The notes under the pieces are model-generated. The model had not been told where the DNA came from. It did not search any database and saw only the letters and a program-made list of their open reading frames with translations. Of a stretch of 36,567 nucleotides of DNA, positions 1 to 36,567 are shown one piece after another. Source of the DNA: a virus (Duplodnaviria > Heunggongvirae > Uroviricota > Caudoviricetes). Location: the IMG/VR virus record IMGVR_UViG_2671180349_000007; one strand, given 5' to 3'. The position numbers were made by a program, and so were the translations under genes. How positions within the stretch are numbered: the first letter of the stretch is position 1; the number at the start of each line of letters is the position of its first letter.

Positions 1-12355: not shown

Positions 12356-12421
12356 ATTGCTCTAATAATTCCATATTTTTAAAACGTGATGTACACTCAT
12401 CACGTTTTTTATTAGAGCAAT
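12356..12421. promoter_or_regulatory. bivalent C1 operator pair enclosing a terminator hairpin
   Basis: ATTGCTCTAATAATT at 12356-12372 and its inverted partner ATTAGAGCAAT at 12405-12421 flank the hairpin aaaacgtgatg-tacact-catcacgtttt. Confidence 0.6.
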
Positions 12422-12435
12422 CTATAAGGTGCACT

Positions 12436-12654
12436 ATGTGGCCATTCCGACGGAAATATCACTACTGGCTGATCGCCTTTGTTACGCCGACCGGCGGTAT
12501 CAGGCATGTCATCACCAGGTATCGCAACAAGAGACTCACCTTAGCCAGAATTTTACAGGCTGCCATAGGTGAGGGACTGGATACAAATTGCGTAGTCCTT
12601 CCACCTTCATACTTAGGAAAAATGACCGAAGCACAAGCTAATACGGAACTTTGA
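12436..12654 (+). CDS. small hypothetical protein (72 aa)
   Basis: AAGGTG RBS; stop is followed 1 nt later by the next ATG. Confidence 0.45.
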   Translation: MWPFRRKYHYWLIAFVTPTGGIRHVITRYRNKRLTLARILQAAIGEGLDTNCVVLPPSYLGKMTEAQANTEL

Positions 12655-12655
12655 A

Positions 12656-13918
12656 ATGAGCACTTCAGCACAAAACCAATCAATCGAAAATGTATCTATC
12701 CCTGACGTCCTGAATGCCGGTATCCCGGCCATTATCCAGAACATCCGGGCCGCGCAACGCCGCGTTAGTTGTGATGACCTCACAGCACGTTTTTTTGATA
12801 ATGCGGTTCAGTCAGCGGAGATGCTTCACGCACAGCTTATTGATGTTTATAACGCAGAAGCTGATAGCCATAACTCCATGGTAGATGCAGCTGAAAATAT
12901 GCAGTTGGATCTCGGTCTGAAGGGTAAAGAAATTGAAGAGCTTCAGCTGGAAATTGAACATTTGAAACGCCAGCAACAGGACGCGATCGACGATGCGACG
13001 CATGACGCCAACCAGCGTGCTGATAATGCCGAACGTATAAGCATTGAGCTGGAAACAAAACTCAATGAAATGACCACGATGGTTGAACTGCGGAACTCAC
13101 AGATTTCAACGCTAAAATCTCAATATAAAGAGATCATGAAACTTGATCCTTTTAACCTTGAGAAACGCTATAACAAAGCTAAAAGCGAGCGACAGGAACT
13201 GCGTAAGCAGGTCGCCGACCTTAACCAACAGCTCAAAAAAACTATTAAAGATGCAAGCGAAGCGCGCGTGGCATTTGCTAATAAAAAAGCAGAGGTTACC
13301 GCGCTGGTTAATGAGAATGCCAAATTTGCGACGCTCAAGAAGGAAATGTATGGCATTACTGAGCGCCGTTTCCCTGCAAGCAAACTTCATCCGACGTTAG
13401 GGCAAATCTCCTTCTTCCCGCGCCTCCTGGCTTATGGGATCTCATCGCCTAAAGAGTTCAATAACGAGCGTCCTTATATCGTTTCTAAGCTGGACTTTGC
13501 TTATCAGTTCTGCTGCGACATGGGCTATGCCATTGATATCCGGATCAACGAATGGTTGATGCCAAACTTCCAGCCGTTGGCCATTTTCCGCGAGTTCCAG
13601 CCGGAAGGTTGGGTAGAGTTCTTCCATGAATTGATCTGTAAAGAGATGGAAAGCCGCCGCCCGGAACTGGTCCGTCGAGTTGAGTGGGCGCAAGAGGTTA
13701 TGTTGGCAGAGGCAGAGCTGCCGTTCGAATCGGAATTTATTGATGATCTGGGAGCTAAAGGGCTGCATACCCTGTTTGATGTGGTTACCCGCCGTCATGA
13801 GCAGTTGGTTGTCGAATTGGGTTTAGAGGAAACAGCGGCAAGAAGACTTCTCGATGTTTGCTATGCACGTAGCGATGCATGGGAAAAAGAGAACGGCGGC
13901 ACTATTTACGTTCGCTGA
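12656..13918 (+). CDS. coiled-coil protein with C-terminal globular domain (420 aa)
   Basis: Residues about 60-240 are E/K/Q/L-rich heptad-like; Cys/Trp-containing C-terminal domain; no recognised family. Confidence 0.6.
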   Translation: MSTSAQNQSIENVSIPDVLNAGIPAIIQNIRAAQRRVSCDDLTARFFDNAVQSAEMLHAQLIDVYNAEADSHNSMVDAAENMQLDLGLKGKEIEELQLEIEHLKRQQQDAIDDATHDANQRADNAERISIELETKLNEMTTMVELRNSQISTLKSQYKEIMKLDPFNLEKRYNKAKSERQELRKQVADLNQQLKKTIKDASEARVAFANKKAEVTALVNENAKFATLKKEMYGITERRFPASKLHPTLGQISFFPRLLAYGISSPKEFNNERPYIVSKLDFAYQFCCDMGYAIDIRINEWLMPNFQPLAIFREFQPEGWVEFFHELICKEMESRRPELVRRVEWAQEVMLAEAELPFESEFIDDLGAKGLHTLFDVVTRRHEQLVVELGLEETAARRLLDVCYARSDAWEKENGGTIYVR

Positions 13919-13937
13919 CAGTTACAGTGTCACTTTT

Positions 13938-13971
13938 AATGCTGGTGGAGTGCGCCCACCAGCATTTTTTT
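13938..13971 (+). terminator. rho-independent terminator
   Basis: aatgctggtgg-agtgcgc-ccaccagcatt followed by a T-run; the stem contains a Chi octamer GCTGGTGG. Confidence 0.65.
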
Positions 13972-13990
13972 CGTCCAATGAGGAGGGCAT

Positions 13991-14497
13991 TTGAGTATTT
14001 TCAATAAACACGCACACCAGGAACGTCCGTACATCGTCATAGTAGATATTGATGGGACGATATCAGAGGCAACGGAAGACAGGCTGCATTTACTTCCACC
14101 ACCTGGCAAAGGTGCATTAACAGAGCACTGGAACGAGTTTAACCTTGCCTGTGACACTGATGCTCCCATCACTCCAGTTATTGATATGGTGCGCCAGTTG
14201 TCCGGCATTTACACCCTCTGGTTTGTAACCGGGCGCTGTGAGATAGCCAGGGATAAAACACGAGCCTGGTTGCGTAAGCACGTAACAAATGGGGCTGAGC
14301 CTTTGCTATCTATGCGTCCTGCCACCGATGACAGAAATGACGGTCCAGCAAAGATTGATCTCCTGAAGAAAATTGGTCTAAGTAAAATTGCGTTCGCGCT
14401 GGAAGATAAGATTGAAGTGGCGCGTGTTTTCAGGAGTCACGGCGTACTTACGTTAATGGTCAGGGAGTATGAAAACGCGCTTCTTCATCAACAATAA
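13991..14497 (+). CDS. HAD-superfamily phosphatase-like protein
   Basis: TTG start with GAGGAGGG RBS; motif I VIVDIDGT, then FVTGR and DKTRAW elements. Confidence 0.55.
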   Translation: MSIFNKHAHQERPYIVIVDIDGTISEATEDRLHLLPPPGKGALTEHWNEFNLACDTDAPITPVIDMVRQLSGIYTLWFVTGRCEIARDKTRAWLRKHVTNGAEPLLSMRPATDDRNDGPAKIDLLKKIGLSKIAFALEDKIEVARVFRSHGVLTLMVREYENALLHQQ

Positions 14498-14513
14498 TTG
14501 CTCTAATAAATCT
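14497..14513 (+). promoter_or_regulatory. C1 operator
   Basis: ATTGCTCTAATAAATCT, 16/17 match to consensus, overlapping the HAD stop codon. Confidence 0.65.
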
Positions 14514-14595
14514 TGATTTTTAAAACAGAGAAAGTGAAAATAAAAACATGCCGCAAGGCGCGGCATGTATCCAATCAATCACAGGAGCTGAAAAT

Positions 14596-14682
14596 ATGAA
14601 CACGGCATTCAAAATCATTATGGCCGCGATCTATTTCTGGCTGTTCTCTATCACTTTTGGCGGCATCGTCGCACATGGGTAA
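14596..14682 (+). CDS. small hydrophobic peptide (28 aa)
   Basis: AGGAG RBS 8 nt upstream; translation MNTAFKIIMAAIYFWLFSITFGGIVAHG. Confidence 0.35.
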   Translation: MNTAFKIIMAAIYFWLFSITFGGIVAHG

Positions 14683-14691
14683 GGGGGATGC

Positions 14692-15273
14692 ATGAAAGGC
14701 GAAGTGAAAGAGCGCGGCATGATTTTTAACGATGAGATGGTCAGGGCAATTCTTGGCGGGAATAAAACACAGACTCGCAGGATTGTTGAAGAAAAATTCT
14801 ATGGACGGGCAGTGGCCGCAGAGTTGCTTGCTAAACATTGTCCATATGGTCAACCGGGAGATCGTATTTGGGTTCGTGAAACCTACCGGGTACATGGCAA
14901 AGCGACGGACGTCGCAACGCTGGTTTATCGCGCAAGCGTGCGTAACTCCTGGACAGAACAAACGCACCGGGTTCCGGTTGAGGTTTGTAATAAGCCAGTA
15001 TCAGAAAAGTGGACGCCATCAATTCACATGCCGCGCTGGGCATCGCGCATTCTTCTGGAAATTACCAACGTGCGCGTTGAGCGGTTGAACGATATCAGCG
15101 AATGCGATGCAAGGGCTGAGGGCGCACCAACAGAATCGACCCTCATTGGCGATAAGCATTACCCAGGTTTCCGCAGCCTATGGAAATCAATTTATGGCGA
15201 AGATAGTTGGAACGCTAATCCTTGGGTGTGGGTAATAGAGTTTGAGCGTATTCAGGGGGCAACCAGTGAGTGA
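14692..15273 (+). CDS. conserved prophage protein, ASCH/PUA-like (193 aa)
   Basis: AAGGGGG RBS; motifs FNDEMVRAILGGNKTQTRR and GDRIWVRET. Confidence 0.6.
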   Translation: MKGEVKERGMIFNDEMVRAILGGNKTQTRRIVEEKFYGRAVAAELLAKHCPYGQPGDRIWVRETYRVHGKATDVATLVYRASVRNSWTEQTHRVPVEVCNKPVSEKWTPSIHMPRWASRILLEITNVRVERLNDISECDARAEGAPTESTLIGDKHYPGFRSLWKSIYGEDSWNANPWVWVIEFERIQGATSE

Positions 15274-15532
15274 GTCAAAATGCCAAATTAATGGCAACAA
15301 GATAGAACCGTGCGCGGCGTTGGCACAATCCCTGGAGCATGACGCTGAATACACGACGCGAAAAGGTCTGCTGAAATACAAAATCTATAACCATGAATTA
15401 ATTCATTCACAAGACCTGATCATGCTGCGGTCTGGTGAATTTTCTAAATCGCCTATTCGAGTTTCATTTTGCCCGTTCTGTGGTGAAAGTCTGAAAACGT
15501 GGGAAGCGGAGGCAACCAGTGAGCAAAATTAA
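15266..15532 (+). CDS. small protein with C-terminal CPFCG zinc-ribbon-like motif
   Basis: GTG start overlapping the previous stop; start uncertain. Confidence 0.4.
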   Translation: MSESKCQINGNKIEPCAALAQSLEHDAEYTTRKGLLKYKIYNHELIHSQDLIMLRSGEFSKSPIRVSFCPFCGESLKTWEAEATSEQN

Positions 15533-16220
15533 CTATCAGGCACTACGTGAGATAGCAAAACAGGCAACACAGGGCGAATGGGTCGCGTTTATTTCGACGG
15601 GTACAGGTACGTATGCTGTGCATACGCCCGGTGATAAACGATGTGAAGATGTTATCAAATGGACCGGCTTTGATGGACTGAAAAACGCAGAGAACAACGC
15701 TCGTTATATTGCCGCATTCAACCCAAAGGTTGCACTGGAGCTACTTGGTGAAATTAAGCGCCTGGAGGACACAAATATTGATGCTATGTGCCGAATAGCA
15801 CCGCTTGAGACTAAGCTCGCGGCTCTGGTGGCAGAGAACGCCGGGCTGAAACACGCAATGGCTGTAACTCTTGATCATGTGTCGGTCACGGATGCAGGGC
15901 AGGCCGGAGTTGCTGCAATGATTATCAACGATGCCCTACACCACAGCGAAACTCCAGCTACCGATGCTTTTCTGGCTGAAATTCGTGCGGAAGCACGCAA
16001 CGAGGGGATTAACTATACCGCCAGCCGTCTTGCTGCTGCGTTCAATCACGGATTTATCAATAAGTCTTTGCGTGAAGTTTTCGACGTTACGCGCATGATT
16101 CTGTCAGCGAAAGAAGAGTTGGCTAATGAACCGTACCCGATTGATGGCCTGTCCGGTGAATATGCGGAGAAATCCCTTGAAGAATGGGCGGAACAGATTC
16201 GCAAAGGAGCTGACAAGTGA
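15519..16220 (+). CDS. Ead/Ea22-like prophage protein
   Basis: Central coiled-coil and C-terminal TPATDAFLAEIRAEA motif; GTG start. Confidence 0.6.
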   Translation: MSKINYQALREIAKQATQGEWVAFISTGTGTYAVHTPGDKRCEDVIKWTGFDGLKNAENNARYIAAFNPKVALELLGEIKRLEDTNIDAMCRIAPLETKLAALVAENAGLKHAMAVTLDHVSVTDAGQAGVAAMIINDALHHSETPATDAFLAEIRAEARNEGINYTASRLAAAFNHGFINKSLREVFDVTRMILSAKEELANEPYPIDGLSGEYAEKSLEEWAEQIRKGADK

Positions 16221-16627
16221 AGAAGATGATTTTTGTCGCGGCATTGTTGGTGAATATCCAACAAGTGCATGCTTCAGCAGCTATTGTAGCCTCTACCGCC
16301 GCGACTACGGCTGCTGTAGCTGCTGCGAACTCTGCGAATATCGCAAACCAACAGGCACAGCGTGCTGCTAATGCATCAGCCAGCGTTCACCCAATCACCA
16401 TTAAGAGCAGTAAGCAAAATCTGGGATTCATAACGTGCGGCACGCGTTCTAATGAAGCTGTAGGCTCACTGGGATGTACGGTATATGGCGATAGTGAGCG
16501 CAGAGAAATTCCATGGAAAACGTGGCCCGGATACGTTCTCGGATCGAAGCTCCCTGCCAGCTACGAAGTAAATGCCGTATCGTTTGATCACTATAACGGC
16601 GTGGCAACTGTCTATTTTACATACTGA
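16217..16627 (+). CDS. secreted protein with N-terminal signal peptide (136 aa)
   Basis: MKKMIFVAALLVNIQQVHA signal-like N-terminus followed by an Ala/Thr-rich linker. Confidence 0.55.
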   Translation: MKKMIFVAALLVNIQQVHASAAIVASTAATTAAVAAANSANIANQQAQRAANASASVHPITIKSSKQNLGFITCGTRSNEAVGSLGCTVYGDSERREIPWKTWPGYVLGSKLPASYEVNAVSFDHYNGVATVYFTY

Positions 16628-16635
16628 GGCTCCGC

Positions 16636-17301
16636 ATGAAATTCTCCAAATTTTCTGAGTTGGTGAATCGTATTTTGTCCAACAACCACAGCCATCGTCG
16701 CGATATGGATGTAACGATCGTTGTTCATTCGCCTGGCAGCATTGGTTCAACACCATCAGTTGAGGTTCAGTCAATTCACGCTGGTTTTGATTGGGATTCC
16801 GGGAAAGTGCTGATTTTCCCAGCACAGCCACTGACCACGCTAACACCAGAACAGATTACTGATATTACTGATAGTGTGCGCAAAGGTCAGTCCTGGCACG
16901 CATATCAGGAATACAAGAAGCATAAAGAGCAGTTGGAAAAATTATCGATTGAACTTGATGCCGCAAAACAGCGCATTGCAGAGCTGGAGGGTAATTTCAC
17001 GGTGCTGGCAGTGGAGAATGCCTCAATGAAGCTGTTTATCAGGGGTTGTTGCTACGTGTTTGATGGCGAGCAGGATGAAATATCTGATGCGTATATCTGC
17101 GCAAGAGACGGAGGCATGCCGCAAACCCCGGCTACAGATGCTCTCCTGGCTGATGTACGGGCGGTGGCGTTTGACGAACTTCGCGCGGCGTTTGTCAGGC
17201 ACGCAAAAGTTGCAGGACTGGATGATGCCGATACCGTAACGCTTAAGGAAGTGACAGAAGCATTGTTGCATTGTGCGGAACAGATTCGCGCGCCTGAATA
17301 A
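16636..17301 (+). CDS. Ead/Ea22-like paralogue
   Basis: Shares the C-terminal TPATDALLADVRA motif with the 15519 gene. Confidence 0.55.
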   Translation: MKFSKFSELVNRILSNNHSHRRDMDVTIVVHSPGSIGSTPSVEVQSIHAGFDWDSGKVLIFPAQPLTTLTPEQITDITDSVRKGQSWHAYQEYKKHKEQLEKLSIELDAAKQRIAELEGNFTVLAVENASMKLFIRGCCYVFDGEQDEISDAYICARDGGMPQTPATDALLADVRAVAFDELRAAFVRHAKVAGLDDADTVTLKEVTEALLHCAEQIRAPE

Positions 17302-17397
17302 TTAAATTTAGTGTTGTAAATAAAATTTAATCCTTAACCGGAGGGATTTCTGCACCCTCATAACATCAGGAGGCCGCCCGAGGGGCGGTAATGAAAA

Positions 17398-18111
17398 ATG
17401 GCTGAATTAACAAAAGAACAATTAATCGAAGAAGCTAAATTAAAAATAGCGATTGCGAAATGCCATCCCAATTCAGGCGTGGCACGAGTAGAGGGTGAGT
17501 TATTCAAAATTGCACTGGCATCGCTGGAAGCAGATCCAGTTGCTTATATTTTCAAACATCCGGCCGGGAAATTATTCTGGGCTTTAACGGATGAAAGCAA
17601 TAAAGAGCAAGCGGACGTTATTCCTGTTTATGCTGCCGCGCCTGCGTCGGTTGTGCCGGATAATGCATCAGAGCCTCTTGCTTATGCTTACAAAGAGCTT
17701 ACGCCTGAGATTATGCGCAACCATTTAGCTGTATTCGAGCGATATGGAATAGCCCCAAACGATAGCTCTACCACAATTCAGGCACTGCGAATCGCGCTGG
17801 ATGGCATAGAGCGGAGCGACGCCATGCTTCATGGTGCCGAACCTGTAAGCCAAACTTACAAGTTGAACCAGCTATCGGGCAACTCTCCGGTAACTCCGGA
17901 TGATTGGATAAGCTGTAGTGAGCGAATGCCGGATAGCAAAACAGCTGTTCTTGTTGCCAGGGAGTTTGACAGGAAAGGTGACTGGCGAATGAAGTGGGCG
18001 ACTTACATACCGGGACATCCTGACGCTAATGATGGTTGGATAATTCCTGGTGCGTCGTGGATTCCATCACACTGGATGCCGTTACCAGAACCGCCGCAGG
18101 AGGCAAAATGA
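17398..18111 (+). CDS. DUF551-type phage protein (237 aa)
   Basis: C-terminal WISCSERMP...WMPLPEPP signature. Confidence 0.6.
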   Translation: MAELTKEQLIEEAKLKIAIAKCHPNSGVARVEGELFKIALASLEADPVAYIFKHPAGKLFWALTDESNKEQADVIPVYAAAPASVVPDNASEPLAYAYKELTPEIMRNHLAVFERYGIAPNDSSTTIQALRIALDGIERSDAMLHGAEPVSQTYKLNQLSGNSPVTPDDWISCSERMPDSKTAVLVAREFDRKGDWRMKWATYIPGHPDANDGWIIPGASWIPSHWMPLPEPPQEAK

Positions 18112-18368
18112 TGGATGTAAAAGAGAAGGTTTTGCAGGTGATGCGTTCCCGTGCTGCCCTGCAAGAGAAAGCTCTCGGCGGGGAATATCCATTCACGATA
18201 GCAACCTGGAATCTGCGGTTGGCAATGGAGAAGGAATTTCCTGATGAAGAATGGCGTTCGGCAGATTTGCGCAAAATTCTTATTGGGATGGCTAAAGACG
18301 GAACAGTATCCAAAGATACCCATGCCAGCCGGATTGGTCAGGCGGTATGGAGACTGGAGGTGAGGTAA
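18108..18368 (+). CDS. hypothetical protein (86 aa)
   Basis: ATG overlaps the previous stop (ATGA). Confidence 0.4.
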   Translation: MMDVKEKVLQVMRSRAALQEKALGGEYPFTIATWNLRLAMEKEFPDEEWRSADLRKILIGMAKDGTVSKDTHASRIGQAVWRLEVR

Positions 18369-18444
18369 TGAGCTGGCCTGAAGCATTTGCGATTGTAGGC
18401 GTAGCTATGGCGATTGCCGCTATTTTTATCTTCTGGGGGTAACG

Positions 18445-18678
18445 ATGGGAAAATTAACTTTTGTAGTCGAATTTGAGGATGGCAAAGAGCCACCTGTTAG
18501 CGCCAATCTTGATGTTGCTGGTGGCAGGCTGGTTTCGGTTCTATTTGGTGATTACCGCGACGACTTCTTTCAGCCTGAAGAAGTTGATGTAGTGCGAGAA
18601 GCATTAAACGAGCTAAGTGTTGATAACGATGATGCTCATGCGGAAATCATCAAAAAAATGGAACTGCTAACTCACTAA
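18445..18678 (+). CDS. acidic hypothetical protein (77 aa)
   Basis: ORF in track; same operon. Confidence 0.4.
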   Translation: MGKLTFVVEFEDGKEPPVSANLDVAGGRLVSVLFGDYRDDFFQPEEVDVVREALNELSVDNDDAHAEIIKKMELLTH

Positions 18679-18856
18679 ATTATCAATTATGGTGCTATCA
18701 CCTACGACACCGAGAGAAAATTTATAATGTCAAAAGTAAATGTTTTGATTTTTTCAGCAATTGTTGGCTTTGGTTTTACTGCCGGAGTGCAGATTTATAT
18801 TGCGTGGGAAAAAATCATCAACTACGCATGGAGTTGTTTTATTAAGTGAGGTAAGT

Positions 18857-19150
18857 ATGTGGAGAGGTAATAGTCATGGCAAAAGCCAGATGATACTTAC
18901 CGAATATAAGCTAGACCACAAAACCAATAAATCACGCTCAGTATATTTGCTCCGGCACAATAGCCGCGTAAGAAATACCTTGCTGGAACAAAATCTGACA
19001 GTTGAAATGGATAATTACGGTGGATTCAAGCCAACAATTTCGCTTGATGATTTTCCTCGTGGTTTAAGCGAAAGAGAAGCAATGCTGAAATTAGCAGAAT
19101 GGCTACAAAGATTAAGCATTGCTATTGAAGATAACTGGTCTGAACCTTAA
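18857..19150 (+). CDS. hypothetical protein (97 aa)
   Basis: GAGG RBS 6-7 nt before ATG 18857; a 39-aa hydrophobic ORF (18727-18846) lies just upstream. Confidence 0.4.
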   Translation: MWRGNSHGKSQMILTEYKLDHKTNKSRSVYLLRHNSRVRNTLLEQNLTVEMDNYGGFKPTISLDDFPRGLSEREAMLKLAEWLQRLSIAIEDNWSEP

Positions 19151-19156
19151 ATTTAT

Positions 19157-19531
19157 ATGATGACACTAAAACATTTTCTTGACCGCCCATTATGGGCGGC
19201 AGCCGCAGGCTATGACTTTAATTATATGGATTGCATGTCTTATACTGCCAATGCATACGACCATTCGTTCAGCCTGCTGTTTAATTCTTTAAGAATATTG
19301 CCGGAAACAGAAGTTGGAGAGCTTCATTTATGGCTATTGGGCTTTATCGCGGCTGTCGTTGGTATTGCTGTATGGCCTTTTATTTTCTGGCTGGTGGCTG
19401 TTGTAGTGTGGTTTAAGTGCAAGACATACCGGAAAAAGTATTTCTTAGGTGATGGAATGACTGATATTGCCAAAATGAACATTGAAAAATGGACTAAGGA
19501 ATGTGAAAAGAAATGGCGCAAAAAGAAATGA
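19157..19531 (+). CDS. membrane protein (124 aa)
   Basis: Hydrophobic segment LWLLGFIAAVVGIAVWPFIFWLVAVVVWF and basic C-terminus. Confidence 0.5.
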   Translation: MMTLKHFLDRPLWAAAAGYDFNYMDCMSYTANAYDHSFSLLFNSLRILPETEVGELHLWLLGFIAAVVGIAVWPFIFWLVAVVVWFKCKTYRKKYFLGDGMTDIAKMNIEKWTKECEKKWRKKK

Positions 19532-20172
19532 CTACTCTAACGACAGCATACTTACAGCAATTGGTATTTTTTGCAGGCGAGGCTACTTGTCATCCTGACG
19601 CAAACTATTTATTGGAATTTGAGAGGTTAGCGTCACCCGGTATCGTTCTGGAACTGGCCCAACAGGTGCTGGCCTTGAGACAAAAAGAGCAACATGAAAG
19701 TAATACGTGTAGATTGAATTTTGAGCAGTGGCTGGAACAGCAACGCGGAAAAATCGATGTGGACTGTGGTTGTGTGTCCACTGAAACATTCATGCACTGG
19801 CTGCGGGTAGCTTACGAGGCTGGCAACTATCCGGATATTCCGGATAGTTCGGTGCCAGCGCCAGGAAAGGGCGTCACCGGTGAACGTATCCGCATTAAGC
19901 CGCATGTTTATCGCGAACTGGTTAACCGTCTCCACGATACAGCGATCAAGTGTGCTGGCACCCAGCAATTACGAGAAAGAATTAGCCGTGTTTTGGGCGA
20001 CGTTATTACGCCATATCATCATAAACAAGCCGAGAAAAGCGGTCTGGAAAGGGGGCATCTTGAGGCAGCATTAAACATTAAGCCGGGGCATACGCTTGGC
20101 ATTATTGATGCACTGTTGGTTCATAAGATGGCCAGGGCTTTATTGTCGTTGGTAGGGGGCAATGACAACTAG
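19513..20172 (+). CDS. hypothetical protein (219 aa)
   Basis: ORF in track; overlaps the previous gene by 19 nt. Confidence 0.5.
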   Translation: MAQKEMTTLTTAYLQQLVFFAGEATCHPDANYLLEFERLASPGIVLELAQQVLALRQKEQHESNTCRLNFEQWLEQQRGKIDVDCGCVSTETFMHWLRVAYEAGNYPDIPDSSVPAPGKGVTGERIRIKPHVYRELVNRLHDTAIKCAGTQQLRERISRVLGDVITPYHHKQAEKSGLERGHLEAALNIKPGHTLGIIDALLVHKMARALLSLVGGNDN

Positions 20173-20256
20173 GAAAAAATCGCATTACTGGTGGCAAAGC
20201 CATAACTACTGATACAATATTTCTAGGTTAAAGATCTGGCATTAGGTAGAGATAGC

Positions 20257-20721
20257 ATGTTTCTTCATATCAATCCCGATTGGGCATCAGCTATTGCGGC
20301 ATTTGGGTCAGCAATAGCTGCTTTTATTAGTTTGCGCACAAGTAAAAAGCTTGGATTATTCGATAAGGAAAAATTTTATAGTGAAGCATTGATAAACTTT
20401 GCTGATAGGGCAAATAAAATAGCAACAGGAAAAGCTGGATCAGACTGGGATGTTAATGACGCAAGTAATATAATTCTTTCACTAAATGCCGCAAAAGAAA
20501 CTATTGAAAGTGCGCCAAAACCTATTCGAGAGCAACTAAAACAATATTACAAACATAATCTTTGCCATGAGATCATAACCGAATTAGAGGCTCACTCTCC
20601 CCCAGATTCAGTAATTGTAAGAGAACCATCAGAGTATGAAGGCAAGATCATGGGATTGTGGGATGAGATTAAAATATTTCTGGGTTATACAGTGGTATCA
20701 GAAGCAGACCTTGAAGATTAA
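20257..20721 (+). CDS. low-GC membrane-anchored hypothetical protein (154 aa)
   Basis: Gene is visibly AT-rich relative to its neighbours; N-terminal hydrophobic helix WASAIAAFGSAIAAFISL; lies directly upstream of phd. Confidence 0.55.
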   Translation: MFLHINPDWASAIAAFGSAIAAFISLRTSKKLGLFDKEKFYSEALINFADRANKIATGKAGSDWDVNDASNIILSLNAAKETIESAPKPIREQLKQYYKHNLCHEIITELEAHSPPDSVIVREPSEYEGKIMGLWDEIKIFLGYTVVSEADLED

Positions 20722-20828
20722 AGTTTGGTGTGACCACATCATTTCATCAATGATGCCCGAAGTGGGGAGTTTGACGATTGTCCGGTGATTTAAGCTGCAA
20801 AGTGCTGGTGCTTTATGCTTGTGAAGTT

Positions 20829-20858
20829 TATAATTGTGTACACATAACGAGTACACGA
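20829..20858 (+). promoter_or_regulatory. phd-doc promoter and operator
   Basis: TATAAT -10 followed by palindromic TGTGTACACA and GAGTACACG sites, matching the Phd autoregulatory operator as I recall it. Confidence 0.6.
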
Positions 20859-20865
20859 GGTGTTT

Positions 20866-21087
20866 ATGCAATCCATTAACTTCCGTACCGCGCGTGGCAA
20901 CCTTTCTGAAGTGCTCAACAATGTTGAAGCCGGGGAAGAGGTTGAAATCACCCGCAGAGGCCGTGAGCCAGCAGTAATTGTCAGCAAGGCTACTTTCGAA
21001 GCCTACAAAAAAGCGGCGCTGGATGCTGAATTTGCATCCCTGTTTGACACCCTGGACTCCACCAACAAGGAACTGGTTAACCGATAA
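20866..21087 (+). CDS. phd: Phd antitoxin
   Basis: 73-aa protein [26 protein letters not shown]... recognised as P1 Phd. Confidence 0.95.
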
Positions 21088-21467
21088 TGAGGCATATATC
21101 ACCGGAAGAACTTATTGCGCTTCATGATGCGAATATAAACCGCTACGGCGGCCTGCCGGGAATGTCAGATCCGGGTAGGGCAGAGGCCATTATCGGGAGA
21201 GTTCAGGCCAGAGTTGCCTACGAAGAGATCACCGACCTTTTCGAAGTCTCCGCCACCTACCTGGTGGCTACAGCGAGAGGGCATATATTCAATGATGCCA
21301 ATAAGCGTACCGCGCTAAACAGTGCGCTGTTATTTCTACGCCGTAACGGGGTGCAGGTATTTGATTCACCTGAACTGGCAGACCTTACCGTAGGGGCTGC
21401 GACCGGAGAGATATCTGTATCTTCTGTCGCCGACACGTTACGTAGATTGTATGGTTCCGCGGAGTAG
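21087..21467 (+). CDS. doc: Doc toxin (Fic-fold kinase)
   Basis: 126-aa protein recognised as P1 Doc; ATG overlaps the phd stop (TAATG). Confidence 0.95.
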
Positions 21468-21471
21468 ATTA

Positions 21472-21651
21472 ATGGCATGTAAATACAACAAATTGTCCCG
21501 TGAAGCGTTAAAGATGCTTCTTGATGGCGTGAGTCGCCGCGAGGTAAAGCAATACCTGGTTGGTAAGCAAATTGGTGCCAGGACCGCTATTGCTGTGTTA
21601 TGCCGTCAGGAAATGGTTGTGCTTAAACAGAGAATGCCGGGCAGCAGATAA
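21472..21651 (+). CDS. small post-doc protein (59 aa)
   Basis: GGAG RBS; sits where I recall P1 pdcA. Confidence 0.4.
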   Translation: MACKYNKLSREALKMLLDGVSRREVKQYLVGKQIGARTAIAVLCRQEMVVLKQRMPGSR

Positions 21652-21678
21652 AGCCCAATCAGTGATGAAAGGTGTGAT

Positions 21679-22722
21679 GTGAAAGCCGTAATTACTCCCT
21701 TTGTACAAAAAGAGCTTGGCGTCGCCACATTCAAAGTGGATCAGGAAGTCAGAAAGCTGGTGGAGGCTGGCCGTAAATTTATTATGGAGCCGGTGCCGCG
21801 TGAGTTAATCGAGCACATGGACGACGGCCTCGTTGTTTCCGAGCAAACTATGGCAACAAATGAGGCGTTGCAGCCGTTTTTTAACAGCGATGAACTGTTT
21901 CGCCGTATTGGTGGAATTGACTCGCTGGTGGCGTGGTTGCGCAGGAAAGAGGGGCAATGCCAGGCCGCAGATCGTAGCTGGTGTGACAACCATATTGTCC
22001 ACGCAGAACGAGACAATAGCGCGGTGTTGTTGTGCTGGCATCACGATAACCATTACCGGATGCGTGGTTTTAATGAGCTGAAAGAAACGCTGCATAATAA
22101 TCGCGTTAACTGGATACTGGATGTCGCCCGTCAGGAAATGGGGCTTTCAGATGGCCATGATTTAAGTATTCAGGAACTGTGCTGGTGGGCTTTCATGCGC
22201 AACATGATGCACCTGATGCCGGAAGAAGTTTGCCGTATATCAATAAATAAGATGAAAGCCGCAACGCAGGATAGCGGACCTCTGAAAGAGGCGGATATTC
22301 GCCCGTATGACGATCGCGCTACAGCATATGTTCAGATGATGGAAGAACGCGCCGCGCCGATGCGTGCAAAAGTATGCTCTGTGGATGTTGACTCCGACCC
22401 TGGCATGGCGCATTTCAAAATACCAAAACTGCAATCGCTAAAATTACCTGAGTACATGGACTTTGTTGCTTCCCGTCCATGCTGTGGGTGTGGAGCGGCG
22501 GGAGCTGGCGCTCACATTACGCCTTATATCGTTCGTCATAGTCGATTATGCGCGCATGACATTTACGCAATTCCTCTGTGCCAGTCATGCCAGCGTGATA
22601 TTGAGCGTGACCGCGATAATTGGGAGAAGACGCACGGTAGGCTGGCGATGCATCAACGATTGTTCTTTGATTACGCGCTTGGAGTCGGCGCTATCACAAG
22701 TCACTCGTCGAGCGTTAGATAA
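21679..22722 (+). CDS. Cys/His-rich protein (347 aa), pdcB-position
   Basis: GTG start; clusters CDNHIVH, CWHHDNH, CCGCG, CQSCQ suggest metal binding. Confidence 0.55.
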
Positions 22723-22723
22723 A

Positions 22724-22762
22724 ATTGCTCTAATGTATTGCTATTTCTTTAATAGAGGGTAT
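22724..22762. promoter_or_regulatory. C1 operator pair upstream of lpa
   Basis: ATTGCTCTAATGTATTG plus an inverted partial site TTTAATAGAGGG. Confidence 0.5.
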
Positions 22763-22810
22763 TATATTCCACGTTGATTAGTTGACATGGGCTAATCAGT
22801 AGGTGACAGG

Positions 22811-23263
22811 ATGTTACTTAACTGGCAGGGACGCCACTTCATGGAAATAAATCACTCACGAATAACATCGTATGAGATTGCGGATTACATGATCCGCACT
22901 AAGTCTCTTCTATCAGCGAAAGAACTCGCAGCAATCCTTGAAAAGGAATACCCGCATCTGGATGTCGATAAGCGCGACGTTTATCTGCGCTTAAAGGCTA
23001 TCGCTGTGTCTAAGTATTCGTCTGTTTTGATTGATGACAGTACACGCCCACGTAGATTTCAGATCCACTCTTTGAATCCTGAATTCTTTCGCCGCAGCCG
23101 CGCGCCGCGCCGGTTTGATGAAAAACTCCAGAACGAACTCTATATGACGCAGGACGAAAAGGAACGCCGGGAGCACCAGCCTTGGGTAATGGCGCGTCAA
23201 CTTTTCAATAAGGTGGCCCGTCAGCACCGTCATTACGGTAATGCCACATCCGCACGTATCTGA
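22811..23263 (+). CDS. lpa: late promoter activator Lpa
   Basis: 150-aa ORF, C1-controlled, immediately upstream of pacA, as in P1. Confidence 0.7.
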   Translation: MLLNWQGRHFMEINHSRITSYEIADYMIRTKSLLSAKELAAILEKEYPHLDVDKRDVYLRLKAIAVSKYSSVLIDDSTRPRRFQIHSLNPEFFRRSRAPRRFDEKLQNELYMTQDEKERREHQPWVMARQLFNKVARQHRHYGNATSARI

Positions 23264-23348
23264 TTGATTGCTTGCCCGTTCCGGGCCTTTTGACATGTGA
23301 CTTTCGTTACCCTCGCGTCAAAAAGAGTTTTTACGAAAGGAAGCATAA

Positions 23349-24542
23349 GTGACCTGGGACGATCACAAGAAGAATTTTGCTCGCCTGGCGCGAGATGGTG
23401 GTTACACCATCGCACAGTATGCCGCCGAGTTTAATCTTAACCCTAATACCGCACGTCGTTATCTCCGTGCCTTCAAAGAAGACACTAGGACTGCGGACAG
23501 CCGCAAGCCAAATAAGCCAGTCAGGAAGCCACTAAAAAGCATGATCATTGATCACTCTAATGATCAACATGCAGGTGATCATATTGCGGCTGAAATAGCG
23601 GAAAAACAGAGAGTTAATGCCGTTGTCAGTGCCGCAGTCGAGAATGCGAAGCGCCAAAATAAGCGCATAAATGATCGTTCAGATGATCATGACGTGATCA
23701 CCCGCGCCCACCGGACCTTACGTGATCGCCTGGAACGCGACACCCTGGATGATGATGGTGAACGCTTTGAATTCGAAGCTGGCGATTACCTGATAGATAA
23801 CGTTGAAGCGCGGAAGGCCGCGCGCGCTATGTTGCGTCGGTCCGGGGCCGATGTTCTGGAAACCACTCTTCTTGAAAAGTCTCTTTCTCATCTCCTTATG
23901 CTGGAGAACGCCAGGGATACGTGTATTCGCCTGGTGCAGGAAATGCGCGATCAGCAAAAAGACGATGATGAAGGTACTCCGCCTGAATACCGTATCGCGA
24001 GCATGCTAAACAGCTGTTCCGCGCAGATAAGCAGCCTGATCAACACCATTTACAGCATCCGGAATAACTATCGAAAAGAAAGCCGGGAGGCGGAAAAGCA
24101 CGCTTTGTCTATGGGGCAAGCTGGCATTGTTAAGCTGGCATACGAACGAAAGCGTGAAAATAACTGGTCAGTGCTGGAAGCAGCTGAATTCATCGAGGCG
24201 CATGGTGGGAAAGTTCCGCCCCTGATGCTGGAGCAAATCAAAGCCGATCTGCGTGCTCCTAAGACCAATACTGATGATGAGGAAAGGCAAACAGCCGTCG
24301 GTGGCCCTTCTCTTGAAGATCTGGATAAAGTTGCGCGAGAACGGGCCGCCAACCGCCGCGCCGATGCCGCATTGTGGATTGAGCAGCGTAGGGAAGAAAT
24401 CGCCGATATCGTTGATACAGGCGGTTATGGAGATGTTGATACTGAAGGTGTATCAAACGACCCATGGCTGGAACAAGACCTGGACGAAGACGAGGAGGAA
24501 GACGAAGAAGTTACCCGCAAGCTATACGGGGATGATGATTAA
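23349..24542 (+). CDS. pacA: pacase subunit PacA
   Basis: 397-aa protein starting [18 protein letters not shown] (GTG start); contains the pac site; acidic C-terminal tail. Confidence 0.9.
23542..23700. other. pac packaging site
   Basis: Four TGATCA hexamers (23542-23581) and three TGATC(A/G) hexamers (23672-23700) flanking the cleavage region, inside pacA; seven Dam sites. Confidence 0.85.
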
Positions 24543-26026
24543 TGGCCAGAAGTTGCGTAACGGATCCACGTTGGCGCGAGCTGGTGGCGCTATATCGTTA
24601 TGACTGGATTGCTGCCGCTGATGTTTTGTTCGGCAAAACACCTACCTGGCAGCAGGATCTGATTATTGAGTCTGTGCAGGAACAGGGTAGCAAGACATCT
24701 GTTTCGTCTGGTCACGGTACCGGGAAATCAGACATGACTTCTATCATGATCATGTTGTTCATAATCATGTATCCCGGTGCCCGCGCCATTATCGTTGCGA
24801 ACAAAATTCAGCAGGTAATGACCGGTATATTCAAGTACATCAAGATAAACTGGGCTACTGCCACCAGCCGTTTTCCATGGCTTGCTGATTATTTTGTTCT
24901 GACAGAAACCGCTTTCTATGAGGTTACTGGTAAAGGTGTATGGACTGTAGTACCGAAGGGCTTTCGTCTGGGAAGTGAAGAAGCTCTCGCCGGTGAACAC
25001 GCAGATCATCTTCTGTATATTATCGATGAAGCCTCCGGTGTCAGTGATAGAGCTTTCGGTATCATCACTGGTGCTCTTACCGGACAGGATAACCGCATCT
25101 TATTACTGTCACAGCCTACACGCCCAAGCGGCTATTTCTACGATACTCACCATAAACTGGCCAAGCGTCCTGGTAACCCTGATGGCGTTTATACGGCGAT
25201 CACGCTTAACAGTGAGGAATCACCGTTGGTAACGCCAGCATTTATCAAAATGAAGCTGGCGGAGTACGGCGGGCGTGATAACCCTATGTACATGATTAAG
25301 GTACGCGGCCTATTCCCTAAATCACAGGATGGCTTCCTTCTTGGACGTGATGAGGTTGAACGTGCAACGCGGCGGAAAGTCAAGATTGCCAAAGGATGGG
25401 GCTGGCTTGCATGTGTGGACGTTGCTGGTGGTACGGGACGGGATAAGTCCGTTATCAATATCATGATGGTGTCCGGCCAGCGAAATAAACGCCGTGTAAT
25501 CAACTATCGAATGCTGGAATACACAGACGTTACAGAAACGCAGCTTGCCGCCAAAATTTTCGCAGAATGTAATCCTGAGCGATTCCCAAATATCACCATA
25601 GCGATAGACGGCGATGGCCTGGGTAAAGCAACGGCGGATCTGATGTACGAGTATTATGGTATTACCGTACAGCGTATACGCTGGGGTAAAAAGATGCATA
25701 GCCGTGAAGATAAGAGCCTGTACTTTGATAAACGTGCTTATGCCAACGTTCAAGCCGCAGAGGCCGTAAAATCTGGTCGCATGAGACTGGATAAGGGTAA
25801 TGAAACTATTGAGGAAGCGTCGAAAATCCCTGTAGGGATTAACTCCGCAGGTCAATGGAAGGTGATGTCAAAGGAAGATATGAAGAAAAAACTCAACCTG
25901 CACTCACCGGACCATTGGGATACATATTGTTTCGCTATGTTGGCGAACTATGTTCCCCAAGATGAAGTGCTTAGCGTCGAAGACGAAGCGCAGGTTGATG
26001 AAGCTCTGGCATGGCTTAATGAGTAA
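24542..26026 (+). CDS. pacB: pacase/terminase large subunit PacB
   Basis: 494-aa ORF translationally coupled to pacA (ATGA overlap). Confidence 0.9.
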
Positions 26027-26028
26027 AA

Positions 26029-26045
26029 ACTTGCTCTAATAAATT
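26029..26045 (+). promoter_or_regulatory. C1 operator at the start of the ImmI-like region
   Basis: CTTGCTCTAATAAATTG, 15/17 match to consensus, 3 nt after the pacB stop. Confidence 0.55.
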
Positions 26046-26178
26046 GTGTTTTTTGACTGCCGATGTTACATTGAACCTGACCTCTTGCGCCTTGAGGCAT
26101 TTTCGGTTTATGCTTATCAGGCACCTCAGTAAAACGGGTGCCGGGATTGGAACCCCGGATAATGTCAAAGGCGACACA

Positions 26179-26200
26179 GACGCCAAAAGCGTCTTTTTTT
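26179..26200 (+). terminator. intrinsic terminator or attenuator
   Basis: GACGC-caaaa-GCGTC followed by seven T residues. Confidence 0.55.
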
Positions 26201-26224
26201 GTGTCATGCCATCGCACGGCCATA

Positions 26225-26320
26225 CGTAGCGTTTAGCTCAGAGATCAATGGTAGTGCTGGCTGGGCTGCCGAAAGGCAGGCCGGTTCCCTTTGACGCCGG
26301 TAGTTCCAACCCAGTCAGTG
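26225..26320 (+). ncRNA. c4-like antisense regulatory RNA (boundaries approximate)
   Basis: Multi-stem structure (ctggg...cccag enclosing a GAAA-tetraloop hairpin and a ccgg hairpin) exposing GTTCCAA/GGTTCC, complementary to the two GATTGGAACC loops at 26145-26154 and 26334-26343; position upstream of icd-ant as in P1 ImmI. Confidence 0.3.
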
Positions 26321-26385
26321 CTACCGCCATTGAGATTGGAACCTCACGCGGTAGCTCCTTAACTTAGTCAAAGGAGGCTGCCATT

Positions 26386-26607
26386 ATGGCTACTATCCCT
26401 ACCCCAACTCATCCTGAATTTATCTGGCGCTTTTACTCCTGCCAGAAACGTCACTATCACTTCGTTATTGCACCGACAGAAGATGAGGCTCGCTCTCAGC
26501 TTCCTGATGCACCCTGTATTTTCTCCGCCCGTTTTTCTACTGATTCGCGCAATTCTCTCAGTTACTGGTGCCTCCCTGTTAACACTTCTGCTCAGGAGGG
26601 ACTATGA
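26386..26607 (+). CDS. icd: Icd-like protein (73 aa)
   Basis: AAGGAGG RBS; 73-aa ORF overlapping the ant start (ATGA), the P1 ImmI arrangement. Confidence 0.55.
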   Translation: MATIPTPTHPEFIWRFYSCQKRHYHFVIAPTEDEARSQLPDAPCIFSARFSTDSRNSLSYWCLPVNTSAQEGL

Positions 26608-27659
26608 GAACGTCATTAGTCACCCGTGAAGAGATGATCGAGGCAATTGAACAGCACACTGCCTGTATCAGTACCAGGGATATACCGGGCGTTATTGCCA
26701 ACTACTTCATGATCACCAAACAACTTTACCGGAGAAAGGACAAGAACGCTGTTCACCGCATTCTGTTGTCTGATATCCGCGAATACCTGCTCGAACAGGG
26801 GCATCTGAATTACGCAACCGTCGCAGCCGAAACACGCAAGGAGGCACACAGAATGAAAGCAAGCAAACCAGATGTTGTCGTTACAAAGCCTTTGACAGCA
26901 ACCACACCAGCACCGGTCATGGATGCTATCCCCAACACCGGAGACACAATCGACAGCCAGACGCTGTTAAAGATGGTTAATGAGGCGCGTAAGTTATGTG
27001 GGGAACCATTAGTAAGAAATAATAAGTTTATTGAGAAGGTTGTGGATGAGCTTGAAGGTGAGACCTACACAAAAAGTGTAGGTCGCAAAAATGGTGCAAA
27101 CATAGACATTATCACCATGACTTTCAAACAAGCCCTGCGAGTCGCCGCGCGCGAGTCAAAAGCGGTCCGCCGTTCGCTGATCGACAAGCTGGAGGAGTTG
27201 CAGCAGGTTAGCGCTGCTTCTCCAGCGATCCCCCAAACATTGCCCGAAGCTCTGCGCCTGGCTGCCGAACTGGCTGAACAAAAGCAACTTCTGGAACAGA
27301 AAGCCCACCAGCTAAATCAGCAGCTGGTGGCCGCAGCCCCCAAAGTCGATTTTGCCGACCGGGTATCAGTGGCTAAGGGGATCCTGATTGGAAATTTTGC
27401 AAAGGTTGTTGGACTTAAGCAAAACGCGCTGTTTGCCTGGTTACGGGAGAACGGCATCCTGATTGCGTCCGGCGGACGTAAAAATGTGCCATTCCAGCAG
27501 TACATCAACGCCGGGTATTTCACTGTGAAAGAAGTGGTGCTAGATGATGAAGATGGCTACCAGATACGGCTGACGCCTCAATTAACGGGGAAAGGCCAGC
27601 AGTGGTTGACGCGTAAGCTGCTCGATGCTGGCTTGTTAAAACCGGTGGCGGCTGAATAA
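26604..27659 (+). CDS. ant: antirepressor Ant, KilAC-type C-terminal domain
   Basis: 351-aa ORF coupled to icd; C-terminal ILIGNFAKVVGLKQNALFAWLRENGIL region typical of phage antirepressors. Confidence 0.7.
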   Translation: MRTSLVTREEMIEAIEQHTACISTRDIPGVIANYFMITKQLYRRKDKNAVHRILLSDIREYLLEQGHLNYATVAAETRKEAHRMKASKPDVVVTKPLTATTPAPVMDAIPNTGDTIDSQTLLKMVNEARKLCGEPLVRNNKFIEKVVDELEGETYTKSVGRKNGANIDIITMTFKQALRVAARESKAVRRSLIDKLEELQQVSAASPAIPQTLPEALRLAAELAEQKQLLEQKAHQLNQQLVAAAPKVDFADRVSVAKGILIGNFAKVVGLKQNALFAWLRENGILIASGGRKNVPFQQYINAGYFTVKEVVLDDEDGYQIRLTPQLTGKGQQWLTRKLLDAGLLKPVAAE

Positions 27660-27666
27660 TGGAAGA

Positions 27667-27688
27667 ATGCCCGGTTGATGCCGGGCAT
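27667..27688. terminator. hairpin between convergent ant and c1
   Basis: ATGCCCGG-ttgatg-CCGGGCAT followed by an A/T-rich stretch. Confidence 0.45.
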
Positions 27689-27691
27689 AAT

Positions 27692-28543
27692 TTATTGCGC
27701 GCTTTCGGGGTTGTCGTTTACTGGCTGCCCCTTCTTAGTTTTACGGCTGCGCGTAACTGATGCGGCTGACTTAACCTTTTTCTCTTCGCGAGTGATGGCA
27801 ATTTGTTTTTTTACATTTTCAATATCTGCCAGGCGATATATTTTTGCCTGCGGCCAGCGGTCGCAGATGATCGGTTCTATGGAGTCATAAAGGCTAAATT
27901 TTGCTTTCTCGAATTCACCGTTGATGATGATTCCATCACGGAGAGTTTCATCGCAGATAAACACGCCACACAGCGGCACATGGTAACTAACTGATTTACC
28001 GTTATTGTAGTTAGGACTACTGGAGATGTAGTGAACGCGCAGCATTGTTTCGCTAAAGCCGTGTACGCGCATACGGAATTTTTCATCCTCCGGGTACTGC
28101 TTCATTAGCTCTTTTGTTGCTTCCAGGTTCTCTATGTATTTCGCACTGTGCTCATTGAACCCCGCGCTTTTTTGGATGCGAATGTCCTTATCAATCAGAT
28201 GAATAATGCGGCCAGCGGTCATGTTGACGCTGTTTACAGCTTCTGTCTGATAGGTCGTAACCTTACGCACACCGCGAAGGATGTTAGGCACAGGATATAA
28301 AATAGTCTTTGGGATATTTAGGTCTGGGTACTGTTCCAGTTCCCGCGCCATTAAAGTCCATTTATCAATTTCAGCCTGAATGCTGTCCGTTTCTTTGAAC
28401 GGCAGAACGACAACCGGGCGTACAGGACGACCGTCGCTGGCGGCATCAACGTGTTGGGCGCGTGCAACAGCTTTTTTTAGAAAGAGATCCCTGAAGCTGA
28501 CGAACTCCTGGTACAGTTGTTCGCCGTAGACATAATTTATCAT
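27692..28543 (-). CDS. c1: C1 master repressor
   Basis: 283-aa protein MINYVYGEQLYQEFVSFRDLFLKKAVARAQHVDAASDGRPVRPVVVLPFKE... recognised as P1 C1. Confidence 0.95.
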   Translation of the reverse strand: MINYVYGEQLYQEFVSFRDLFLKKAVARAQHVDAASDGRPVRPVVVLPFKETDSIQAEIDKWTLMARELEQYPDLNIPKTILYPVPNILRGVRKVTTYQTEAVNSVNMTAGRIIHLIDKDIRIQKSAGFNEHSAKYIENLEATKELMKQYPEDEKFRMRVHGFSETMLRVHYISSSPNYNNGKSVSYHVPLCGVFICDETLRDGIIINGEFEKAKFSLYDSIEPIICDRWPQAKIYRLADIENVKKQIAITREEKKVKSAASVTRSRKTKKGQPVNDNPESAQ

Positions 28544-28637
28544 TGATCCTCCTCCAGAATTGACATGGTCAATAACGCCCGGCTGAGAAAACCGGTCATT
28601 ACTGACCTATATTATAGAGGGATCAAACAAAAATAAT

Positions 28638-28654
28638 AGATTTATTAGTGCATT
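28638..28654 (-). promoter_or_regulatory. C1 operator between coi and c1 (Op99a-like)
   Basis: agatttattagtgcatt, a partial reverse-complement match to the operator consensus. Confidence 0.45.
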
Positions 28655-28863
28655 TATTGTGAGTCTAACTGGTTAGTTGCCATGAGATATTCGATTGTGT
28701 CAGTGAGGTCATCCAGGTCGTCTTGGGTGATGCGGTACTCCTGATTGGATATCTTTGAGTAGTGTTCAGCAATGGCGCGGGCAGCGTCGGTTTCGGCAGG
28801 GTCTACAGATAAAGCGTTAGAGCAATGTCTAACGTCGTCGATGGTTGGTTGAATGAAAGCCAT
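28654..28863 (-). CDS. coi: C1 inactivator Coi
   Basis: 69-aa ORF immediately upstream of c1 on the same strand; size and position as recalled for P1 coi. Confidence 0.8.
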   Translation of the reverse strand: MAFIQPTIDDVRHCSNALSVDPAETDAARAIAEHYSKISNQEYRITQDDLDDLTDTIEYLMATNQLDSQ

Positions 28864-29101
28864 AATTATGCCTCACTGTATTGACAACACAGAGCCTGAA
28901 GCTCTGACCTACTGTTTCACCCATGATCCATGCTGGGGTAATCTAACAACATTGCGCTGTGTGTAAGATGAGCAATGCATAGCTGTAATGCCGTTGTATA
29001 AGGTTTCCCTGTTTGCTCATTTCCTTCTGAGCCGCTCTACAACGCTGAAGACACATTAAATAGTGAATCCAAAGCCGTATTACGTAACGGCGGCAAAACT
29101 A

Positions 29102-29118
29102 TAATTTATTAGAGCAAT
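29102..29118 (-). promoter_or_regulatory. C1 operator upstream of coi (Op99 cluster)
   Basis: TAATTTATTAGAGCAAT, reverse complement of the consensus. Confidence 0.6.
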
Positions 29119-29184
29119 TGTCAAACAACTATGAAAAACAATCCAGTTTTTAGCTGGTGGAGTGGGATTTTTCTCTCAAAATTT

Positions 29185-29201
29185 ATTGCTCTAATGATTC
29201 T
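29185..29201 (+). promoter_or_regulatory. C1 operator upstream of coi (Op99 cluster)
   Basis: ATTGCTCTAATGATTCT. Confidence 0.6.
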
Positions 29202-29244
29202 TGATTTTTGTGCGCAGCTGGACGTAAACTCCTATTCGGACCTG

Positions 29245-29278
29245 ATAACTTCGTATAGCATACATTATACGAAGTTAT
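29245..29278. other. loxP recombination site
   Basis: Exact 34-bp ATAACTTCGTATA-GCATACAT-TATACGAAGTTAT. Confidence 0.98.
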
Positions 29279-29349
29279 CTTAAGGGTTATTGAACATGAT
29301 CAATTTACCTGTAAATCCATACAGTTCAATACCTTATCAGGTCAAATAG

Positions 29350-29371
29350 TGATCACTTGATCATTTGATCA
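29350..29371. promoter_or_regulatory. Dam-site cluster (three TGATCA hexamers at 8-bp spacing) in the cre upstream region
   Basis: TGATCACTTGATCATTTGATCA; consistent with methylation-sensitive cre promoter control described for P1. Confidence 0.5.
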
Positions 29372-29467
29372 AGGTTGCGCTACGTAAAATCTGCGAAATG
29401 TTGGCAGTGTTAGTGCTCCAGATTTCGCGTAGCGCACTTAGCACCACCAATCAATCAGAGGTGAAAA

Positions 29468-29689
29468 ATGGGATATTCAGCTGCTAAAGTGTCCACTCAT
29501 CTTGAGCTTGAGAAAAACCGTGGTTACTGGCGGGCAAAAGGGTTTGAGCGTGATAGTTACCAACTGTCATTATCTCGCGGCGAAGAGAAAATAGAACGCA
29601 CGCGCGGTCGCTGGCGTTTCTATGACGAGAACCATAACCAGGTAAAGGCAGAGCCAATCCTGTACACTCTGCTGAAAACAATAATTTAA
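29468..29689 (+). CDS. hypothetical basic protein (73 aa) between loxP and cre
   Basis: GAGGTG RBS; preceded by a long imperfect palindrome (29377-29435). Confidence 0.45.
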   Translation: MGYSAAKVSTHLELEKNRGYWRAKGFERDSYQLSLSRGEEKIERTRGRWRFYDENHNQVKAEPILYTLLKTII

Positions 29690-29708
29690 CTTGATCATGA
29701 GGTGATGA

Positions 29709-30104
29709 ATGTTTAATGGCCTGACAGATGCCAAGGTAAACGCCTTACTGAACGACGCAAAACAAAAAGCTGCTAACCCTGGAACGAATGAAAATGAACG
29801 TGCTATGGCTGTTGCAATTTGGGAGTTAGCAGAAGAAGTAAAGCGAAACCGCTTACTATACACTCGGGTTTACCAGCAATTTGATGGTGCGAGCTGGATA
29901 GATATCGAAGAGGCTGAATATGCAACATGCAAAAAAGAAAAAAAGATTGTTCGGATTTTGCATAAAGCAGCAACCCCAATCACTGTAGAAATCCCCGATC
30001 ACAGATATTTCGAGAACGATGATCTACCAGGGGATGTGATTCGAATTATTGATGAGATACTTCATGAACAAGGCTTAACTGTTAAAATTACGCATAATAA
30101 ATGA
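29709..30104 (+). CDS. hypothetical protein (131 aa) immediately upstream of cre
   Basis: ORF visibly more AT-rich than cre; its stop overlaps the cre ATG (ATGA). Confidence 0.5.
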   Translation: MFNGLTDAKVNALLNDAKQKAANPGTNENERAMAVAIWELAEEVKRNRLLYTRVYQQFDGASWIDIEEAEYATCKKEKKIVRILHKAATPITVEIPDHRYFENDDLPGDVIRIIDEILHEQGLTVKITHNK

Positions 30105-31132
30105 CTAATTCGTTAACCGTTCACCAAAATTTGCCTGCATTGCCGGTCGATGCAACGAGTGATGAGGTTCGCAAGAACCTGATGGACATGTTCAGGGATC
30201 GCCAGGCGTTTTCTGAGCATACCTGGAAAATGCTTCTGTCCGTTTGCCGGTCGTGGGCGGCATGGTGCAAGTTGAATAACCGGAAATGGTTTCCCGCAGA
30301 ACCTGAAGATGTTCGCGATTACCTTCTATATCTTCAGGCGCGTGGTCTGGCAGTAAAAACTATCCAGCAACATTTGGGCCAGCTAAACATGCTTCATCGT
30401 CGGTCCGGGCTGCCACGACCAAGTGACAGCAATGCTGTTTCACTGGTCATGCGACGGATCCGAAAAGAAAACGTTGATGCCGGTGAGCGTGCAAAACAGG
30501 CGCTGGCGTTCGAACGCACTGATTTCGACCAGGTTCGTTCACTCATGGAAAATAGCGATCGCTGCCAGGATATACGTAATCTGGCATTTCTGGGGATTGC
30601 TTATAACACCCTGTTACGTATAGCCGAAATTTCCAGGATCAGGGTTAAAGATATCTCACGTACTGACGGTGGGAGAATGTTAATCCATATTGGCAGAACG
30701 AAAACGCTGATTAGCACCGCTGGTGTAGAGAAGGCACTTAGCCTCGGGGTAACTAAACTGGTTGAGCGATGGATTTCTGTCTCTGGTGTAGCTGATGATC
30801 CGAATAACTACCTGTTTTGCCGCGTCAGAAAAAATGGTGTTGCCGCGCCATCATCCACCAGCCAGCTATCAACTCGCGCCCTGGAAGGGATTTTTGAAGC
30901 AACTCACCGATTGATTTACGGGGCAAAAGATGACTCTGGTCAGCGATACCTGGCCTGGTCTGGACATAGTGCCCGTGTCGGTGCCGCGCGAGATATGGCC
31001 CGCGCCGGAGTTTCAATACCGGAGATCATGCAAGCTGGTGGCTGGACCAACGTAAATATTGTCATGAACTACATTCGTAACCTGGATAGTGAAACGGGGG
31101 CAATGGTGCGCCTGCTGGAAGATGGCGATTAG
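30101..31132 (+). CDS. cre: Cre site-specific tyrosine recombinase
   Basis: 343-aa protein nearly identical to P1 Cre (MTNSLTVHQNLPALPVDATSDEVRKNLMDMFRDRQAF...). Confidence 0.98.
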   Translation: MTNSLTVHQNLPALPVDATSDEVRKNLMDMFRDRQAFSEHTWKMLLSVCRSWAAWCKLNNRKWFPAEPEDVRDYLLYLQARGLAVKTIQQHLGQLNMLHRRSGLPRPSDSNAVSLVMRRIRKENVDAGERAKQALAFERTDFDQVRSLMENSDRCQDIRNLAFLGIAYNTLLRIAEISRIRVKDISRTDGGRMLIHIGRTKTLISTAGVEKALSLGVTKLVERWISVSGVADDPNNYLFCRVRKNGVAAPSSTSQLSTRALEGIFEATHRLIYGAKDDSGQRYLAWSGHSARVGAARDMARAGVSIPEIMQAGGWTNVNIVMNYIRNLDSETGAMVRLLEDGD

Positions 31133-31149
31133 CCGTTCATTTGCGCTTG

Positions 31150-31166
31150 ATTGCTCTAATCATTTG
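31150..31166 (+). promoter_or_regulatory. C1 operator downstream of cre
   Basis: ATTGCTCTAATCATTTG. Confidence 0.55.
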
Positions 31167-31182
31167 ATATTTATGGTGACAC

Positions 31183-31494
31183 ATGCGGAAGGATTTCAAA
31201 ATAGACGGAAAATATGTGGTGCTGTCTGTAAGCTCTCAAATTCAGTCACCATCTGTCATTGTCACCGTAAAGTTGAGCGATAGGATGCCTGATATCGACT
31301 CGATATCTGTTGCGTTCCCCGTTAAAAGCATGCGGAGTGCTGAACATTTTGTGATGAATGCAACGGAGGAGGAAGCACGGCGCGGGCTTACTAGAGTGAT
31401 GGCGGAATTTGGCGAACTCCTGGGTAAGGTAAACAATGCCCTTTCAATCAGTTCAGCAAGATCCAAAGCGTTAACAGCTTCCATGATGAAATAA
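31183..31494 (+). CDS. Cra-like (cre-associated) protein, 103 aa
   Basis: ORF directly downstream of cre and its operator; assignment by position only. Confidence 0.45.
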   Translation: MRKDFKIDGKYVVLSVSSQIQSPSVIVTVKLSDRMPDIDSISVAFPVKSMRSAEHFVMNATEEEARRGLTRVMAEFGELLGKVNNALSISSARSKALTASMMK

Positions 31495-31500
31495 AAAAAA

Positions 31501-31525
31501 GCCTGGCAAGGAGCCAGGCTGCACA
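31501..31525 (-). terminator. hairpin with T-run on the minus strand
   Basis: GCCTGGC-aagga-GCCAGGC preceded by eight A residues on the plus strand. Confidence 0.4.
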
Positions 31526-31705
31526 AAAGAGCGGGGTTGTATTCCGCATCCAATCAATCAAGAAGGAGTATAGCACACAGGTACTGAAGAGAAAAAATGT
31601 GATTCGCGATAAATAAAATAGCCACTATTGTTATAATTAATTGCCATAATTGAGTTATGGCTTTAGTCAACTACGAAGACATTGCCATTATAGACTCCGT
31701 GACAT

Positions 31706-31731
31706 CATTGGCGGCCGAAAGGCCGCCTTTT
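31706..31731 (+). terminator. hairpin with T-run on the plus strand
   Basis: GGCGGCC-gaaa-GGCCGCC followed by TTTTTT. Confidence 0.45.
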
Positions 31732-31735
31732 TTAA

Positions 31736-32689
31736 TCATTCAGCCGCCACCGGTTTTAACAAGCCAGCATCGAGCAGTTTACGCGTCAACCACTGTTGGC
31801 CTTTCCCCGTTAATTGAGGCGTCAGCCGTATCTGATAGCCATCTTCATCATCCAGCACCACTTCTTTCACTGTGAAATATCCGGCGTTTATGTACTGCTG
31901 AAACGGTACATTTTTACGTCCGCCGGACGCAATCAGGATGCCGTTCTCCCGTAACCAGGCAAACAACGCGTTTTGCTTAAGCCCAACAACCTTTGCAAAA
32001 TTTCCAATCAGGATCCCCTTGGCCCCTGATACCCGGTCGGCAAAATCGACTTTAGGGGCGGCGGCCACCAGCTGCTGATTTAGCTGGTGGGCTTTCTGTT
32101 CCAGAAGTTGCTTTTGTTCAGCCAGCTCGGCAGCCAGGCGCAGAGCTTCGGGGAGTGTTTGGGGAATCACTGGAGAAGCAGTGCTAGCCTGCTGCAATTC
32201 CTCCAGTTTGTCGATCAGCGAACGGCGGACCGCTTTTGACTCGCGCGCGGCAACTCTCAGGGCTTGTTTGTAGGTCATGGAGATAGTTTCAGATGTTGTG
32301 TTGTTTAATTTTTGCACTACGAAAATTTCGTAGTACTCACCATCCAGTTCATCCTTAACTCTGGCAATAAAATCATTATTGCGAACTGGTTTTTCGCTAC
32401 ATAATTTCCGCGCTTCATTGACCATCTTTAACAGCGTCTGGCTGTCGATTGTGTCTCCGGTGTTGGGGATAGCATCCATGGCCGTTGCTGGTGTGGTTGC
32501 TGTCAAAGGCTTTGTAACGACAACATCTGGTTTGCTTGCTTTCATTCTGTGTGCCTCCTTGCGTGTTTCGGCTGCGACGGTTGCGTAATTCAGATGCCCC
32601 TGTTCGAGCAGGTATTCGCGAATATCAGACAGCAGGATACGGTGAACCGCGTTCTTGTCCTTTCTCCGGTAAAGTTGTTTGGTGATCAT
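31736..32689 (-). pseudogene. second ant-like antirepressor copy, mosaic, 5'-truncated by transposon insertion
   Basis: 317-aa ORF matching residues 35-351 of the 26604 ant gene except for a divergent central block; its first codon abuts the transposon IR at 32693. Confidence 0.65.
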
Positions 32690-32692
32690 GAA

Positions 32693-32730
32693 GGGCTCCG
32701 TTTGGGAAACGGAAAATATTGTACGTTAAG
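32693..32730. repeat. transposon left 38-bp terminal inverted repeat
   Basis: Perfect inverted match to 36530-36567; the tnpA stop lies inside it, as is typical for the Tn3 family. Confidence 0.8.
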
Positions 32731-35713
32731 ATTGTTTTTTGTACTGGCTAACATCAACTGCTCGCAAAGGACGATACTTCCCTTTTGCCAGCTTCTTATT
32801 GTTTCTCCATATATAGTCTCCTGTCAGATTTATGTGCTCCCAGCCCAGCGGAGACAAGTGTGACAACAGTTGATCATTGATATGTAGTCCCTTCTTTTTC
32901 AGCAGATTAATGGCGTTTTCTATATATACGGTATTCCACAAAGTGATCGCGGCAGTAAGCAGCGTAAGCCCACTGGCGCGGTAACTCTGGTTTTCAAGAC
33001 CACGATCCCTTATTTCTCCCAAACGATGCATGAAGACAGCTCTGGCAAGGGCATTCCGGGCTTCCCCTTTGTTCAGACCTGCCTGAACCCTACGACGAAG
33101 CGCCGGGTCGCGGAACCAGTCCAGCATGAACAGTGTTCGCTCAATGCGACCGATTTCTCTCAACGCCTTAGCAAGGCCATTCTGTTTCGGATAACTGGCC
33201 AATTTTTTCAGCATCAGAGAAGCGGTCACTGTTCCCTGTTTTATTGAGGTCGCCAGCCTCAGAATTTCATTCCAGTGTATTTTTATCTCTTTGAGATTCA
33301 GGGGGGTTGTGGAAATAATTGACTGTAGAGCAGGATAGTTATCAGCTTTACCTTGAATAAACAAACGTTTGTCATGCAGATCCCGGATCCTTGGAGCAAA
33401 AGCGAATCCCAGCAGATGCATTAGTGCAAAAACATGCTCCGTGAAACCTGCTGTATCGGTGTAATGTTCCGTTATTTCAAGGTCACTTTCGTGATACAGA
33501 AGACCATCAAGTACGTGGGTGGAATCACGAACACGGCTGATTACTTTGGTATAAAACGGACTATATTGATCTGAGATATGCGTATAAAACTGCACTCCCG
33601 GTTCCTGACCGTACTTCAAATTAACCTGACCTGCATATCGTCCGTGGCTGCCAACCCTAAAATTCTGACCGTCAGAAGATGAGGTGGAACCGTCTCCCCA
33701 TAACGCAGCCAGCGGTCGTGACTTTTGAGCATTAACCAGTTCTGCCAGTGCAGCAGCGTACGTTTCATCACGGATGTACCATGCTTGTATGTTTTCCAGC
33801 GAAGCCCGTGTGGTTCCCGGACAGGACTCTGCCATTTTTGCCAGCCCCAGATTGATGCCGTCTGCCAGGATAGTGGTTAGTAGTAAACGGTTATCCTGAG
33901 GACGGATTAGCGGATTCTTAAGATGAGTAAAATGTCGCGAGAAGGCAGTCCATCGCTCGACTTCATCAAGTATCTCTGTGATTTTGGGGTGCGGTAGCAT
34001 GTTGTAAATCAGGTCGGCCAGGGGAGAGACTGTTGAAGGAACGCTGTTATCCAGTGGGGTGATCTTTACACCTTTATCTGAAATATCCACATCAGGAAGA
34101 TCCCCTGCGACAGCCATTGCGTTAACTTCCTCCAGACGGGAGGCCAGTAGAGTCAGTCTGGCATTAAGATAAGCCCCACATTCTGTGCCAACAGGTAAAT
34201 TTAACAGGTTATTATTTAATAACTTTTCGAAATCATCGTTAGGCATAAGATAATCATCAAAGTTTTTGTAGCGCCGGGAGCCCCTGACCCAGATATCACC
34301 CGCCCGCAGCGCCTCCTTTAGCTCATTCATTGCGCAAATTTCATAGTATTGTCGGTCAATGCCTGAGGGAGTGATCACCATCTTTCTCCAGCTCTCAGGA
34401 ATGAAATCCAGTGGTGCCGATGCAGGAACCTTTCGTAGCTGTTTACGGTACATATCACGAATAGTTTCAAGGGCATCATTAAGCGGCAAAGCTGCCGAAG
34501 TGGCTCTCAGTTGCAGGGCCGATAGAAAACGAAAAGAATATTTGCGCAATGTACTGAATTTTTCGGTAATAAGATGAAGCGGCTCAAAATTATCCTTACG
34601 TGCAAGAAGCTTTGTTTCCTCCAGACTGGCGACAAAATCGTCCCACGGTAACACTCGTTCAATAGCAGACAGAGGATCTTCGCCTGAGTTGCGTGCATCC
34701 AGGATAGCCTGGCCAACAGAAACATACTGACGTAACTTTTGCTGTATCAACTTGCCCGTTTTCTGAAGACGCTCGGCCTGCTGATGTTTTGCCCGACTGA
34801 ACATGCTGCCCAGAATACGCTCATGCAGTTCTATAATTTCATCAATGATTGTGGCTCTGACCTCAGTCAGTACACAGACCATCGTTGCGTATCGACGAGC
34901 AGGGGAAAAATCAGCCAGATCGCGACTGCTCATTTTGCGGCCCTCACGCGCGAGTTTCAGCAATCGGTTCTGGTGAACGGTTCTCTCCACTCCTTCCGGC
35001 AGCGCCAGATCTTCAATAGCGTTAAGGCGGTCAATGTGTTGCAGGACATTCTTTCCATTGATTTTCCCCGGAGGTTGAAGCAGCCACGTCAAACGGGATA
35101 TTTGTTTTTCATTTGTCACCAACAGGGCATCAAGCGCAGATTTATGCGTGATATCAAGGTGCGCATTCAGCGTTGTATAAACTGTTTTATCACCCAGTGT
35201 CATTGCTTCAGCACAGGTACGTTCCAGAACATCAATGCCAGGAATAATAATTCGCTGTTGATGCAGGTACTTCAATAACTCCTCTGCGATAAGTATGCCT
35301 CTGTCCGTTCTGGTAGACAGAGGAAGCAGATGCCGGATACATTCTTTCTGAAGCGCACCGTTAAAGGCTTTCAGTTCAAGATATCGATAAAGTTCCTGCA
35401 TATGCTCACGTCTGGTGGTATCACGACCGGAAACGTATTCCTGCCAAAGCTCTGCTGATAATTTAAGTCTGGCACTAATGATTTTTAGCAATTTTGCGGG
35501 TGGGGATGATTTTTTATCCGGAGCAAACCCAATACTTTTCAGATAACAGAGAAGAACGGCAAAACCAAACCGGCTGGCAGGTTTACGGTGAACATTGATA
35601 ATTGCCAGATCCTGTTCACTGAAATACGTCATTCGAGTTAGTGTTAACTCATCGTCTGGTAATGCCAGTAATGATTCTTTTTCCGACTGCGAAAGAATCT
35701 GCCTCCTTGCCAT
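32726..35713 (-). CDS. tnpA: Tn3-family DDE transposase TnpA
   Basis: 995-aa protein with conserved Tn3-family blocks (HYTDTAGFTEHVFALMHLLGF, ILRLATSIKQGTVTASLMLKKL, GLNKGEARNALARAVF). Confidence 0.95.
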   Translation of the reverse strand: MARRQILSQSEKESLLALPDDELTLTRMTYFSEQDLAIINVHRKPASRFGFAVLLCYLKSIGFAPDKKSSPPAKLLKIISARLKLSAELWQEYVSGRDTTRREHMQELYRYLELKAFNGALQKECIRHLLPLSTRTDRGILIAEELLKYLHQQRIIIPGIDVLERTCAEAMTLGDKTVYTTLNAHLDITHKSALDALLVTNEKQISRLTWLLQPPGKINGKNVLQHIDRLNAIEDLALPEGVERTVHQNRLLKLAREGRKMSSRDLADFSPARRYATMVCVLTEVRATIIDEIIELHERILGSMFSRAKHQQAERLQKTGKLIQQKLRQYVSVGQAILDARNSGEDPLSAIERVLPWDDFVASLEETKLLARKDNFEPLHLITEKFSTLRKYSFRFLSALQLRATSAALPLNDALETIRDMYRKQLRKVPASAPLDFIPESWRKMVITPSGIDRQYYEICAMNELKEALRAGDIWVRGSRRYKNFDDYLMPNDDFEKLLNNNLLNLPVGTECGAYLNARLTLLASRLEEVNAMAVAGDLPDVDISDKGVKITPLDNSVPSTVSPLADLIYNMLPHPKITEILDEVERWTAFSRHFTHLKNPLIRPQDNRLLLTTILADGINLGLAKMAESCPGTTRASLENIQAWYIRDETYAAALAELVNAQKSRPLAALWGDGSTSSSDGQNFRVGSHGRYAGQVNLKYGQEPGVQFYTHISDQYSPFYTKVISRVRDSTHVLDGLLYHESDLEITEHYTDTAGFTEHVFALMHLLGFAFAPRIRDLHDKRLFIQGKADNYPALQSIISTTPLNLKEIKIHWNEILRLATSIKQGTVTASLMLKKLASYPKQNGLAKALREIGRIERTLFMLDWFRDPALRRRVQAGLNKGEARNALARAVFMHRLGEIRDRGLENQSYRASGLTLLTAAITLWNTVYIENAINLLKKKGLHINDQLLSHLSPLGWEHINLTGDYIWRNNKKLAKGKYRPLRAVDVSQYKKQS

Positions 35714-35763
35714 ATAGCCTTCCTTGTAAATTATTTAGTGCGTTATTTTTGATGAAAAAGTTA

Positions 35764-35870
35764 TTGCATAAGGGTATACCCTTATGCAATAGACAAAACG
35801 TGACGGCACTCCAATAATGACATAACCTATATGCGATAGAATAAATGCAATAATCTAAACGCGATAGCGT
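35764..35870. promoter_or_regulatory. putative res site
   Basis: Perfect 26-bp palindrome TTGCATAAGGG-TATA-CCCTTATGCAA plus downstream GCGATAG repeats between divergent tnpA and tnpR. Confidence 0.5.
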
Positions 35871-35879
35871 GGTGGAAAA

Positions 35880-36521
35880 ATGTTTATCAGAGCTTATTTA
35901 AGGGCATCGACGGAAGATCAGTTCGCCGATCGGGCAAAAGAGATGCTGGAGCAGTTCGTTCAGGAGCGGGGGCATAAAATCGCCAGCTACTACCGGGAGA
36001 ACATCAGCGGCACAAAACTAGACCGCCCGGAACTGGGACGCTTACTGATAGACAGTCATCGCAATGATATCTTGCTGGTCGAGCAGATAGACCGCCTGAC
36101 CCGTCTCAGCAACAGTGACTGGATAACGCTGAAAAAGCAGATAGAACAACACGAGTTGCGGATTGTCAGTCTTGATGTGCCCACATCATGGCAGGCTCTG
36201 TCAGATAAAGATCCTTCGCAAGCGGACCCGATCACCCGCACAGTAATAACCGCAATAAATAATATGCTTATCGACCTGATGGCTGCAATGTCGCATAAAG
36301 ACTGGCTGAGTCGTCGTCAACGACAAAAACAGGGAATTGAACGTGCCCATACTTTAGGTAAGTATCGGGGCAAACAGGCAGATCGGGAACGACATCAGAA
36401 AGTAATGTACTACCGGCAGATCAAGAAACTGAGCATCCGTGAAACGGCGGAGGTGACAGGCTATAGTACTTCCCAAGTTTGTCGCATTCAGGCGCTCTAT
36501 AAAGAGGTTAAGCCTGATTAA
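35880..36521 (+). CDS. tnpR: serine recombinase/resolvase TnpR
   Basis: N-terminal RAYLRASTEDQ catalytic-serine motif, LLVEQIDRLTRL, and a C-terminal HTH. Confidence 0.85.
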   Translation: MFIRAYLRASTEDQFADRAKEMLEQFVQERGHKIASYYRENISGTKLDRPELGRLLIDSHRNDILLVEQIDRLTRLSNSDWITLKKQIEQHELRIVSLDVPTSWQALSDKDPSQADPITRTVITAINNMLIDLMAAMSHKDWLSRRQRQKQGIERAHTLGKYRGKQADRERHQKVMYYRQIKKLSIRETAEVTGYSTSQVCRIQALYKEVKPD

Positions 36522-36529
36522 AAAATAGC

Positions 36530-36567
36530 CTTAACGTACAATATTTTCCGTTTCCCAAACGGAGCCC
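36530..36567. repeat. transposon right 38-bp terminal inverted repeat
   Basis: Reverse complement of 32693-32730. Confidence 0.8.

Follow-up and report, generated by a model that had tools for sequence, protein, structure and literature searches.

Twenty-two operators of the C1 repressor have been counted in phage P1, for which an asymmetric 17-bp consensus, ATTGCTCTAATAAATTT, has been given (PMC8546580). The two at the locus described here are OpmgRa and OpmgRb. In the P1 GenBank record, OpmgRa is a 'monovalent C1-controlled operator' controlling pmgR and pmgS, and OpmgRb is likewise monovalent; the P7 record gives the same pair the names Op(sht a) and Op(sht b) and assigns it to the control of the sht operon. 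The wording 'former Op86a/b' in GenBank implies that the sites had been described earlier, and a full-text literature search on these operators, with the original P1 operator papers outside its reach, returned nothing relevant. Both records annotate the operators, and that of P1 also a predicted promoter, PpmgR, with no terminator annotated at the site; the examined part of the P1 record, roughly 33 kb, has no terminator feature at all.

Other C1-controlled promoters of P1 offer two useful comparisons. In the bivalent operators Obanab (Op72ab, P1 68667-68694) and Oc1ab (Op99ab, P1 94166-94193), the two 17-mers overlap by 6 bp within a 28-bp near-palindrome and their centres are 11 bp apart. 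In Plpa/Olpa (Op94), Pdmt/Odmt (Op68) and P4cre/Oc1e, a monovalent operator points toward the gene; counted along the operator, the -35 is at 15-17 and the -10 at 37-41, and these units have no second, inverted operator downstream.

A catalogued operator pair in the pmgQ-pmgR gap

The stretch of DNA analysed here (the window, 36,567 nt) is a P1-like phage-plasmid. Its positions 11600-13200 are 98% identical to P1, P7, RCS47, SJ46 and others, and the same stretch was found in about 690 plasmids of PLSDB. An 81-bp gap separates pmgQ from pmgR, a gene reported to be essential for P1 (PMC10695390; bioRxiv 10.64898/2025.12.28.696737), and most of this gap is taken up by a 66-bp unit that consists of two C1 operators and a hairpin between them (Table 1). 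The unit does not differ from the P1 sequence, which is also the majority variant among about 200 fetched loci, and it shares with OpmgRa/OpmgRb and PpmgR of P1 and with Op(sht a/b) of P7 the same 66 bp, the position in the gap, the orientation and the neighbouring genes. The element was thus already known: the 66-bp unit is a re-discovery of the catalogued P1 operator pair Op86a/Op86b (OpmgRa/OpmgRb).

Table 1. Features at the pmgQ-pmgR junction and elsewhere in the window (window positions; P1 positions where stated)
Feature	Position	Strand	Remark
tRNA gene	1137-1209	+	Rfam 64.7 bits; position of P1 trnI (tRNA-Ile, CAT anticodon)
Op82	8732-8748		upstream of pmgL-pmgQ; P1 annotation
pmgQ (hdmD in P7)	11653-12354	+	last gene of the pmgL-pmgQ operon; ORF list, P1/P7 annotation
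pmgQ TAA stop	12352-12354	+	one base before OpmgRa
OpmgRa (former Op86a), ATTGCTCTAATAATTCC	12356-12372	+	C1 operator; 14/17 consensus match; identical to P1 82152-82168
PpmgR, annotated predicted sigma-70 promoter	-35 TTGCTC 12357-12362; -10 TAAAAC 12380-12385	+	P1 GenBank
Alternative pmgR promoter	-35 TTCCAT 12369-12374; -10 TACACT 12392-12397 (the loop)	+	candidate deduced in this analysis
8-nt T-rich spacer	between OpmgRa and hairpin	+	sequence read
Hairpin 5' arm, AAAACGTGATG	12381-12391	+	perfect 11-nt inverted repeat
Hairpin loop, TACACT	12392-12397	+	6 nt
Hairpin 3' arm, CATCACGTTTT	12398-12408	+	perfect 11-nt inverted repeat
T6 run, then ATT	12405-12410	+	terminator tail and OpmgRb 3' end overlap here
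OpmgRb (former Op86b), ATTGCTCTAATAAAAAA	12405-12421	-	C1 operator; 14/17 consensus match; identical to P1 82201-82217
Shine-Dalgarno, AAGG(TG)	12426-12431	+	sequence read
pmgR (shtA in P7)	ATG 12436 through 12654	+	ORF list; P1/P7 annotation
pmgS (shtB in P7)	12656-13918	+	second gene of the C1-controlled operon; ORF list, P1/P7 annotation
Terminator-like hairpin, AATGCTGGTGG...CCACCAGCATT + T7	13938-13973 (hairpin 13938-13966)	+	3' of pmgS; -18.1 kcal/mol
c1 repressor gene	27692-28543	-	280/283 identical to P1 C1 (99%)
loxP, 14-nt perfect inverted repeat GATAACTTCGTATA, 8-nt spacer	29244-29279		just after Oc1e (29185-29201)

The statistical case for the two sites is clear. Each agrees perfectly with the consensus over its first 13 nt, and the window as a whole holds 10 matches with at most three mismatches, where 0.21 were expected from shuffles and none of 100 shuffles reached 10. 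A repeat finder returned the outer arms of the unit as perfect inverted copies of 13 nt, spaced 40 nt apart. The operators are convergent, separated by 32 bp, with their centres 49 bp apart. Consensus match, a c1 gene on the same replicon and orthology were all found, as expected of monovalent P1-type C1 operators.

A preliminary description of this DNA had placed two inverted operators at exactly these coordinates and had suggested that the downstream operon could be under repressor control, and both points are borne out: the sites are the annotated OpmgRa and OpmgRb, and pmgR and pmgS behave as early genes of the repressor-controlled class in two RNA-seq tables (see below). Its term 'bivalent' was wrong, since the sites lie 32 bp apart and GenBank has them as two monovalent operators, and Obanab, with which it proposed to compare them, is built from overlapping 17-mers, unlike the pair here. 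In common with Obanab and Oc1ab, OpmgRa/OpmgRb are convergent 17-bp sites whose ATTGCTC ends face outward, and they enclose a C1-controlled promoter for which TTGCTC in the first site can act as the -35; they differ from them in the distance between the sites and in the hairpin that occupies the gap.

The junction is not confined to close relatives of P1. It is kept in Cronobacter phage JK004, whose PmgS is 69% identical to that of the window and which encodes, along with the same operator pair, a C1 that is 77% identical; it is also kept in Salmonella (Newport) plasmids of the pCVMN1543 type (PmgS 68% identical) and in one JK004-like metagenome contig, the single match of a metagenome scan for units other than the P1 type. 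A scan of contigs from genomes with PmgS gave only two loci, 98% identical, and a profile scan of viral contigs only close relatives. Among the 22 distinct variants aligned from the three lineages, positions 1-15 of OpmgRa are invariant and OpmgRb is nearly so. The length of 66 bp is likewise common to the three lineages, the exceptions being three 67-bp variants that arose by slippage in a T- or A-run.

A conserved hairpin at the 3' end of pmgQ

The perfect 11-bp stem and T-run between the operators, also noticed in the preliminary description, stand up to closer analysis. As RNA, the hairpin folds with -13.4 kcal/mol (z = -5.7), a value equalled by none of 200 shuffles, and it is one of only four perfect hairpins of at least 11 bp with a loop of at most 7 nt in the 36.5-kb window. 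Its first base lies 27 nt past the pmgQ stop, on the + strand. The 7-bp core of the stem that contains G+C contributes -8.5 kcal/mol and is followed by the tail TTTTTTAT; four T's of the T6 run are able to pair with the A4 just 5' of the stem. A simple terminator scan of the window did not list the hairpin at 12381-12408, because the scan extends the stem as far as it can pair, which leaves just 4 T's among the next 8 bases. With the full 11-bp stem formed, the unpaired T's before the next A are TT only, which counts against a terminator. In an RNA that contains both operators, the outer arms can extend the hairpin to -26.9 kcal/mol. Rfam has no family at the region, all matches having E > 0.7.

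Comparison across lineages tells more than the fold itself. In all of them the unit is exactly 66 bp, apart from the slippage variants mentioned above, with an 11-bp stem, a 6-nt loop and T6, the latter being invariant in all variants (alignment columns 50-55). The stem sequence, by contrast, has turned over, with CATGGTG/CACCATG in JK004 and pCVMN1543 (-14.0 kcal/mol each) versus CGTGATG/CATCACG in P1. In the alignment of the 22 distinct variants, 97.1% of the cells are paired, against 38-72% in slid controls. Two compensatory swaps are found, from G-C to A-U at columns 31/48 and from A-U to G-C at columns 34/45; this covariation has a depth of three lineages, and the two pairs probably reflect one change each between two clades. 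One-sided changes leave a G·U pair on the + strand in 13 cells, and on the - strand 3 of the 7 unpaired cells would be G·U, a bias that, counted as independent events, is at least 8 versus 3 and lacks significance on its own. The bias toward G·U on the + strand points to an RNA read in the pmgQ direction rather than to a palindrome in DNA. The hairpin is thus supported as a conserved RNA-level structure at the 3' end of pmgQ, and the comparative support for it is good, not overwhelming.

Could the palindrome act at the DNA level only? It might be the site of a dimeric protein, or a cruciform or bend that promotes cooperation of two C1 monomers across 49 bp, with or without Lxc, and have no role as RNA. 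The fixed spacing of the 66-bp unit in three lineages and a convergent orientation that is the same as in true bivalent operators would agree with this, and compensatory changes preserve DNA symmetry too. Nevertheless, we consider it improbable. A protein site should conserve its sequence, and here the stem sequence turns over while pairing is kept; the cells that are G·U on the + strand, 13 versus 3, would correspond to A·C mismatches if the - strand or a cruciform were the paired form; and the hairpin has an A-rich stretch before it and an invariant T6 behind it, as intrinsic terminators do. The strict 66-bp spacing leaves room for some constraint on C1-C1 geometry.

The conserved RNA hairpin that we favour carries the features of an intrinsic terminator: a stable stem with a U-run, a location at the 3' end of the unit on the transcribed strand, and conserved pairing. 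With the A-tract/hairpin/U-tract organisation of known terminators it has in common a stem of -8.5 to -13.4 kcal/mol with a 6-nt loop, A4 before and U6 after, as well as its position right behind the last stop codon of an operon and the maintenance of pairing by compensatory change. It differs from typical examples in that its stem has only four G-C pairs, its U-tract doubles as part of a repressor site and a promoter -10 seemingly lies inside its 5' arm or loop. Most likely, the hairpin is a putative intrinsic terminator of the pmgL-pmgQ operon.

Early expression of pmgR-pmgS and the position of its promoter

Published RNA-seq of P1vir infections, given as gene-level log fold changes and not as absolute levels, places pmgR and pmgS among the early genes. 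At 10 min in the wild type, the genes pmgL-pmgQ had values of 5.4-8.0, with pmgQ at 7.0, followed by pmgR at 9.0 and pmgS at 10.0 (PMC8201110 Table S1). The latter two values are within the range of other C1-controlled early genes at that time (pmgT 9.7, dmt 8.8, ant1 10.0; PMC8201110 Table S1). The same step from pmgQ to pmgR/pmgS was present in the dksA host at 10 min (PMC8201110 Table S1), and a second data set gave 5.9, 8.0 and 8.2 for pmgQ, pmgR and pmgS at 10 min (bioRxiv 10.64898/2025.12.28.696737). Thus, in two published P1vir tables, expression at 10 min steps up 4-8-fold from pmgQ to pmgR/pmgS, which supports an early promoter within the 81-bp gap, in agreement with the annotated operators. 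From pmgS to pap, there was a drop of 1.5 log2 at 10 min (PMC8201110 Table S1).

At 30 min, pmgQ, pmgR and pmgS reached 11.66, 10.81 and 11.70 in the wild type and 11.23, 10.44 and 10.59 in the dksA host (PMC8201110 Table S1). The lower value of pmgR (10.8) than of pmgQ (11.7), in spite of a promoter of its own, would fit partial termination between them, and the equality of pmgS and pmgQ in the wild type counts against termination; being gene-level log fold changes, these values neither prove nor refute it.

Where in the gap does this promoter sit? The preliminary description overlooked that candidate promoter elements overlap the hairpin itself. In the annotated PpmgR, a 17-bp spacer joins a -35 inside OpmgRa to a -10 on the 5' arm, and transcription would be expected to start at about 12392, in the hairpin loop, so that OpmgRb covers about +14 to +30. 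Its geometry, with the -35 at operator position 2 and the -10 at position 25, is that of P1ban and also of P2pmgT. As a promoter it is weak, scoring 3.7 with a rough sigma-70 position weight matrix that we built ourselves from consensus frequencies, against a median of 5.2 for the best site per random tile. Its -10 lacks the T at -7, and the A at -11 is a G in JK004 and in a P1-like variant (the L056 type; five loci, some on the same contigs).

The alternative listed in Table 1 has the terminator loop as its -10. Its start would be expected at about 12404-12405, the first base of OpmgRb, so that OpmgRb covers +1 to +17 and OpmgRa -49 to -33. The -10 falls at operator position 37, exactly as in Plpa/Olpa, a promoter annotated without the word 'predicted'. 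With the same rough matrix, no other combination at the junction outscores it in P1 and JK004, nor does any other within the unit in Newport, where a site upstream scores marginally higher. The loop reads TACACT in P1 and TATCAT in JK004 and pCVMN1543, and, with TACGCT as a further form, T1, A2 and T6 are invariant while positions 3-5 vary. Its weak point is a poor -35 without TTG: the -35 elements of Plpa, Pdmt and P4cre have TTG (TTGCTA, TTGTTT and TTGATT, respectively), unlike TTCCAT in P1, TTTACT in JK004 and TTTAAT in Newport. Neither this candidate nor the annotated one rises above the random-tile background in P1 with the rough matrix.

It is only tentatively, and as a reading less likely than not, that we propose the loop as the -10 of the early pmgR promoter. 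On this proposal, the same 28 bp of DNA would serve as a terminator to polymerases that arrive from the late operon and as a promoter core to free polymerase, a pair of inverted C1 monomers would hold it from both sides (about -49 to -33 and +1 to +17), and the PpmgR hexamers of GenBank would be wrong or secondary. If it were true, the unit would be a compact and portable 66-bp 'insulator plus repressible promoter' cassette.

Three further promoter positions were tried and rejected. A leftward promoter from Op86b would be TTGCTC-17-AGTGTA, which is not -10-like, and there is no leftward gene. A promoter 3' of Op86b with TATAAG at 12423-12428 would give a leaderless start on the Shine-Dalgarno sequence, and the hexamer is absent in JK004. 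A late promoter of the Lpa type at pmgR is not apparent, there being no -22 box and -10 like those of LPpmgL, LPhot and LPpac.

In P1, all annotated operator-promoter geometries put the -10 at operator position 25 or 37-41, and with either of these the start would be at or beyond the loop. The leader left after either start is unstructured (z = 0.3). A pmgRS mRNA that starts inside or after the hairpin lacks its 5' arm and would therefore escape the terminator.

The reading of the gap that we prefer, and regard as fairly probable, gives it three functions: a C1-bracketed early promoter, a terminator of the late operon and the nesting of the promoter in the hairpin. It builds on the identity with Op86a/b, on the conservation and covariation of the hairpin and on the early-class expression of pmgR and pmgS, and from there we infer that transcripts terminate, where exactly they start and what each operator does. 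Two asymmetric, convergent 17-bp C1 sites would bracket the early pmgR-pmgS promoter, one of them over or just upstream of the -35 and the other at or just downstream of the start, and the promoter would be off in the lysogen. The pmgL-pmgQ operon would be driven by the Lpa-dependent LPpmgL and by C1-controlled sigma-70 promoters, and + strand RNA arriving from pmgQ would form the stem and U-run, acting as intrinsic terminator and 3'-end stabiliser of pmgL-pmgQ. The -10 of pmgRS would overlap the 5' arm (annotated PpmgR) or the loop (the alternative), and its transcripts, devoid of the 5' arm, would not be terminated. In this way the unit would insulate the late operon from the early one. Upstream, the P1 annotation has the late promoter LPpmgL and C1-controlled sigma-70 promoters with Op82 and Op83; when C1 is active, the Op82/Op83 promoters are off and LPpmgL is without Lpa, so that the terminator would mainly matter in lytic growth.

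The preliminary description also raised a more elaborate role for the repressor, in which C1 on Op86b (and Op86a) alters termination, so that both read-through from pmgQ to pmgR and initiation are controlled. The overlap of Op86b with the U-tract at 12405-12410 and the location of the hairpin exactly between both sites speak for the idea, and polymerases can be stopped by proteins bound a short way past a pause or termination site. However, the footprint of an elongating polymerase extends roughly 18 bp downstream of the active site. C1 on Op86a would then stop it near 12338-12340, inside pmgQ, and C1 on Op86b near 12387-12390, before the 3' arm has been made. Because polymerase would stop before the hairpin is complete, bound C1 would be a plain roadblock and would not act through the hairpin, and a modulation of termination by C1 is sterically unlikely. 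Moreover, active C1 also shuts off the upstream promoters, the sigma-70 promoters by way of Op82 and Op83 lying over them and LPpmgL by way of its need for Lpa, whose gene is C1-repressed (Olpa). We hold a repressor-tuned terminator to be very unlikely.

Equally hard to credit is a leader attenuator, in which pmgR transcription would start upstream of 12381 (for example, within the pmgQ 3' end or Op86a) and the hairpin would end its own transcript prematurely, setting a low basal level or awaiting an antiterminator: the rough matrix identifies no strong sigma-70 promoter and the outer arms can form the -26.9 kcal/mol structure, as such a reading would have it, but pmgR and pmgS rank near the top of the early genes in expression at 10 min, annotated P1 geometries put the start at or beyond the loop and no antiterminator is known for P1.

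Under the preferred three-function reading, a late, Lpa-dependent operon and an early, C1-repressed operon that includes the essential pmgR seem to be divided at the pmgQ/pmgR gap by a very compact boundary, and the unit might be used as a small repressible promoter that brings its own upstream terminator. The general importance is small, as this is a catalogued P1 regulatory site, with a modest value for P1 biology, P1-based vectors and phage-plasmids. Our additions to it are modest as well: comparative evidence on the hairpin, transcriptome support for the early promoter and the nesting of the promoter in the hairpin.

Neighbouring genes and the rest of the window

Downstream of pmgS, the terminator-like hairpin at 13938-13973 is likely the 3' end of the pmgR-pmgS unit; it carries no annotation in the P1 record. 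A 70-aa ORF on the - strand (12222-12434) that crosses the palindrome was treated as spurious, being without annotation in P1 and P7. Pfam gave nothing informative on PmgQ, PmgR and PmgS. Remote homologues of PmgS, with 20-23% identity over 99% of the length, are encoded by plasmids of Citrobacter freundii (pCF5125-2, 3001-4302) and Pantoea agglomerans (NZ_CP141613.1), where they stand in a different gene context and bear the RefSeq label 'DNA-directed RNA polymerase subunit alpha C-terminal domain-containing protein'. Since PmgS is expressed early and has been reported as non-essential, a non-structural role is perhaps worth a look.

C1 operators were located in the window at 12356, 14497, 26030, 28638 (- strand), 29102 (- strand), 29185 and 31150, the last being of the Op2/ref type. 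Most of them have a T-rich extension 3' of the 17 bp (tgattttt, atattttt, attatttt, tgtttttt), which may be part of a -35/UP region or provide contacts for the repressor or Lxc. At 14497-14570, the TTTTTAAAAC motif of Op86a, TTGCTC-17-TAAAAC, recurs behind Op88 (OpmgT). A 10-bp G+C-rich hairpin at 14546-14568, 3' of Op88, can be read as a terminator on the - strand only and would be in the pmgT leader.

The operator-like site at 26030-26046, CTTGCTCTAATAAATTG, has two mismatches and is followed on its 3' side by Rfam matches to isrK (61.9 bits) and C4 antisense RNA (77.1 bits), at 26121-26199 and 26244-26331. From these matches, 26030-26331 looks like an immI-type (c4/ant) immunity module between pacB and c1; the corresponding part of RCS47 carries an antirepressor annotation, and in P1 immI is elsewhere, near 48 kb. 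Judged from operator coordinates, the window has about 2.6 kb more than P1 between Op88 and Olpa and about 1.6 kb more between Olpa and Oc1a. The best phage matches cover only 60-69% of positions 14500-29300, and parts of this region match hundreds of Stx-converting and lambdoid phages (with annotations such as Ant, HNH endonuclease, DUF551, EaA and Roi), which points to a mosaic accessory region at about 14500-28600. Past this region, the loxP site that follows Oc1e indicates that the window runs through the origin of the P1 map into cre.

Follow-up and report, generated by a model that had tools for sequence, protein, structure and literature searches.

In phage P1, pmgR, pmgS and pap are long-annotated genes, and the P1 record carries operators annotated as controlling pmgR and pmgS. 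A published knockout found pmgR essential, with unjoined tails and incomplete heads, a phenotype similar to the description of pacA packaging control. A CRISPRi screen scored the same gene nonessential, which its authors regard as a miss. Plaques still form when pmgS or pap is disrupted; knockouts and knockdowns of either gene are viable, and the knockouts are restricted normally on EcoA, EcoB and EcoK hosts. According to published work the virion contains neither PmgR nor PmgS. PmgR is missing from the virion inventory of the 2026 cryo-EM paper, although at 8.3 kDa it is of a size that mass spectrometry and cryo-EM could overlook. PmgS is not mentioned in the main text of that paper or of the virion proteome paper, and the cryo-EM connector is wholly accounted for by Prt, PmgC, gp7 and gp24. 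For Pap, the described system most like it is the C-terminal domain of T4 Pnkp/PseT (PDB 5uj0, 2ia5, 1ltq), in which the roles of Asp165, Asp167, Ser211, Lys258 and Asp278 are published (PMC3592404). Our literature searches for a biochemical study of P1 Pap, and for biochemical characterisation of the stand-alone Pap-like phosphatases of PHROG 415, found none.

The locus described here lies in a 36,567-nucleotide stretch of phage DNA (the window), and its three ORFs are these P1 genes. The sequence-only reading had recognized no obvious P1 counterpart for any of them; this was wrong, as P1 annotates all three, with 72 of 72 residues identical for PmgR, 412 of 420 for PmgS and 160 of 168 for Pap (100%, 98% and 95%). 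At the DNA level, the locus is 97-98% identical to P1, P7, RCS47 and JL22. The proteins are orthologues of P1 PmgR, PmgS and Pap (AAQ14062-64) and of P7 ShtA, ShtB and Pap (AAQ07557-59, the names used in the P7 annotation), and the RCS47 record also annotates pmgR, pmgS and pap. High identity is accompanied by conserved synteny with the annotated genes and operators: gene order, spacing, operators, hairpins and start codons are identical to those of P1 and P7, down to the operator and hairpin sequences, and only a few substitutions separate them. Downstream of approximately 14750 the window resembles P7 and RCS47, with upf86.8-type genes, unlike P1 with its pmgT. The RCS47 record is collinear with the window only to approximately 15.3 kb, with patchy matching beyond. 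A genome-contig scan for related loci yielded three loci only, and single-protein scans with two queries (P0107 and P0101) gave no matches. An Rfam scan of 12000-15000 returned no RNA family; one match, to GcvB, was below threshold (E = 0.15).

The locus is thus the early operon pmgR-pmgS of the P1 family, with the accessory gene pap downstream of it (Table 1). The joint explanation that we favor, with a probability of roughly 0.6, is that pmgR-pmgS forms an early, non-structural DNA module and that pap is a separate gene of the 3'-phosphatase type.

Table 1. Features of the pmgR-pmgS-pap locus and its surroundings (window coordinates; aa, amino acids; nt, nucleotides)
Feature	Position	Strand	Basis or remark
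ppp, lambda-type Ser/Thr metallophosphoesterase, upstream operon	10964-11656	+	Annotation
C1 operator-like site (P1 OpmgRa, former Op86a)	12356-12372	+	Consensus match; same position annotated in P1 and P7
Predicted sigma-70 promoter PpmgR	-35 12357-12362, -10 12380-12385	+	Transferred from P1
Hairpin and T-run between the two operators	12381-12408	+	RNA fold
Second C1 operator-like site (P1 OpmgRb, former Op86b)	12405-12421	-	Consensus match and P1 annotation
pmgR (P7 shtA), 72 aa	12436-12654	+	72/72 identical to P1 and P7
pmgS (P7 shtB), 420 aa	12656-13918	+	412/420 identical to P1
PmgS coiled-coil hairpin	aa 41-232, nt 12776-13351	+	Predicted model
PmgS family-signature beta/alpha domain	aa 233-350, nt 13352-13705	+	Motifs RINEWLMPN and RPELVRRVEWA
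PmgS C-terminal (HhH)2 domain, predicted	aa 351-412, nt 13706-13891	+	Fold and family profile
Intrinsic-terminator-like hairpin and T7 between pmgS and pap	13938-13973	+	RNA fold; same in P1 and P7
pap Shine-Dalgarno GAGGAGGG	13980-13987	+	Precedes TTG start
pap, 168 aa, TTG start	13991-14497	+	160/168 identical to P1 Pap
C1 operator-like site (P1 OpmgT, former Op88)	14497-14513	+	Consensus; annotated in P1 and P7

The 17-bp asymmetric operator consensus, ATTGCTCTAATAAATTT, has 10 matches in the window compared to 0.21 expected from shuffled sequences. The first operator of the locus, ATTGCTCTAATAATTCC, fits the consensus and overlaps the -35 element of PpmgR, so that the predicted sites show the arrangement of a C1-controlled early operon, a 17-bp operator overlapping a sigma-70 promoter. 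The second is inverted relative to the first and lies 49 bp from it. Three relatives (L004, L006 and L016) keep the inverted pair with the same spacing, and an operator-like site occurs at the equivalent place in a clade of approximately 50% identity. In the prophage-plasmid state, C1 would occupy both sites; because they bracket PpmgR, the genes would be kept off in lysogens and turned on early once the prophage is induced. The third operator, ATTGCTCTAATAAATCT, has one mismatch to the consensus and belongs to the next early operon; it begins on the final base of the stop codon of pap. A search for a late promoter upstream of pmgR found no Lpa-type -22 box.

Two hairpins punctuate this arrangement. 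The one between the first two operators (-13.4 kcal/mol, z = -5.0; none of 200 shuffles folded equally well), whose sequence is the same in P1 and P7, is likely a terminator for read-through out of the upstream pmgN-pmgQ operon, and the predicted PpmgR start would fall within it. The one between pmgS and pap folds over 13938-13966 (-18.1 kcal/mol, z = -4.3) into an 11-bp stem with a 7-nt loop, followed by T7. Description of the locus as an operator-controlled trio therefore holds in part: operators flank the genes and the P1 record assigns them control of pmgR and pmgS, but pap lies behind the terminator-like hairpin and no promoter-like site was found upstream of it. Nor are the three genes one functional unit, since relatives lack pap or carry inserted genes in front of it while the pmgR-pmgS pair is kept. 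The recognition of pap as an accessory gene of its own, set off by a terminator-like hairpin, is new here. The Chi octamer GCTGGTGG is present in both arms of the pmgS-pap hairpin, at 13941-13948 (+) and 13956-13963 (-). We considered whether a Chi-bearing hairpin might be a conserved pmgS-specific element and set the idea aside: the whole genome is enriched in Chi, the window has inverted Chi pairs at four sites, and the other two lineages that show such a hairpin (D6 and L010) form a single subclade.

In at least seven divergent P1-like lineages a pmgS-like gene is immediately preceded by one for a PmgR homologue, and in the window the two genes meet at a TGA-A-ATG junction. They are a translationally coupled pair conserved across P1-like elements, a finding new here. 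In P1, PmgR is needed for complete heads or for head-tail joining. On published data, PmgR has an assembly phenotype and was not found in virions. The 420-aa protein PmgS is not a known structural component, being unmentioned in the main text of both virion papers and having a viable knockout. PmgR and PmgS would act on the phage DNA or at the DNA-to-head step rather than as building blocks of the particle.

The two proteins could instead be truly morphogenetic, acting in head completion, as a scaffold or in relation to the sheath, with PmgS a dispensable chaperone or scaffold that works with PmgR. The unjoined tails and incomplete heads of the pmgR knockout fit such a role, as does the conserved, coupled gene pair. 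Scaffolds and assembly chaperones often carry long coiled coils, and morphogenetic labels are attached to the genes in P1, P7 ('ShtA/ShtB', sheath), D6 and PHROG 1660 ('PmgS-like head morphogenesis'). However, these names are mainly positional ('putative morphogenetic function'), the pmgS knockout forms normal plaques, and the pair appears to be expressed from an early C1-controlled promoter. The P1 capsid protein also has its own cleaved N-terminal segment of 120 residues (virion proteome paper), which may be an internal scaffold. Finally, homologues of PmgS outside the P1-like elements occur without PmgR in early regions devoted to recombination and methylation. Taken together, we regard a morphogenetic function as quite unlikely.

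Those homologues were surveyed in 10 non-P1 gene neighborhoods, for which we give raw counts with no background model. RecE/RecT is encoded upstream of the PmgS-like gene in L022/L023, L024 and L021, a DNA methyltransferase lies within two genes of it in five contexts (L012, L020, L021, L027 and L028), and an integrase is close by in five (L012, L020, L021, L023 and L027). Capsid or tail gene surroundings were seen in 0 of the 10, and a search for an adjoining PmgR homologue found none (best E = 0.17). Outside P1-like elements, PmgS homologues, among them the distant ones of lambdoid-type phages, are early-left operon genes near RecE/RecT, orphan DNA methyltransferases and integrases, a placement that is also new. 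Since they sit among early recombination and methylase genes and never among head genes, the 'head morphogenesis' label of PmgS is probably a misnomer.

The PmgS family comprises approximately 117 clusters (117 representatives). The AF2 model of the window protein (mean pLDDT 75) starts its ordered part with two very long helices, aa 41-160 and aa 166-232, behind which the C-terminal part mixes beta and alpha structure, and the C-terminal 188 residues contain four Cys and four Trp compared to one and none in the N-terminal 232. Model and composition together bear out the sequence-only reading of a long coiled-coil N-terminal region and a Cys/Trp-rich C-terminus. The last approximately 60 residues superpose on the RAD51C N-terminal domain (rmsd 1.7 Å, TM 0.78 on the target; Foldseek E-value 0.06). 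A profile of 37 family members matches the RAD51 NTD (E = 1.2e-7) and the alphaCTD (E = 2e-7), so that the assignment is also made at the level of sequence profiles, and the HHH_5 and RNA_pol_A_CTD families each match 10 of the 37. We therefore predict that the PmgS family ends in an (HhH)2 domain of the RAD51-NTD/RNAP-αCTD type, an assignment new to this work. Across RAD51/RadA NTD, RNAP alpha-CTD and NusA AR2, the family match is at E of approximately 1e-7 with an rmsd of 1.5-1.7 Å over approximately 55-60 residues. PmgS differs from those proteins in that its domain is combined with a coiled coil of 190 residues and with a central domain specific to the family; the whole would be an elongated protein built of these three parts.

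For the P1 clade the assignment is weaker by sequence. The profile of the clade alone gives a marginal (HhH)2 match (E 0.2-0.4; 0.23-0.36), its hairpins read KGLHT and LGLEE and lack the usual G-h-G, and acidic residues outnumber basic ones in the domain (15 D+E, 8 K+R). Canonical GIG hairpins are present in a lambdoid homologue. With its degenerate hairpins and acidic composition the P1-clade domain is closer to the protein-binding NusA AR2 than to a DNA binder; for these two reasons, the P1-clade C-terminus may bind protein rather than DNA. Single-sequence searches with PmgS (Pfam, NCBIfam, PADLOC, PDB) returned SMC, LmuB, JetC and keratin, which we attribute to coiled-coil composition. PmgS as an SMC-like defence protein (LmuB, JetC) or as SMC/Rad50 was rejected: the matches cover only aa ~50-235 at 9-19 bits where the family cut-offs are 300-1000 bits, PmgS has no P-loop, and the ABC-type ATPase heads that flank the coiled coil in such proteins are absent. 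When the whole model was compared with the viral BFVD library by Foldseek, no match reached an E-value under 0.05.

One reading would join these observations. PmgS would represent an unrecognized early family, with a coiled coil, signature domain and (HhH)2, that belongs functionally to recombination and DNA-maturation modules, and the pairing with PmgR in P1 would couple recombination-dependent concatemers to head filling. Lambdoid PmgS would travel with RecE/RecT and orphan methylases, while P1-like phages, which have no Rec module, would use host RecA/RecBCD and abundant Chi to make packageable concatemers. This more specific proposal is speculative, and we hold it only tentatively.

The third gene product is, as judged from its sequence, a stand-alone HAD (DxDxT) phosphatase of the T4 Pnkp 3'-phosphatase type. 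Pap scores 44.1 bits (E = 3e-11) against Pfam HAD_PNKP (PF25109), above the curated gathering threshold of 27.6; its family profile matches Pnkp1 (2.8e-6) and T4 Pnkp (5e-6) in the PDB; and the top 19 Foldseek matches of the model, itself of moderate quality (pLDDT 62), are all T4 Pnkp or Pnkp1. The DIDGT motif noted earlier is confirmed and occupies residues 19-23; the remaining HAD motifs are present too, and all are invariant in the family (D19, D21, T23, T80, K121 and E138-D139 across 11 members). These residues align with T4 Pnkp D165, D167, S211, K258 and D277-D278, such that D19, D21, T80, K121 and D139 correspond to T4 D165, D167, S211, K258 and D278. The fold and active site of the DxDxT acylphosphatases and the CDTD and D-x-R-x-D-x3-K signatures are common to both. 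Pap differs from T4 Pnkp, at approximately 20% identity, in 16 extra residues that follow motif I, ahead of CDTD, and have no T4 counterpart, in the replacement of the first Asp of the DD pair by Glu, and in the lack of the P-loop 5'-kinase domain found at the N-terminus of T4 Pnkp. Its alignment covers positions 156-292 of the PHROG 505 profile, which has 295, and T4 residues ~157-292, and at 168 aa it is not a bifunctional Pnkp of the T4 PseT type. The resemblance to end-healing enzymes that had been suspected is thus real, and the alternative that the protein would group with housekeeping nucleotidases was not seen. By analogy, Pap would be a Mg2+-dependent aspartyl-phosphate phosphatase with D19 as nucleophile, D21 as acid-base, T80 and K121 as phosphate ligands and D139 as metal ligand. 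Its most likely targets are 3'-phosphates, and possibly 2',3'-cyclic phosphates, of nucleic-acid ends or 3'-nucleotides. It would heal the 3' side only, because it has no kinase partner: RCS47, the closest relative, collinear with the window to approximately 15.3 kb and matching in patches beyond, has no annotated ligase or polynucleotide kinase.

Relatives of Pap were found in 1164 phage records. Those of T1-like phages, Webervirus and Kagunavirus (PHROG 415) are 36-42% identical over their whole length, have approximately 150-240 aa and contain HAD_PNKP only, but they belong to virulent siphoviruses and have other neighbors, including a P-loop protein. Public labels for Pap-like proteins vary ('polynucleotide kinase', 'acid phosphatase', '3'-phosphatase'), and pap itself is already a '3'-phosphatase' in public records.

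A possible functional partner is suggested by co-variation: each P1-like lineage sampled has either both ppp and pap or neither, and in K1ind1 and Vibrio phage Vp_R1 the surroundings of the Pap-like gene also include a metallophosphoesterase gene. Independently of the proposal for PmgS, and held just as tentatively, Ppp and Pap might be two enzymes that jointly heal 3' ends and are acquired and lost as a pair. In herni, gp36 was compared with the metallophosphoesterase-like ORF19 of K1ind1 and rejected as a homologue.

Pap might alternatively serve the nucleotide pool, as a 3'-deoxynucleotidase or nucleotidase and not as a polynucleotide end healer. The T4 Pnkp phosphatase hydrolyses 3'-TMP as well (PMC3592404). 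In K1ind1 and the T1-like herni the Pap-like gene is beside or near one for a conserved P-loop protein with 'GPxGxGKDT', 52% identical in the two phages and similar to small nucleotide kinases. Pap relatives also give weak, sub-threshold NT5C and Acid_phosphat_B matches, and P1, going by the RCS47 annotation, lacks both the kinase and the ligase that a full repair pathway would need. However, Pap passes the curated HAD_PNKP cut-off while the nucleotidase families stay below theirs, its best structural matches are Pnkp enzymes, and we know of no degradation of host DNA by P1 for nucleotide salvage. We consider this possible but doubtful.

Mending of broken tRNA together with the phage tRNA, as performed by T4 Pnkp and Rnl1, is very improbable. 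Membership of HAD_PNKP and the match to Pnkp1 of the RNA-repair complex point that way, as does a 3'-5' exoribonuclease gene between pmgS and pap in one relative (L006). Ppp is a lambda-type phosphatase, and such phosphatases act as 2',3'-cyclic phosphodiesterases (PMC2190708). The link to the phage tRNA drawn from sequence alone is nevertheless unsupported: the sole tRNA in the window (1137-1212) is 11 kb away in a different transcription unit, and neither a 5'-kinase domain in Pap nor an RNA ligase or polynucleotide kinase annotated in RCS47 accompanies it. In addition, taking off the 3'-phosphate would, to our knowledge, hinder the host RtcB ligase.

PmgS, or Pap with Ppp, or both, could also act as counter-defence against a host immune system that attacks DNA or RNA or detects phage DNA. 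Both pmgS and pap are early, nonessential and dispensable in laboratory hosts, the family evolves fast (17-28% identity across the distant members sampled), and the accessory array in which they lie includes, in relatives, DarB-like antirestriction genes, a Tad2-like gene, a NADAR gene, orphan methylases and an Rv2179c-like exoribonuclease. Against this, the knockouts were restricted normally, the PmgS matches to LmuB, JetC and SMC are confined to the coiled coil, and the fact that PmgS is so closely paired with an essential protein, PmgR, favors a core rather than a host-specific role in P1-like phages. We judge the idea rather unlikely.

As these are catalogued P1 genes, the finding carries little weight beyond the correction of two propagated annotations. 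'PmgS-like head morphogenesis' (PHROG 1660, in RefSeq phage records) lacks structural support and is at odds with the settings in which the genes occur, and 'polynucleotide kinase' on Pap-like proteins is an over-annotation that names a domain they do not have. The early, non-structural reading of pmgR-pmgS also offers a lead on why PmgR, a non-virion protein, is essential. If PmgR and PmgS serve DNA maturation, they would fill a gap in the replication-to-packaging pathway of P1 that lies behind generalized transduction.

The locus holds three same-strand ORFs, as the sequence-only reading described, but these are already known genes of phage P1. When window positions 12000-15000 were compared with phage genomes by megablast, all 19 records matched were P1-like, at 97-98% identity. 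The P1 record (AF234172) labels the genes pmgR, pmgS and pap, the P7 record (AF503408) calls them shtA, shtB and pap, and the record of the P1-like relative RCS47 has pmgR, pmgS and pap at exactly matching relative coordinates. Identities are 72/72, 412/420 and 160/168 residues to the P1 proteins and 72/72, 416/420 and 157/168 to those of P7. In view of this annotation and protein identity, the claim that none of the three has an obvious P1 counterpart was wrong. Past about 15.3 kb, the match between the window and RCS47 becomes mosaic.

Coordinates of features in the window and, where a locus is named, in related elements
Feature	Position	Strand	Details
tRNA-Met (anticodon CAT)	1137-1212		5' of ban/dnaB-like helicase gene
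Inverted Chi pairs	7946/7960, 13938-13966, 27305/27323, 32065/32083		three confirmed as perfect inverted repeats
Upstream pmg genes	9054-12354		labelled 'putative morphogenetic'
PmgM	in 9054-12354		VRR-NUC nuclease annotation
PmgO	in 9054-12354		MptE-like or sialyltransferase-like annotation
PmgQ	in 9054-12354		glycosyltransferase annotation
ppp	10964-11656		metallophosphoesterase
C1 operator match	12356-12372	+	half of inverted pair
C1 operator match	12405-12421	-	other half; 49 bp spacing
ORF 1, pmgR	12436-12654	+	72 aa
ORF 2, pmgS	12656-13918	+	420 aa; ATG one base past ORF 1 TGA
Intrinsic-terminator-like hairpin	13938-13966		3' of pmgS; 11-bp stem, -18.1 kcal/mol, z = -4.3, then T7
ORF 3, pap	13991-14497	+	168 aa; TTG start four bases 3' of Shine-Dalgarno GAGGAGGG
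Third C1 operator	14497-14513		starts at last base of pap stop codon; part of next operon
Hairpin	14546-14568		5' of small ORF
Small ORF	14597-14682	+	28-aa strongly hydrophobic peptide MNTAFKIIMAAIYFWLFSITFGGIVAHG; good AGGAG ribosome-binding site
Long inverted repeats	26705-27670 vs 31725-32693		566 nt 93% and 364 nt 91% complementary
Rv2179c-like exoribonuclease gene	L006 5135-5683		between pmgS and pap
Tad2-like gene	L017 5512-5865		directly 5' of pmgR homologue
Chi-pair hairpin	L019 (D6) 5295/5359		3' of pmgS-like gene
Chi-pair hairpin	L010 8321/8364		3' of pmgS-like gene
P-loop protein	L029 4387-4977		herni gp42
P-loop protein	L030 3477-4031		K1ind1 ORF17
NADAR-domain gene	L031 2645-2962		Vibrio phage Vp_R1; directly 5' of Pap-like phosphatase

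The consensus operator of the P1 repressor C1 has 10 matches in the window, against 0.21 expected. Two of these form an inverted pair flanking both sides of PpmgR, a promoter named from the P1 record, in which it controls pmgR and pmgS. The inverted pair recurs with equal spacing in three related loci (L004, L006 and L016) with protein identities of only about 50%. A search of the coding strand 5' of pmgR showed no -22 box of P1 late promoters. Given C1 operators around PpmgR and no late box, expression of pmgR and pmgS looks early and repressor-controlled. The two operators enclose a hairpin with a T-run behind it (-13.4 kcal/mol, z = -5.0), which we infer stops read-through out of the upstream pmgN-pmgQ operon.

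A terminator-like hairpin separates pmgS from pap, no promoter-like site was found 5' of pap, and predicted operator control of pap would hinge on read-through. The proposed operator-controlled trio thus holds only in part, for pmgR and pmgS as in the P1 record. Linkage of pap to pmgS is loose: one or two genes are inserted between them in L004, L006 and L016 (in L006, a 3'-5' exoribonuclease gene, Pfam E = 3e-50, and a 101-aa ORF), and pap is absent within the retrieved flanks of L003, L007, L010, L013, L018 and the P1-like element D6. With pap parted from pmgS or missing in relatives, a three-gene functional unit is not supported. The gene pap co-varies with ppp, which encodes a lambda-type metallophosphoesterase: the P1/P7/RCS47 group, L004, L006 and L016 have both, and the retrieved flanks of L003, L007/L008, L018, L010, L013 and D6 have neither, a pattern that may reflect a single gain. 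These flanks do contain pmgR and pmgS, and in some lineages pmgQ too. K1ind1 (a weak match) and Vibrio phage Vp_R1 likewise have metallophosphoesterase genes close to their Pap-like genes.

Pap falls in Pfam HAD_PNKP with a score above the curated cut-off, and its PHROGs families bear the label 'polynucleotide kinase'. The family alignment has invariant D19-x-D21-G-T23, C54-D-T-D57, T80-G-R82, D113-x-R115-x-D117-x3-K121 and E138-D139, which align through the family profile with T4 Pnkp C184-D-T-D187, S211-G-R213, D250-x-R252-x-D254-x3-K258 and D277-D278 (numbers counted from the profile alignment), and likewise with Pnkp1. For the AlphaFold2 model (pLDDT 62; core 70-86), the top 19 PDB matches are the T4 Pnkp phosphatase and Pnkp1. 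In T4 Pnkp, Asp165 acts as nucleophile and Asp167 as acid-base, Ser211 and Lys258 touch the phosphate and Asp278 holds Mg2+; on its own the phosphatase domain turns RNA 2',3'-cyclic phosphate ends and 3'- or 2'-phosphate ends into hydroxyls, and it hydrolyses 3'-TMP as well (PMC3592404). Unlike T4 Pnkp, Pap lacks a kinase domain, and the annotation of RCS47, collinear with the window only to about 15.3 kb and patchy beyond, lists neither a ligase nor a polynucleotide kinase. Stand-alone Pap-like phosphatases turn up in 1164 phage records; those in T1-like, Webervirus and Kagunavirus phages show 36-42% identity. Pap is an ordinary member of this widespread, apparently uncharacterised family. 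The suggested resemblance to end-healing enzymes thus holds at the level of family membership, which public annotation already states; the suggested tRNA link is not supported, the only tRNA in the window being 11 kb away. In K1ind1 and herni (Kagunavirus, T1-like), a conserved P-loop protein (Walker A 'GPxGxGKDT', mutually 52% identical) adjoins or nears the Pap-like phosphatase gene and could be a nucleotide or polynucleotide kinase partnering it.

The window is rich in Chi (26 sites vs 0.85 expected), and the octamer GCTGGTGG lies on both arms of the hairpin after pmgS. Chi richness of P1 is documented (50 sites) in a paper with no mention of hairpin arms containing Chi (PMC12315714). The similar Chi-pair hairpins in D6 and L010 belong to one subclade. 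Elsewhere, the c1/coi immunity region lies within about 4-5 kb enclosed by the long inverted repeats. The small hydrophobic ORF lies just 3' of the Op88-type operator and hairpin; a 'membrane protein' among features under the 12000-15000 match in the Salmonella phage SJ46 record is a candidate match to it.

A PmgR homologue lies directly 5' of the pmgS-like gene in P1-like elements (L003, L004, L006, L007, L010, L013, L018 and D6), down to about 20-25% PmgS identity. The motifs F-RK-HFW and S[YW]LG[KR]MTE recur in these homologues, and no PmgR homologue was found beside PmgS-like genes outside P1-like elements. PmgR and PmgS are thus read as a module in P1-like phages. One Xenorhabdus contig carries pmgR without pmgS, consistent with a dispensable pmgS. 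There (X. szentirmaii, L017), the Tad2-like gene (anti-Thoeris family, PF11195) precedes the pmgR homologue, and a T6SS Tle1-like cassette follows on the opposite strand.

A word-indexed search with PmgS returned only 29 clusters, nearly all from P1-like phage-plasmids; an exhaustive profile search found 117 representatives (50% clustering), 83 of them below 1e-10, and most are 350-470 aa long and share one architecture. In the AlphaFold2 model (pLDDT 75), a short N-terminal helix is followed by two very long ones (41-160 and 166-232), then by a small region rich in beta strands and a C-terminal part made of helices. Foldseek matched nothing globally; the final ~60 residues superpose on the N-terminal domains of RAD51C, RAD51 and RadA and on NusA AR2 (rmsd 1.5-1.7 A, TM 0.78 on target, E about 0.06). 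Among 37 diverse family members, HHH_5 was found in 10 and RNA_pol_A_CTD in 10, and the family profile matched RAD51 NTD at 1.2e-7 and alphaCTD at 2e-7. Sequence evidence for this (HhH)2 domain is thus stronger at the level of the family. Taken alone, the P1-clade profile gives a marginal signal (E 0.2-0.4), and the P1-clade domain is acidic with degenerate hairpins; it may be a protein-binding domain in P1, like NusA AR2. The central domain (motifs RINEWLMPN and RPELVRRVEWA) has zero detectable relatives. One E. coli protein (P0002, 480 aa) is 94% identical to PmgS with full coverage and exceeds the usual length by 60 residues; it has a DNA_methylase match (PF00145) and goes under the name 'DNA cytosine methyltransferase'. 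A fusion or gene-call artefact is probable, and the match echoes methylases adjoining PmgS-like genes elsewhere.

Gonzales et al. 2022 made in-frame deletions of P1 genes (PMC9024508). The pmgR knockout gave zero infectious particles, with tails and incomplete heads in lysates, which resembles the published description of the pacA (terminase) control, with proheads and complete tails. Phages without pmgS or pap were viable, their restriction phenotypes being normal on EcoA, EcoB and EcoK hosts, and both genes were likewise nonessential in a CRISPRi screen. PmgR was undetected in the virion proteome, and pmgS is without mention in that paper's main text (PMC9024508). A 2026 cryo-EM study, whose maps are said to identify nearly every protein along the particle from head to tail, models the connector wholly as Prt, PmgC, gp7 and gp24 and mentions neither PmgR nor PmgS (PMC12810830). 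Thus the 'morphogenetic', 'sheath' and 'head morphogenesis' labels of PmgS have no structural data behind them, and the knockout phenotype is the sole support for those of PmgR. Several upstream pmg genes carry enzyme-like RefSeq/PHROGs annotations, and the array from pmgL to pap, taken as a whole, resembles a cluster of early accessory or DNA-related genes more than a set of morphogenesis genes.

Outside P1-like elements, neighbours of PmgS-like genes are early-left-operon functions. RecE-like exonuclease and RecT lie directly 5' in two loci (L022/L023), RecT and Gp157 are near in Pseudomonas phage 15b, and in Aeromonas phiARM81mr RecE, RecT and integrase are 5' and Dam two genes 3'. YfdP and YfdQ, whose genes are common in lambdoid early-left operons (PMC12315714), lie 5' and a methyltransferase directly 3' in Vibrio phage 1F273_PE002 and L027. 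Dam is directly 5' in L012, a C5-methylase two genes 5' in L028, and L026 has NUDIX and DUF4942 5' and NinX 3'. A capsid or tail cluster surrounded PmgS-like genes in none of the 10 non-P1 contexts, and we therefore see in PmgS not a head protein but an early protein that takes part in DNA transactions or binds a partner.

P1 reportedly relies on RecA and RecBCD of its host, and recombination stimulated by Chi has been proposed to aid formation of packaging-ready concatemers (PMC12315714). PmgR and PmgS may act between recombination or replication and head filling, a role that the packaging-like pmgR knockout phenotype fits. Useful by-products of the analysis are the (HhH)2 assignment of the PmgS family, its early-left-operon context, the conserved PmgR-PmgS pairing and an argument for both proteins being non-structural.

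Follow-up and report, generated by a model that had tools for sequence, protein, structure and literature searches.

The spacer between pmgS and pap in a stretch of phage DNA of 36,567 nucleotides (hereafter the window, i.e. the whole stretch that was analysed) contains a perfect hairpin followed by a T tract, and each arm of its stem carries a Chi octamer, one in each orientation. This hairpin, at the 3' end of pmgS and within a C1-repressed pmgR-pmgS(-pap) unit, is probably an intrinsic terminator or attenuator with a stem that spells Chi under genome-wide selection for the octamer. The Chi-bearing terminator is a real, ordinary instance of the known Chi enrichment of P1, and not a new kind of element. 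The terminator itself is of a textbook type, previously unannotated in P1-like phage-plasmids, and the value of its description lies mostly in annotation.

To judge from its sequence, the window is a P1-like phage-plasmid (Punavirus). A megablast search of phage records matched it to JL22, SJ46, RCS47, P7 and P1 at 98–99% identity over most of its length, and its nearest relatives are phage-plasmids of E. coli and Salmonella. The gene order along the window is tciA/ban, the tail and pmg genes, pacA/pacB, an ANT-domain gene, c1, coi, loxP and cre; the region beyond cre holds another ANT-domain gene, in inverted orientation, and then a Tn3-family transposon.

The hairpin, read directly from the sequence, occupies positions 13938–13966 of the + strand and consists of an 11-bp stem, formed by the arms AATGCTGGTGG (13938–13948) and CCACCAGCATT (13956–13966), and a 7-nt loop, agtgcgc. 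All 11 pairs are perfect, and six of them are G-C. A run of seven T residues (13965–13971, + strand), of which the first two are also the last two bases of the stem, corresponds to the U tract of a terminator. The left arm includes the Chi octamer GCTGGTGG on the + strand (13941–13948), and the right arm includes its complement, CCACCAGC on the + strand (13956–13963), which is Chi on the - strand. In a consensus scan of the 5–24 kb region, the hairpin ranked first among terminator-like sites. Its predicted folding energy is -18.1 kcal/mol, and in a fold of the whole 72-nt spacer (z = -2.1) it is retained in the centroid structure. The hairpin starts 19 nt past the TGA stop codon (13916–13918) of pmgS (12656–13918, shtB in P7; open reading frame list, and P1 and P7 annotation), and 24 nt separate its end from the TTG start of pap, which encodes a HAD/PNKP-type phosphatase (13991–14497); hairpin and genes are all on the + strand. 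The strong Shine-Dalgarno sequence of pap, GAGGAGGG (13980–13987), fits inside these 24 nt.

The site thus combines a GC-rich stem-loop, a 3' U tract and a position behind a gene, on the strand that is transcribed, as expected of an intrinsic terminator. The complementary strand of the hairpin has no T tract, and the signal is therefore one-directional; a bidirectional terminator was rejected on this ground and because both flanking genes are on the + strand. An Rfam search of positions 13600–14300 gave no match, and neither a terminator nor a Chi feature is annotated in the pmgS-pap spacer in the records of P1 (AF234172, AF234173, NC_005856) or P7 (AF503408). Our literature search yielded no experimental evidence on transcript 3' ends or termination at this hairpin, and nothing relevant on Chi in terminator stems or on pmgS/pap transcripts. 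Compared with intrinsic terminators of the E. coli type, which likewise have a GC-rich stem (11 bp here), a loop (7 nt) and a U tract (U7) just past a stop codon on one strand, the present hairpin differs in its surroundings, a unit with repressor operators at its boundaries and the next gene 24 nt away, where a role as attenuator can be predicted.

This unit starts at a pair of C1 operators upstream of pmgR (12356–12421, the two sites beginning at 12356 and 12405; OpmgRa/b in the P1 annotation), and the next unit starts at a C1 operator directly after pap (14497–14513, + strand; OpmgT/Op88 in P1). The hairpin is therefore not a clean operon end, as it is located inside a unit bounded by C1 operators. 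No promoter-like site could be found between the hairpin and pap, and hence transcription of pap must pass the hairpin. It appears that pap can be expressed only when transcription passes what is predicted to be a strong terminator, which would imply either that read-through is substantial or that pap is weakly expressed. By its sequence context, the hairpin may act as an attenuator rather than as an operon end. We propose that the RNA hairpin and U tract would halt most transcripts after pmgS, and that pap would be reached by read-through alone.

The Chi octamers of the stem belong to a large excess of this word. It is established that enteric RecBCD recognises GCTGGTGG (PMC13181404), and 26 exact copies of it could be identified in the window (18 on the + strand, 8 on the - strand). 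Dinucleotide shuffling gave an expectation of 0.85 copies and no shuffled sequence contained more than three, while the prediction was about 3 copies from a Markov model of order 3 and about 9 from one of order 5. No other octamer is as frequent in the window, and those that come next overlap Chi. Since Chi contains the common Leu-Val codons CTG-GTG, a further null model was added in which synonymous codons were shuffled so that neither the encoded proteins nor the pooled codon usage changed; 23 Chi octamers are within genes, compared with 2.9 expected and a maximum of 11 in 500 such shuffles. Chance as the cause of the Chi excess is thus rejected under the dinucleotide, Markov and synonymous-codon nulls. 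The octamers of the stem have the properties of enterobacterial Chi sites, i.e. an exact octamer, located on an enteric replicon and over-represented in the genome.

Published work reports 50 Chi octamers in the 94.8 kb of P1, Chi being the most frequent octamer, and also that P1 circularises by recombination between its terminal repeats, for which it depends on RecA and RecBCD of the host (PMC12315714; also PMC10028697). Because the hairpin is identical in P1, both of its octamers belong to this published set of 50. In comparison with the Chi sites of P1, which are the same over-represented and commonest octamer 5'-GCTGGTGG-3', located around pac in a RecA/RecBCD-dependent phage, nothing material differs in the window; the additional detail is that two of the sites form the arms of one hairpin.

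These data bear on several statements of the initial annotation of the window. It had placed Chi in both orientations in the terminator stem, and this is borne out by the two octamers and the perfect 11-bp stem. The other single sites that it cited all exist, at 915, 25424, 29153 and 31034, although two of them had been given one base off (29152 and 31033), and the two orientations are indeed paired in each ant copy, at 27305/27323 and 32065/32083. As a listing it was very incomplete, a several-fold undercount of the 26 sites present. The result that it named as refuting, a Chi frequency no higher than composition predicts, is contradicted by the counts (26 observed against 0.85), and its link to the Chi enrichment of P1 is correct, as the window is P1-like and the enrichment is published (PMC12315714).

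The distribution of Chi was analysed relative to the pac site, a cluster of TGATCA hexamers inside pacA (23542–23700, + strand); P1 is packaged in the direction from pac to lox. The complete relative JL22 has 54 Chi octamers, of which 49 are located within 30 kb of the pac hexamer cluster, with 16 on the + strand and 13 on the - strand in the 30 kb downstream (in the packaging direction), and 15 and 5, respectively, in the 30 kb upstream. In the window, 12 + and 4 - octamers are found to the left of pac, and 6 + and 4 - octamers to its right up to position 32692, while the Tn3-family insert contains none on either strand. The concentration near pac in JL22 implies that the distribution tracks the packaging origin and not the transcription units. 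When orientation is mapped relative to pac-directed packaging, as the initial annotation proposed, the + orientation forms the majority upstream of pac, but the statistical support for this bias is weak (binomial P = 0.04; P = 0.23 in a Fisher test that compares it with the downstream region).

The further suggestion that Chi may bias RecBCD processing near operon ends finds no support in this distribution. Twenty-three of the 26 octamers are within genes, ten of them in the in-frame Leu-Val arrangement, and the three intergenic octamers correspond to the non-coding share of roughly 10%; two of these three are the hairpin arms. A scan for Chi hairpins in the window, JL22 and JK004, which allowed G.U pairs and pairing of 7 out of 8 positions and was too permissive to serve as a test, found no other Chi hairpin with a comparable T tail. 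The one hairpin that has such a tail is itself inside the C1-bounded unit, and placement at operon ends is not supported either.

RecBCD reads Chi on the strand that has its 3' end at the entry point. By this standard orientation rule, the + Chi at 13941–13948 would be read by RecBCD moving from higher to lower coordinates, i.e. arriving from the pac side. The hairpin is located about 9.6 kb upstream of pac, outside the zone of the first few headful ends. The balanced zone downstream of pac would correspond to the headful ends, where RecBCD could enter from both sides, while upstream of pac only RecBCD travelling away from pac would be relevant. P1 packaging series are processive and short, comprising about 4 headfuls (PMC5557969). 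In the stem, the + Chi is in the locally favoured and the - Chi in the minority orientation, which is consistent with, and does not prove, the second copy being a by-product.

We propose the following role for these sites. P1-like genomes are under strong site-level selection for many Chi octamers around pac. RecBCD would enter linear phage DNA after injection or after cutting at pac, and a correctly oriented Chi would switch the enzyme from degradation to loading of RecA, which would protect the DNA and promote recombination between the terminal redundancies to form a circle. The GC-rich stem of the terminator would have come to spell Chi in the P1/P7 lineage, and its + Chi, being in the locally preferred orientation, is most likely one of the selected set. 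The - Chi would follow automatically, since a perfect stem dictates the complement; the site could consequently act on RecBCD arriving from either side, and selection for that ability would be unnecessary.

Comparison with relatives separates the history of the hairpin from that of Chi. P1 and P7 have the hairpin without a single base difference, and 668 of 5426 complete E. coli genomes contain it between pmgS and pap, with 658 of the 671 places being on plasmids. Of 79 P1-like viral contigs, 78 show no change in either arm, and hence none in either octamer. Changes are mostly in the loop (variants agtgcgc, agtgctc, agtgcgtc, attgcgc and agtgcac) and in the flanks, where the T run varies from T6 to T8. 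Only two stem changes occur among the 79 contigs, and both produce G.U pairs, which are tolerated by an RNA helix. One of these, the arm variant GTTGGTGG of contig L063, retains the RNA helix by such a pair and destroys the + Chi.

The Cronobacter phage JK004, whose PmgS is 69% identical, is the sole collinear distant relative found. Its spacer reads GCTGATGGG-ttcgcg-CCCATCGGC-TTTTTTTT, i.e. a strong hairpin followed by T8, with one compensatory change from G-C to A-U and one wobble pair relative to the stem of P1. Neither arm contains Chi, one being a single base off and the other two. All four stem changes seen among relatives preserve pairing (one compensatory, three to G.U), but with one informative outgroup and one compensatory pair the covariation statistics are not significant, and the pattern was equalled in 72 of 500 shuffles. 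Three P1-like plasmids of Salmonella (CP077703, CP053320 and CP146848) were considered as additional outgroups and rejected, as they are non-collinear downstream of pmgS and lack pap, and are therefore uninformative for covariation. The retention of hairpin and T run without Chi in JK004 indicates that the terminator is the conserved feature and Chi a lineage-specific overlay. What fits the aligned sequences best is an ancestral terminator hairpin, with Chi presumably acquired by the stem in the P1/P7 lineage, or lost in JK004.

JK004 has 103 Chi octamers in 93.8 kb, twice the count of its next octamer and about twice the density of P1. Where the window and JK004 can be aligned at Chi sites (about 72–83% nucleotide identity), 10 of 17 Chi octamers (59%) are exactly conserved, compared with 10% of 3385 neighbouring non-Chi octamers (binomial P about 1e-6). 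Chi in this phage family is thus under site-level purifying selection, beyond selection on its number. The Chi pair of the terminator falls among the non-conserved sites in this comparison. For work on phages and RecBCD, the excess beyond the synonymous-codon null, the conservation of Chi positions across about 25% nucleotide divergence and the absence of Chi from the Tn3-family insert may be of modest use.

Four inverted Chi pairs could be identified in the window, at 7946/7960, 13941/13956, 27305/27323 and 32065/32083. The first is a palindrome, GCTGGTGG-actgcg-CCACCAGC (7946–7967), within the homologue of gene 25, on the - strand, where it encodes QLVAQSTS. The third (27305–27330) is located in the first ANT-domain gene and the fourth (32065–32090) in the second, inverted one; since these genes form a 93%-identical inverted repeat, the two pairs are copies and not independent events, leaving three independent loci. 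One alternative to our reading is that the palindromic arrangement itself has been selected, with Chi pairs in hairpins serving as two-way stop or recombination sites for RecBCD, comparable to the paired uptake sequences of Haemophilus and Neisseria. In JL22, the same three inverted pairs within 20 nt are found, where chance would give 0.38 across the Chi-rich 60 kb (P = 0.007), and direct pairs within 20 nt are absent, but the test is post hoc and based on three loci. The number of Chi octamers is twice as high in JK004, where a single inverted pair is found, that of gene 25, against 1.1 expected, and where the terminator has lost, or never had, both octamers while keeping the hairpin. The gene 25 palindrome is maintained in JK004 (37427–37448) with both octamers intact and two changes in the spacer, both synonymous; with 59% of Chi sites conserved between the two, its survival there is no surprise. 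In addition, only one of the pairs is in a terminator, the others being intragenic, and the second copy in the terminator is accounted for by the perfect stem. Chance as the source of pairing is not rejected, unlike for the Chi excess, and pairing is at most weakly enriched and not general in Chi-rich P1-like phages. Selection on the pairs is unlikely.

A further arrangement that could be counted in favour of selected pairing is a quasi-palindrome, TGCTGGTG-gattt-CACCAGCA, at 913–935 in tciB, which includes the Chi at 915 and in which the octamer that ranks second in frequency forms a perfect inverted repeat of 8 bp. The precedent for paired words is documented: in Pasteurellaceae and Neisseria, a short word selected across the genome (USS or DUS) likewise occurs as a complementary pair in terminator stems (PMC1852404). 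Those pairs recur in many terminators, whereas the Chi pair is found in one terminator in about 100 kb, i.e. one in the window, one in JL22 and none in JK004. With a single terminator, and its absence from the Chi-richer JK004, there is no evidence of a systematic association between Chi and terminators. A scan of genome contigs for GCTGGTGG-N3-10-CCACCAGC was uninformative on enterobacteria and terminators, the matches listed being from unrelated high-GC genomes. A more specific proposal by analogy, that the close inverted pairs (three loci in the P1 lineage, one in JK004) would be selected two-way control points for RecBCD and that the terminator stem would fit such a pair into scarce non-coding DNA, appears distinctly improbable. 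The idea of paired Chi would be mildly interesting if general, and the present evidence is not in its favour.

The opposite alternative holds that Chi in the stem is incidental, a GC-rich terminator stem happening to spell the octamer without contributing to RecBCD function. The stem of JK004, one and two bases off Chi, is structurally sound without it, the L063 variant loses the + Chi and keeps its RNA pairing, and the distance to pac puts the site outside the region of the first headful ends. Against this, at an expectation of about 0.85 per window, a given 11-nt stem is very unlikely to contain Chi by chance if the genome-wide pressure does not act there too, and the octamers are invariant in all but one of the 79 relatives. 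Moreover, it is established biochemistry that RecBCD recognises an exact Chi in duplex DNA whatever its context. We therefore regard a purely incidental Chi as quite unlikely.

That the palindrome is not a terminator but acts at the DNA level, as a cruciform or a site bound by protein, or serves as a hairpin in RNA stability or processing, would agree with the lack of a terminator in the richly annotated P1 records and with the need for transcription through the hairpin into pap immediately downstream, but is so improbable that it can be set aside, given a T7/T8 tract that is conserved with the hairpin even in JK004 and confined to one strand, stem substitutions that all preserve pairing as in RNA, with G.U pairs among them (these would not be tolerated in a DNA palindrome), the negative Rfam search, and the lack of further palindromes of this kind, as might be expected of a binding site present in several copies. 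The sequence, structure, position and conservation of the hairpin and the enrichment of Chi are observed directly, and from them we infer that transcription is terminated here and that Chi is active at this site.

Some other features of the window may be mentioned. The Chi at 29153–29160 is about 90 bp from loxP, between C1-operator-like sites at 29102 and 29185, and has the 12-mer GCTGGTGGAGTG in common with the stem and loop of the terminator. The two ANT (KilAC) domain genes (26604–27659 and 31736–32689) are repeated in inverted orientation over 566 nt (93% identity) and 364 nt (91%) and flank c1, coi, loxP (29247–29280) and cre, so that the segment of about 4 kb with the immunity and lox-cre functions could invert by homologous recombination. 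The Tn3-family transposon (32693–36567) truncates the second ANT-domain copy at its 5' end. It is bounded by 57-nt inverted repeats (32693–32749 and 36511–36567), and encodes a Tn3 DDE transposase of 995 residues on the - strand (32726–35713) and a serine resolvase (35880–36521). Its outer inverted repeat is the exact end of the window, and the transposon is devoid of Chi, in contrast to the phage backbone.

Follow-up and report, generated by a model that had tools for sequence, protein, structure and literature searches.

What occupies the interval between pap and phd-doc in a P1-like phage-plasmid, and where did it come from? The question is raised by a 36,567-nucleotide stretch of a tailed-phage genome (IMG/VR record IMGVR_UViG_2671180349_000007; hereafter, the window), whose source element is a P1-like phage-plasmid sharing 98.8% identity with P1 over the 10.5 kb upstream of the interval (window positions 4204-14747). 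An earlier note had described positions 14596-20172 as a lambdoid-style moron block standing in place of the P1 hot/lxr/humD region, and had proposed modular exchange between phage families. A moron, in the sense of Hendrix and colleagues, is an autonomous promoter-gene-terminator unit, often of atypical composition, that is expressed from the prophage.

Position of the block and its control region

The block consists of 14 closely packed plus-strand ORFs, separated by gaps of -19 to +96 nt, and lies between the following elements:

13991-14497, plus strand: pap, 3'-phosphatase / polynucleotide-kinase-like, conserved left flank (95% amino acid identity to P1 Pap; PHROG 415)
14497-14513, plus strand: C1 repressor operator corresponding to P1 OpmgT, formerly Op88 (one consensus mismatch; the P1 copy is annotated as C1-controlled)
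14498-14541, plus strand: predicted sigma-70 promoters P2pmgT/P1pmgT, overlapping the operator (placed from the P1 annotation)
14546-14568, plus strand: stable hairpin in the predicted 5' leader (-17.2 kcal/mol, z -3.44)
20154-20723, plus strand: separate low-GC replacement segment of 570 bp at the pmgV-to-humD position (comparison to P1)
20740-20790, plus strand: remnant of humD, its last 17 codons (comparison to P1)
20866-21467, plus strand: phd-doc addiction module, conserved right flank (100% and 99% amino acid identity to P1)

The block probably represents the version of the P1-family pmgT operon (RD-5 / variable region 8) that this element carries. Like the pmgT slot of other P1-family members, it occupies the position between pap and phd-doc, follows a P1-identical OpmgT/Op88 operator, starts with a PmgT homologue and carries PmgU-type sequence in its last gene. 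Its first ORFs, encoding a 28-aa peptide and homologues of PmgT/Upf86.8 and Upf87.4, are also held in common with the family. Ead-like cargo is likewise found in the slots of P7, SJ46, RCS47 and JL22, and in P7 it is already present in the GenBank annotation, where the region is named the 'hea operon' (AF503408). The pap-phd slot was published as RD-5 by Venturini et al. in 2019 (PMC6906374), the pmgT-humD slot was reported as variable 'region 8' in 2022 (PMC9603915), and its variability was also described elsewhere (PMC10879196). In P1 itself, CRISPRi data indicate that the genes of the slot are dispensable. The slot is an already described, hypervariable, dispensable and repressor-controlled P1-family cluster, of which the block is a real but ordinary example. 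Seven P1-family loci alone together cover 86% of the block, and its exact gene combination was not found, with no phage or plasmid record covering at least 80% of it. The element differs from known P1-family slots in that humD is cut to 17 codons and the genes from pmgV to lxr are replaced by the rare 570-bp segment.

The description of the block as a C1-operator-controlled plus-strand run was borne out, in that the operator, ATTGCTCTAATAAATCT, differs from the consensus at one position and is identical to the 17-mer of P1 OpmgT/Op88. Ten operator-like sites were observed in the window versus 0.21 expected. The promoters were positioned by transferring P1 features (L003, 10295-10338) by the offset of the 98.8% alignment; C1 control and a single transcript are predicted from sequence and from the P1 annotation. 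The leader hairpin also resembles a terminator when read on the minus strand. A consensus scan of positions 13900-21600 returned five sigma-70-like sites, as against 12.2 expected; inside the block it found no plus-strand promoter-like site other than a weak 9-of-12 match at 19619, and no convincing plus-strand terminator. Given the weak site at 19619 and two gaps of 96 and 48 nt, internal starts are conceivable. In composition, the block is backbone-like at 14.4-18.3 kb and 19.5-20.1 kb (46-50% GC), low GC (37-42%) being limited to 18.3-19.8 kb.

The two arms and the comparison to P1

The 5' arm (14596-15507) and the 3' arm (18381-20172) matched only P1-family elements, and no counterpart of either was seen in the sampled integrative phages. 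The genes of the arms are as follows:

14596-14682, plus strand: 28-aa hydrophobic peptide (AGGAG ribosome-binding site)
14692-15273, plus strand: homologue of PmgT with a predicted ASCH-like fold; equals P7 Upf86.8 (homology to P1 PmgT; AlphaFold/Foldseek)
15266-15532, plus strand: 88-aa protein, homologue of P7 Upf87.4 (PHROG 4030)
18368-18442, plus strand: 24-aa hydrophobic peptide, its start overlapping the preceding stop (identical in SJ46)
18445-18678, plus strand: 77-aa acidic protein (PHROG 3876)
18727-18849, plus strand: 40-aa hydrophobic peptide (PHROG 5525)
18857-19150, plus strand: 97-aa protein (PHROG 1258)
19157-19531, plus strand: 124-aa membrane protein (PHROG 2638; maximum Kyte-Doolittle value 2.6 at aa 66)
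19513-20172, plus strand: 219-aa protein whose C-terminal 106 aa correspond to P1 PmgU (88% identity)

The 28-aa peptide is a backbone gene and not lambdoid cargo: it is found with 100% amino acid identity in P1, where it is unannotated, and in P7, SJ46, RCS47 and three more P1-family loci. The three tiny membrane peptides first noticed, this one included, are all hydrophobic; the third has 40 and not 39 residues.

The protein encoded at 14692-15273 shares its start codon and 47% identity with P1 PmgT (aa 1-232) and belongs to a family of 44,418 representative proteins. It had been called ASCH-like, which holds at the level of fold but not of sequence. No sequence match was obtained in Pfam, NCBIfam or PDB, PF04266 being absent even at E<=10, and 8 of 56 family members matched Pfam ASCH weakly (best 2.4e-4). 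In the AlphaFold model (pLDDT 86), the predicted fold matches that of ASCH proteins (PF04266) such as the ac4C amidohydrolase YqfB and the ribonuclease ZmASCH. The top 16 Foldseek matches in PDB were all ASCH-fold (including YqfB, 3s9x and ZmASCH; probability 0.98-1.0), with TM-scores of up to 0.73 when normalised to the target and about 0.4 when normalised to the query. Compared with ASCH proteins, however, the protein is larger, contains insertions and misses the Pfam threshold. A GxKxxExR motif is a feature of the ASCH family. An N-terminal G-x-K-x-x-x-R-R stretch is conserved in the family of the block protein, which carries GGNKTQTRR with K25, T28, R29 and R30 invariant in the family alignment, a Thr replacing the canonical Glu.

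At the other end, the PmgU-matching DNA of 19513-20172, read in another frame, corresponds to the tail of P1 PmgT. We infer that reference P1 carries a collapsed version of the slot, in which pmgT is a fusion and pmgU a truncation. The direction of this difference, deletion in P1 versus insertion in the others, was deduced from reading-frame logic and from allele frequency, the P1-type junction being present in 5 plasmids versus 591 plasmids with pap-Op88. The block replaces the interior of pmgT-pmgU, and both its ends are homologous to these genes. The replacement of the P1 region proposed earlier did take place, but next to the block: pmgV, upfMNO, hot, lxr and humD gave way to the 570-bp segment. 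The same genes at this position in reference P1 had been named as the observation that would count against the proposal, and this was observed in part: the 28-aa ORF is there in P1, as are PmgT, homologous to the first large gene, and PmgU, which corresponds to a portion of the last one, but none of the interior genes.

The central zone and its exchange with integrative prophages

Between the arms lies a zone of 2.9 kb (15508-18380) with a different set of relatives; it is listed here together with the first copy of the junction repeat, which precedes it:

15255-15270, plus strand: gene-junction repeat GGGGGCAACCAGTGAG (ribosome-binding site and GTG start of the next gene)
15508-15523, plus strand: second copy of the junction repeat, GGAGGCAACCAGTGAG, at the left edge of the integrative-phage zone (sequence repeat; homology edges)
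15519-16220, plus strand: Ead/Ea22-like protein 1 (Pfam PF13935 Ead_Ea22, 6.5e-26; 92 bits versus a cutoff of 27)
16217-16627, plus strand: 136-aa protein, signal-peptide-like at its N-terminus (PHROG 8805)
16636-17301, plus strand: Ead-related protein 2, a partial paralogue (PHROG 368, 4e-55)
17398-18111, plus strand: DUF551 protein with a modular N-terminus (Pfam PF04448 at aa 170-234, 4.6e-20; 72.7 bits versus a cutoff of 22)
18108-18368, plus strand: 86-aa protein at the right end of the shared zone (PHROG 2814; the RCS47 homologue is annotated 'eaa protein')

The DUF551 assignment was confirmed by Pfam. The 136-aa protein, whose homologues are frequent in chromosomal prophages, begins with a sequence that looks like a signal peptide (MKKMIFVAALLVNIQQVHA/SA), judged by eye only. 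As for the two Ead/Ea22-like paralogues, the first passes Pfam, but the second matches PHROG 368 alone, has no Pfam Ead_Ea22 match and is not filed as a PF13935 member. Both carry TPATDA(F/L)LA, coded at 15954-15980 (TPATDAFLA) and 17128-17154 (TPATDALLA), and they can be aligned over only 72 aa with 38% identity.

Modular exchange between phage families is well supported for this zone, as is the lambdoid resemblance. Pieces of it match integrative-phage loci with 86-99.5% DNA identity, most above 90%, and the stretch is matched in 2,405 of 5,426 E. coli genomes. The partners are Stx phages and further integrative prophages, which match in their exo-xis or early-left regions; the matching DNA is situated between exo and xis in Stx phage P13374 and, in one E. 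coli chromosome, in a prophage early-left operon adjoining yfdPQR. For the piece 16200-17520, 2,959 chromosomal places were matched versus 241 on plasmids. The exo-xis 'ea' region of lambda and Stx phages (Ea22, Ea8.5, orf60a-63-61-73) is likewise an early operon under repressor control, made up of small mosaic genes that are dispensable, and has in common with the block the Ea22-family and DUF551 modules, pieces of up to 99.5% DNA identity and the same gene-junction sequence. In contrast to that region, the cargo of the block lies, in a plasmid prophage, behind a predicted P1 promoter under C1 control and not behind pL, lacks neighbouring exo, bet, gam, xis or int genes, and encodes Ea22-type proteins whose C-terminal domains differ from that of lambda Ea22.

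The two copies of the 16-mer in the window coincide exactly with points at which different relatives cease or begin to match. RCS47 and pVPS18EC0801-3 are homologous up to 15273, P7 and SJ46 up to 15522, and PAS61, Stx2c_EH0430 and Ro157c2 from 15508 onwards. In most copies, a stop codon overlaps the GTG start. The core 13-mer occurs in 7 of the 13 fetched loci, including Stx phages and one chromosomal prophage; these loci were hand-picked, and the link between junctions and breakpoints is based on them. The 16-mer was found in more than 120 IMG/VR contigs, and 143 of its junctions combine 10 upstream with 15 downstream protein clusters in 31 combinations. Breakpoints also occur within genes: ORF 15519-16220 is a two-part mosaic with its breakpoint at the TPATDA motif, homology of ORF 16636-17301 to other loci stops at 17163-17168, again at the TPATDA linker, and the stretch 17508-17884 shares 99.5% identity with an Stx phage up to a breakpoint at 17885/17886, just ahead of the DUF551 domain. 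Modules appear to be shuffled at the gene-junction 16-mer and at the TPATDA linker. In cells that harbour both a P1-like plasmid and integrated prophages, homologous recombination at these short conserved junctions may replace cassettes.

Possible roles of the cargo

Under the pmgT-operon explanation, C1 would keep the block silent in the lysogen, and PpmgT would drive its transcription at an early stage of infection or induction, much as pL does for the exo-xis genes. Its cargo would be dispensable for plaque formation and could tune the lysis-lysogeny decision as well as the physiology of the host. In lambda and Stx phages, Ea22 favours lysogeny (PMC10834534, PMC7093339), and YfdS, a DUF551 protein, belongs to a cluster that blocks DnaA-dependent initiation, an effect known only for the cluster and only upon overexpression (PMC4776307). 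The ASCH fold would suggest a protein that binds or hydrolyses RNA or modified nucleosides. Such functional assignments are drawn by analogy with distant or partial homologues.

A more specific functional version of the pmgT-operon explanation, compatible with it, holds that the early cargo serves mainly to inhibit anti-phage systems encoded by the host or its prophages, and turns over with host defences. Several traits typical of anti-defence loci are seen here: predicted early expression, dispensability on a laboratory host, very high diversity of alleles, and occurrence in different phages that infect the same hosts. Modified nucleic acids or signalling nucleotides could be targets of a predicted ASCH or PUA-like fold. 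This role nevertheless seems doubtful, since homology to characterised anti-defence proteins was not shown for any block protein and the published Ea22 and exo-xis phenotypes concern the lysis-lysogeny decision and not defence evasion. A compound proposal, which we consider unlikely as a whole, would make the slot a cassette exchange site operating through the GGRGGCAACCAGTGAG joint (ribosome-binding site, GTG start and usually an overlapping stop), where early genes are traded singly between P1-like and lambdoid phages. In addition, at least one cassette (for an Ea22-type, DUF551, ASCH-fold or small membrane protein) would serve counter-defence or host takeover, with a turnover that tracks host immunity, and P1 pmgT/pmgU would be a deletion scar. 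A need for these proteins in head or tail assembly, as the 'pmg' names and the 'putative morphogenetic function' annotations in P1, P7 and RCS47 would have it, is very hard to reconcile with the dispensability of the P1 slot genes, with a slot content that is different in almost every relative, and with cargo that recurs in integrative phages of siphovirus and podovirus type, whose morphology is unrelated; the Phage_scaffold match of ORF 16636 (E 0.006) is weak, below threshold and within a coiled coil.

It is also improbable that the block represents true morons in the sense of lysogenic conversion genes. In that case the plasmid prophage would express the whole block, or its secreted and membrane proteins, and the lysogen would be protected, for instance through superinfection exclusion. 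The signal-peptide-like protein and four small hydrophobic ORFs would suit such a role, as would the low-GC patch at 18.3-19.8 kb and the monovalent nature of OpmgT. OpmgT being monovalent, repression could be leaky. The genes of the block are, like morons, accessory, dispensable and horizontally mobile. Unlike morons, they overlap or lie at most 96 nt apart within one operon that follows a lytic-repressor operator, the sole plus-strand promoter-like site inside the block is weak and a convincing plus-strand terminator was not found, and GC content is mostly typical of the backbone; the moron label is not supported. The upstream C1 operator, as identified from sequence, would argue against expression from a repressed prophage. 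The lambdoid counterpart DNA lies in pL-driven early regions and not at late-region moron positions, and PADLOC gave no match among 10 proteins (nine from the block and the neighbouring 154-aa ORF). The moron pattern fits this neighbouring ORF (20257-20721) better than the block. The ORF lies in the 570-bp segment and encodes a protein with an N-terminal hydrophobic helix; a promoter-like site is present in the same segment at 20191-20218.

Operator, gene content and relation to reference P1

The window comes from a P1-like phage-plasmid: it aligned with reference P1 (NC_005856) at 98.8% identity from 4204 to 14747 and at 92.7% identity from 20724 to 26026, and its gene order (pmgS, pap, ..., phd, doc, pdcA, pdcB, lpa, pacA, pacB) was that of P1. 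The block at 14596-20172 occupies the position between pap and phd-doc. As the earlier note had described, it is a plus-strand run headed by a C1 operator. Behind the operator lie 14 tightly packed ORFs. The features of its 5' part are as follows.

14497-14513, plus strand: C1 operator ATTGCTCTAATAAATCT, immediately 3' of the pap stop codon, one mismatch to the consensus
14546-14568, plus strand: 9-bp GC-rich hairpin in the 5' leader, just 3' of the predicted promoter -10
14596-20172, plus strand: the 14 block ORFs, separated by gaps of -19 to +96 nt
14596-14682, plus strand: 28-aa hydrophobic ORF, first of the operon, with a strong ribosome-binding site
14692-15273, plus strand: PmgT homologue (P7 Upf86.8 family), using the pmgT start codon
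15255-15270, plus strand: junction 16-nt sequence, copy 1, GGGGGCAACCAGTGAG, at a gene boundary
15508-15523, plus strand: junction 16-nt sequence, copy 2, GGAGGCAACCAGTGAG, at the next gene boundary

This operator has the same sequence as OpmgT (former Op88) of P1, whose regulatory features were taken from the P1 GenBank record, and the window contained ten C1-operator-like sites with three mismatches or fewer to the consensus, where 0.21 were expected. A consensus scan of 13900-21600 showed a depletion of sigma-70-like sites (five, compared with 12.2 in shuffled sequences); the sole plus-strand promoter-like site within the block, at 19619, was a weak 9-of-12 match, and no convincing plus-strand terminator was found there by scanning. 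The leader hairpin (-17.2 kcal/mol, z -3.44) resembles an intrinsic terminator when read on the minus strand. An insertion framed by repeats or a mobile element was also considered and rejected, as neither a transposase nor flanking direct or inverted repeats, other than the junction 16-mer, were found around the block.

The 28-aa protein was 100% conserved in P1, P7, SJ46, RCS47 and three further loci of the P1 family. Its DNA was better conserved than the flanking DNA, and its ORF is intact in reference P1, where it carries no annotation. The next ORF shared 47% identity with residues 1-232 of P1 PmgT and had no match in Pfam (E up to 10), NCBIfam or PDB sequence searches. Its structure model, based on 56 homologues, had a pLDDT of 86, and the 16 best PDB matches of this model were all ASCH-fold proteins (probability 0.98-1.0), among which an ac4C amidohydrolase and a ribonuclease are known; eight of the 56 homologues matched Pfam ASCH weakly. 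The sequence searches were blank and the matter was settled only by structure prediction: the ASCH-like label of the earlier note holds at the level of the fold only. An exhaustive search of representative proteins gave 44,418 members of the PmgT/Upf86.8 family at E<=0.001, of which 33,846 passed E<=1e-10; a word-indexed search returned close relatives alone (82-100% identity), and the 120 close homologues listed all lacked a precomputed Pfam domain. This family appears to be an ASCH-fold branch that Pfam does not cover.

Among the other genes, ORF 15519-16220 matched Pfam Ead_Ea22 (6.5e-26) and ORF 17398-18111 matched DUF551 (4.6e-20), both in agreement with the earlier calls. The second proposed Ead gene, ORF 16636-17301, did not reach Ead_Ea22 in the Pfam search, and shares with the first PHROG 368, a 72-aa stretch of 38% identity that includes TPATDA(F/L)LA, and the C-terminal residues ...AEQIR, which an 18-nt repeat encodes. 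Of the two paralogues proposed, one is a Pfam member and the other is a partial paralogue. Three tiny hydrophobic ORFs were present, the third being of 40 aa and not 39; those of 28 and 24 aa show either a clear ribosome-binding site or a start codon that overlaps a stop codon. The N-terminus of ORF 16217-16627 was judged by eye to be a putative signal peptide. NCBIfam gave no match for the ten block proteins scanned.

Reference P1 shares the two ends of the block and lacks about ten interior genes, so that the test of finding the same genes in P1 gave a divided answer. The region concerned, 10489-11558 of P1, corresponds to 14692-15273 and 19513-20172 of the window. The C-terminal 106 residues of the last ORF (19513-20172) correspond to PmgU at 88% identity, and residues 232-307 of PmgT are coded, in another frame, by the DNA of window 19811-20038 (92%). 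From these alignments, P1 pmgT looks like a PmgT core fused to a part of the operon's last gene that is read out of frame, and pmgU like an N-terminally truncated copy of this gene, so that the P1 version resembles an operon that has collapsed. The P1-type junction was found in five plasmids and the pap-Op88-peptide segment in 591. Reference P1 is atypical at this position, and annotation transferred from it (pmgT, pmgU, 'morphogenetic') is therefore misleading.

Mosaic structure and junction sequences

Other relatives carry further versions of the same slot. P7 has a 'hea operon' behind an identical operator, with one product deposited as similar to P22 Ead, and SJ46 and RCS47 each differ again. 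Local alignments showed a fine mosaic: the stretch from 13900 to about 14780 was common to all relatives aligned, homology continued to 15522 in P7, SJ46 and one plasmid and ended at 15273 in RCS47 and another plasmid, SJ46 matched at 17886-19532, several relatives matched from about 18356 or 18851 up to 20153, and homology returned at 20724 in all of them. Seven P1-family loci covered 86% of the block, and six integrative-phage loci covered 48%, in its central part only. Pieces of the 13900-21500 query, which includes the block, were present in 1,424 plasmids, and no phage or plasmid record in the collections searched covered 80% of the block.

Matches to phages outside the P1 family were confined to 15508-18380, as pieces of 120-500 bp with 86-99.5% identity, the majority above 90%. 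They were located in ORF15/ORF14 of the Stx2 phage P13374, between exo and xis; after yfdP-yfdQ-yfdR in one E. coli chromosome, in a prophage early-left operon with an excisionase-like gene last; and amid the Eae and Ea22 genes of the Uetakevirus PAS61, in the early region 3' of the replication genes. The 16200-17520 piece was found in 2,405 of 5,426 complete E. coli genomes, at 2,959 chromosomal and 241 plasmid places. The modular exchange with lambdoid accessory regions that had been proposed for the whole block is therefore supported for its central 2.9 kb, the remainder having no non-P1 phage matches. The GC content of this centre (46-50%) was the same as that of the flanks, and the GC profile failed to set the block apart as foreign, except for two low-GC patches at 18.3-19.8 kb and 20.1-21.0 kb.

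The points at which homology starts or stops at 15273, 15508 and 15522 coincide exactly with the two copies of the junction sequence. Its core 13-mer also lies at gene boundaries in Stx phages, a chromosomal prophage and other P1-like plasmids, and, among the matches listed, more than 120 contigs of IMG/VR (mostly 4-50 kb long) reused the 16-mer GGRGGCAACCAGTGAG where two genes meet. The 143 junctions among these matches made 31 different pairings of 10 upstream with 15 downstream protein clusters, with Ea22-like genes as the most frequent partner. At most copies the upstream gene ends in ...GGNQ, and its stop codon overlaps the GTG with which the following gene starts. The two upstream genes of the window read the 16-mer in another frame (...ATSE...), which suggests that the joint is conserved as DNA and not as protein. 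Conserved boundary sequences are a known trait of lambdoid mosaicism. Further breakpoints fell at the segments that code for TPATDA in the two Ead genes (15949-15989 in the first, 17163-17168 in the second) and at 17885/17886, six codons 5' of the DUF551 domain, in line with the published tripartite mosaic architecture of Ea22 proteins (PMC10834534). With a defined junction sequence, the traffic of single-gene cassettes between P1-like and lambdoid phages becomes open to testing.

Probable role and previous descriptions

In the lysogen, C1 would keep the operon silent, and transcription would start from the promoters overlapping Op88 during early lytic growth, a regulatory logic that is the same as for the exo-xis genes driven by pL. 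CRISPRi showed every P1 gene of the slot to be non-essential (PMC10695390), the Ea22 proteins of lambda and Stx phages favor lysogeny and host survival (PMC7093339, PMC10834534), and the DUF551 protein YfdS belongs to a yfdQRST cluster whose overexpression inhibits DnaA-dependent initiation (PMC4776307). From these reports and the ASCH precedents we interpret the block as a host-modulation operon that is early and dispensable, which we consider probable for architecture, regulation and origin taken jointly; any single biochemical role for its proteins is much less certain.

A counter-defence island would be compatible with this host-modulation reading and is, in our opinion, rather unlikely. 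PADLOC gave no match for nine block proteins and the neighboring 154-aa ORF (20257-20721), which leaves a defence function without support. True morons, as the earlier note had termed the genes, or exclusion genes expressed from the prophage would have agreed with the low-GC patch at 18.3-19.8 kb; the sole plus-strand promoter-like site within the block is weak, there is no convincing internal terminator and the GC is mostly that of the flanks, so that the term does not suit the block and we regard this possibility as improbable. A morphogenesis operon follows from the names carried over from the atypical P1 locus and is very improbable. We retain the host-modulation reading.

The slot has been described as RD-5, 'between pap and lxr', by Venturini et al. 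2019 (PMC6906374) and as variable region 8, from pmgT to humD (PMC9603915); in JL22, pmgT is swapped for a cluster with an Ea22 gene (PMC9603915), and about 30% of P1-like genes were recently exchanged according to Pfeifer and Rocha 2024 (PMC10879196). The block is therefore real but already described in kind, its particular gene combination alone having no record in the collections searched. It carries little weight as a discovery: the slot is a documented P1-like recombination hot spot, and phage-plasmids are already known to exchange genes with integrative phages. A modest value lies in the atypical P1 locus, the ASCH-fold family that Pfam does not model, the unannotated 28-aa ORF and the junction sequence. 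Taken together, the observation made in the earlier note was confirmed and its interpretation was partly supported.

The right-hand flank

Comparison with P1 showed that pmgV, upfM-O, hot and lxr were absent from the whole 36.5-kb window, and that a humD remnant at 20740-20790 retained the last 17 codons only. Three features lie between the block and this remnant.

20154-20723, plus strand: replacement segment of 570 bp, low GC (about 38%)
20191-20218: promoter-like site with a TG-extended -10
20257-20721, plus strand: 154-aa ORF, hydrophobic helix at the N-terminus, PHROG 1779

The segment is rare (9 of 72,556 plasmids); a protein search with its ORF returned a single cluster, and tblastn against the phage collection gave two matches at 35% identity. 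It is this segment, and not the Ead block, that takes the place of P1 pmgV-upfMNO-hot-lxr-humD, contrary to the proposal that the block stood in place of hot/lxr/humD. The moron pattern also suits the segment better than it suits the block.

Further downstream, the window has an insertion relative to P1 at 26027-27692, between pacB and c1, within which ORF 26604-27659 codes for a protein of 351 aa that carries a KilAC (ANT) domain of phage antirepressors; a like insertion has been reported in pTZ20_1P and RCS47 (PMC6906374).

Follow-up and report, generated by a model that had tools for sequence, protein, structure and literature searches.

What does a short, AT-rich gene contribute to a phage-plasmid when it sits just ahead of the phd-doc addiction module? 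The question is raised by ORF154, a 154-aa coding sequence (20257 (ATG) to 20721 (stop), plus strand) in the 36,567-nucleotide stretch of viral DNA analyzed here, which we refer to as the window. The original prediction described a membrane-anchored gene of low GC, inserted immediately upstream of phd-doc, and likened it to abortive-infection (Abi) and superinfection-exclusion (Sie) factors.

The segment of the window spanning phd-doc-pdcA-pdcB-lpa-pacA shows 97.7–98% identity to P1, P7 and RCS47. Further P1 landmarks comprise C1 operators identical to OpmgT and Olpa, the LPpac late-promoter box, cre, c1 and the C4 antisense RNA. This identity, together with the landmarks, assigns the window by sequence to a P1-type phage-plasmid (Punavirus). 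Downstream of cre, a Tn3-family transposase (994 aa, DDE_Tnp_Tn3 and DUF4158 domains, minus strand, 32726–35713) and a serine resolvase (plus strand, 35880–36521) make up a transposon insertion (32726–36521) in the cre-proximal variable region of the element. Between pacB and c1, an isrK-like sRNA (26121–26199), the C4 antisense RNA (26244–26331) and an ANT/KilAC antirepressor gene (26604–27659) form an immI-type module, which P1 does not have at that position; a second ANT/KilAC paralogue is located at 31736–32689 on the minus strand.

On its upstream side ORF154 is preceded by orf219 (19513–20172, plus strand), a gene resembling RCS47 gp050 whose product is 89% identical to P1 PmgU in its C-terminal half. 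This gene is the final conserved member of a C1-controlled plus-strand operon headed by an operator identical to P1 OpmgT (14497–14513, plus strand). Downstream follow the Pphd promoter (20806–20834, plus strand, −10 element TATAAT at 20829–20834; placed from the P1 annotation and the alignment), which is kept essentially as in P1, and then phd (20866–21087, plus strand; Pfam PhdYeFM_antitox) and doc (21087–21467, plus strand; Pfam Fic/DOC), both 97.7–98% identical to P1 and P7.

The composition of the gene stands apart from this background, as originally claimed. ORF154 has a GC content of 0.370 (GC3 0.252) and its 84-nt leader of 0.369, compared with 0.478 on average for the window and 0.48–0.53 for phd (0.50), doc (0.525), pdcB and orf219 (0.48). 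In the GC profile, only 0.25% of all 465-bp segments are equally AT-rich. The AT-rich block is not a chance fluctuation, because its ends coincide with mosaic junctions. Two other low-GC patches (465-bp GC ≤0.38) were found at 18551–19196 and 28911–29516; the former spans small ORFs upstream of orf124, among them orf129 and a 40-aa hydrophobic ORF (18727–18849), and orf124 itself encodes a hydrophobic segment and a weak Cpta_toxin-like Pfam match (E=0.08).

To the left, identity to RCS47 (97.9%) and identity to P1 pmgU both end at ~20154, six codons before the end of orf219, so that the cassette provides the last ~6 codons and the stop of that gene. To the right, identity to P1, P7 and RCS47 starts again at 20724. 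The 570 bp in between (20154–20723, GC 0.37) occupy the interval that in P1, P7 and RCS47 is filled by hot, a reverse-strand gene (lxr or gp049) and humD. What follows immediately is a 70-bp 3' remnant of humD (20724–20793, plus strand), identified by alignment with P1 and RCS47 and by translation; it holds the last ~23 codons, ending ...INDARSGEFDDCPVI and stop, and a 1-nt insertion has put it out of frame. By these alignments the stump is a relic of the ancestral hot-lxr-humD arrangement, and the foreign low-GC cassette is a replacement of hot-lxr-humD, not an insertion as had been proposed. The sequence comparison thus shows that one recombination event exchanged the three genes for a single-gene cassette in a minority lineage. 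At the junctions, a search for repeats returned just short matches at chance level. At one shared nucleotide, ~20154, right after ...TTATTGYCGYTGGT, the sequences of P1, RCS47 and the window each take a different course, which suggests a recurrent recombination boundary. ORF154 proved unrelated to P1 hot, lxr, humD, upfM-O and pmgT-V and to RCS47 gp049-052, and also to orf109 of D6, an extra gene located there between humD and phd.

The site belongs to a region already recognized as variable: "region 8", from pmgT through humD, is one of eight hypervariable low-GC regions of P1-like phage-plasmids (PMC9603915), and the boundary at ~20154 would be one of its own. Other elements have filled the same slot differently. 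In phages phi456 and SJ1, type I restriction-modification (R-M) genes (hsdM/hsdS) abut phd, and D6 carries its additional orf109. The presence of hsd genes beside phd agrees with a note in the P1 annotation, according to which the phd-doc flank is 98% identical to sequence adjacent to the EcoDXXI hsd genes. The arrangement seen in the window is rare. The whole cassette with both junctions was found at 99.5% identity in nine PLSDB plasmids, whose hosts are E. coli, E. albertii and E. marmotae, and in 10 of 5,426 complete E. coli genomes, where every copy resides on a ~95-kb plasmid and none is chromosomal. P1-type pacA is present in 561 of those 5,426 genomes, and a humD match in 687 (677 of them near full length); the part of humD left in the window was by itself matched in 79 plasmids, where it is annotated as S24 peptidase. 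Ten genomes with the cassette set against 561 with pacA indicate, at the level of sequence, a single acquisition found in roughly 2% of P1-type elements. Conservation across P1-like phages with a GC content typical of them, which would have spoken against the original prediction, was not observed; the gene is rare and AT-rich. In a collection of 15 billion proteins, the 90% identity cluster of ORF154 occurs on ~740 contigs, all from Escherichia.

The position next to phd-doc invites the suggestion that ORF154 is a third component or a regulator of the addiction module. Its placement 138 bp upstream of phd, on the same strand and with no predicted terminator in between, is all that favors this, and the placement itself is looser than first described: the gene does lie upstream of phd-doc on the same strand, but it does not abut the module, from which it is separated by the humD stump and the intact Pphd. 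The phd-doc module (20866–21467, plus strand) lies outside the foreign cassette and is, like its promoter, unchanged relative to P1. Moreover, phd-doc was found on 1,246 plasmids of many mobility types, just nine of which carry ORF154, and none of roughly 15 other distinct contexts of homologues has phd-doc beside the family gene. Since homologues never adjoin phd-doc and no conserved partner is seen, the proximity in the window is positional only, reflecting the edge of the variable region; the linkage is not conserved, and a role in the addiction module, effectively refuted by comparative context, is highly improbable.

To place the protein in a family, profile searches were employed. ORF154 matches phrog_1779 over its full length (E=4.7e-63; residues 1–154 on profile positions 1–169 of 169), a group without assigned function. 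An exhaustive HMMER search of 1.84 billion cluster representatives retrieved only 21 clusters (counted at the 50% identity level among 1.84 billion proteins), with 27–41% identity and lengths of ~155–175 aa, and all 21 relatives match PHROG 1779 as well. Additional proteins recovered by profile search were exclusively unnamed proteins of Cronobacter, Enterobacter, Citrobacter, Klebsiella and Pantoea, and a word-index homology search found nothing beyond the cluster of ORF154 itself. The window protein represents the most divergent branch, with at most 41% identity to any other cluster, a juxtamembrane linker seven residues shorter than in its relatives and the least hydrophobic anchor; it is also the sole branch of PHROG 1779 seen in P1-type phage-plasmids. 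The multiple alignment reveals a conserved N-terminal helix with the consensus SAxAxxAAAxAAFxS, in which A22 and S25 are conserved at ≥90%, followed by A-RAN, DW (W64 invariant) and ANI motifs and an acidic C-terminus of the form D-x-D-L-x-D, where DLxD is common to the members. Conserved positions belong mainly to the hydrophobic core, and nothing resembling a catalytic motif was seen in the family alignment. The sequence comparisons show PHROG 1779 to be a real, conserved, small orphan family of Enterobacterales temperate phages and prophages. Part of this is already known: the family is catalogued without function, the variable region is published, and identical proteins have been deposited as "hypothetical".

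Homology and structure searches did not bear out a relationship to known exclusion or abortive-infection factors, as they returned PHROG 1779 but no defense family and no fold match. Pfam, NCBIfam and PADLOC scans of ORF154 and all 21 relatives gave nothing significant; ORF154 had no match in PADLOC-DB v2 even at E≤1, and the relatives gave scattered single matches (E≥0.002) to 15 unrelated models. No similarity to known defense, Abi or Sie proteins was detected in PADLOC-DB v2 or in Pfam, including its SieB and Abi families. The fold search yielded no informative match and a profile search of PDB sequences nothing at all. In the literature, neither phrog_1779 nor the protein accessions were found in any paper, and both are absent from the DefensePredictor supplements.

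A rare gene of foreign composition might be neutral passenger DNA that serves no selected function in a P1 background; being AT-rich, it could also be subject to silencing by H-NS. Copies of the variant are indeed few and almost clonal (99.5% identity throughout), a function could not be assigned, and dN/dS between close copies is uninformative; across family pairs, all comparisons are either nearly identical or saturated. Against this stands the reading frame of ORF154, which has stayed open in hundreds of E. coli, E. albertii and E. marmotae contigs. At the level of the family, length, motifs and a confidently predicted fold are kept at 30–40% identity, which implies purifying selection on the protein, and we therefore regard the passenger explanation as quite unlikely. 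Between the copies in the E. coli phages PhiR26_1 and PhiR5_1 (5899–6408), seven amino acid differences were found with about one synonymous change (dN 0.018, dS 0.010, ratio ~1.9), which hints, on counts too low for interpretation, at rapid protein evolution.

The original prediction of an N-terminal hydrophobic helix followed by a soluble domain agrees with the modeled architecture. A short acidic N-tail (residues 1–8) is followed by a predicted membrane-spanning helix, WASAIAAFGSAIAAFISL (W9–L26; codons 9–26, 20281–20334, plus strand), delimited by hydropathy and the family alignment, and then by a basic juxtamembrane stretch, RTSKK. AF2 modeling (pLDDT 87.7) predicts a long helix at residues 7–56 and then a helical bundle, which covers residues from about 35 to 145; the protein ends in an acidic tail, SEADLED. 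The hydrophobic segment is marginal, with a peak 19-residue Kyte-Doolittle mean of 1.49, the weakest in the family. Of the 21 aligned sequences, 20 share such a segment (Kyte-Doolittle 1.45–2.5, about 55% Ala/Gly/Ser), the lone exception being the N-terminally truncated, 124-aa P0013. Among full-length members the N-terminal flank carries a charge of 0 to −2 and usually ends in D/E-W, and the C-terminal flank a charge of +1 to +3; a neutral-to-acidic N-flank with a basic C-flank predicts, under the positive-inside rule, an N-out/C-in orientation. ORF154 is thus probably a bitopic inner-membrane protein, with a layout like that of ZipA and the Pf3 coat protein; by analogy, its insertion may be Sec-independent. 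A 288-aa relative has further N-terminal hydrophobic segments that, judged by eye from the alignment, resemble extra transmembrane helices, which would fit a membrane localization. Small-xxx-small motifs involving A15, G17, A19, A21, A22 and S25 are dense in the hydrophobic helix of ORF154, a conserved pattern suggesting that it may pack on another transmembrane helix beyond mere anchoring. We infer that the soluble part is a non-enzymatic cytoplasmic helical bundle of about 125 residues with an acidic tail.

The composition of the helix also recalls SAR domains such as those of P1 Lyz and T4 RI, being 58% Ala/Gly/Ser and only weakly hydrophobic. A membrane function in the phage life cycle was therefore weighed, either in lysis timing, as a holin/antiholin-like protein or a releasable SAR-like anchor, or as a tether for replication or partition, and the location of the lambdoid family genes downstream of replication genes is compatible with such a function. 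However, SAR domains have a basic N-terminus and an N-in/C-out orientation, whereas ORF154 combines an acidic N-tail with a basic C-flank. A SAR domain with a role in lysis was rejected on this reversed charge distribution and on the missing lysis-gene context: the family gene is never part of a lysis cassette, and no holin or antiholin Pfam match was obtained. In addition, about 98% of P1-type elements do without ORF154, so its function is not a core one, and a life-cycle role of this kind is unlikely.

The genomic contexts of the relatives fall into two arrangements. In the first, the gene lies at the head of the lambdoid nin region, after O/P or ren and ahead of ninB, ninE or Q, as in PhiR26_1, PhiR5_1, pSTEC1018_2 and Enterobacter, Klebsiella and metagenomic prophages; in PhiR26_1 and pSTEC1018_2 it occupies the ren-ninB hot spot, two genes from PD-lambda-1. 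In the second, the leftward early operon carries it at its distal end, with Erf/RecT recombination genes on one side and xis/int on the other, as in Cronobacter and Pantoea prophages, Erwinia phage vB_EhrS_49 and a metagenomic prophage. All contexts read are those of temperate Enterobacterales phages or prophages, and 50,697 phage records contained no virulent phage with a relative. The homologues all run in the same direction as an early lytic operon; neither a conserved partner gene nor consistent adjacency to defense genes was seen in the contexts read. Their neighbors echo the operon upstream of ORF154 in the window, with Ead/Ea22, DUF551 and a homologue of hot, and also include Dam methylases; in Pantoea, the hot homologue (DNA polymerase III theta) lies three genes upstream of the family gene. 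These shared neighbors suggest that the cassette was acquired via recombination with a lambdoid early region.

Within these operons the gene appears set apart. Its GC is below that of its flanks in 9 of 11 contexts scored and level with them in one more (PhiR26_1). The spacers around it have a median of 186 bp, whereas 120 further co-directional pairs from these loci have a median of −1 bp (Mann-Whitney p = 9e-7). Strong intrinsic terminators were predicted right downstream of the family gene in four loci (L006, L008, L012/13 and L019) and directly upstream of it in PhiR26_1 (−18.6 kcal/mol, z = −3.95) and in an E. asburiae plasmid (L021). LexA-box-like palindromes occur past the terminator of the family gene in Cronobacter prophages (L012/L013, 7700–7760, TACTGTATATAAATACAGTT) and in L006 (~6720); they control the next gene, and it is this neighboring unit, not the family gene, that looks SOS-regulated.

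For ORF154 itself, a promoter candidate is a sigma-70 site at 20191–20218 (plus strand), found by consensus scan with 9/12 matches plus TG: GTGGCA, a 16-nt spacer and TACAAT, with the extended −10 element TGaTACAAT at 20210–20218; the ATG follows 39 nt downstream. The region contains no more such matches than expected by chance (3 found vs 3.9 expected in shuffles), and a consensus promoter precedes the gene in 1 of 10 homologue contexts. A Shine-Dalgarno-like AGGTAG lies at 20244–20249 (plus strand), its AGGT core (20244–20247) ending 9 nt before the start codon. No C1 operator, Lpa late-promoter −22 box or LexA box was found in or adjoining the cassette, the closest upstream control element being the C1 operator at 14497; Rfam reported no family in the region, and leader and trailer form no stable RNA structure. 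From these predicted signals, expression of ORF154 in the lysogen is plausible. However, the operon behind the operator at 14497, which encodes Ead/Ea22, DUF551 and other proteins, reaches ORF154 with no terminator predicted on the way, so the gene may be expressed only after induction or infection.

Such read-through underlies another possible, if doubtful, explanation, that ORF154 is an early lytic accessory protein acting in host takeover or anti-defense, whose transcription would follow induction or infection along with the rest of the C1-controlled pmgT-type operon. From its membrane anchor, the protein would act on a host factor, such as a division or envelope protein or a membrane-bound defense effector, by sequestering or inhibiting it. 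The gene could be swapped functionally for other dispensable early genes, hot and humD among them, its lambdoid counterparts belonging to the pL/pR operons. Consistent with this, all homologues are co-oriented within an early operon, downstream of O/P or of Erf/RecT-kil-cIII, among early accessory genes (Ead/Ea22, DUF551, Dam methylases and, in Pantoea, the hot homologue), and ORF154 itself took the place of host-modulating accessory genes. On the other hand, the flanking terminators and long spacers speak for insulation from the surrounding operon, the confinement to temperate phages among the 50,697 records is not what this explanation would lead one to expect, and no likeness to known anti-defense proteins was seen.

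We tentatively favor, at less than even confidence, the interpretation that ORF154 is a moron-like conversion gene. In the lysogen, its own promoter would account for at least part of its transcription, its product would bind a host inner-membrane protein or a component of the incoming phage at the cytoplasmic face of the membrane, and this binding would result in the exclusion or abortion of other phages. For the family as a whole we hypothesize, more doubtfully, that PHROG 1779 is a new single-gene, non-enzymatic, membrane-tethered exclusion/Abi family with N-out/C-in (ZipA-like) topology, which shuttles between lambdoid hot spots and P1-type phage-plasmids and whose small-residue helix docks on a host inner-membrane protein used by incoming phages. 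Counted in favor of exclusion are the cassette swap in a known hypervariable low-GC region, the rarity and foreign composition of the gene, the use of the slot by R-M genes in phi456 and SJ1, the hot spot shared with PD-lambda-1, the long spacers and terminators at homologues, the restriction to temperate phages, a well-placed extended −10 candidate, and a cassette free of C1 operator, late promoter and LexA box. Counted against it are the missing similarity to defense, Abi or Sie proteins and to any informative fold, a promoter candidate at chance level, the early-operon co-orientation, the marginal helix (1.49) and homologues that are not consistently beside defense genes; a cytoplasmic soluble domain is also atypical for blockers of DNA injection that act on the periplasmic side. 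A defense or exclusion role of ORF154 is plausible, and modulation of the host early in the lytic cycle has about the same probability. Near-certain from the sequence analysis, in contrast to these functional readings, is that ORF154 makes up an accessory cassette of one gene, gained by horizontal transfer and placed in a known variable region, and encodes a conserved, non-enzymatic helical protein that is probably membrane-anchored.

Comparison with known systems places this interpretation in context. The hot-lxr-humD cassette of P1, P7 and RCS47 shares with the ORF154 cassette its slot, from the pmgU-like gene to Pphd, its dispensability, its variability among lineages and its low GC, but no sequence relationship connects them; the products of hot and humD are soluble accessory proteins of replication and the SOS response, expressed under late-promoter and LexA control, whereas the ORF154 cassette lacks such control sites and encodes a predicted membrane protein. 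Lambdoid morons include HK97 gp15, a small single-pass inner-membrane exclusion protein, as well as lambda bor and lom. Like them, the ORF154 family consists of a single small gene of deviant GC with long spacers and often terminators in otherwise tight operons, encoding a predicted membrane protein. Unlike them, it is located in the early and not the late or tail region, its soluble domain is predicted to be cytoplasmic, the own promoter of ORF154 is only a candidate, and no homology to gp15, Bor or Lom was found. Lactococcal Sie2009-type proteins and AbiP are N-terminally anchored exclusion or Abi proteins of Gram-positive prophages. They resemble ORF154 in size (about 150–170 aa), in having one N-terminal anchor and a soluble domain, which in AbiP is cytoplasmic, and in being single-gene, prophage-encoded systems; they differ in host phylum and show no detectable sequence or fold similarity to ORF154, whose function is only proposed. 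Finally, homologues of ORF154 share the ren-ninB hot spot with the defense genes there, including PD-lambda-1 (PhiR26_1, pSTEC1018_2), but the latter encodes a large, unrelated DUF4041 protein on the opposite strand, whereas the relatives of ORF154 are co-oriented with the early operon.

At present, ORF154 is one among many uncharacterized accessory genes in a known variable region, and its immediate significance is modest; it is a reasonable candidate for a phage-challenge screen rather than a surprising object. In E. coli, P1-type phage-plasmids commonly carry resistance genes. If ORF154 excludes phages, a compact single-gene membrane defense would be added to the repertoire, and the hot-humD slot of these elements would be a point of exchange for defense and accessory genes shared with the lambdoid ren-ninB hot spot. 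If it instead modulates the host early in the lytic cycle, it would represent a new membrane-tethered takeover factor. On either reading, PHROG 1779 is a small, cleanly delimited and easily tested family.

Follow-up and report, generated by a model that had tools for sequence, protein, structure and literature searches.

What does the spacer between pacB and c1 encode in P1-like phage-plasmids related to RCS47 and JL22, where current annotations list only 'icd' and 'ant'? We examined this spacer in a window of 36,567 nucleotides, the whole stretch of viral DNA analyzed, whose positions are used throughout and on whose plus strand all features lie unless stated otherwise. The spacer is the site of an ImmI-type leader (26030-26385), with elements ordered 5' to 3' as C1 operator, two promoter-like sites, a1, b1, terminator, c4, a2, b2, icd and ant. 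We consider it highly probable (roughly 0.88) that in this P1-like phage-plasmid they make up a complete immunity module of the ImmI type, inserted between pacB and c1, in which c4 silences the anti-repressor. The c4 switch is a genuine copy of a well-known family and not a new type of system, and the module is found in hundreds of P1-like plasmids. An original prediction, made from the sequence, had proposed a c4-like antisense RNA with flanking targets upstream of icd-ant; the Rfam match, covariation and homology to P1 Icd and Ant described below bear this out, and the features it listed are all present, with coordinates off by 1 to 2 nt at most.

The c4 antisense RNA gene is located at 26244-26331 by the Rfam C4 model (RF01695) in a full-length match (model positions 1-87) with a score of 77.1 bits (gathering score 45, E = 1.4e-13). 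Alignment to the 77-nt P1 c4 predicts a mature RNA of 79 nt at 26250-26328, whose ends are inferred from the P1 annotation; its 5' G and 3' ...ACCGCC tail align with the P1 GG...CCACC. The minimum free energy fold of these 79 nt (-46.7 kcal/mol, z = -5.5) reproduces the c4 family fold, with a long closing stem, two hairpins and a single-stranded joint. Structural covariation was scored on 55 distinct sequences in an alignment fitted to the model, the related loci having been retrieved by a pattern in which the hairpin-2 stem and CAACCC are fixed, and with these two biases towards structure 98.8% of cells are paired and double changes occur in 22 of 27 pairs; none of 500 shuffles scored as high, and slid controls were at most 48% paired. 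The compact multi-stem element originally placed at 26261-26313 is present, as only the inner part of a larger RNA (about 26250-26328), because a 17-bp closing stem belongs to the RNA.

Within c4, the a' sequence GUUCCAA (26303-26309) occupies the single-stranded joint that links hairpin 2 to the closing stem, and b' CCUUUGAC (26288-26295) lies in the loop of hairpin 2, its UCC/CC part being an anti-Shine-Dalgarno sequence. The RNA had been predicted to expose GTTCCAA/GGTTCC as the complement of its targets. The first half of this claim stands, since GUUCCAA is a' and pairs with both copies of the repeat GATTGGAACC, whereas GGTTCC does not serve as a second site of target binding. It runs from the hairpin-2 stem into the UUCC at the loop start, which is conserved in relatives whatever their a-type and constitutes the anti-Shine-Dalgarno end of b'. 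The genuine second contact joins b' CCUUUGAC to GUCAAAGG at b1 (26164-26171) and b2 (26367-26374), sites that had been overlooked.

The repeat GATTGGAACC occurs exactly twice in the 36.6 kb, at 26145-26154 and 26334-26343, both on the plus strand; shuffled sequences gave an expectation of 0.07 copies and reached two copies in 0 of 100 cases. This exact search was used because a search allowing one mismatch, with 2.18 copies expected, was uninformative. The first copy sits in a hairpin at 26141-26158 (stem CCGGG/CCCGG) whose loop holds AUUGGAAC, and folding confirms that the repeat is presented in the loop as proposed. Its core UUGGAAC is the a1 site (26147-26153), an exact complement of a' lying in the 8-nt hairpin loop, and b1 GUCAAAGG complements the hairpin-2 loop b' exactly over 8 nt. 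Both sites are carried by a predicted short leader RNA of the IsrK family (26121-26199, about 79 nt) that ends in an intrinsic terminator. This RNA scores 61.9 bits against the Rfam isrK model (RF01394, gathering score 50), and folding together with a terminator scan gives three hairpins, the last of them a terminator, as that model requires (26121-26199 fold, -24.9 kcal/mol, z = -2.7). The Rfam c4-a1b1 model (RF03163), which was built on P1-like sequences, matches the leader in register with isrK hairpins 1 and 2 at 23.1 bits (E = 0.0013), below its gathering score of 46.7. The leader RNA is a homologue of the P1 a1b1 element and of the P4 seqA region, and is the same element as IsrK of Gifsy-1. 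The original prediction did not recognize the first target and terminator as a described sRNA family, isrK (RF01394).

The terminator, predicted at 26179-26200 between the first target and c4, was recovered by the terminator scan at 26178-26200, with stem AGACGC/GCGUCU, loop CAAAA and U7 (stem 26178-26194, then TTTTTTT). It is conserved in the family, with an equivalent hairpin and U-run separating b1 from c4 in 66 of 92 related loci, and its Gifsy-1 counterpart is the experimentally described IsrK terminator (PMC4825925).

Downstream of c4, the a2 site UUGGAAC (26336-26342, 7 nt), core of the second GATTGGAACC copy, lies 5 nt past the end of the c4 model. The b2 site GUCAAAGG (8 nt, at +36) overlaps the icd Shine-Dalgarno AAGGAGG (26371-26377), the two together spanning 26367-26377. 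Folding also supports the second predicted stem-loop presenting the repeat (26320-26355, -17.7 kcal/mol, z = -5.3), though as an alternative to c4, with whose fold it competes because its 5' arm is the c4 3' arm; in a fold of the whole leader, a2 is found instead in the 8-nt loop of a UGAG/CUCA mini-hairpin. The ORF list then gives icd (26386-26607, 73 aa, 79% identity to P1 Icd), labelled Icd-like in a 99.2% identical plasmid, and its stop overlaps the start (ATGA) of ant (26604-27659), a 351-aa anti-repressor gene with 76% identity to P1 Ant1, a KilAC domain (Pfam PF03374, E = 2.6e-31) and an internal Ant2-type start at 26853 with AAGGAGG just before it. Both ORFs are intact, and icd, the first gene after c4, has its own Shine-Dalgarno. 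A Pfam search of Icd, C1 and PacB matched no family, and their identities rest on BLASTP to P1 and on the annotations of near-identical records. Gene identity and position, as judged by homology, the KilAC domain and gene order, fit a predicted control of icd-ant by c4.

The conservation of the complementary motifs in related elements, on which the original prediction had been staked, was examined in 95 distinct loci comprising 25 joint types and 58 loop types, and in these both kinds of site, a and b, co-vary with c4. Complementary stretches of 7 nt or longer stood at the expected place for a1 in 91%, a2 in 93%, b1 in 63% and b2 in 85% of loci, against 9.5%, 8.6%, 4.1% and 3.1%, respectively, in the same test with non-cognate RNAs. 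The b' complement at +20 to +60 (85% of the 95 loci) mostly has a GGA end. The low share of loci with a recognizable b1 (63%) suggests that the module may do without the upstream b contact. RCS47 and the window show 11 differences between 26121 and 26385, of which six result from an identical GA-to-AG swap in a1 and in a2 and the complementary change in a'; a1 likewise co-varies with a' and a2 in D6, which has an additional joint swap of b1, b' and b2. Near-identical elements would not show such threefold co-variation of sites without selection for pairing. We did not use whole-RNA duplex energies as evidence, because those of c4 with the leader (-47.8 kcal/mol) and with the icd 5' UTR (-44.8 kcal/mol) fall within about 1.5-2 sd of shuffled targets and are not distinguishable from them; local duplexes (a'-a1 -18.7, a'-a2 -11.1, b'-b1 -15.0 and b'-b2 -17.2 kcal/mol) lend weak support. 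From their sequences, the a and b sites are predicted to define an immunity specificity orthogonal to that of the canonical P1/P7 module, which should constitute an additional heteroimmunity group among co-resident P1-like elements.

At the upstream end of the leader, the C1 operator that had been placed at 26029-26045 is borne out as a predicted site with the exact span 26030-26046 (equivalent to P1 Oc4/Op51), where CTTGCTCTAATAAATTG departs from the P1 consensus ATTGCTCTAATAAATTT at 2 positions and would overlap the upstream promoter as in the P1 ImmI operon. C1-operator-like sites number 10 in the window versus 0.21 expected, and the distance from the operator end to the downstream -35 is 39 nt, a spacing identical in P1. 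The putative C1-controlled promoter (26044-26072; -35 TTGTGT at 26044-26049, 17-nt spacer, -10 TACATT at 26067-26072) takes the position of P1 P2c4/P51a and is assigned by collinearity with annotated P1 features only. The putative leader promoter (26085-26114; -35 TTGCGC at 26085-26090, 18-nt spacer, -10 TATGCT at 26109-26114), with a predicted start near G26121, takes that of P1 P1c4/P51b and Gifsy-1 PisrK and is assigned by positional conservation. Nearly all of 65 distinct leaders have a sigma-70-like pair with the -10 ending 31 ± 1 nt before a1, P1c4 as annotated in P1 and the isrK promoter of Gifsy-1 among them; in the window this distance is 32 nt, with a 7/12 match. Both promoters are weak matches and a strict promoter scan called neither, so they are proposed from positional homology only.

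The ImmI region of P1 and P7, studied reportedly by Citron and Schuster in 1990, is said to consist of a c4 antisense RNA with a1/b1, a'/b' and a2/b2, together with icd and ant1/2. Compared with the annotation of P1 (NC_005856), the window has the operator, two promoters, a1, b1, c4, a2, b2, icd and ant1/ant2 in equal order and spacing, with b2 on the icd ribosome-binding site. The RNA fold equals that of P1 and P7, with a' (joint) and b' (hairpin-2 loop) in the same register, and specificity shifts by paired substitutions, as it does between P1 and P7. The ImmI logic originally invoked for this locus is upheld, complementary sites flanking c4 on the same transcript and the C1 operator being spaced as in P1. 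However, the window module lies between pacB and c1 and the P1 ImmI between sim and kilA, and in relatives the pacB-c1 module is a second one beside the canonical ImmI. The a/b specificities UUGGAAC / GUCAAAGG are orthogonal to both P1 and P7, the leader and c4 sequences resemble the D6, Stx-phage and P4 type more closely, and the terminator is a canonical short-loop hairpin where P1 has a hairpin with a 12-nt loop. For the window, the annotation is settled: the pacB-c1 spacer of RCS47-type P1-like plasmids contains a complete additional anti-repressor switch, one with an RNA specificity of its own. Plasmids of this type often carry resistance genes.

Gifsy-1 resembles the window in having an isrK-family leader followed by a C4-family RNA and an anti-repressor gene. 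Mapping of the C4 match shows that Gifsy-1 orf45 coincides with its c4 gene, and the published compensatory pairs IsrK G28/G31–orf45 C162/C159 map exactly on a1 UUGGCGU and a' ACGCCAA. The a1-a' pairing in Gifsy-1 is experimentally supported by mutations of G28/G31 and C162/C159 (Hershko-Shalev et al. 2016, PMC4825925); the same study observed a stable processed RNA of about 80 nt and an increase in anti-repressor translation of >100-fold with IsrK in trans (PMC4825925). Hfq binding by an isrK RNA and its activation of anti-repressor translation in trans are known only for Gifsy-1 (PMC4825925). Gifsy-1 differs from the window in lacking a C1 operator and icd, with anrP directly after c4; the authors of that study took the c4 region for an ORF of 45 codons and interpreted the whole as a structural switch in cis that IsrK opens (PMC4825925). 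In P4, the CI region is 73.9% identical to 26239-26421 of the window and matches the C4 model at 74.9 bits; upstream of it are an isrK-type leader (60.8 bits) and a terminator, and the layout of upstream target, RNA and downstream target (seqA, CI = seqB, seqC) is equal. P4 differs in that icd and ant are absent downstream and in that CI, in the accounts drawn on here, is reported to terminate transcription early on replication genes and not to block an anti-repressor ribosome-binding site.

These systems name one architecture differently, and the comparison joins the three literatures on P1, P4 and Gifsy-1: the upstream element is a1/b1 in P1, seqA in P4 and IsrK in Gifsy-1, the RNA is c4, CI and STnc1160 / 'orf45', respectively, and the downstream element is a2/b2 in P1, seqC in P4 and not named in Gifsy-1. 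The window reaches the gathering scores of both Rfam C4 (RF01695) and isrK (RF01394). Rfam keeps isrK outside clan CL00128, yet isrK and c4-a1b1 (RF03163) match the same two hairpins in the window, Gifsy-1 and P4. Hershko-Shalev et al. 2016 draws an analogy to P4 CI only and leaves P1 c4 unmentioned (PMC4825925), and the APSE paper presents both RNAs (IsrK and the c4 a1b1 element) side by side without a link; among the openly accessible papers searched, none equates them.

We propose that the locus is transcribed from the C1-controlled promoter and from a second promoter just upstream of 26121. The leader would be made first, carrying a1 (UUGGAAC) and b1 (GUCAAAGG), and many transcripts would end at 26178-26200 to give an IsrK-type RNA of about 79 nt. 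Transcripts that read through would hold c4 (about 26250-26328), presumably excised by RNase P and 3' processing by analogy with P1, where RNase P frees a c4 of about 77 nt from the longer transcript. The a' joint and b' loop of c4 could then pair with a2 and b2, covering the icd Shine-Dalgarno. A block of icd translation would block ant too, through translational coupling at the ATGA overlap, so that the anti-repressor would not be made and C1 repression, and hence lysogeny, would be kept. The a1/b1 sites would bind the same c4 surfaces as a2/b2, and the comparison between systems offers a concrete, testable role for these upstream targets: on the analogy of Gifsy-1 IsrK, the short leader RNA most likely competes for c4 and relieves repression, and on that of P4 CI, c4 bound to the nascent leader may also affect termination.

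A broader hypothesis, to which we would give not quite even odds, is that the a1b1 and terminator leader is a dedicated anti-antisense RNA and that ImmI-type switches (P1, P4, Stx, Gifsy and the window) are one-promoter three-RNA circuits of decoy, antisense and target, in which the read-through ratio sets the threshold of anti-repressor release. Gifsy-1 orf45 would then be the c4 gene and IsrK would activate AnrP by titrating c4, and RCS47-type plasmids would carry two orthogonal circuits, each with its own Ant. If true, this would explain the long-unexplained a1/b1 sites of P1. Against the decoy role stands the cis a1 mutation G28A in Gifsy-1, with which basal translation of the anti-repressor went from 4 up to 93 units (PMC4825925), an effect that a pure decoy does not predict.

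Alternatively, c4 could act chiefly as described for P4, binding nascent a1/b1 and a2/b2 to cause premature termination at 26178-26200 and/or through Rho further downstream, with the translational block of icd being secondary. P4 CI belongs to the same Rfam family (74.9 bits) with an isrK leader (60.8 bits) and terminator upstream, the part of the P4 work summarized in PMC4825925 describes it as terminating through seqA and seqC, and a terminator directly follows a1/b1 in 66 of 92 loci. We nevertheless regard this alternative as rather unlikely, since in the window, as in the majority of loci, b2 extends over the first gene's Shine-Dalgarno, with sites ending in GGA, which is the translational arrangement of P1, and icd and ant lie downstream, as in P1. 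The P4-type and translational mechanisms can coexist, P1 c4 being reported to cause polarity as well. We consider it improbable that the published IsrK model applies, in which there is no trans-acting c4 and the long transcript is inactive, a1 pairing with a' in cis, until the short leader RNA opens it in trans for translation of a small ORF overlapping c4. The window leader does match the isrK model, and the Gifsy-1 homologue was analyzed in these terms by in vitro binding, native-gel conformers and reporter fusions (PMC4825925). However, no ORF equivalent to orf45 spans c4 in the window, where the first gene after c4 is icd, and the orf45 region is a covarying structured RNA whose nucleotides are conserved and amino acids are not, with a stable species of about 80 nt (PMC4825925). 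Moreover, repression was not restored in the double mutants G28A/C162U (224 units) and G31A/C159U (327 units, versus 4 in wild type; PMC4825925), as expected if a' must pair with an unmutated a2.

The weak promoter matches, as well as the possible existence of a canonical ImmI elsewhere in the phage, as in RCS47, JL22, 673R5 and D6, could instead suggest chance hairpins and repeats in the spacer or a decayed, non-functional ImmI remnant. This is hard to credit in the face of an exact 10-mer repeat with 0.07 copies expected, two Rfam scores well above gathering, triple site co-variation, intact icd and ant, and the occurrence of the module in so many P1-like plasmids.

Mechanically called ORFs overlap the structured RNA of the leader: a 61-aa ORF with a TTG start at 26044-26229 and, on the minus strand, ORFs at 25948-26223 and 26016-26207.

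The window carries a bona fide and apparently intact member of the well-described c4/ImmI family, the antisense RNA immunity system of phage P1. Rfam scanning of its whole length returned three matches above gathering: a distant tRNA, the C4 antisense RNA (RF01695, 26244-26331, 77.1 bits against a gathering score of 45, E = 1.4e-13) and isrK (RF01394, 26121-26199, 61.9 bits against 50, E = 4.6e-11). The tRNA gene (1137-1209, + strand, 64.7 bits) has the anticodon loop CUCAUAA, giving the anticodon CAU, and presumably belongs to the phage tRNAs of P1 type. Based on alignment to the annotated 77-nt c4 of P1, the mature RNA should span about 26250-26328, and this predicted 79-mer adopts the family structure (-46.7 kcal/mol, z = -5.5). 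The compact multi-stem element originally predicted at 26261-26313 is present, but it is only the inner part of c4, to which a 17-bp closing stem must be added. Relatives were retrieved from IMG/VR with a degenerate pattern, supplemented with phage records, and searched with a covariance model made from the window, P1 and the related P1-like phage RCS47. In the 77-hit alignment, whose sample of relatives is biased by a retrieval pattern that fixed helix 3 and by model fitting, 98.8% of cells form pairs and double changes occur in 22 of 27 pairs; no shuffle out of 500 scored as high and slid controls were at most 48% paired.

The module lies in a P1-like phage-plasmid with 94.8% identity to RCS47 and JL22 over the module region, and an E. 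fergusonii plasmid is 99.2% identical to the window. The gene order is lpa, pacA, pacB, the RNA module, icd and ant, followed by c1 and coi in the opposite orientation. Icd (73 aa) shares 79% identity with P1 Icd, Ant (351 aa, with a KilAC domain) shares 76% identity with P1 Ant1, and the two genes overlap by ATGA. A conserved, in-frame internal ATG at ant codon 84 (26853-26855) has AAGGAGG upstream and aligns with the P1 Ant2 start; therefore, Ant1 and Ant2 are probably both made. The pacB-c1 position had already been noticed in P1-like plasmids, where insertion of an ant gene was reported but not the RNAs (PMC6906374); the window module has a distinct a/b specificity. Our comparison also demonstrates that related genomes can hold two orthogonal modules each: RCS47, JL22, 673R5 and D6 each have a canonical and a second ImmI-type module, and the a/b specificities of the two are mutually orthogonal (loci L001 and L125 in RCS47, L127 and L128 in D6). 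The canonical ImmI of RCS47 is P7-type (a UUAGCAG, b GAUUGUG) and orthogonal to the sites of the pacB-c1 module.

In the c4 RNA of P1, the joint carries a' (CUGUCAA), the partner of a1 and a2, and the hairpin-2 loop carries b' (CACUAAC), the partner of b1 and b2; b2 is annotated as repressing icd/ant translation and overlaps the GAGG immediately before the icd start. The window has the same register: a' GUUCCAA (26303-26309) is complementary to a1 (26147-26153) and a2 (26336-26342), both UUGGAAC, and b' CCUUUGAC (26288-26295) to b1 (26164-26171) and b2 (26367-26374), both GUCAAAGG, with b2 overlapping the icd Shine-Dalgarno AAGGAGG (26371-26377) ahead of the ATG at 26386. This register corrects the anatomy of the module: the sequence features of the original prediction lie where it placed them and its two target loops are real sites, but both are therefore a-sites, and the b-sites were overlooked. 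GGTTCC, proposed as a second pairing contact, is unsupported because the UUCC there is conserved whatever the a-type. There are exactly two copies of the repeated GATTGGAACC in the 36.6-kb window, on the same strand (26145-26154 and 26334-26343), compared with 0.07 copies expected from shuffles, none of 100 of which reached two. The first copy lies in a CCGGG/CCCGG hairpin (26141-26158) seen in the fold, with AUUGGAAC in the loop. The hairpin claimed for the second (26320-26355) folds on its own (-17.7 kcal/mol, z = -5.3) but loses to the c4 stem in the whole-leader fold, where a small hairpin (UGAG/CUCA stem) holds a2 in its 8-nt loop. The 5' arm of the 26320-26355 hairpin is the 3' arm of c4, which thus has two alternative partners: the c4 5' arm, or the complement GCGGTAGC further downstream (26348-26355), which gives the hairpin with a2 on display. 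At the equivalent position, 80% of loci have a complement of 6 nt or more to the c4 3' arm, versus 34% of cross-controls, suggesting that the unprocessed c4 precursor has an alternative fold that is conserved.

Across 95 distinct loci, with 25 joint and 58 loop variants, we scored whether each expected position holds a complement of at least 7 nt to the cognate RNA. Such complements were present for a1 in 91% (non-cognate 9.5%), a2 in 93% (8.6%), b1 in 63% (4.1%) and b2 in 85% (3.1%), the a-site non-cognate values being inflated by shared cores. Over 26121-26385, RCS47 and the window are distinguished by 11 positions, six of which are one dinucleotide swap in a1 (26150-26151) and a2 (26339-26340), with its complement in a' (26305-26306). 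D6 has the same a-site swap plus a second that recurs in b1, b' and b2, and the paired-swap pattern is that of P1/P7 heteroimmunity. This near-isogenic comparison offers the cleanest sequence evidence for the predicted site pairing. The b-site octamer GTCAAAGG has 6 copies in the window overall, versus 0.95 expected, with copies outside the module at 25867-25874 (+), 26889-26896 (-) and 32502-32509 (+); one lies in the pacB 3' end, and another, within ant, reads on the + strand as the b'-like CCTTTGAC.

The intrinsic terminator originally predicted upstream of c4 was called by the scan (stem 26178-26194 plus U-run). Of 92 loci, 66 have a terminator-like hairpin with a U-run between b1 and c4, and P1 has a longer-loop version. 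The P1-derived c4-a1b1 model describes the same two leader hairpins as isrK, with only 23.1 bits; Rfam nonetheless keeps isrK outside clan CL00128. The upstream a1/b1 leader with its terminator is the same element as IsrK, P1 a1b1 and P4 seqA, a unification through which the role of the upstream sites can be tested. In the Salmonella prophage Gifsy-1 (NC_010392), the Rfam matches are isrK (34240-34316), c4-a1b1 (34277-34329) and C4 (34131-34214), and the anti-repressor gene STM2616/anrP follows directly. The 45-codon orf45 between isrK and anrP (34073-34210, minus strand) coincides with this C4-family RNA (69 bits), starting at the conserved AUGG of the c4 5' end and then spanning c4, a2 and b2; the stable, processed ~80-nt STnc1160 (PMC4825925) is thus very likely the Gifsy-1 c4 RNA. 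The nucleotide sequence of orf45 is conserved, its amino-acid sequence is not (PMC4825925). With the numbering of Hershko-Shalev et al. (PMC4825925) anchored on the two orf45 AUGs (+107 and +119), their compensatory pairs of IsrK G28/G31 with orf45 C162/C159 are exactly a1 UUGGCGU with a' ACGCCAA, and G114/C175 is one pair of the c4 closing stem. IsrK in trans raised anrP translation >100-fold, and double mutants failed to restore repression (224 and 327 units versus 4; PMC4825925), the outcome expected of a trans-acting c4 whose other partner, a2, had been left unmutated. In P4 (NC_001609), an isrK-type leader (60.8 bits) lies upstream of the CI RNA, which scores as C4 (74.9 bits; 320-397 and 505-592 for the isrK/C4 region). 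The P4 CI analogy is given in PMC4825925, which does not mention P1 c4, and no paper equating IsrK with the a1b1 element was found in the literature searched.

Upstream of the leader, CTTGCTCTAATAAATTG (26030-26046) matches the P1 C1 operator with 2 mismatches, and the window has 10 operator-like sites in all versus 0.21 expected. The other nine (8732-8748, 12356-12372, 12405-12421, 14497-14513, 22724-22740, 28638-28654, 29102-29118, 29185-29201 and 31150-31166) are scattered over the window, the pattern expected of a C1 regulon of P1 type. By analogy, we infer two promoters upstream of a1: a putative leader promoter, TTGCGC-18-TATGCT (26085-26114), whose -10 ends 32 nt before a1, and TTGTGT-17-TACATT, a weak match overlapping the operator; both are weak, and a strict scan of the window called neither. 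Almost all of 65 distinct leaders have a sigma-70-like promoter with the -10 ending 31 ± 1 nt before a1, including the isrK promoter of Gifsy-1 and the annotated P1c4 of P1. The 39 nt from the operator end to the -35 of the leader promoter are identical to the P1 spacing.

By analogy with P1, c4 would be processed by RNase P and would pair at a2 and b2 to block icd translation, and Ant synthesis would in turn be blocked by translational coupling, so that C1 repression is kept. Chance hairpins or a decayed remnant are excluded by the statistics and the triple co-variation of the sites. Gifsy-1 and P4 suggest further that the terminated leader RNA may compete for c4 and relieve repression. This decoy role is uncertain because mutating a1 in cis increased basal expression in Gifsy-1 (PMC4825925), which a pure decoy does not predict. 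The same two systems suggest that c4 may modulate termination on the nascent leader; a mainly transcriptional, P4-type action is possible and compatible with the P1 mechanism. The window is a poor match to the cis-switch model published for IsrK: no ORF runs across c4, and icd is served by a Shine-Dalgarno of its own.

In D6-type contexts the main c4 is preceded, ~550 nt upstream, by a degenerate c4-like element with a shortened hairpin 2 and the joint UGUUCCAG (45.8 bits; 1074-1153 in D6 locus L128, 2918-2997 in L035, 9413-9492 in L049), which the window lacks. Some IMG/VR prophage contigs carry two to three tandem c4 modules roughly 650 nt apart, with a'/b' specificity differing each time (L053 at 9709, 10365 and 11021; L025 at 4675 and 5334; L112 at 7841 and 8494; also L073 and L113).

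Follow-up and report, generated by a model that had tools for sequence, protein, structure and literature searches.

Why should the antirepressor gene of a P1-like phage occur twice, in inverted orientation, on either side of the master repressor gene and of loxP-cre? The window, i.e. the whole stretch of viral DNA analysed (36,567 nucleotides), contains two such ORFs, at 26604-27659 (plus strand, 351 aa; copy A) and at 31736-32689 (minus strand, 317 aa; copy B). As first described, both read inward on a segment of about 4 kb: the stop-to-stop spacer is 4,076 bp long and holds c1, coi, loxP and cre. Very probably, the window represents the immC/lox end of a P1-like phage-plasmid equipped with two accessory, convergent immI-type anti-immunity operons, termed here modules A and B; as part of the same explanation, the long inverted repeat arises incidentally from two paralogous genes under strong purifying selection, which bears on their N-terminal Ant1-specific part and on their C-terminal coiled coil and KilAC parts. 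The features of the locus are gathered in Table 1.

Table 1. Features of modules A and B, of the segment between them and of the adjoining transposon.
Feature	Position	Strand	Evidence and remarks
C1 operator-like site CTTGCTCTAATAAATTG	26030..26046	+	Directly after pacB stop, head of module A; 2 mismatches to P1 operator consensus
isrK-like leader of module A	26121..26199	+	Rfam RF01394, 61.9 bits (gathering score 50)
C4 targets a1 TTGGAAC and b1 GTCAAAGG	26147-26153 (a1); 26164-26171 (b1)	+	In leader; complementary to C4 loops
Leader terminator hairpin and T run	26178-26194	+	Ends isrK-like leader
C4 antisense RNA gene, loops b' CCCTTTGAC and a' GTTCCA	26244..26331	+	Rfam RF01695, 77.1 bits (gathering score 45), full model matched
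C4 targets a2 TTGGAAC and b2 GTCAAAGG	26336..26376 (a2 26336-26342; b2 26367-26374)	+	Exact complementarity to C4 loops
icd-like gene, 73 aa	26386..26607	+	ORF; PHROG 1426 at 3e-45
ant1 of module A, 351 aa	26604..27659	+	Pfam PF03374 2.6e-31; PHROG 63 'anti-repressor Ant' 1.5e-116
Divergent block of copy A, 'K' allele of short cassette (CGEPLVRNNKFIEK...YTKSV)	26985..27125	+	Identity profile, codon counts; type found in P1
c1, master repressor	27692..28543	-	ORF; 'phage repressor protein C1' in relatives; Pfam Phage_P7_repressor_C1 on source contig
coi (C1 inactivator)	28654..28863	-	ORF; P1 annotates homologous position
loxP, exact 34-bp site	29245..29278	+	Sequence match
cra, 73 aa	29468-29689	+	ORF before cre; P1 annotation, PHROGs
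Extra ORF, 131 aa	29709-30104	+	ORF between cra and cre
cre	30101-31132	+	ORF; P1 annotation, PHROGs
c8, 103 aa	31183-31494	+	ORF after cre; P1 nomenclature, PHROGs
ant remnant of module B	31736..32692	-	ant1 from about codon 35 to stop; Pfam ANT 1e-31
Divergent block of copy B, 'D' allele of short cassette (CSEKPVRNNDFIAR...YEIFV)	32270..32413	-	Identity profile, allele family
Tn3-family transposon, 3,875 bp	32693..36567		Interrupts ant of module B; contig ends at outer repeat
tnpA	32726-35713	-	DDE_Tnp_Tn3, Pfam PF01526 1.3e-147
Serine resolvase	35880-36521	+	Pfam PF00239 1.6e-20

Module A (26027-27691) fills the gap between pacB and c1, where P1 has only a 24-bp spacer. Judged by its sequence, it is a complete P1 immI-type operon, formed by an operator-like site, an isrK-like leader with a1/b1, C4, a2/b2, icd, and ant1/ant2. 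The window contains 10 C1 operator-like sites for 0.21 expected, and the P7 annotation places an equivalent site, Op(c4), upstream of c4. A sigma-70 promoter scan upstream of module A returned no strong match, including beside the operator-like site. The a1, b1, a2 and b2 targets are exact 7-8-nt complements of the C4 loops, and b2 overlaps the icd Shine-Dalgarno AAGGAGG, a geometry also displayed by P1 and P7. The icd-like gene, labelled 'host cell division inhibitor Icd-like' in RefSeq relatives, terminates with a stop codon overlapping the ant1 start as ATGA (26604-26607). A nested in-frame ant2 starts at 26853 (AAGGAGG N7 ATG, MKASKPD...), in the position of ant2 in P1 and P7. The Ant protein is 76% identical to P1 Ant1, its KilAC domain covering residues 239-340.

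By analogy with P1 immI (PMC8198154, and the P7 annotation), C1 would repress the module A promoter, C4 would pair with a2/b2 and block icd translation, and ant, translationally coupled to icd, would thereby stay silent. Once released, Ant1/Ant2 would bind and inactivate a repressor; the element's own C1, suggested by the resemblance to P1 Ant1, and other repressors are both candidate targets. Compensatory covariation between loops and targets is observed in all 12 parsed modules, which exhibit 9 distinct a'/b' codes, those of P1 and P7 included. The codes of the A and B sites differ in both plasmids (2/2) in which the two modules were parsed; in the plasmids not parsed at both sites, the C4 sequences differ between the A site and the B site.

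The situation is different on the other side of the segment. The minus-strand ORF is only part of a gene, and its ATG at 32689 corresponds to Met36 inside ant1: the homology that it shares with copy A and with intact relatives ends at 32692/32693, where the inverted repeat of a Tn3-family transposon starts. Of a complete operon, the window retains only this part of ant, located downstream of tnpA on the same strand; the nested ant2 is complete (31736-32545) and has its own ribosome-binding site. The terminal inverted repeats of the transposon (32693-32749 and 36511-36567) are 57 nt long and 88% complementary. Copies with the same ends occur on E. albertii plasmids and share 99.5% identity with the element, the matches beginning at window position 32693. 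The closed plasmid pB19429_2 (NZ_CP142921) has an intact ant at its B site, with which copy B shares 100% identity as far as the transposon repeat. The transposon has inserted after about codon 35 of ant1, cutting what is left of the gene off from promoter, C4 and icd. Relatives suggest that the module B promoter, leader, C4 and icd lie beyond the contig end in this genome: in closed relatives, module B is intact, sits between c8 and mat in place of P1 ref, and carries a C4 and a leader of the c4-a1b1 (P1/P7) type, with a C4 recognition code unlike that of module A. What had been taken for the duplication of one gene is rather a pair of paralogous c4-icd-ant operons whose leaders belong to different Rfam types.

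Both modules are present on at least 30 closed plasmids (from E. coli, E. albertii, E. fergusonii and Shigella). Among complete E. coli genomes, an ant gene adjoins c1 in 369 and c8 in 53, and one relative plasmid harbors a third, canonical immI alongside A and B. The original prediction stated that P1 immI lies far from c1 and that no ant follows the segment, and the references agree: in P1 and P7, ant is absent between pacB and c1 and after cre/c8, and immI adjoins kilA-repL, distant from immC. By P1 nomenclature, however, the 103-aa ORF after cre is c8 and not cra, and the arrangement recurs within the P1 family, where it is annotated, an outcome that the prediction itself had named as refuting it.

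The repeat itself consists of two pairs of arms, one of 566 nt with 93% identity (27105-27670/31725-32290) and one of 364 nt with 91% identity (26705-27068/32330-32693). Measured in 30-nt windows, the identity of the two copies is ~97% from 26705 to 26985, drops to 53-80% between about 26985 and 27125 (a divergent block of ~140 nt) and returns to ~94% between 27125 and 27660; the two longest stretches without a mismatch measure 135 bp and 65 bp. The near-identical ends and divergent centre noticed earlier are thus borne out by alignment, "nearly identical" meaning 91-97% at the DNA level. The proteins share 288 of 317 residues, nearly all differences falling inside the divergent block. The 3' arm has 26 differing codons, 22 synonymous and 4 nonsynonymous; in the centre, these numbers are 8 and 22, respectively. 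Because the arm differences are mostly synonymous, the repeat is explained by constraint on the protein.

The divergent centre, also recognized from the outset as distinct, can be placed by structure prediction and by an allele survey in a discrete cassette of ~90 residues, predicted to be folded (pLDDT 82-91). This cassette is found, as two alleles, in many prophage antirepressors of ~220 aa, and the region 32189-32452, which contains the copy B block, is ~91% identical to antirepressor genes of Stx2a phages. The cassette probably sets target specificity, and two antirepressor specificities are plausible. Cassette alleles vary among plasmids with the same C1 protein, which fits poorly with a simple tuning to the resident C1. 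Nor are they bound to a site: the VDEAN type occupies site A in plasmids L001, L008 and L010 and site B in L003, L004 and L011; the TDEGN type occupies site A in L011 and site B in L008 and L010; and the allele at site A of the window occurs at site B in L006, whose B-site gene harbors two cassettes in tandem. The A and B cassettes differ in 10 of 10 evaluable plasmids among 11 sampled, although with ~6 alleles such a result is only weakly unlikely by chance.

The original prediction suggested that the identical 3' halves of the ant copies could mediate inversion of the c1-loxP-cre segment; this would amount to a RecA-mediated switch with the ant arms as recombination substrate. The length of the arms and of their exact runs would suffice for homologous recombination, and two successive inversions could yield the presence of the same alleles at A in some plasmids and at B in others (L010 versus L011). 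However, an artificial inverted isomer, built by joining pacB-leader-icd-ant to c8-cre in reverse complement, was matched at ≥80% coverage in none of 811 PLSDB records and in none of 812 complete E. coli genomes, bearing in mind that assemblies report the consensus orientation and that rare inverted subpopulations could escape; its best matches comprise the native B side only, and the closed plasmids cited above all exhibit the native layout. No dedicated recombinase or short crossover site was found at the repeat ends, the only recombinases nearby being the resolvase of the transposon and Cre, for which there is a single loxP. The arms have diverged by 6-9%, mostly synonymously, without homogenisation within a plasmid, and copy B is truncated in this element. 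All this makes an invertible switch improbable. Still harder to credit is that one ant gene was recently duplicated in place, in inverted orientation, and that its centre then diverged rapidly: the high similarity of the N- and C-terminal parts and the common length class and cassette type are what such a duplication would predict, but the leaders of the two sites in relatives are unrelated (isrK at A, P1/P7-like c4-a1b1 at B) and their C4 loops differ, copy B is identical to the B-site gene of another plasmid and only 93% identical to copy A, and the synonymous divergence of the arms is substantial. Moreover, neither central allele is recent, both being widespread in other prophages, and the two sites are filled independently in many genomes (369 for A, 53 for B).

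That the second copy, or the c8 adjacency, arose from mis-joined repeats in a draft assembly, a doubt raised at the start, may practically be dismissed. Admittedly, the window is a whole draft-assembly contig and ends exactly at a repeat boundary, but the c8-to-ant junction and the entire layout match closed plasmids, a second, independent assembly (CYEU01000067.1) reproduces the 8.8-kb layout along with the transposon/ant junction, and the two copies differ at enough positions for short reads to resolve them. More worthy of consideration, yet doubtful, is a non-crossover gene conversion between the conserved arms that would shuffle Ant specificity cassettes between differently regulated operons, the interior keeping its orientation; this covers conversion within one plasmid as well as between co-resident immI-type modules. 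The occurrence of the VDEAN, TDEGN and window A alleles at either site while the leaders remain site-specific, the tandem cassettes of L006 and the difference between A and B cassettes are consistent with such exchange. Against it, independent recombination of each site with a common phage/plasmid pool explains the sharing of alleles equally well, and the 3' arms travel with their own cassette instead of being homogenised within a plasmid. The reading of two paralogous operons, similar through protein constraint, is the one retained here.

One of the closest known systems is immI of P1 and P7 (Op51/Op(c4), a1b1, c4, a2b2, icd, ant1/ant2). Module A has the same order of parts, a C4 above the Rfam threshold with loop/target complementarity, b2 lying over the icd ribosome-binding site, the icd/ant overlap, the nested ant1/ant2 and the P1 cassette type; in relatives, the leader at the B site is nearly the same as that of P1/P7 and combines loop sequences of P1 with those of P7. 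Conversely, the modules described here adjoin immC instead of kilA-repL and, in at least one relative, exist alongside a canonical immI, the module A leader is of the isrK and not of the c4-a1b1 type, the a'/b' codes differ, and copy B of the window is disrupted by a transposon. P1-family phages also possess an invertible C segment, which works with Cin/cix. Both there and here inverted repeats flank a few kilobases of DNA, but the ant repeats are diverged coding sequence lacking such a dedicated recombinase and crossover sites, and inverted isomers of the segment that they bracket were not found in the databases. Modular phage regulators combining KilA-N, ORF6N or Bro-N with KilAC (ANT) domains were reportedly described by Iyer, Koonin and Aravind in 2002; by comparison, the shuffling considered here concerns alleles of a single phage family at two fixed loci, and an additional N-terminal extension, specific to Ant1, is present in the proteins.

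The isrK-orf45-anrP locus of the Salmonella prophage Gifsy-1 (Hershko-Shalev et al. 2016, PMC4825925) offers a parallel for the leader. That of module A matches the Rfam isrK family, its terminator would release a short RNA with the C4-complementary a1/b1, and an antirepressor gene follows it, with translation coupled to an upstream ORF. Module A differs by its Icd-like ORF and P1-type Ant1/Ant2, and no AntQ-type downstream target is evident.

The two insertion sites and the gene content of modules A and B are also those of variable regions reported by Venturini et al. 2019 (PMC6906374): RCS47 and pTZ20_1P have an ant gene in the pacB/c1 gap, and RD-1 of pSvP1 contains homologues of icd and ant1/2. 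Over pacB-ant-c1, the match between RCS47 and the window stands at 96.9%. The two insertions were, however, described there separately, in different plasmids, and no publication was found that describes the two modules together in convergent arrangement, their C4 RNAs or the cassette alleles. The paired-module layout is an ordinary, under-described feature of P1-like phage-plasmids, in which two insertion hot spots, one on each side of c1-coi-loxP-cra-cre-c8, would each hold an immI-type module.

The window is one entire draft contig (CYBW01000035.1 of GCA_001283845.1) and carries an inverted pair of ant sequences around c1, both ORFs being present as the original prediction described. The pair is largely ordinary: each ant belongs to an accessory operon of immI type, such operons are common in the P1 family, and the two sites concerned are already known to vary. 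The inverted repeat consists of two arms, 26705-27068/32330-32693 (364 nt, 91% identity) and 27105-27670/31725-32290 (566 nt, 93% identity), and the divergent centre that had been noticed between them is real. Nucleotide alignment maps the breakpoints: in 30-nt windows, identity between the left copy (A) and the right copy (B) is about 97% until about 26985, 53-80% over about 26985-27125, and again about 94% from about 27125 to the stop codon, with longest exact runs of 135 and 65 bp. The two proteins share 288 of 317 residues, and their differences fall mostly within the central block that the prediction had singled out. Between both stop codons lie c1, coi, loxP, cra, a 131-aa ORF, cre and c8, the last being, by P1 annotation, the ORF after cre that had been taken for cra. 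The 131-aa ORF (29709-30104), which has an ATGA overlap with the cre start, matches PHROG 20152, of unknown function; it is missing in P1 and P7 and present in some relatives (e.g., 5252-5647 in the related sequence L004). A tRNA gene (1137-1209; Rfam, 64.7 bits) sits within the P1-like tRNA region near the contig start.

Features of the two ant modules and their surroundings (window coordinates unless a relative is named)
Feature	Position	Strand	Remarks
C1 operator-like site	26030-26046		directly 3' of pacB stop
isrK-type leader	26121-26199		Rfam, 61.9 bits
a1 box	26147-26153		in leader; exact complement of C4 loop
b1 box	26164-26171		in leader; exact complement of C4 loop
C4 antisense RNA	26244-26331		Rfam, 77.1 bits
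a2 box	26336-26342		just before icd; exact complement of C4 loop
b2 box	26367-26374		just before icd; exact complement of C4 loop
Icd-like ORF	26386-26607		73 aa; ATGA overlap with ant start
Left ant ORF	26604-27659	+	351 aa
ant2 internal in-frame start	26853		AAGGAGG upstream; matches ant2 of P1 and P7
Short-cassette allele, copy A			GEPxVRNNKFIEK..YTKSV; also in P1
loxP	29245-29278		exact site
Right ant ORF	31736-32689	-	317 aa
Short-cassette allele, copy B			GEKxVRNNDFIAR..YEIFV
Tn3-family transposon	32693-36567		cryptic: tnpA and resolvase only; 57-nt terminal repeats
Site A, three-module plasmid	L001 4122-5717
Site B, three-module plasmid	L001 9390-10920

The left copy forms a complete operon with the architecture of P1/P7 immI, in which transcription is repressed by C1, C4 blocks icd translation and hence ant expression, and C1 is bound by Ant1/Ant2 (PMC8198154; P7 annotation). 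The b2 box overlaps the AAGGAGG ribosome-binding site, and the window holds ten C1 operator-like sites against 0.2 expected. Ant A has the cassette type of P1 Ant1, and the two proteins share 76% identity. A 39-aa "ash family protein" CDS (RefSeq) overlaps the C4 RNA gene in the window (about 26248-26367) and in the relatives L001 (4249-4368) and L006, L008 and L009 (1749-1868 in each), so that this CDS is probably an RNA gene miscalled as a protein; Pfam Phage_ASH is also recorded on the window's source contig. The "orf45"/STnc1160 call at the Gifsy-1 isrK locus may be a miscall of the same kind. The calling of C4 RNA genes as "ash family protein" CDSs is an annotation problem that the comparison exposes.

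The right ORF exists, but as a truncated remnant of ant. Homology with copy A, as with intact relatives, ends at 32692/32693; there a Tn3-family element starts with its 57-nt terminal repeat and cuts ant1 ahead of Met36, the ATG that had been read as the start. The transposon has knocked out one of the two immI-type operons in the window. What is left of ant matches the intact B-site gene of the closed plasmid NZ_CP142921 at 100% identity and retains the entire nested ant2 ORF plus its ribosome-binding site; since tnpA precedes the remnant and has the same orientation, read-through expression is conceivable. Copies with 99.5% identity to the transposon occur on E. albertii plasmids from bats, the matches beginning at the same base. 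The outer repeat of the transposon forms the exact end of the contig, and an assembly artefact had been named as a possible source of the apparent duplication. A second draft assembly, whose contig begins 63 nt inside the same repeat, has an identical transposon/ant junction, which rules out a mis-join and establishes the structure as real; the junction is seen only in these two drafts and has no match among the closed plasmids of PLSDB. In L003 (NZ_AP042707), a two-module plasmid with a frameshifted A-site ant, a different Tn3-family transposon lies between c1 and coi (9292-13027). Transposons seem to hit the immC neighbourhood often.

Comparison with the reference genomes bears out the prediction that P1 and P7 are without both modules: a pacB-c1 spacer of just 24 bp stands in P1 where the window has module A, and ref follows the c8 terminator where module B sits, between that terminator and the mat operator. 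The P1 Oref operator and ref promoter region are kept upstream of the c8-side terminator (31620-31700, compared with 1957-1985 in the sequence L016), the operator being degenerate and ref having been replaced by module B. The layout is no peculiarity of the window, as the order pacB / C4-icd-ant / c1 coi loxP cra cre c8 / ant-icd-C4 / mat recurs in at least 30 closed P1-family plasmids, with hosts among E. coli, E. albertii, E. fergusonii and Shigella. Because a count at 80% coverage cannot cleanly tell two-module from A-only plasmids, junction-specific queries were used against 5,426 complete E. coli genomes; ant adjoins c1 in 369 of 700 matching genomes and c8 in 53 of 741. NZ_CP142921 possesses three C4-icd-ant modules, at sites A and B and as a canonical immI by kilA-repL (27144-28717 in its sequence L013), each with a different combination of C4 a'/b' loops. 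An ant inserted at pacB/c1 in pTZ20_1P and RCS47 and, separately, icd-ant homologues past the cre region in pSvP1 have been described (Venturini et al. 2019; PMC6906374), and a second c4-icd region has been noted for a D6-like plasmid. A literature search, excluding the D6 paper of Gilcrease and Casjens (2018), found no published description of the convergent pair.

A and B are paralogous modules and did not arise by duplication of one gene. The A-site leaders of relatives match isrK and the B-site leaders the P1/P7-type c4-a1b1 family. The a'/b' loops covary perfectly with their four targets in all 12 parsed modules, P1 (CACTAAC/CTGTCA) and P7 (CACAATC/CTGCTA) included, among which nine distinct codes occur. 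Codes differ between the sites in both plasmids with the two sites parsed; in other plasmids, whose A-site loops are unparsed, the C4 sequences themselves differ. Concerted evolution of the arms was considered and rejected, as like-cassette A/B identity within one plasmid (about 92-93%) is below same-site identity across plasmids (94-100%); the comparison used a fixed 560-nt segment that took in some cassette-linked sequence, and its power is limited accordingly. Differing codons in the window are mostly synonymous in the arms (7 against 2 in the N arm, 22 against 4 in the C arm), whereas 8 are synonymous and 22 not in the central 48 codons. Together with the within-plasmid identities, these counts show that constraint on the protein maintains the repeat, and that neither a recent duplication nor homogenisation does so.

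The prediction was right that the layout is unlike that of P1/P7 and that the centre is modular; the invertible immunity/loxP segment that it proposed found no support. An inverted isomer, as produced by crossover in either arm, was built in silico (pacB-leader-icd-ant plus reverse-complemented c8-cre) and searched against PLSDB and all complete E. coli genomes. No match spans the inverted junctions, and none reaches 80% query coverage in the 811 PLSDB records and the 812 E. coli genomes that match the query at all, the best (74%) being the native B side only. A fixed inversion is therefore absent, in a search that reads consensus assemblies and is blind to rare subpopulations, and the inverted repeat appears not to rearrange the immunity region.

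In an alignment of the Ants at sites A and B of ten plasmids, a hypervariable cassette lies between two conserved parts, an N-terminus specific to Ant1 (residues 1-86) and a C-terminal part with a coiled coil and a KilAC domain (Pfam ANT). The cassette is either short (window, P1) or ORF6N-like with several alleles; alleles are not tied to a site, being at A in some plasmids and at B in others, and the A and B cassettes differ in 10 of 10 evaluable plasmids. A 465-aa B-site Ant in L006 (6895-8292, minus strand) has tandem cassettes, a short one of the copy A type (K) then an ORF6N-like one, and resembles a recombination intermediate or a dual-specificity protein. Many prophage antirepressors of ~220 aa, with varying C-termini, likewise begin with the short cassette as a domain; they come from Arsenophonus, Salmonella, Pantoea and E. 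coli. The short cassette has two recurrent alleles, those of copies A and B, and the B-allele region shows about 91% identity to antirepressor genes of Stx2a phages. Sequence searches for homologues of solved structure returned none at E<=1. Different specificities of the two Ants are plausible. That alleles vary among plasmids sharing one C1 protein hints at possible Ant targets other than the resident C1.

A joint reading, which we consider unlikely, is that of a combinatorial arsenal for immunity and counter-immunity at c1. In natural P1-like phage-plasmids, up to three orthogonal C4/Icd/Ant anti-immunity circuits (the canonical immI and two immC-flanking modules) would each use their own two-box antisense code, the Ants would recombine through the conserved arms and so draw on one common pool of specificity cassettes, and the c1-flanking pair would act against different competitors or resident repressors instead of being redundant.

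The inverted pair as originally stated changes little. Natural P1-like plasmids, however, do not typically follow the textbook P1 map: among complete E. coli genomes, about half of them carry an extra C4-icd-ant module beside c1. Some have two or three modules with distinct antisense codes and Ant cassettes. This multi-module, multi-code immunity organisation is the most interesting residue of the analysis, and the plasmids that display it offer a concrete way to test how heteroimmunity, superinfection and cross-induction work in resistance-spreading phage-plasmids.

Follow-up and report, generated by a model that had tools for sequence, protein, structure and literature searches.

The window analysed here, a stretch of 36,567 nucleotides filed as IMG/VR virus record IMGVR_UViG_2671180349_000007 and assigned to the Caudoviricetes, harbors a P1-like loxP-cre region with one additional gene directly upstream of cre. 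The loxP site at 29245-29278 is an exact string match to the canonical 34-mer and was also detected as an inverted repeat. It is followed on the plus strand by a 73-codon open reading frame encoding a basic protein of pI 9.6 (29468-29689), identified as cra from the P1 annotation, by a 131-codon frame terminated by TGA and designated here as orf131 (29709-30104), and by cre (30101-31132; 343 aa), which is of P1 type apart from its first 24 nt. The orf131 stop codon overlaps the cre start codon in the tetranucleotide ATGA at 30101-30104 on the same strand, and the distance between loxP and the cre ATG amounts to 822 nt. A preliminary description of this DNA had reported the same frames, a spacing of about 0.82 kb and the stop-start overlap, all of which stand, as does its remark that the 131-aa frame is richer in AT than cre: the GC and GC3 values are 0.402 and 0.333 for orf131 vs 0.506 and 0.497 for cre, with GC contents of 0.464 for cra and 0.478 for the window. 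The Cre protein shares 98.5% amino acid identity with P1 Cre (dN/dS 0.05), and in the junction alignment its N-terminus reads MTNSLTV vs MSNLLTV in P1. As judged from these alignments, the interval is the ordinary loxP-cra-cre regulatory region of P1 supplemented with one added cassette.

The cra gene and the regulatory sequences

In the preliminary description, both frames between loxP and cre were regarded as extra, on the premise that P1 carries only promoters there. This premise is not borne out by the P1 reference NC_005856, in which cra is located at 207-428 and cre starts at 436. The window is collinear with P1 nt 1-428 in the alignment, and the product of the 73-aa frame has the same length as P1 Cra (YP_006471), to which it is 94.5% identical at the amino acid and 94.1% at the nucleotide level with a dN/dS of 0.11. 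It also occupies the position of cra, lying about 0.2 kb from lox on the side of cre and containing the promoters P2cre and P1cre. The X03453 entry of 1986 already lists cra as ORF1 (aa 1-73), and the gene is placed between loxP and cre in PMC2409434. When the region was compared with phage records by megablast, P1, P7, phiW39, SJ46, RCS47 and others matched the query in two pieces, the first of which covers an annotated cra ('Cre-associated protein') in the P1-like phage records. A Shine-Dalgarno (SD) sequence, AGAGGTG, precedes the gene with a predicted anti-SD duplex of -7.1 kcal/mol. By sequence and position, the 73-aa frame is thus P1's own cra, a known gene, and a literature search returned no publication on the function of Cra. 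The preliminary description had held that the presence of the same two frames in P1 would mark a conserved feature rather than an insertion; this turned out to be the case for the 73-aa frame, while the 131-aa frame is absent from P1 and remains the one extra gene. The profile and structure searches which it had proposed for both proteins likewise gave a divided answer, with the 73-aa product falling into the Cra family (PHROG 804, E = 1.2e-33) and no known domain or fold being recovered for orf131.

The control elements of the P1 operon were located through the P1 annotation. Those left of loxP were placed by blastn co-ordinates (P1 position x corresponding to window position x - 65539), and all others by adding 29261 to the P1 position. 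The C1 operator Oc1e (29185-29201) and the predicted promoter P4cre (-35 TTGATT, 29201-29206; -10 TAAACT, 29225-29230), which together correspond to P1 94724-94769, lie on the plus strand to the left of loxP and read towards cra and cre. To the right of loxP, a LexA box of the form CTGT-N8-ACAG at 29307-29326 (P1 46-65), the sequence of which is invariant in the alignment of the window with P1, overlaps the divergent promoter P2coi. Three TGATCA motifs are found on the plus strand at 29350-29371, with Dam GATC sites at 29351, 29359 and 29367, and this cluster overlaps the -35 element of the predicted plus-strand promoter P3cre, or pR1 (-35 TTGATC, 29365-29370; -10 TAAAAT, 29385-29390). P1 possesses two of the three sites, having GACC where the window has GATC at 29351, and the second and third are the Dam methylation sites of the cre regulatory region in the P1 annotation. 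P3cre is reportedly sensitive to Dam methylation, an observation said to go back to Sternberg and co-workers in 1986. An inverted repeat with 18-nt arms (29376-29393 and 29419-29436) and a 25-nt loop, recovered by a repeat search and conserved in P1, covers the P3cre -10 element with its left arm. Its arms are 89% complementary and the predicted RNA fold reaches -32.4 kcal/mol (z = -3.5); it is not considered an intrinsic terminator because no T-run follows it. The TGATCA triple and the long palindrome of the preliminary description are therefore genuine, and both are conserved P1 regulatory sequence instead of parts of an insertion.

Two further predicted promoters on the plus strand, P2cre (29544-29573) and P1cre (29661-29685), are located inside cra. 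The -35 element of P2cre (29544-29549) has changed from TTGATC in P1 to TTGAGC in the window with loss of the GATC site, and P1cre, which is situated at the end of cra, keeps its hexamers, TGTACA being unchanged and ATTAT being replaced by ATAAT. On the whole, the P1 regulatory sequences, comprising the GATC cluster, the inverted repeat, the LexA box and the cre promoters, are conserved in the window alignment. A search of 28900-31300 against Rfam gave a sub-threshold snoRNA as its sole match, which was taken as chance.

The likeness to the P1 operon (Sternberg et al. 1986; Lobocka et al. 2004; X03453, NC_005856) accordingly extends from the exact loxP site through the LexA box, the GATC cluster over P3cre, the inverted repeat, cra and the hexamers within it to cre and the downstream gene c8. 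The differences are confined to the extra GATC at 29351, the missing GATC in the P2cre -35 element, and the junction of cra and cre, where the orf131 cassette of about 0.41 kb replaces the 7-nt spacer of P1, Salmonella-type ancestry is seen in the final 34 nt of cra and the initial 24 nt of cre, and cre would be translationally coupled to orf131 and not, as in P1, to cra.

Distribution and origin of the orf131 cassette

The gene is rare and tied to a single position. The interval is matched by 704 PLSDB records, 14 of which contain orf131, and in a spread sample of 60 of these 704 records, checked for the length of the interval, only two states were encountered, about 597 bp (the P1 type) and 1001 bp, along with two partial matches; no other cargo was present in the gap in this sample. 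Among complete E. coli genomes, 32 of 5426 carry orf131, and in 30 of 33 matching E. coli records the identity to the gene of the window is 99% or more. The carriers are largely O111:H8/H- STEC, plus O103:H2, and represent mainly one clonal plasmid lineage of the pO111_3 type; orf131 of the window is 100% identical at the nucleotide level to nt 439-839 of NC_013370.1, and the 'hypothetical protein' of that plasmid and its relatives, which corresponds to PHROG 20152, is the same protein. No match was obtained by tblastn in 50,697 phage records, the GTDB representative genomes yielded none either, and in IMG/VR the gene was found solely in P1-like context. It is lacking in P1, P7, SJ46, RCS47 and about 98% of P1-like plasmids, and at all recovered loci it is flanked by cra on the upstream and by cre on the downstream side. 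Salmonella phage SJ1 was dropped from the comparison, as its coding sequences abut head to tail and look like concatenated genes.

A second, diverged home of the gene came to light when orf131 proteins of 89% identity, assigned to Salmonella enterica by their source names, were looked up by exact sequence, which led to contigs of about 91-96 kb. These contigs display the order c1, coi, loxP, a 356-aa frame, cra (71 aa), orf131 and cre (342 aa). The orf356-cra-orf131-cre operon of Logan contigs L004-L007 shares with the window the gene order, the ATGA overlap, the SD sequence and the identical loxP 34-mer, and differs from it by the additional 356-aa gene (PHROG 7674), which follows lox and ends in a stop codon that overlaps the start of cra, and by its diverged cra and Cre, which are 63% and 81% identical at the amino acid level to those of the window. 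The window and L004 are 88.5% identical over orf131 at the nucleotide level, with dS of 0.37-0.46 between the window and the Salmonella alleles, in comparison with 64% for cra (dS about 1.3) and 70% for cre (81% at the amino acid level; dS saturated). Since orf131 is far closer than the cra and cre that flank it, it has moved between lineages long after these two genes diverged. The Salmonella alleles are not the direct donor, because they are 11% diverged.

The traces of this transfer are visible as a mosaic. In the window, the cra stop and the cre ATG are about 0.41 kb apart vs 7 nt in P1, and in a three-way alignment P1 shows a gap of about 404 nt opposite orf131. The foreign segment exceeds the gene itself, forming a recombinant patch on the plus strand at 29656-30124 that consists of the last 34 nt of cra, the 19-nt spacer, orf131 and the first 24 nt of cre. 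Identity to P1 and to L004 is 96.8% and 63.7%, respectively, over 29468-29655, and changes to 66% and 86.8% over 29656-29708; orf131 has no P1 counterpart and is 88.8% identical to that of L004 in this segment-wise comparison; the first 24 nt of cre show 70.8% to P1, 83% to L004 and 92% to a further contig, L008; and cre after nt 24 returns to 97.1% and 70.8%. The switch points coincide with the only two stretches conserved between the lineages, so that crossovers would have taken place in the 3' end of cra, encoding ...LYTLLKTII, and in the first eight codons of cre. Breakpoints at conserved flanks argue for homologous recombination rather than de novo insertion, and we infer that the cassette reached the P1 lineage of E. 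coli through such an exchange with another P1-like lineage, the direction being deduced from the sequence comparison.

The same junctions bear on a competing account, in which orf131 was an original member of the cra-cre operon, and a deletion between its 5' end and the similar 5' end of cre removed it from P1 and most relatives. The orf131 protein begins with MFNSLT (MFNGLT in the window) and Salmonella-type Cre with MTNSLT, five of six residues being the same; the P1 cre start ATGTCCAATTTACTGACCG has a hybrid look, with ATGT and CTGAC in common with the orf131 start, and the sequence upstream of P1 cre, TGAGTGTTAA, resembles the SD region of orf131, TGAGGTGATGA. The two hexapeptides are, however, written in different codons (Ser AGC vs TCG; Leu CTG vs TTA/TTG), and hence there is no DNA repeat to drive such a deletion. 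Moreover, cra and cre are separated by exactly 7 nt without orf131 in four separately diverged lineages, namely P1/P7, Salmonella pCVMN1543, p21-SA00706-0 and Cronobacter phage JK004; as the last three have the same spacing as P1, the state without orf131 is common and probably ancestral. A dS of 0.37, set against more than 1.1 in the flanks, would not be expected of an ancient resident gene, and orf131 is AT-rich in both carrier lineages (GC 0.40 vs 0.46-0.53 in the flanks) and therefore foreign in composition to both. The present data also lean towards the carriers of orf131 being a derived and scattered minority in which the gene diverges independently of cre. An ancestral orf131 is consequently regarded as very unlikely. 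The resemblance between MFNSLT and MTNSLT might instead be the trace of a cassette first built at a cre start, or of a duplication of the cre start.

The preliminary description had suggested a horizontally inserted moron. In the sense of Juhala and Hendrix, orf131 does resemble a moron in being present or absent between genes that are adjacent in relatives, in its atypical GC content relative to its neighbours in two lineages, and in its location where expression in the prophage state is expected. It departs from that type in that a consensus scan detected neither a promoter nor a terminator of its own, the 19-nt upstream spacer holding only the SD sequence, in being embedded in a host operon to which it would be linked by translation, and in its spread among relatives through recombination at flanking homology. 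The notion of an extra gene of foreign composition has thus been retained, and that of a de novo insertion has given way to a patch of homologous recombination.

The orf131 protein

The predicted product has 131 residues, a mass of 15 kDa and a mildly acidic pI of 5.6. Its SD sequence GAGGTG (plus strand, 29699-29704) ends 4 nt before the ATG, forms an anti-SD duplex of -6.9 kcal/mol, comparable to that of cra, and is conserved in all alleles. Five full-length alleles were available, from the window, from pAVS0578-B and from three Salmonella contigs, and no stop codons occur in them at up to 12% nucleotide divergence. Allele pairs with dS of 0.28-0.46 give dN/dS of 0.12-0.30, and the variation clusters in residues 63-90 (13 of 28 positions), leaving residues 31-62 and 91-131 nearly invariant. 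By these comparative measures, orf131 is a real gene under purifying selection.

Disrupted copies exist as well. An A6-G-A7 tract on the plus strand at 29931-29944 is the site of -1 frameshift alleles with a 92-aa product, and in one of them (P0006/L023) the adjoining cre is intact, which suggests that orf131 is dispensable. Another apparent allele (L021; 83%) was rejected, its contig containing several other frameshifts that probably reflect sequencing error. The frameshifts at the A-tract, together with the dN/dS of 0.65 in the closest allele pair (19 substitutions) and the lack of homologues, domains or a confident fold, could be read as signs of a non-functional frame, either a chance ORF in AT-rich filler or a decaying remnant. 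Against this reading speak the low dN/dS in all pairs with enough substitutions, the maintenance of 131 codons in five alleles at a GC content of 40%, where stops arise easily, the strong and conserved SD sequence, and the confinement of changes to residues 63-90 between nearly invariant N- and C-terminal thirds, and a non-functional orf131 is deemed highly improbable.

The protein is an orphan in every collection searched. It matches PHROG 20152, a family without assigned function, over its full length with E = 4e-92, which is its sole family match, and is labelled 'hypothetical protein' in RefSeq; profile searches of Pfam, NCBIfam and PADLOC gave no match. The best PADLOC-DB match, JetC (E = 0.01, 11.7 bits), was rejected as a compositional similarity in a coiled-coil stretch. 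A word-indexed search of 5.8 billion proteins returned six clusters, all of them orf131 itself, and an exhaustive phmmer search of 1.84 billion representatives revealed no distant relatives; its matches to long repetitive proteins consisted of many short stretches and were judged compositional. No sequence match was found in the PDB, no paralogue in the window or in P1 nt 1-1600 and 60000-94800, and no paper on orf131 or the variant operon in a literature search. Confidence is low in both AlphaFold2 models (pLDDT 53 and 62), which agree only on an N-terminal helical hairpin spanning approximately residues 7-58 and leave it uncertain how the C-terminal half folds; fold searches accordingly yielded generic helical hairpins and no specific match.

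Probable coupling to cre and possible role of orf131

All annotated cre promoters are located upstream of orf131, and a consensus scan of 29200-31300 found no terminator-like site on the plus strand. The same type of scan indicated no plus-strand promoter-like site in the cassette, and it missed even the known promoters of the loxP-cre interval; a weak internal promoter for cre may exist. Given the position of orf131 downstream of the cre promoters, the lack of a predicted terminator ahead of cre and the overlap of the orf131 stop with the cre start, it is natural to read the two genes as co-transcribed and translationally coupled, in agreement with the co-transcription put forward in the preliminary description. 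The translation signals of cre point in the same direction. In the 20 nt upstream of cre, the anti-SD duplex is +1.5 kcal/mol in the window, -2.5 in P1, -1.4 in L004, -2.3 in L008 and +0.7 in JK004, which means that cre lacks its own SD sequence, or has a poor one, in every P1-like lineage examined, and in all of them it starts at the stop codon of the upstream frame or no more than 7 nt from it.

According to the proposed scheme, orf131 would be transcribed from the C1-controlled P4cre, the Dam-sensitive P3cre, P2cre and P1cre, and translated from its own strong SD sequence; ribosomes would then terminate at the orf131 TGA and re-initiate at the overlapping cre ATG, and the cra-to-cre coupling of P1 would thereby be replaced by orf131-to-cre coupling. 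If Cre translation is coupled to termination on the upstream frame, orf131 would set the flow of ribosomes into cre, and Cre translation in this phage-plasmid probably depends on it. The frameshift allele next to an intact cre, if real, would imply that Cre can also be made without coupling.

Whether the protein itself acts on recombination is a separate matter. It may be supposed that orf131 is a Cre-lox accessory factor which binds Cre or lox and damps Cre, favours resolution over multimers, or controls cyclisation after infection. This proposal draws on the finding of every copy between cra and cre, next to another 'Cre-associated' gene, on the stop-start overlap with cre, an arrangement typical of functionally linked proteins, and on the identical loxP 34-mer in both carrier lineages. 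It is countered by the roughly 98% of P1-like plasmids, P1 included, that run Cre-lox without the gene, by the passage of orf131 between lineages that share just 81% identity in Cre, and by the frameshift allele beside an intact cre. In addition, neither a DNA-binding domain nor homology to the known accessory factors of tyrosine recombinases (Xis, HTH, Fis-like) could be recognised in the protein, a recombinase-related domain is likewise absent, and its similarity to Cre ends with the hexapeptide at the N-terminus. We therefore hold such a factor to be unlikely. In a related proposal, orf131 is a natural modulator of Cre-lox, made in a fixed ratio to Cre through stop-start coupling, that alters the activity, directionality or host toxicity of Cre; it would explain why the gene is found only directly before cre and only with canonical loxP, and is considered quite unlikely.

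Our best guess is an accessory protein rather than an obligatory Cre cofactor. It is conjectured that orf131 encodes a dispensable cytoplasmic protein, expressed in lysogens, that serves in host/phage conflict or host physiology, with the searches having found no domain, defence-family or fold match for it. The guess includes low-level synthesis in lysogens, and the cre promoters comprise Dam-sensitive and C1-controlled ones. The explanation as a whole, in which a P1 lox-cra-cre region received orf131 as a recombined cassette, cre became coupled to it, and the accessory function is a guess, is regarded as probable.

Cre-lox is among the most widely used tools in genetics, and to our knowledge the natural control of cre in P1 has been little studied beyond its promoters. 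The region described here corresponds to the textbook lox-cra-cre region of P1 plus a single uncharacterised cassette, and the result is modest and mostly descriptive; the main point of interest of the cassette is its link to cre. It provides a natural operon variant in which an orphan gene directly upstream of cre probably gates cre translation, and the lineages compared suggest that cre is invariably without a ribosome-binding site of its own and in each case coupled to the preceding frame. Within the family, orf131 is a narrow-range ORFan marking the P1-like plasmids of O111/O103 STEC. Should it be an ordinary accessory gene, it would represent a clean single-gene cassette moving between diverged phage-plasmid lineages by way of flank-homology islands of about 30 nt, and if it proves true that orf131 affects Cre, it would offer a new handle on Cre-lox.

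Antirepressor-like genes and segments without a match in the compared parts of P1

Two antirepressor-like genes, which constitute a paralogous pair in the window, were found at 26604-27659 on the plus strand (left copy, 351 aa) and at 31736-32689 on the minus strand (right copy, 317 aa). They are arranged as an inverted repeat, about 1 kb long, whose arms at 26705-27670 and 31725-32693 share 91-93% identity, and the approximately 4-kb module c1-coi-loxP-cra-orf131-cre-c8 is wholly enclosed by it. Such a repeat could make possible the inversion or exchange of the whole c1-to-c8 module. A counterpart of the left copy was absent at the same position in P1 (NC_005856), of which nt 1-1600 and 60000-94800 were compared. 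The left copy is located in a 1.67-kb segment between pacB and c1 (26027-27692), where P1 possesses only about 25 nt, and this segment harbors the 351-aa antirepressor-like ORF together with a 73-aa ORF.

Further stretches at 14784-19811 (about 5 kb) and 20154-20723 (0.57 kb), both in the pmgT-to-phd/doc region, gave no blastn match in nt 1-1600 and 60000-94800 of P1. About ten ORFs are encoded in them, including a 154-aa ORF at 20257-20721 and a 233-aa ORF at 15519-16220, the latter of which, as judged by eye, resembles the Ead/Ea22 family.

Alleles, location and start of orf131

The 131-aa orphan ORF between cra and cre (orf131, 29709-30104, plus strand) contains an A6-G-A7 tract at 29931-29944, which may be prone to slippage and is the site of -1 frameshift alleles. 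In two independent alleles, L023/P0006 and L021, the frameshift shortens the product to 92 aa; the adjoining cre is intact in the former, while the frameshift in L021 is probably a sequencing error, because many other frameshifts are present in that locus. Besides a copy on a 136-kb plasmid, E. coli 06-00048 has one copy of orf131 recorded on the chromosome (NZ_CP015229.1, 1878351-1878751), which may reflect either the integration of a P1-like element or a wrong assembly.

The protein start of orf131, MFN(G/S)LT (29709-29726), was compared with MTNSLT of the adjacent Cre (30101-30118), revealing that five of the six residues are identical in the Salmonella alleles and in the full-length allele of plasmid pAVS0578-B, with different codons. 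The shared start may go back to the formation of the cassette, as a remnant of a duplicated cre start.

The lox-cre interval in other records and in P1-like relatives

The 73-aa Cra (29468-29689) is termed "creatininase" in many plasmid records and Cre (30101-31132) "GST-loxP-cre recombinase fusion protein" in many phage records, and both names look like propagated annotation artefacts. The exact 34-bp loxP was also observed within the portal gene of Lactococcus phage Q33, and the loxP-cre interval matched one plasmid record each from Pseudobutyrivibrio, Alicyclobacillus and Nonomuraea, among which the sole match displayed, that of Pseudobutyrivibrio, covers the lox site only. Engineering scars, or records contaminated by vector sequence, probably account for these matches.

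Natural lox variants occur in two Salmonella P1-like plasmids (L008, 1244-1277; L009, 1260-1293), where the spacer is ACACACAT instead of the usual GCATACAT; L009 has one arm change besides the spacer, and the Cre of both is about 84% identical to that of the L004 type. The lox of Cronobacter phage JK004 bears a single arm change.

In each of the Salmonella and Cronobacter P1-like loci L004-L010, a 356-aa gene lies between lox and cra (about 1699-2781), with its stop codon overlapping the cra start. It matched PHROG 7674, a function-less family, and no match was obtained in Pfam or PADLOC. As a second cargo gene, it shows that genes have been gained and lost in the lox-cre interval within the broader P1-like group.

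Follow-up and report, generated by a model that had tools for sequence, protein, structure and literature searches.

A cargo-free Tn3-family transposon in the second antirepressor module of a P1-like phage-plasmid of Escherichia coli

The antirepressor gene ant is expressed from a promoter controlled by C1 and C4, and icd is coupled to ant. The transposons Tn3 and gamma-delta carry tnpA and tnpR in divergent orientation, and the space separating the two genes holds res and the promoters. The inverted repeats (IRs) of the Tn3 family usually start with GGGG. A further element, Tn5403, is said to have been described by Rinkel et al. in 1994 as cryptic. Tn5403 is 3,663 bp long (PMC11685100) and has divergent tnpR and tnpA genes, no passengers, 38-bp IRs and 5-bp target-site duplications (TSDs) (PMC4611040, PMC5142620, PMC11685100). 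P1-like elements accept insertions of mobile elements, as in P7::Tn2 and in RCS47, pSvP1 and pTZ20_1P (Venturini et al. 2019, PMC6906374). They often bear extra ant or icd-ant modules, in the pacB-c1 interval and after cre/c8 (PMC6906374).

We analysed a stretch of DNA of 36,567 bp (the window), which is the entire WGS contig CYBW01000035.1 of draft assembly GCA_001283845.1. Window positions 32693-36567 form a complete Tn3-family transposon of 3,875 bp with no cargo genes between its IRs (Table 1). It interrupts a P1-like phage-plasmid of E. coli in the second of its icd-ant modules. We consider it very likely that TnpA inserted this cargo-free element by ordinary transposition into ant2, the second antirepressor gene, at codon 35/36, with duplication of ATGAA. 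Compared with other insertions in P1- and P7-like elements, the transposon found here has no resistance or virulence cargo and disrupts an accessory ant module.

Table 1. Features of the window that bear on the transposon insertion in ant2
Feature	Position	Strand	Remarks
First immunity module, intact	26244..27659	+	Internal reference for pre-insertion ant2
C4 RNA of first module	26244-26331	+	Rfam C4, 77 bits
icd of first module	26386-26607	+	
ant1	26604-27659	+	
ant2 3' body, codons 35-352	31736..32692	-	Pfam ANT/KilAC, E 1e-31
Target site ATGAA, left TSD copy	32688..32692		Single TTCAT (ant strand) in uninterrupted pB19429_2
IR-L	32693..32730	+	38 bp; perfect complement of 36530-36567
tnpA	32726..35713	-	DDE transposase, Tn3 family, 995 aa
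Divergent-promoter / res-like region	35714..35879		Five ATYGCRT motif copies
Perfect 30-bp palindrome TATTGCATAAGGGTATACCCTTATGCAATA	35762..35791		Centre TA at 35776/35777
Three half-site direct repeats CTATCGCAT, TTATTGCAT, CTATCGCGT	35829..35865	-	14-bp spacing, beside tnpR start
tnpR	35880..36521	+	Small serine recombinase (resolvase), 213 aa; Pfam Resolvase E 1.6e-20, HTH_23
IR-R	36530..36567	-	38 bp; final base is the contig's final base

A preliminary description of this DNA had read the element as a minimal Tn3-family transposon in the second copy of ant, carrying only tnpA and tnpR with an intergenic res-like palindrome and 38-bp IRs. Sequence and domain searches bear out all of these parts and their positions. 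The IR sequence is GGGCTCCGTTTGGGAAACGGAAAATATTGTACGTTAAG; outside the 38 bp over which the two copies are perfectly complementary, weaker complementarity reaches 57 nt at 88%. As in Tn3-family IRs of about 38 bp with a conserved inner ACGYTAAG, the repeats end in ACGTTAAG. Their outer end is GGGC, not GGGG. IR-L runs into the tnpA stop codon within this inner motif. A literature search with the IR sequence returned no match. At the other end, the gap between the tnpR stop and IR-R is only 8 nt, and tnpA and tnpR alone lie between the IRs, with no passenger genes.

The tnpA product covers the whole of Pfam DDE_Tnp_Tn3 (positions 1-389 of 389, E 1e-147) and also contains DUF4158. It scores 1148 bits against NCBIfam transpos_Tn3 (cut-off 500) and matches the cryo-EM chains of Tn4430 TnpA (E 6e-204). 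TnpR has an N-terminal Resolvase domain, with the catalytic Ser10 in YLRASTEDQ, and a helix-turn-helix at its C-terminal end. Among solved structures it is closest to Sin/Bin3 (2r0q, E 6.5e-6), and matches to the resolvases of gamma-delta and Tn3 follow at about 1e-3. The element is complete in structure: its IRs are perfect, its tnpA is full-length, its tnpR retains the catalytic serine and its intergenic region is conserved.

The divergently transcribed tnpA and tnpR are separated by 166 bp. This interval holds five ATYGCRT motifs, with 0.13 expected by chance, and is approximately 90-91% conserved over six relatives, one of which, a Yersinia element, has a TnpA of only about 76% identity. 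Promoter-like hexamers flank the palindrome (35790-35818 on the plus strand, 35758-35730 on the minus strand). By analogy with the res sites of serine resolvases, the palindrome is a candidate crossover site (site I). The three direct repeats are invariant or nearly so among the aligned relatives and are candidate accessory resolvase-binding sites. A putative cointegrate-resolution module would consist of the serine recombinase with its Ser10 motif and the conserved region of palindrome and repeats. If the element follows established Tn3-family biology, transposition would be replicative (copy-in) and would pass through a cointegrate, which TnpR would resolve at res in the tnpA-tnpR intergenic region. 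Crossover would then occur at the palindrome with the three repeats as accessory sites, and TnpR bound at res would also repress both divergent promoters.

The left junction was placed by two comparisons. Within the window, identity between the two ant copies stops at 32693 (26705-27068 versus 32330-32693). The more decisive comparison is with plasmid pB19429_2, in which ant2-icd2 is uninterrupted: its sequence and that of the window agree at every position as far as 32692/32693, and past the junction the plasmid runs on into ant codons 34 to 1. The plasmid thus confirms what had been proposed from self-comparison, that IR-L starts where the identity of the ant copies ends. Exactly codons 1-34 are missing from the window, while F35 and M36 are kept. 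The longest ORF in the ant2 remnant starts at M36 (ATG 32689-32687) and encodes 317 aa. The remnant also retains an internal Shine-Dalgarno sequence AAGGAGG (32560-32554) followed by an ATG (32545-32543), which we take to resemble the start of P1 Ant2. Taken together, the window, pB19429_2 and the right-flank contig described below contain a P1-type immI arrangement, with a C4 RNA, an icd overlapping the ant start and a KilAC antirepressor.

The window ends on the last base of IR-R, as had been noted, because it is a whole WGS contig. To find the right junction, we predicted which fusion ORF a simple insertion that duplicates 5 bp would create, and looked for it among public protein calls. The predicted MRTSLVTREEMIEAIEQHTACISTRDIPGVIANYFMGSVWETENIVR was found verbatim (P0001; 47 aa, 100% identity, 100% query coverage) on three contigs. 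The nucleotides of the junction were read on one of the three, CYGA01000050.1 (L019) in sister assembly GCA_001284285.1, where GCCAACTACTTCAT passes directly into GGGCTCCGTTTGGG and the contig ends 113 nt inside the transposon. The junction itself reads AACTACTTCAT followed by GGGCTCC and is preceded by ant codons 1-35, icd and a C4 RNA. The flank holds icd2, the C4 RNA (70 bits) and a1b1 targets, and over approximately 700 nt it differs from the uninterrupted plasmid at a single position.

Both features foreseen beyond IR-R are thus present in the sister assembly: a repeat of 32688-32692, as ATGAA (TTCAT on the ant strand), and the N-terminal part of ant, accompanied by an icd and a C4 RNA of its own. 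A right junction with the ATGAA repeat, ant codons 1-35, icd and C4 RNA therefore indicates a simple insertion, with the 5-bp duplication of the Tn3 family at the ant2 locus. The preliminary description had held that the promoter and first 34 codons were removed. Codons 1-34 are indeed absent from the window, but they are intact across the transposon on another contig, and ant2 is split by the transposon, not deleted. On the far side, the operator, C4 RNA, icd and ant codons 1-35 of the module are all intact. Since the body of ant2 is cut off from the C1/C4-controlled promoter and from icd, the split gene has very probably lost its activity. The insertion leaves the first c4-icd-ant module unaltered.

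The truncated Ant occurs on exactly three contigs and the fusion peptide likewise on three, with the same accession prefixes in both sets (one CTV, two CTZ). From these three-for-three counts and accessions we infer that the right junction is also present in the window's own assembly. In two of the three pairs, however, the GenBank accession numbers of the two junction proteins differ by approximately 10-12 thousand, so that their pairing by assembly is deduced rather than direct.

Alternatively, the ant2-transposon junction could be one end of a recombinant, formed by homologous or res-mediated exchange between two copies or left by an unresolved P1-like/IncF cointegrate. Consistent with this, the 100% identical transposon has at least two contexts in sister strains, with the copy on CYEU01000061.1 entering pemIK, and the window cannot itself show the right flank. 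Copies elsewhere differ in their flanks. Duplications of 5 bp border L008 (AGGTA; an identical copy) and L015 (TTATA; a 96.9% relative), while none is found at L005 (GTGAA/TTGTA), L016 (AATAT/TGATA) or L007 (AACAT/AATAT). The history of the element thus includes recombination between its copies, and L005 and L016 fit such an origin. However, a recombinant should show non-P1 DNA after IR-R and no TSD, whereas the exact right junction of a simple insertion is found on three contigs, matching the three with the left junction. Had only recombination been at work, the two reciprocal junctions would not both be found with an identical 5-bp repeat. We consider a recombinant origin quite unlikely and prefer TnpA-mediated insertion into ant2.

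That the window ends at the IR results from assembly at a multi-copy repeat and has no biological meaning. Since the genome carries the transposon in more than one copy, the contig breaks off at the last IR base; an assembler would extend through an identical repeat only until the flanks of the copies diverge. Multiple 100% identical copies exist within one genome lineage, which is an indirect sign of replicative transposition. Sister assemblies contain a 100% identical copy in a different context, with contigs breaking at the transposon edges, and copies of 99.95-100% identity occupy other contexts in sister as well as unrelated E. coli assemblies. Sister contig CYEU01000061.1 begins at base 1 of IR-L and exits through IR-R, CYEU01000067.1 ends 64 nt into IR-L, and in other assemblies the transposon is a stand-alone contig of 3,797-3,875 bp. 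A true DNA end, or a deletion beyond the transposon through a one-ended event or an adjacent deletion, would also place the terminus on the exact last IR base, but it is highly improbable: sister and unrelated contigs start or end at the same IR boundaries or at a fixed 64 or 113 nt inside, a break pattern typical of graph assemblers at repeats, and the far flank exists on CYGA01000050.1. A circular contig was also rejected; window position 1 is not continuous with the interrupted ant.

None of 50,697 phage records contained the transposon, no complete E. coli genome contained the ant-transposon junction, and none of the full-length PLSDB transposon matches listed lay in a P1-like ant gene. 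A search of IMG/VR found only the 64-nt transposon stub of the sister contig. The element itself has close relatives on plasmids. Nucleotide identity is 99.5% in E. albertii pESA134_2, 96.9% in E. coli RCS57TR364_p, and 88% in both K. pneumoniae pKP2611-N and Arsenophonus paPb2, and the TnpA of an element on Y. pseudotuberculosis p1 is 75.7% identical in amino acids. Where checked (RCS57TR364_p and pKP2611-N), the IRs were identical or had one difference. In contrast to the present element, these two relatives have passenger genes in the interval from tnpR to IR-R. RCS57TR364_p encodes a radical-SAM protein there, and the 5,234-bp element of pKP2611-N a TauE/SafE exporter and a LysR regulator. 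No P1-like ant gene is the site of any of these relatives. The 88% Klebsiella matches were considered as Tn5403 and rejected; they are this 5.2-kb passenger-carrying relative.

The truncated ant2 lies on the same strand as tnpA, 36 nt away, and no terminator-like site was found in this 36-nt interval. Together with the retained start sites, this means that read-through from the transposase promoter might give a shortened antirepressor. Judging from the sequence, it is possible though unlikely that such read-through yields an N-terminally shortened Ant that escapes C1 and C4. TnpR-regulated transcription of the transposon would in that case influence prophage induction or superinfection immunity.

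Beyond annotation, the significance of this textbook insertion is small. The sequence records a Tn3-family element that was active recently and carries no cargo. Near-identical copies of it occur in several E. coli drafts and one of 99.5% identity on E. albertii plasmids, and its relatives have acquired passenger genes. Carriage on a P1-like phage-plasmid gives the transposon, in principle, a transduction route. For the analysis of draft genomes, a contig that ends at the last IR base signals a multi-copy repeat, and a missing junction can be recovered from public protein calls through the predicted fusion ORF.

Compared with described elements, the transposon is an ordinary, recently active and apparently unnamed member of the Tn3 family. 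Its transposase is labelled only 'Tn3 family transposase' in RefSeq, and the nearest named transposases there, those of TnAs3/ISPa38, are approximately 56% identical in end-to-end alignment, well below the level of the same element. Tn5403 had been suggested as a reference, and it shares the minimal layout of a cargo-free 'helper' element on enterobacterial plasmids, down to the absence of passenger genes. The divergent tnpA and tnpR with an intervening region are also seen in the copy used for comparison (NZ_CP021700.1, with a transposase annotated as Tn5403 family in RefSeq). In sequence, however, the two are distant, with 34% amino acid identity in TnpA and 27% in TnpR. The proteins of the Tn5403 copy measure 965 and 201 aa, the present element is 212 bp longer than Tn5403, and its transposase has no Tn5403 label. 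It is therefore very doubtful that we are dealing with Tn5403 or anything closely derived from it, and at the level of sequence identity this reading was rejected. With the Tn3 family in general it has in common a transposase close to 1,000 aa in length that contains DUF4158 and DDE_Tn3 domains, 38-bp IRs, 5-bp AT-rich TSDs and a small serine resolvase. It differs in its longer, divergent TnpR, in IRs that begin with GGGC, and in candidate accessory sites that are 14-bp-spaced direct repeats rather than inverted pairs.

The window is part of a P1-like phage-plasmid and carries pacB, a C4 RNA, icd, ant1 (the antirepressor gene of the first c4-icd-ant module), c1, coi and cre, followed by a second antirepressor copy, ant2, on the minus strand. 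Additional ant modules have been described at both of these positions in P1-like plasmids (PMC6906374). In plasmid pB19429_2 the same arrangement is uninterrupted. This plasmid is 100% identical to the window as far as 32692/32693; past that point it has ant codons 34 down to 1, then icd and the sequence upstream of it, so ant2 codons 1-34 are missing from the window. F35 and M36 are kept, leaving an ORF of 317 aa, and the first immunity module is intact.

We sought the right junction through a predicted fusion ORF in which ant codons 1-35, followed by AT|G from the terminal inverted repeat (IR), run into the right IR (IR-R) to a stop. If the element simply inserted and duplicated 5 bp, this ORF should read MRTSLVTREEMIEAIEQHTACISTRDIPGVIANYFMGSVWETENIVR. 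This 47-aa protein was present in public protein calls on three contigs, with 100% identity and 100% coverage. On the sister contig CYGA01000050.1 (GCA_001284285.1), which ends 113 nt inside the transposon, the junction reads ...GCCAACTACTTCAT|GGGCTCCGTTTGGG.... TTCAT (ATGAA on the plus strand of the window, 32688-32692) flanks the element on both sides and is found once in the uninterrupted plasmid, which identifies it as a 5-bp target-site duplication. Upstream of the junction, this contig contains ant2's own icd, a C4 RNA (Rfam, 70 bits) and a1b1 targets, and its flank differs from pB19429_2 at one position over ~700 nt. Thus, the 5-bp repeat and the ant N-terminus with its own icd and c4 lie beyond the right IR, where the preliminary description had proposed to look for them. 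It had also held that the insertion removed the promoter and 5' end of ant2; codons 1-34 are indeed absent from the window, but the gene was split, not deleted. The truncated Ant occurs on exactly three contigs and the fusion peptide on exactly three, in accession sets with the same prefixes. From these matching counts and prefixes we infer that the window's own assembly also has the right junction, the junction itself having been read in the sister assembly.

Coordinates of features in the window
Feature	Position	Strand	Details
tRNA gene	1137-1209		Rfam tRNA, 64.7 bits
ATTGCTCTAATAAAT-like copies	12355-12389, 14496-14530, 22723-22757, 26029-26063, 29184-29218, 31150-31179		two repeat families
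isrK-like sRNA	26121-26199		Rfam
C4 antisense RNA	26244-26331		first immunity module
Strong internal SD AAGGAGG + ATG of ant2	32543-32560	-	SD 8 nt upstream of in-frame ATG, codon 84 of full-length ant
Left IR (IR-L)	32693-32730		38 bp
tnpA	32726-35713	-	995 aa; Tn3 DDE domain full length (E 1e-147), DUF4158
tnpA-tnpR intergenic region	35714-35879		divergent, 166 bp
Perfect palindrome	35762-35791		30 bp, within intergenic region
tnpR	35880-36521	+	213 aa; serine-recombinase catalytic domain, C-terminal HTH
IR-R	36530-36567		38 bp

In the first module the isrK-like sRNA directly precedes C4; in the second module on the sister contig (L019 9529-9735), C4 and a1b1 targets were found and the Rfam isrK match was absent. 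The dispersed ATTGCTCTAATAAAT-like copies resemble P1 C1-repressor operator sites. One of them lies a short way ahead of the isrK/C4/icd/ant1 block; on the contig with the right flank of ant2, a similar copy precedes C4. The tRNA gene is close to the left contig end; tRNA genes are known from P1-type phages.

The window, which does stop at the last IR base, is the entire draft contig CYBW01000035.1 of GCA_001283845.1 (36,567 bp). In the sister assembly GCA_001284625.1, a contig with the same ant junction stops 64 nt into the transposon, while a second contig starts exactly at the first IR-L base, carries a 100% identical transposon and passes from IR-R into pemIK/IS91 DNA. GCA_001284285.1 has a one-mismatch copy in a third context (L007), and stand-alone contigs of 3,797-3,875 bp in several unrelated assemblies consist of the element alone. 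These contigs show the transposon to be an assembly repeat present in several copies, and the window end is an assembly artefact: extension passes through identical copies and must stop where their flanks diverge, which is at the last base of the IR.

Copies at other loci differ in their flanks. On a ColE1-like plasmid contig, an identical copy has AGGTA on either side, and a 96.9% identical relative in RCS57TR364_p has TTATA on either side. Near-identical copies in contig L005 (2814-6688; GTGAA/TTGTA) and E. albertii pESA134_2 (L016 3001-6875; AATAT/TGATA) have no duplication, and the 5-bp flanks of the near-identical L007 copy (2814-6688; AACAT/AATAT) do not match. These unmatched flanks imply that the sites subsequently recombined or that DNA next to them was rearranged, so recombination between copies is also part of the element's history. 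They likewise leave a small probability that the junction in the window's strain arose by recombination between transposon copies. For the insertion in ant2, both junctions, the duplication and the intact element are demonstrated. The L005 copy has a dispersin gene on one side and a class 1 integron on the other.

The element (32693-36567), delimited by perfectly complementary 38-mers (GGGCTCCGTTTGGGAAACGGAAAATATTGTACGTTAAG), is as first described: a Tn3-family transposon in the second ant, with only tnpA and tnpR between its IRs and a res-like palindrome. TnpA scored 1148 bits against NCBIfam transpos_Tn3 (cut-off 500) and matched Tn4430 transposase structures (E 6e-204). TnpR has Ser10 within YLRASTEDQ, and its closest solved structures are Sin/Bin3, followed by the gamma-delta and Tn3 resolvases. 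IR-L contains the tnpA stop codon, and the gap between the end of tnpR and IR-R is only 8 nt, leaving no space for cargo. The palindrome half-site motif forms three direct repeats with 14-bp spacing adjoining the tnpR start; ATYGCRT occurs five times in the intergenic region, against 0.13 expected from its frequency in the window itself. Promoter-like hexamer pairs lie on either side of the palindrome, on both strands, and the region is 91% conserved over six relatives, including a Yersinia element with a TnpA only 76% identical. It looks like a res site overlapping divergent promoters, with the palindrome as the candidate crossover site. In Y. pseudotuberculosis p1, where the element adjoins yopO, ~90% nucleotide identity of the res/promoter region versus only ~76% amino acid identity of the transposases suggests that the resolution module is either strongly constrained or exchanged between elements.

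Judging from other family members, the element would have moved by replicative transposition, with TnpR resolving the cointegrate at the intergenic res and repressing the promoters. With the insertion in place, the operator, promoter, C4 RNA and icd of ant2 are no longer joined to the body of the gene, and ant2 is therefore most likely inactive. Since tnpA reads in the direction of the truncated ant2, no terminator-like site lies between the two genes, and the internal SD/ATG, which resembles the P1 internal Ant2 start, survives in the truncated gene, read-through yielding a shortened antirepressor is conceivable but unsupported.

Tn5403, the reference proposed initially, is a cryptic element that has IRs of 38 bp and generates 5-bp duplications (PMC4611040, PMC5142620, PMC11685100). 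The present element shares this layout, but Tn5403 is 3,663 bp long and, in a copy with a RefSeq "Tn5403 family" transposase, only 34% (TnpA) and 27% (TnpR) identical. The preliminary description was thus largely right, with three corrections: ant2 is split, the contig end is artefactual and in sequence the element does not resemble Tn5403. The nearest RefSeq-named transposases are those of TnAs3 and ISPa38 (~56%), with an unnamed group at ~76%; this comparison covered names in RefSeq annotation, and the element may already bear a name in TnCentral or ISfinder. Two relatives have passengers between tnpR and IR-R: the one in RCS57TR364_p carries a radical-SAM gene (L015 7830-10100), and the one in K. 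pneumoniae pKP2611-N carries tauE/safE (TauE/SafE sulfite exporter) and lysR (LysR regulator; L017 5331-6696). Close relatives of the element are carried by enterobacterial plasmids, and the event in ant2 is an ordinary insertion of an already known kind of element.
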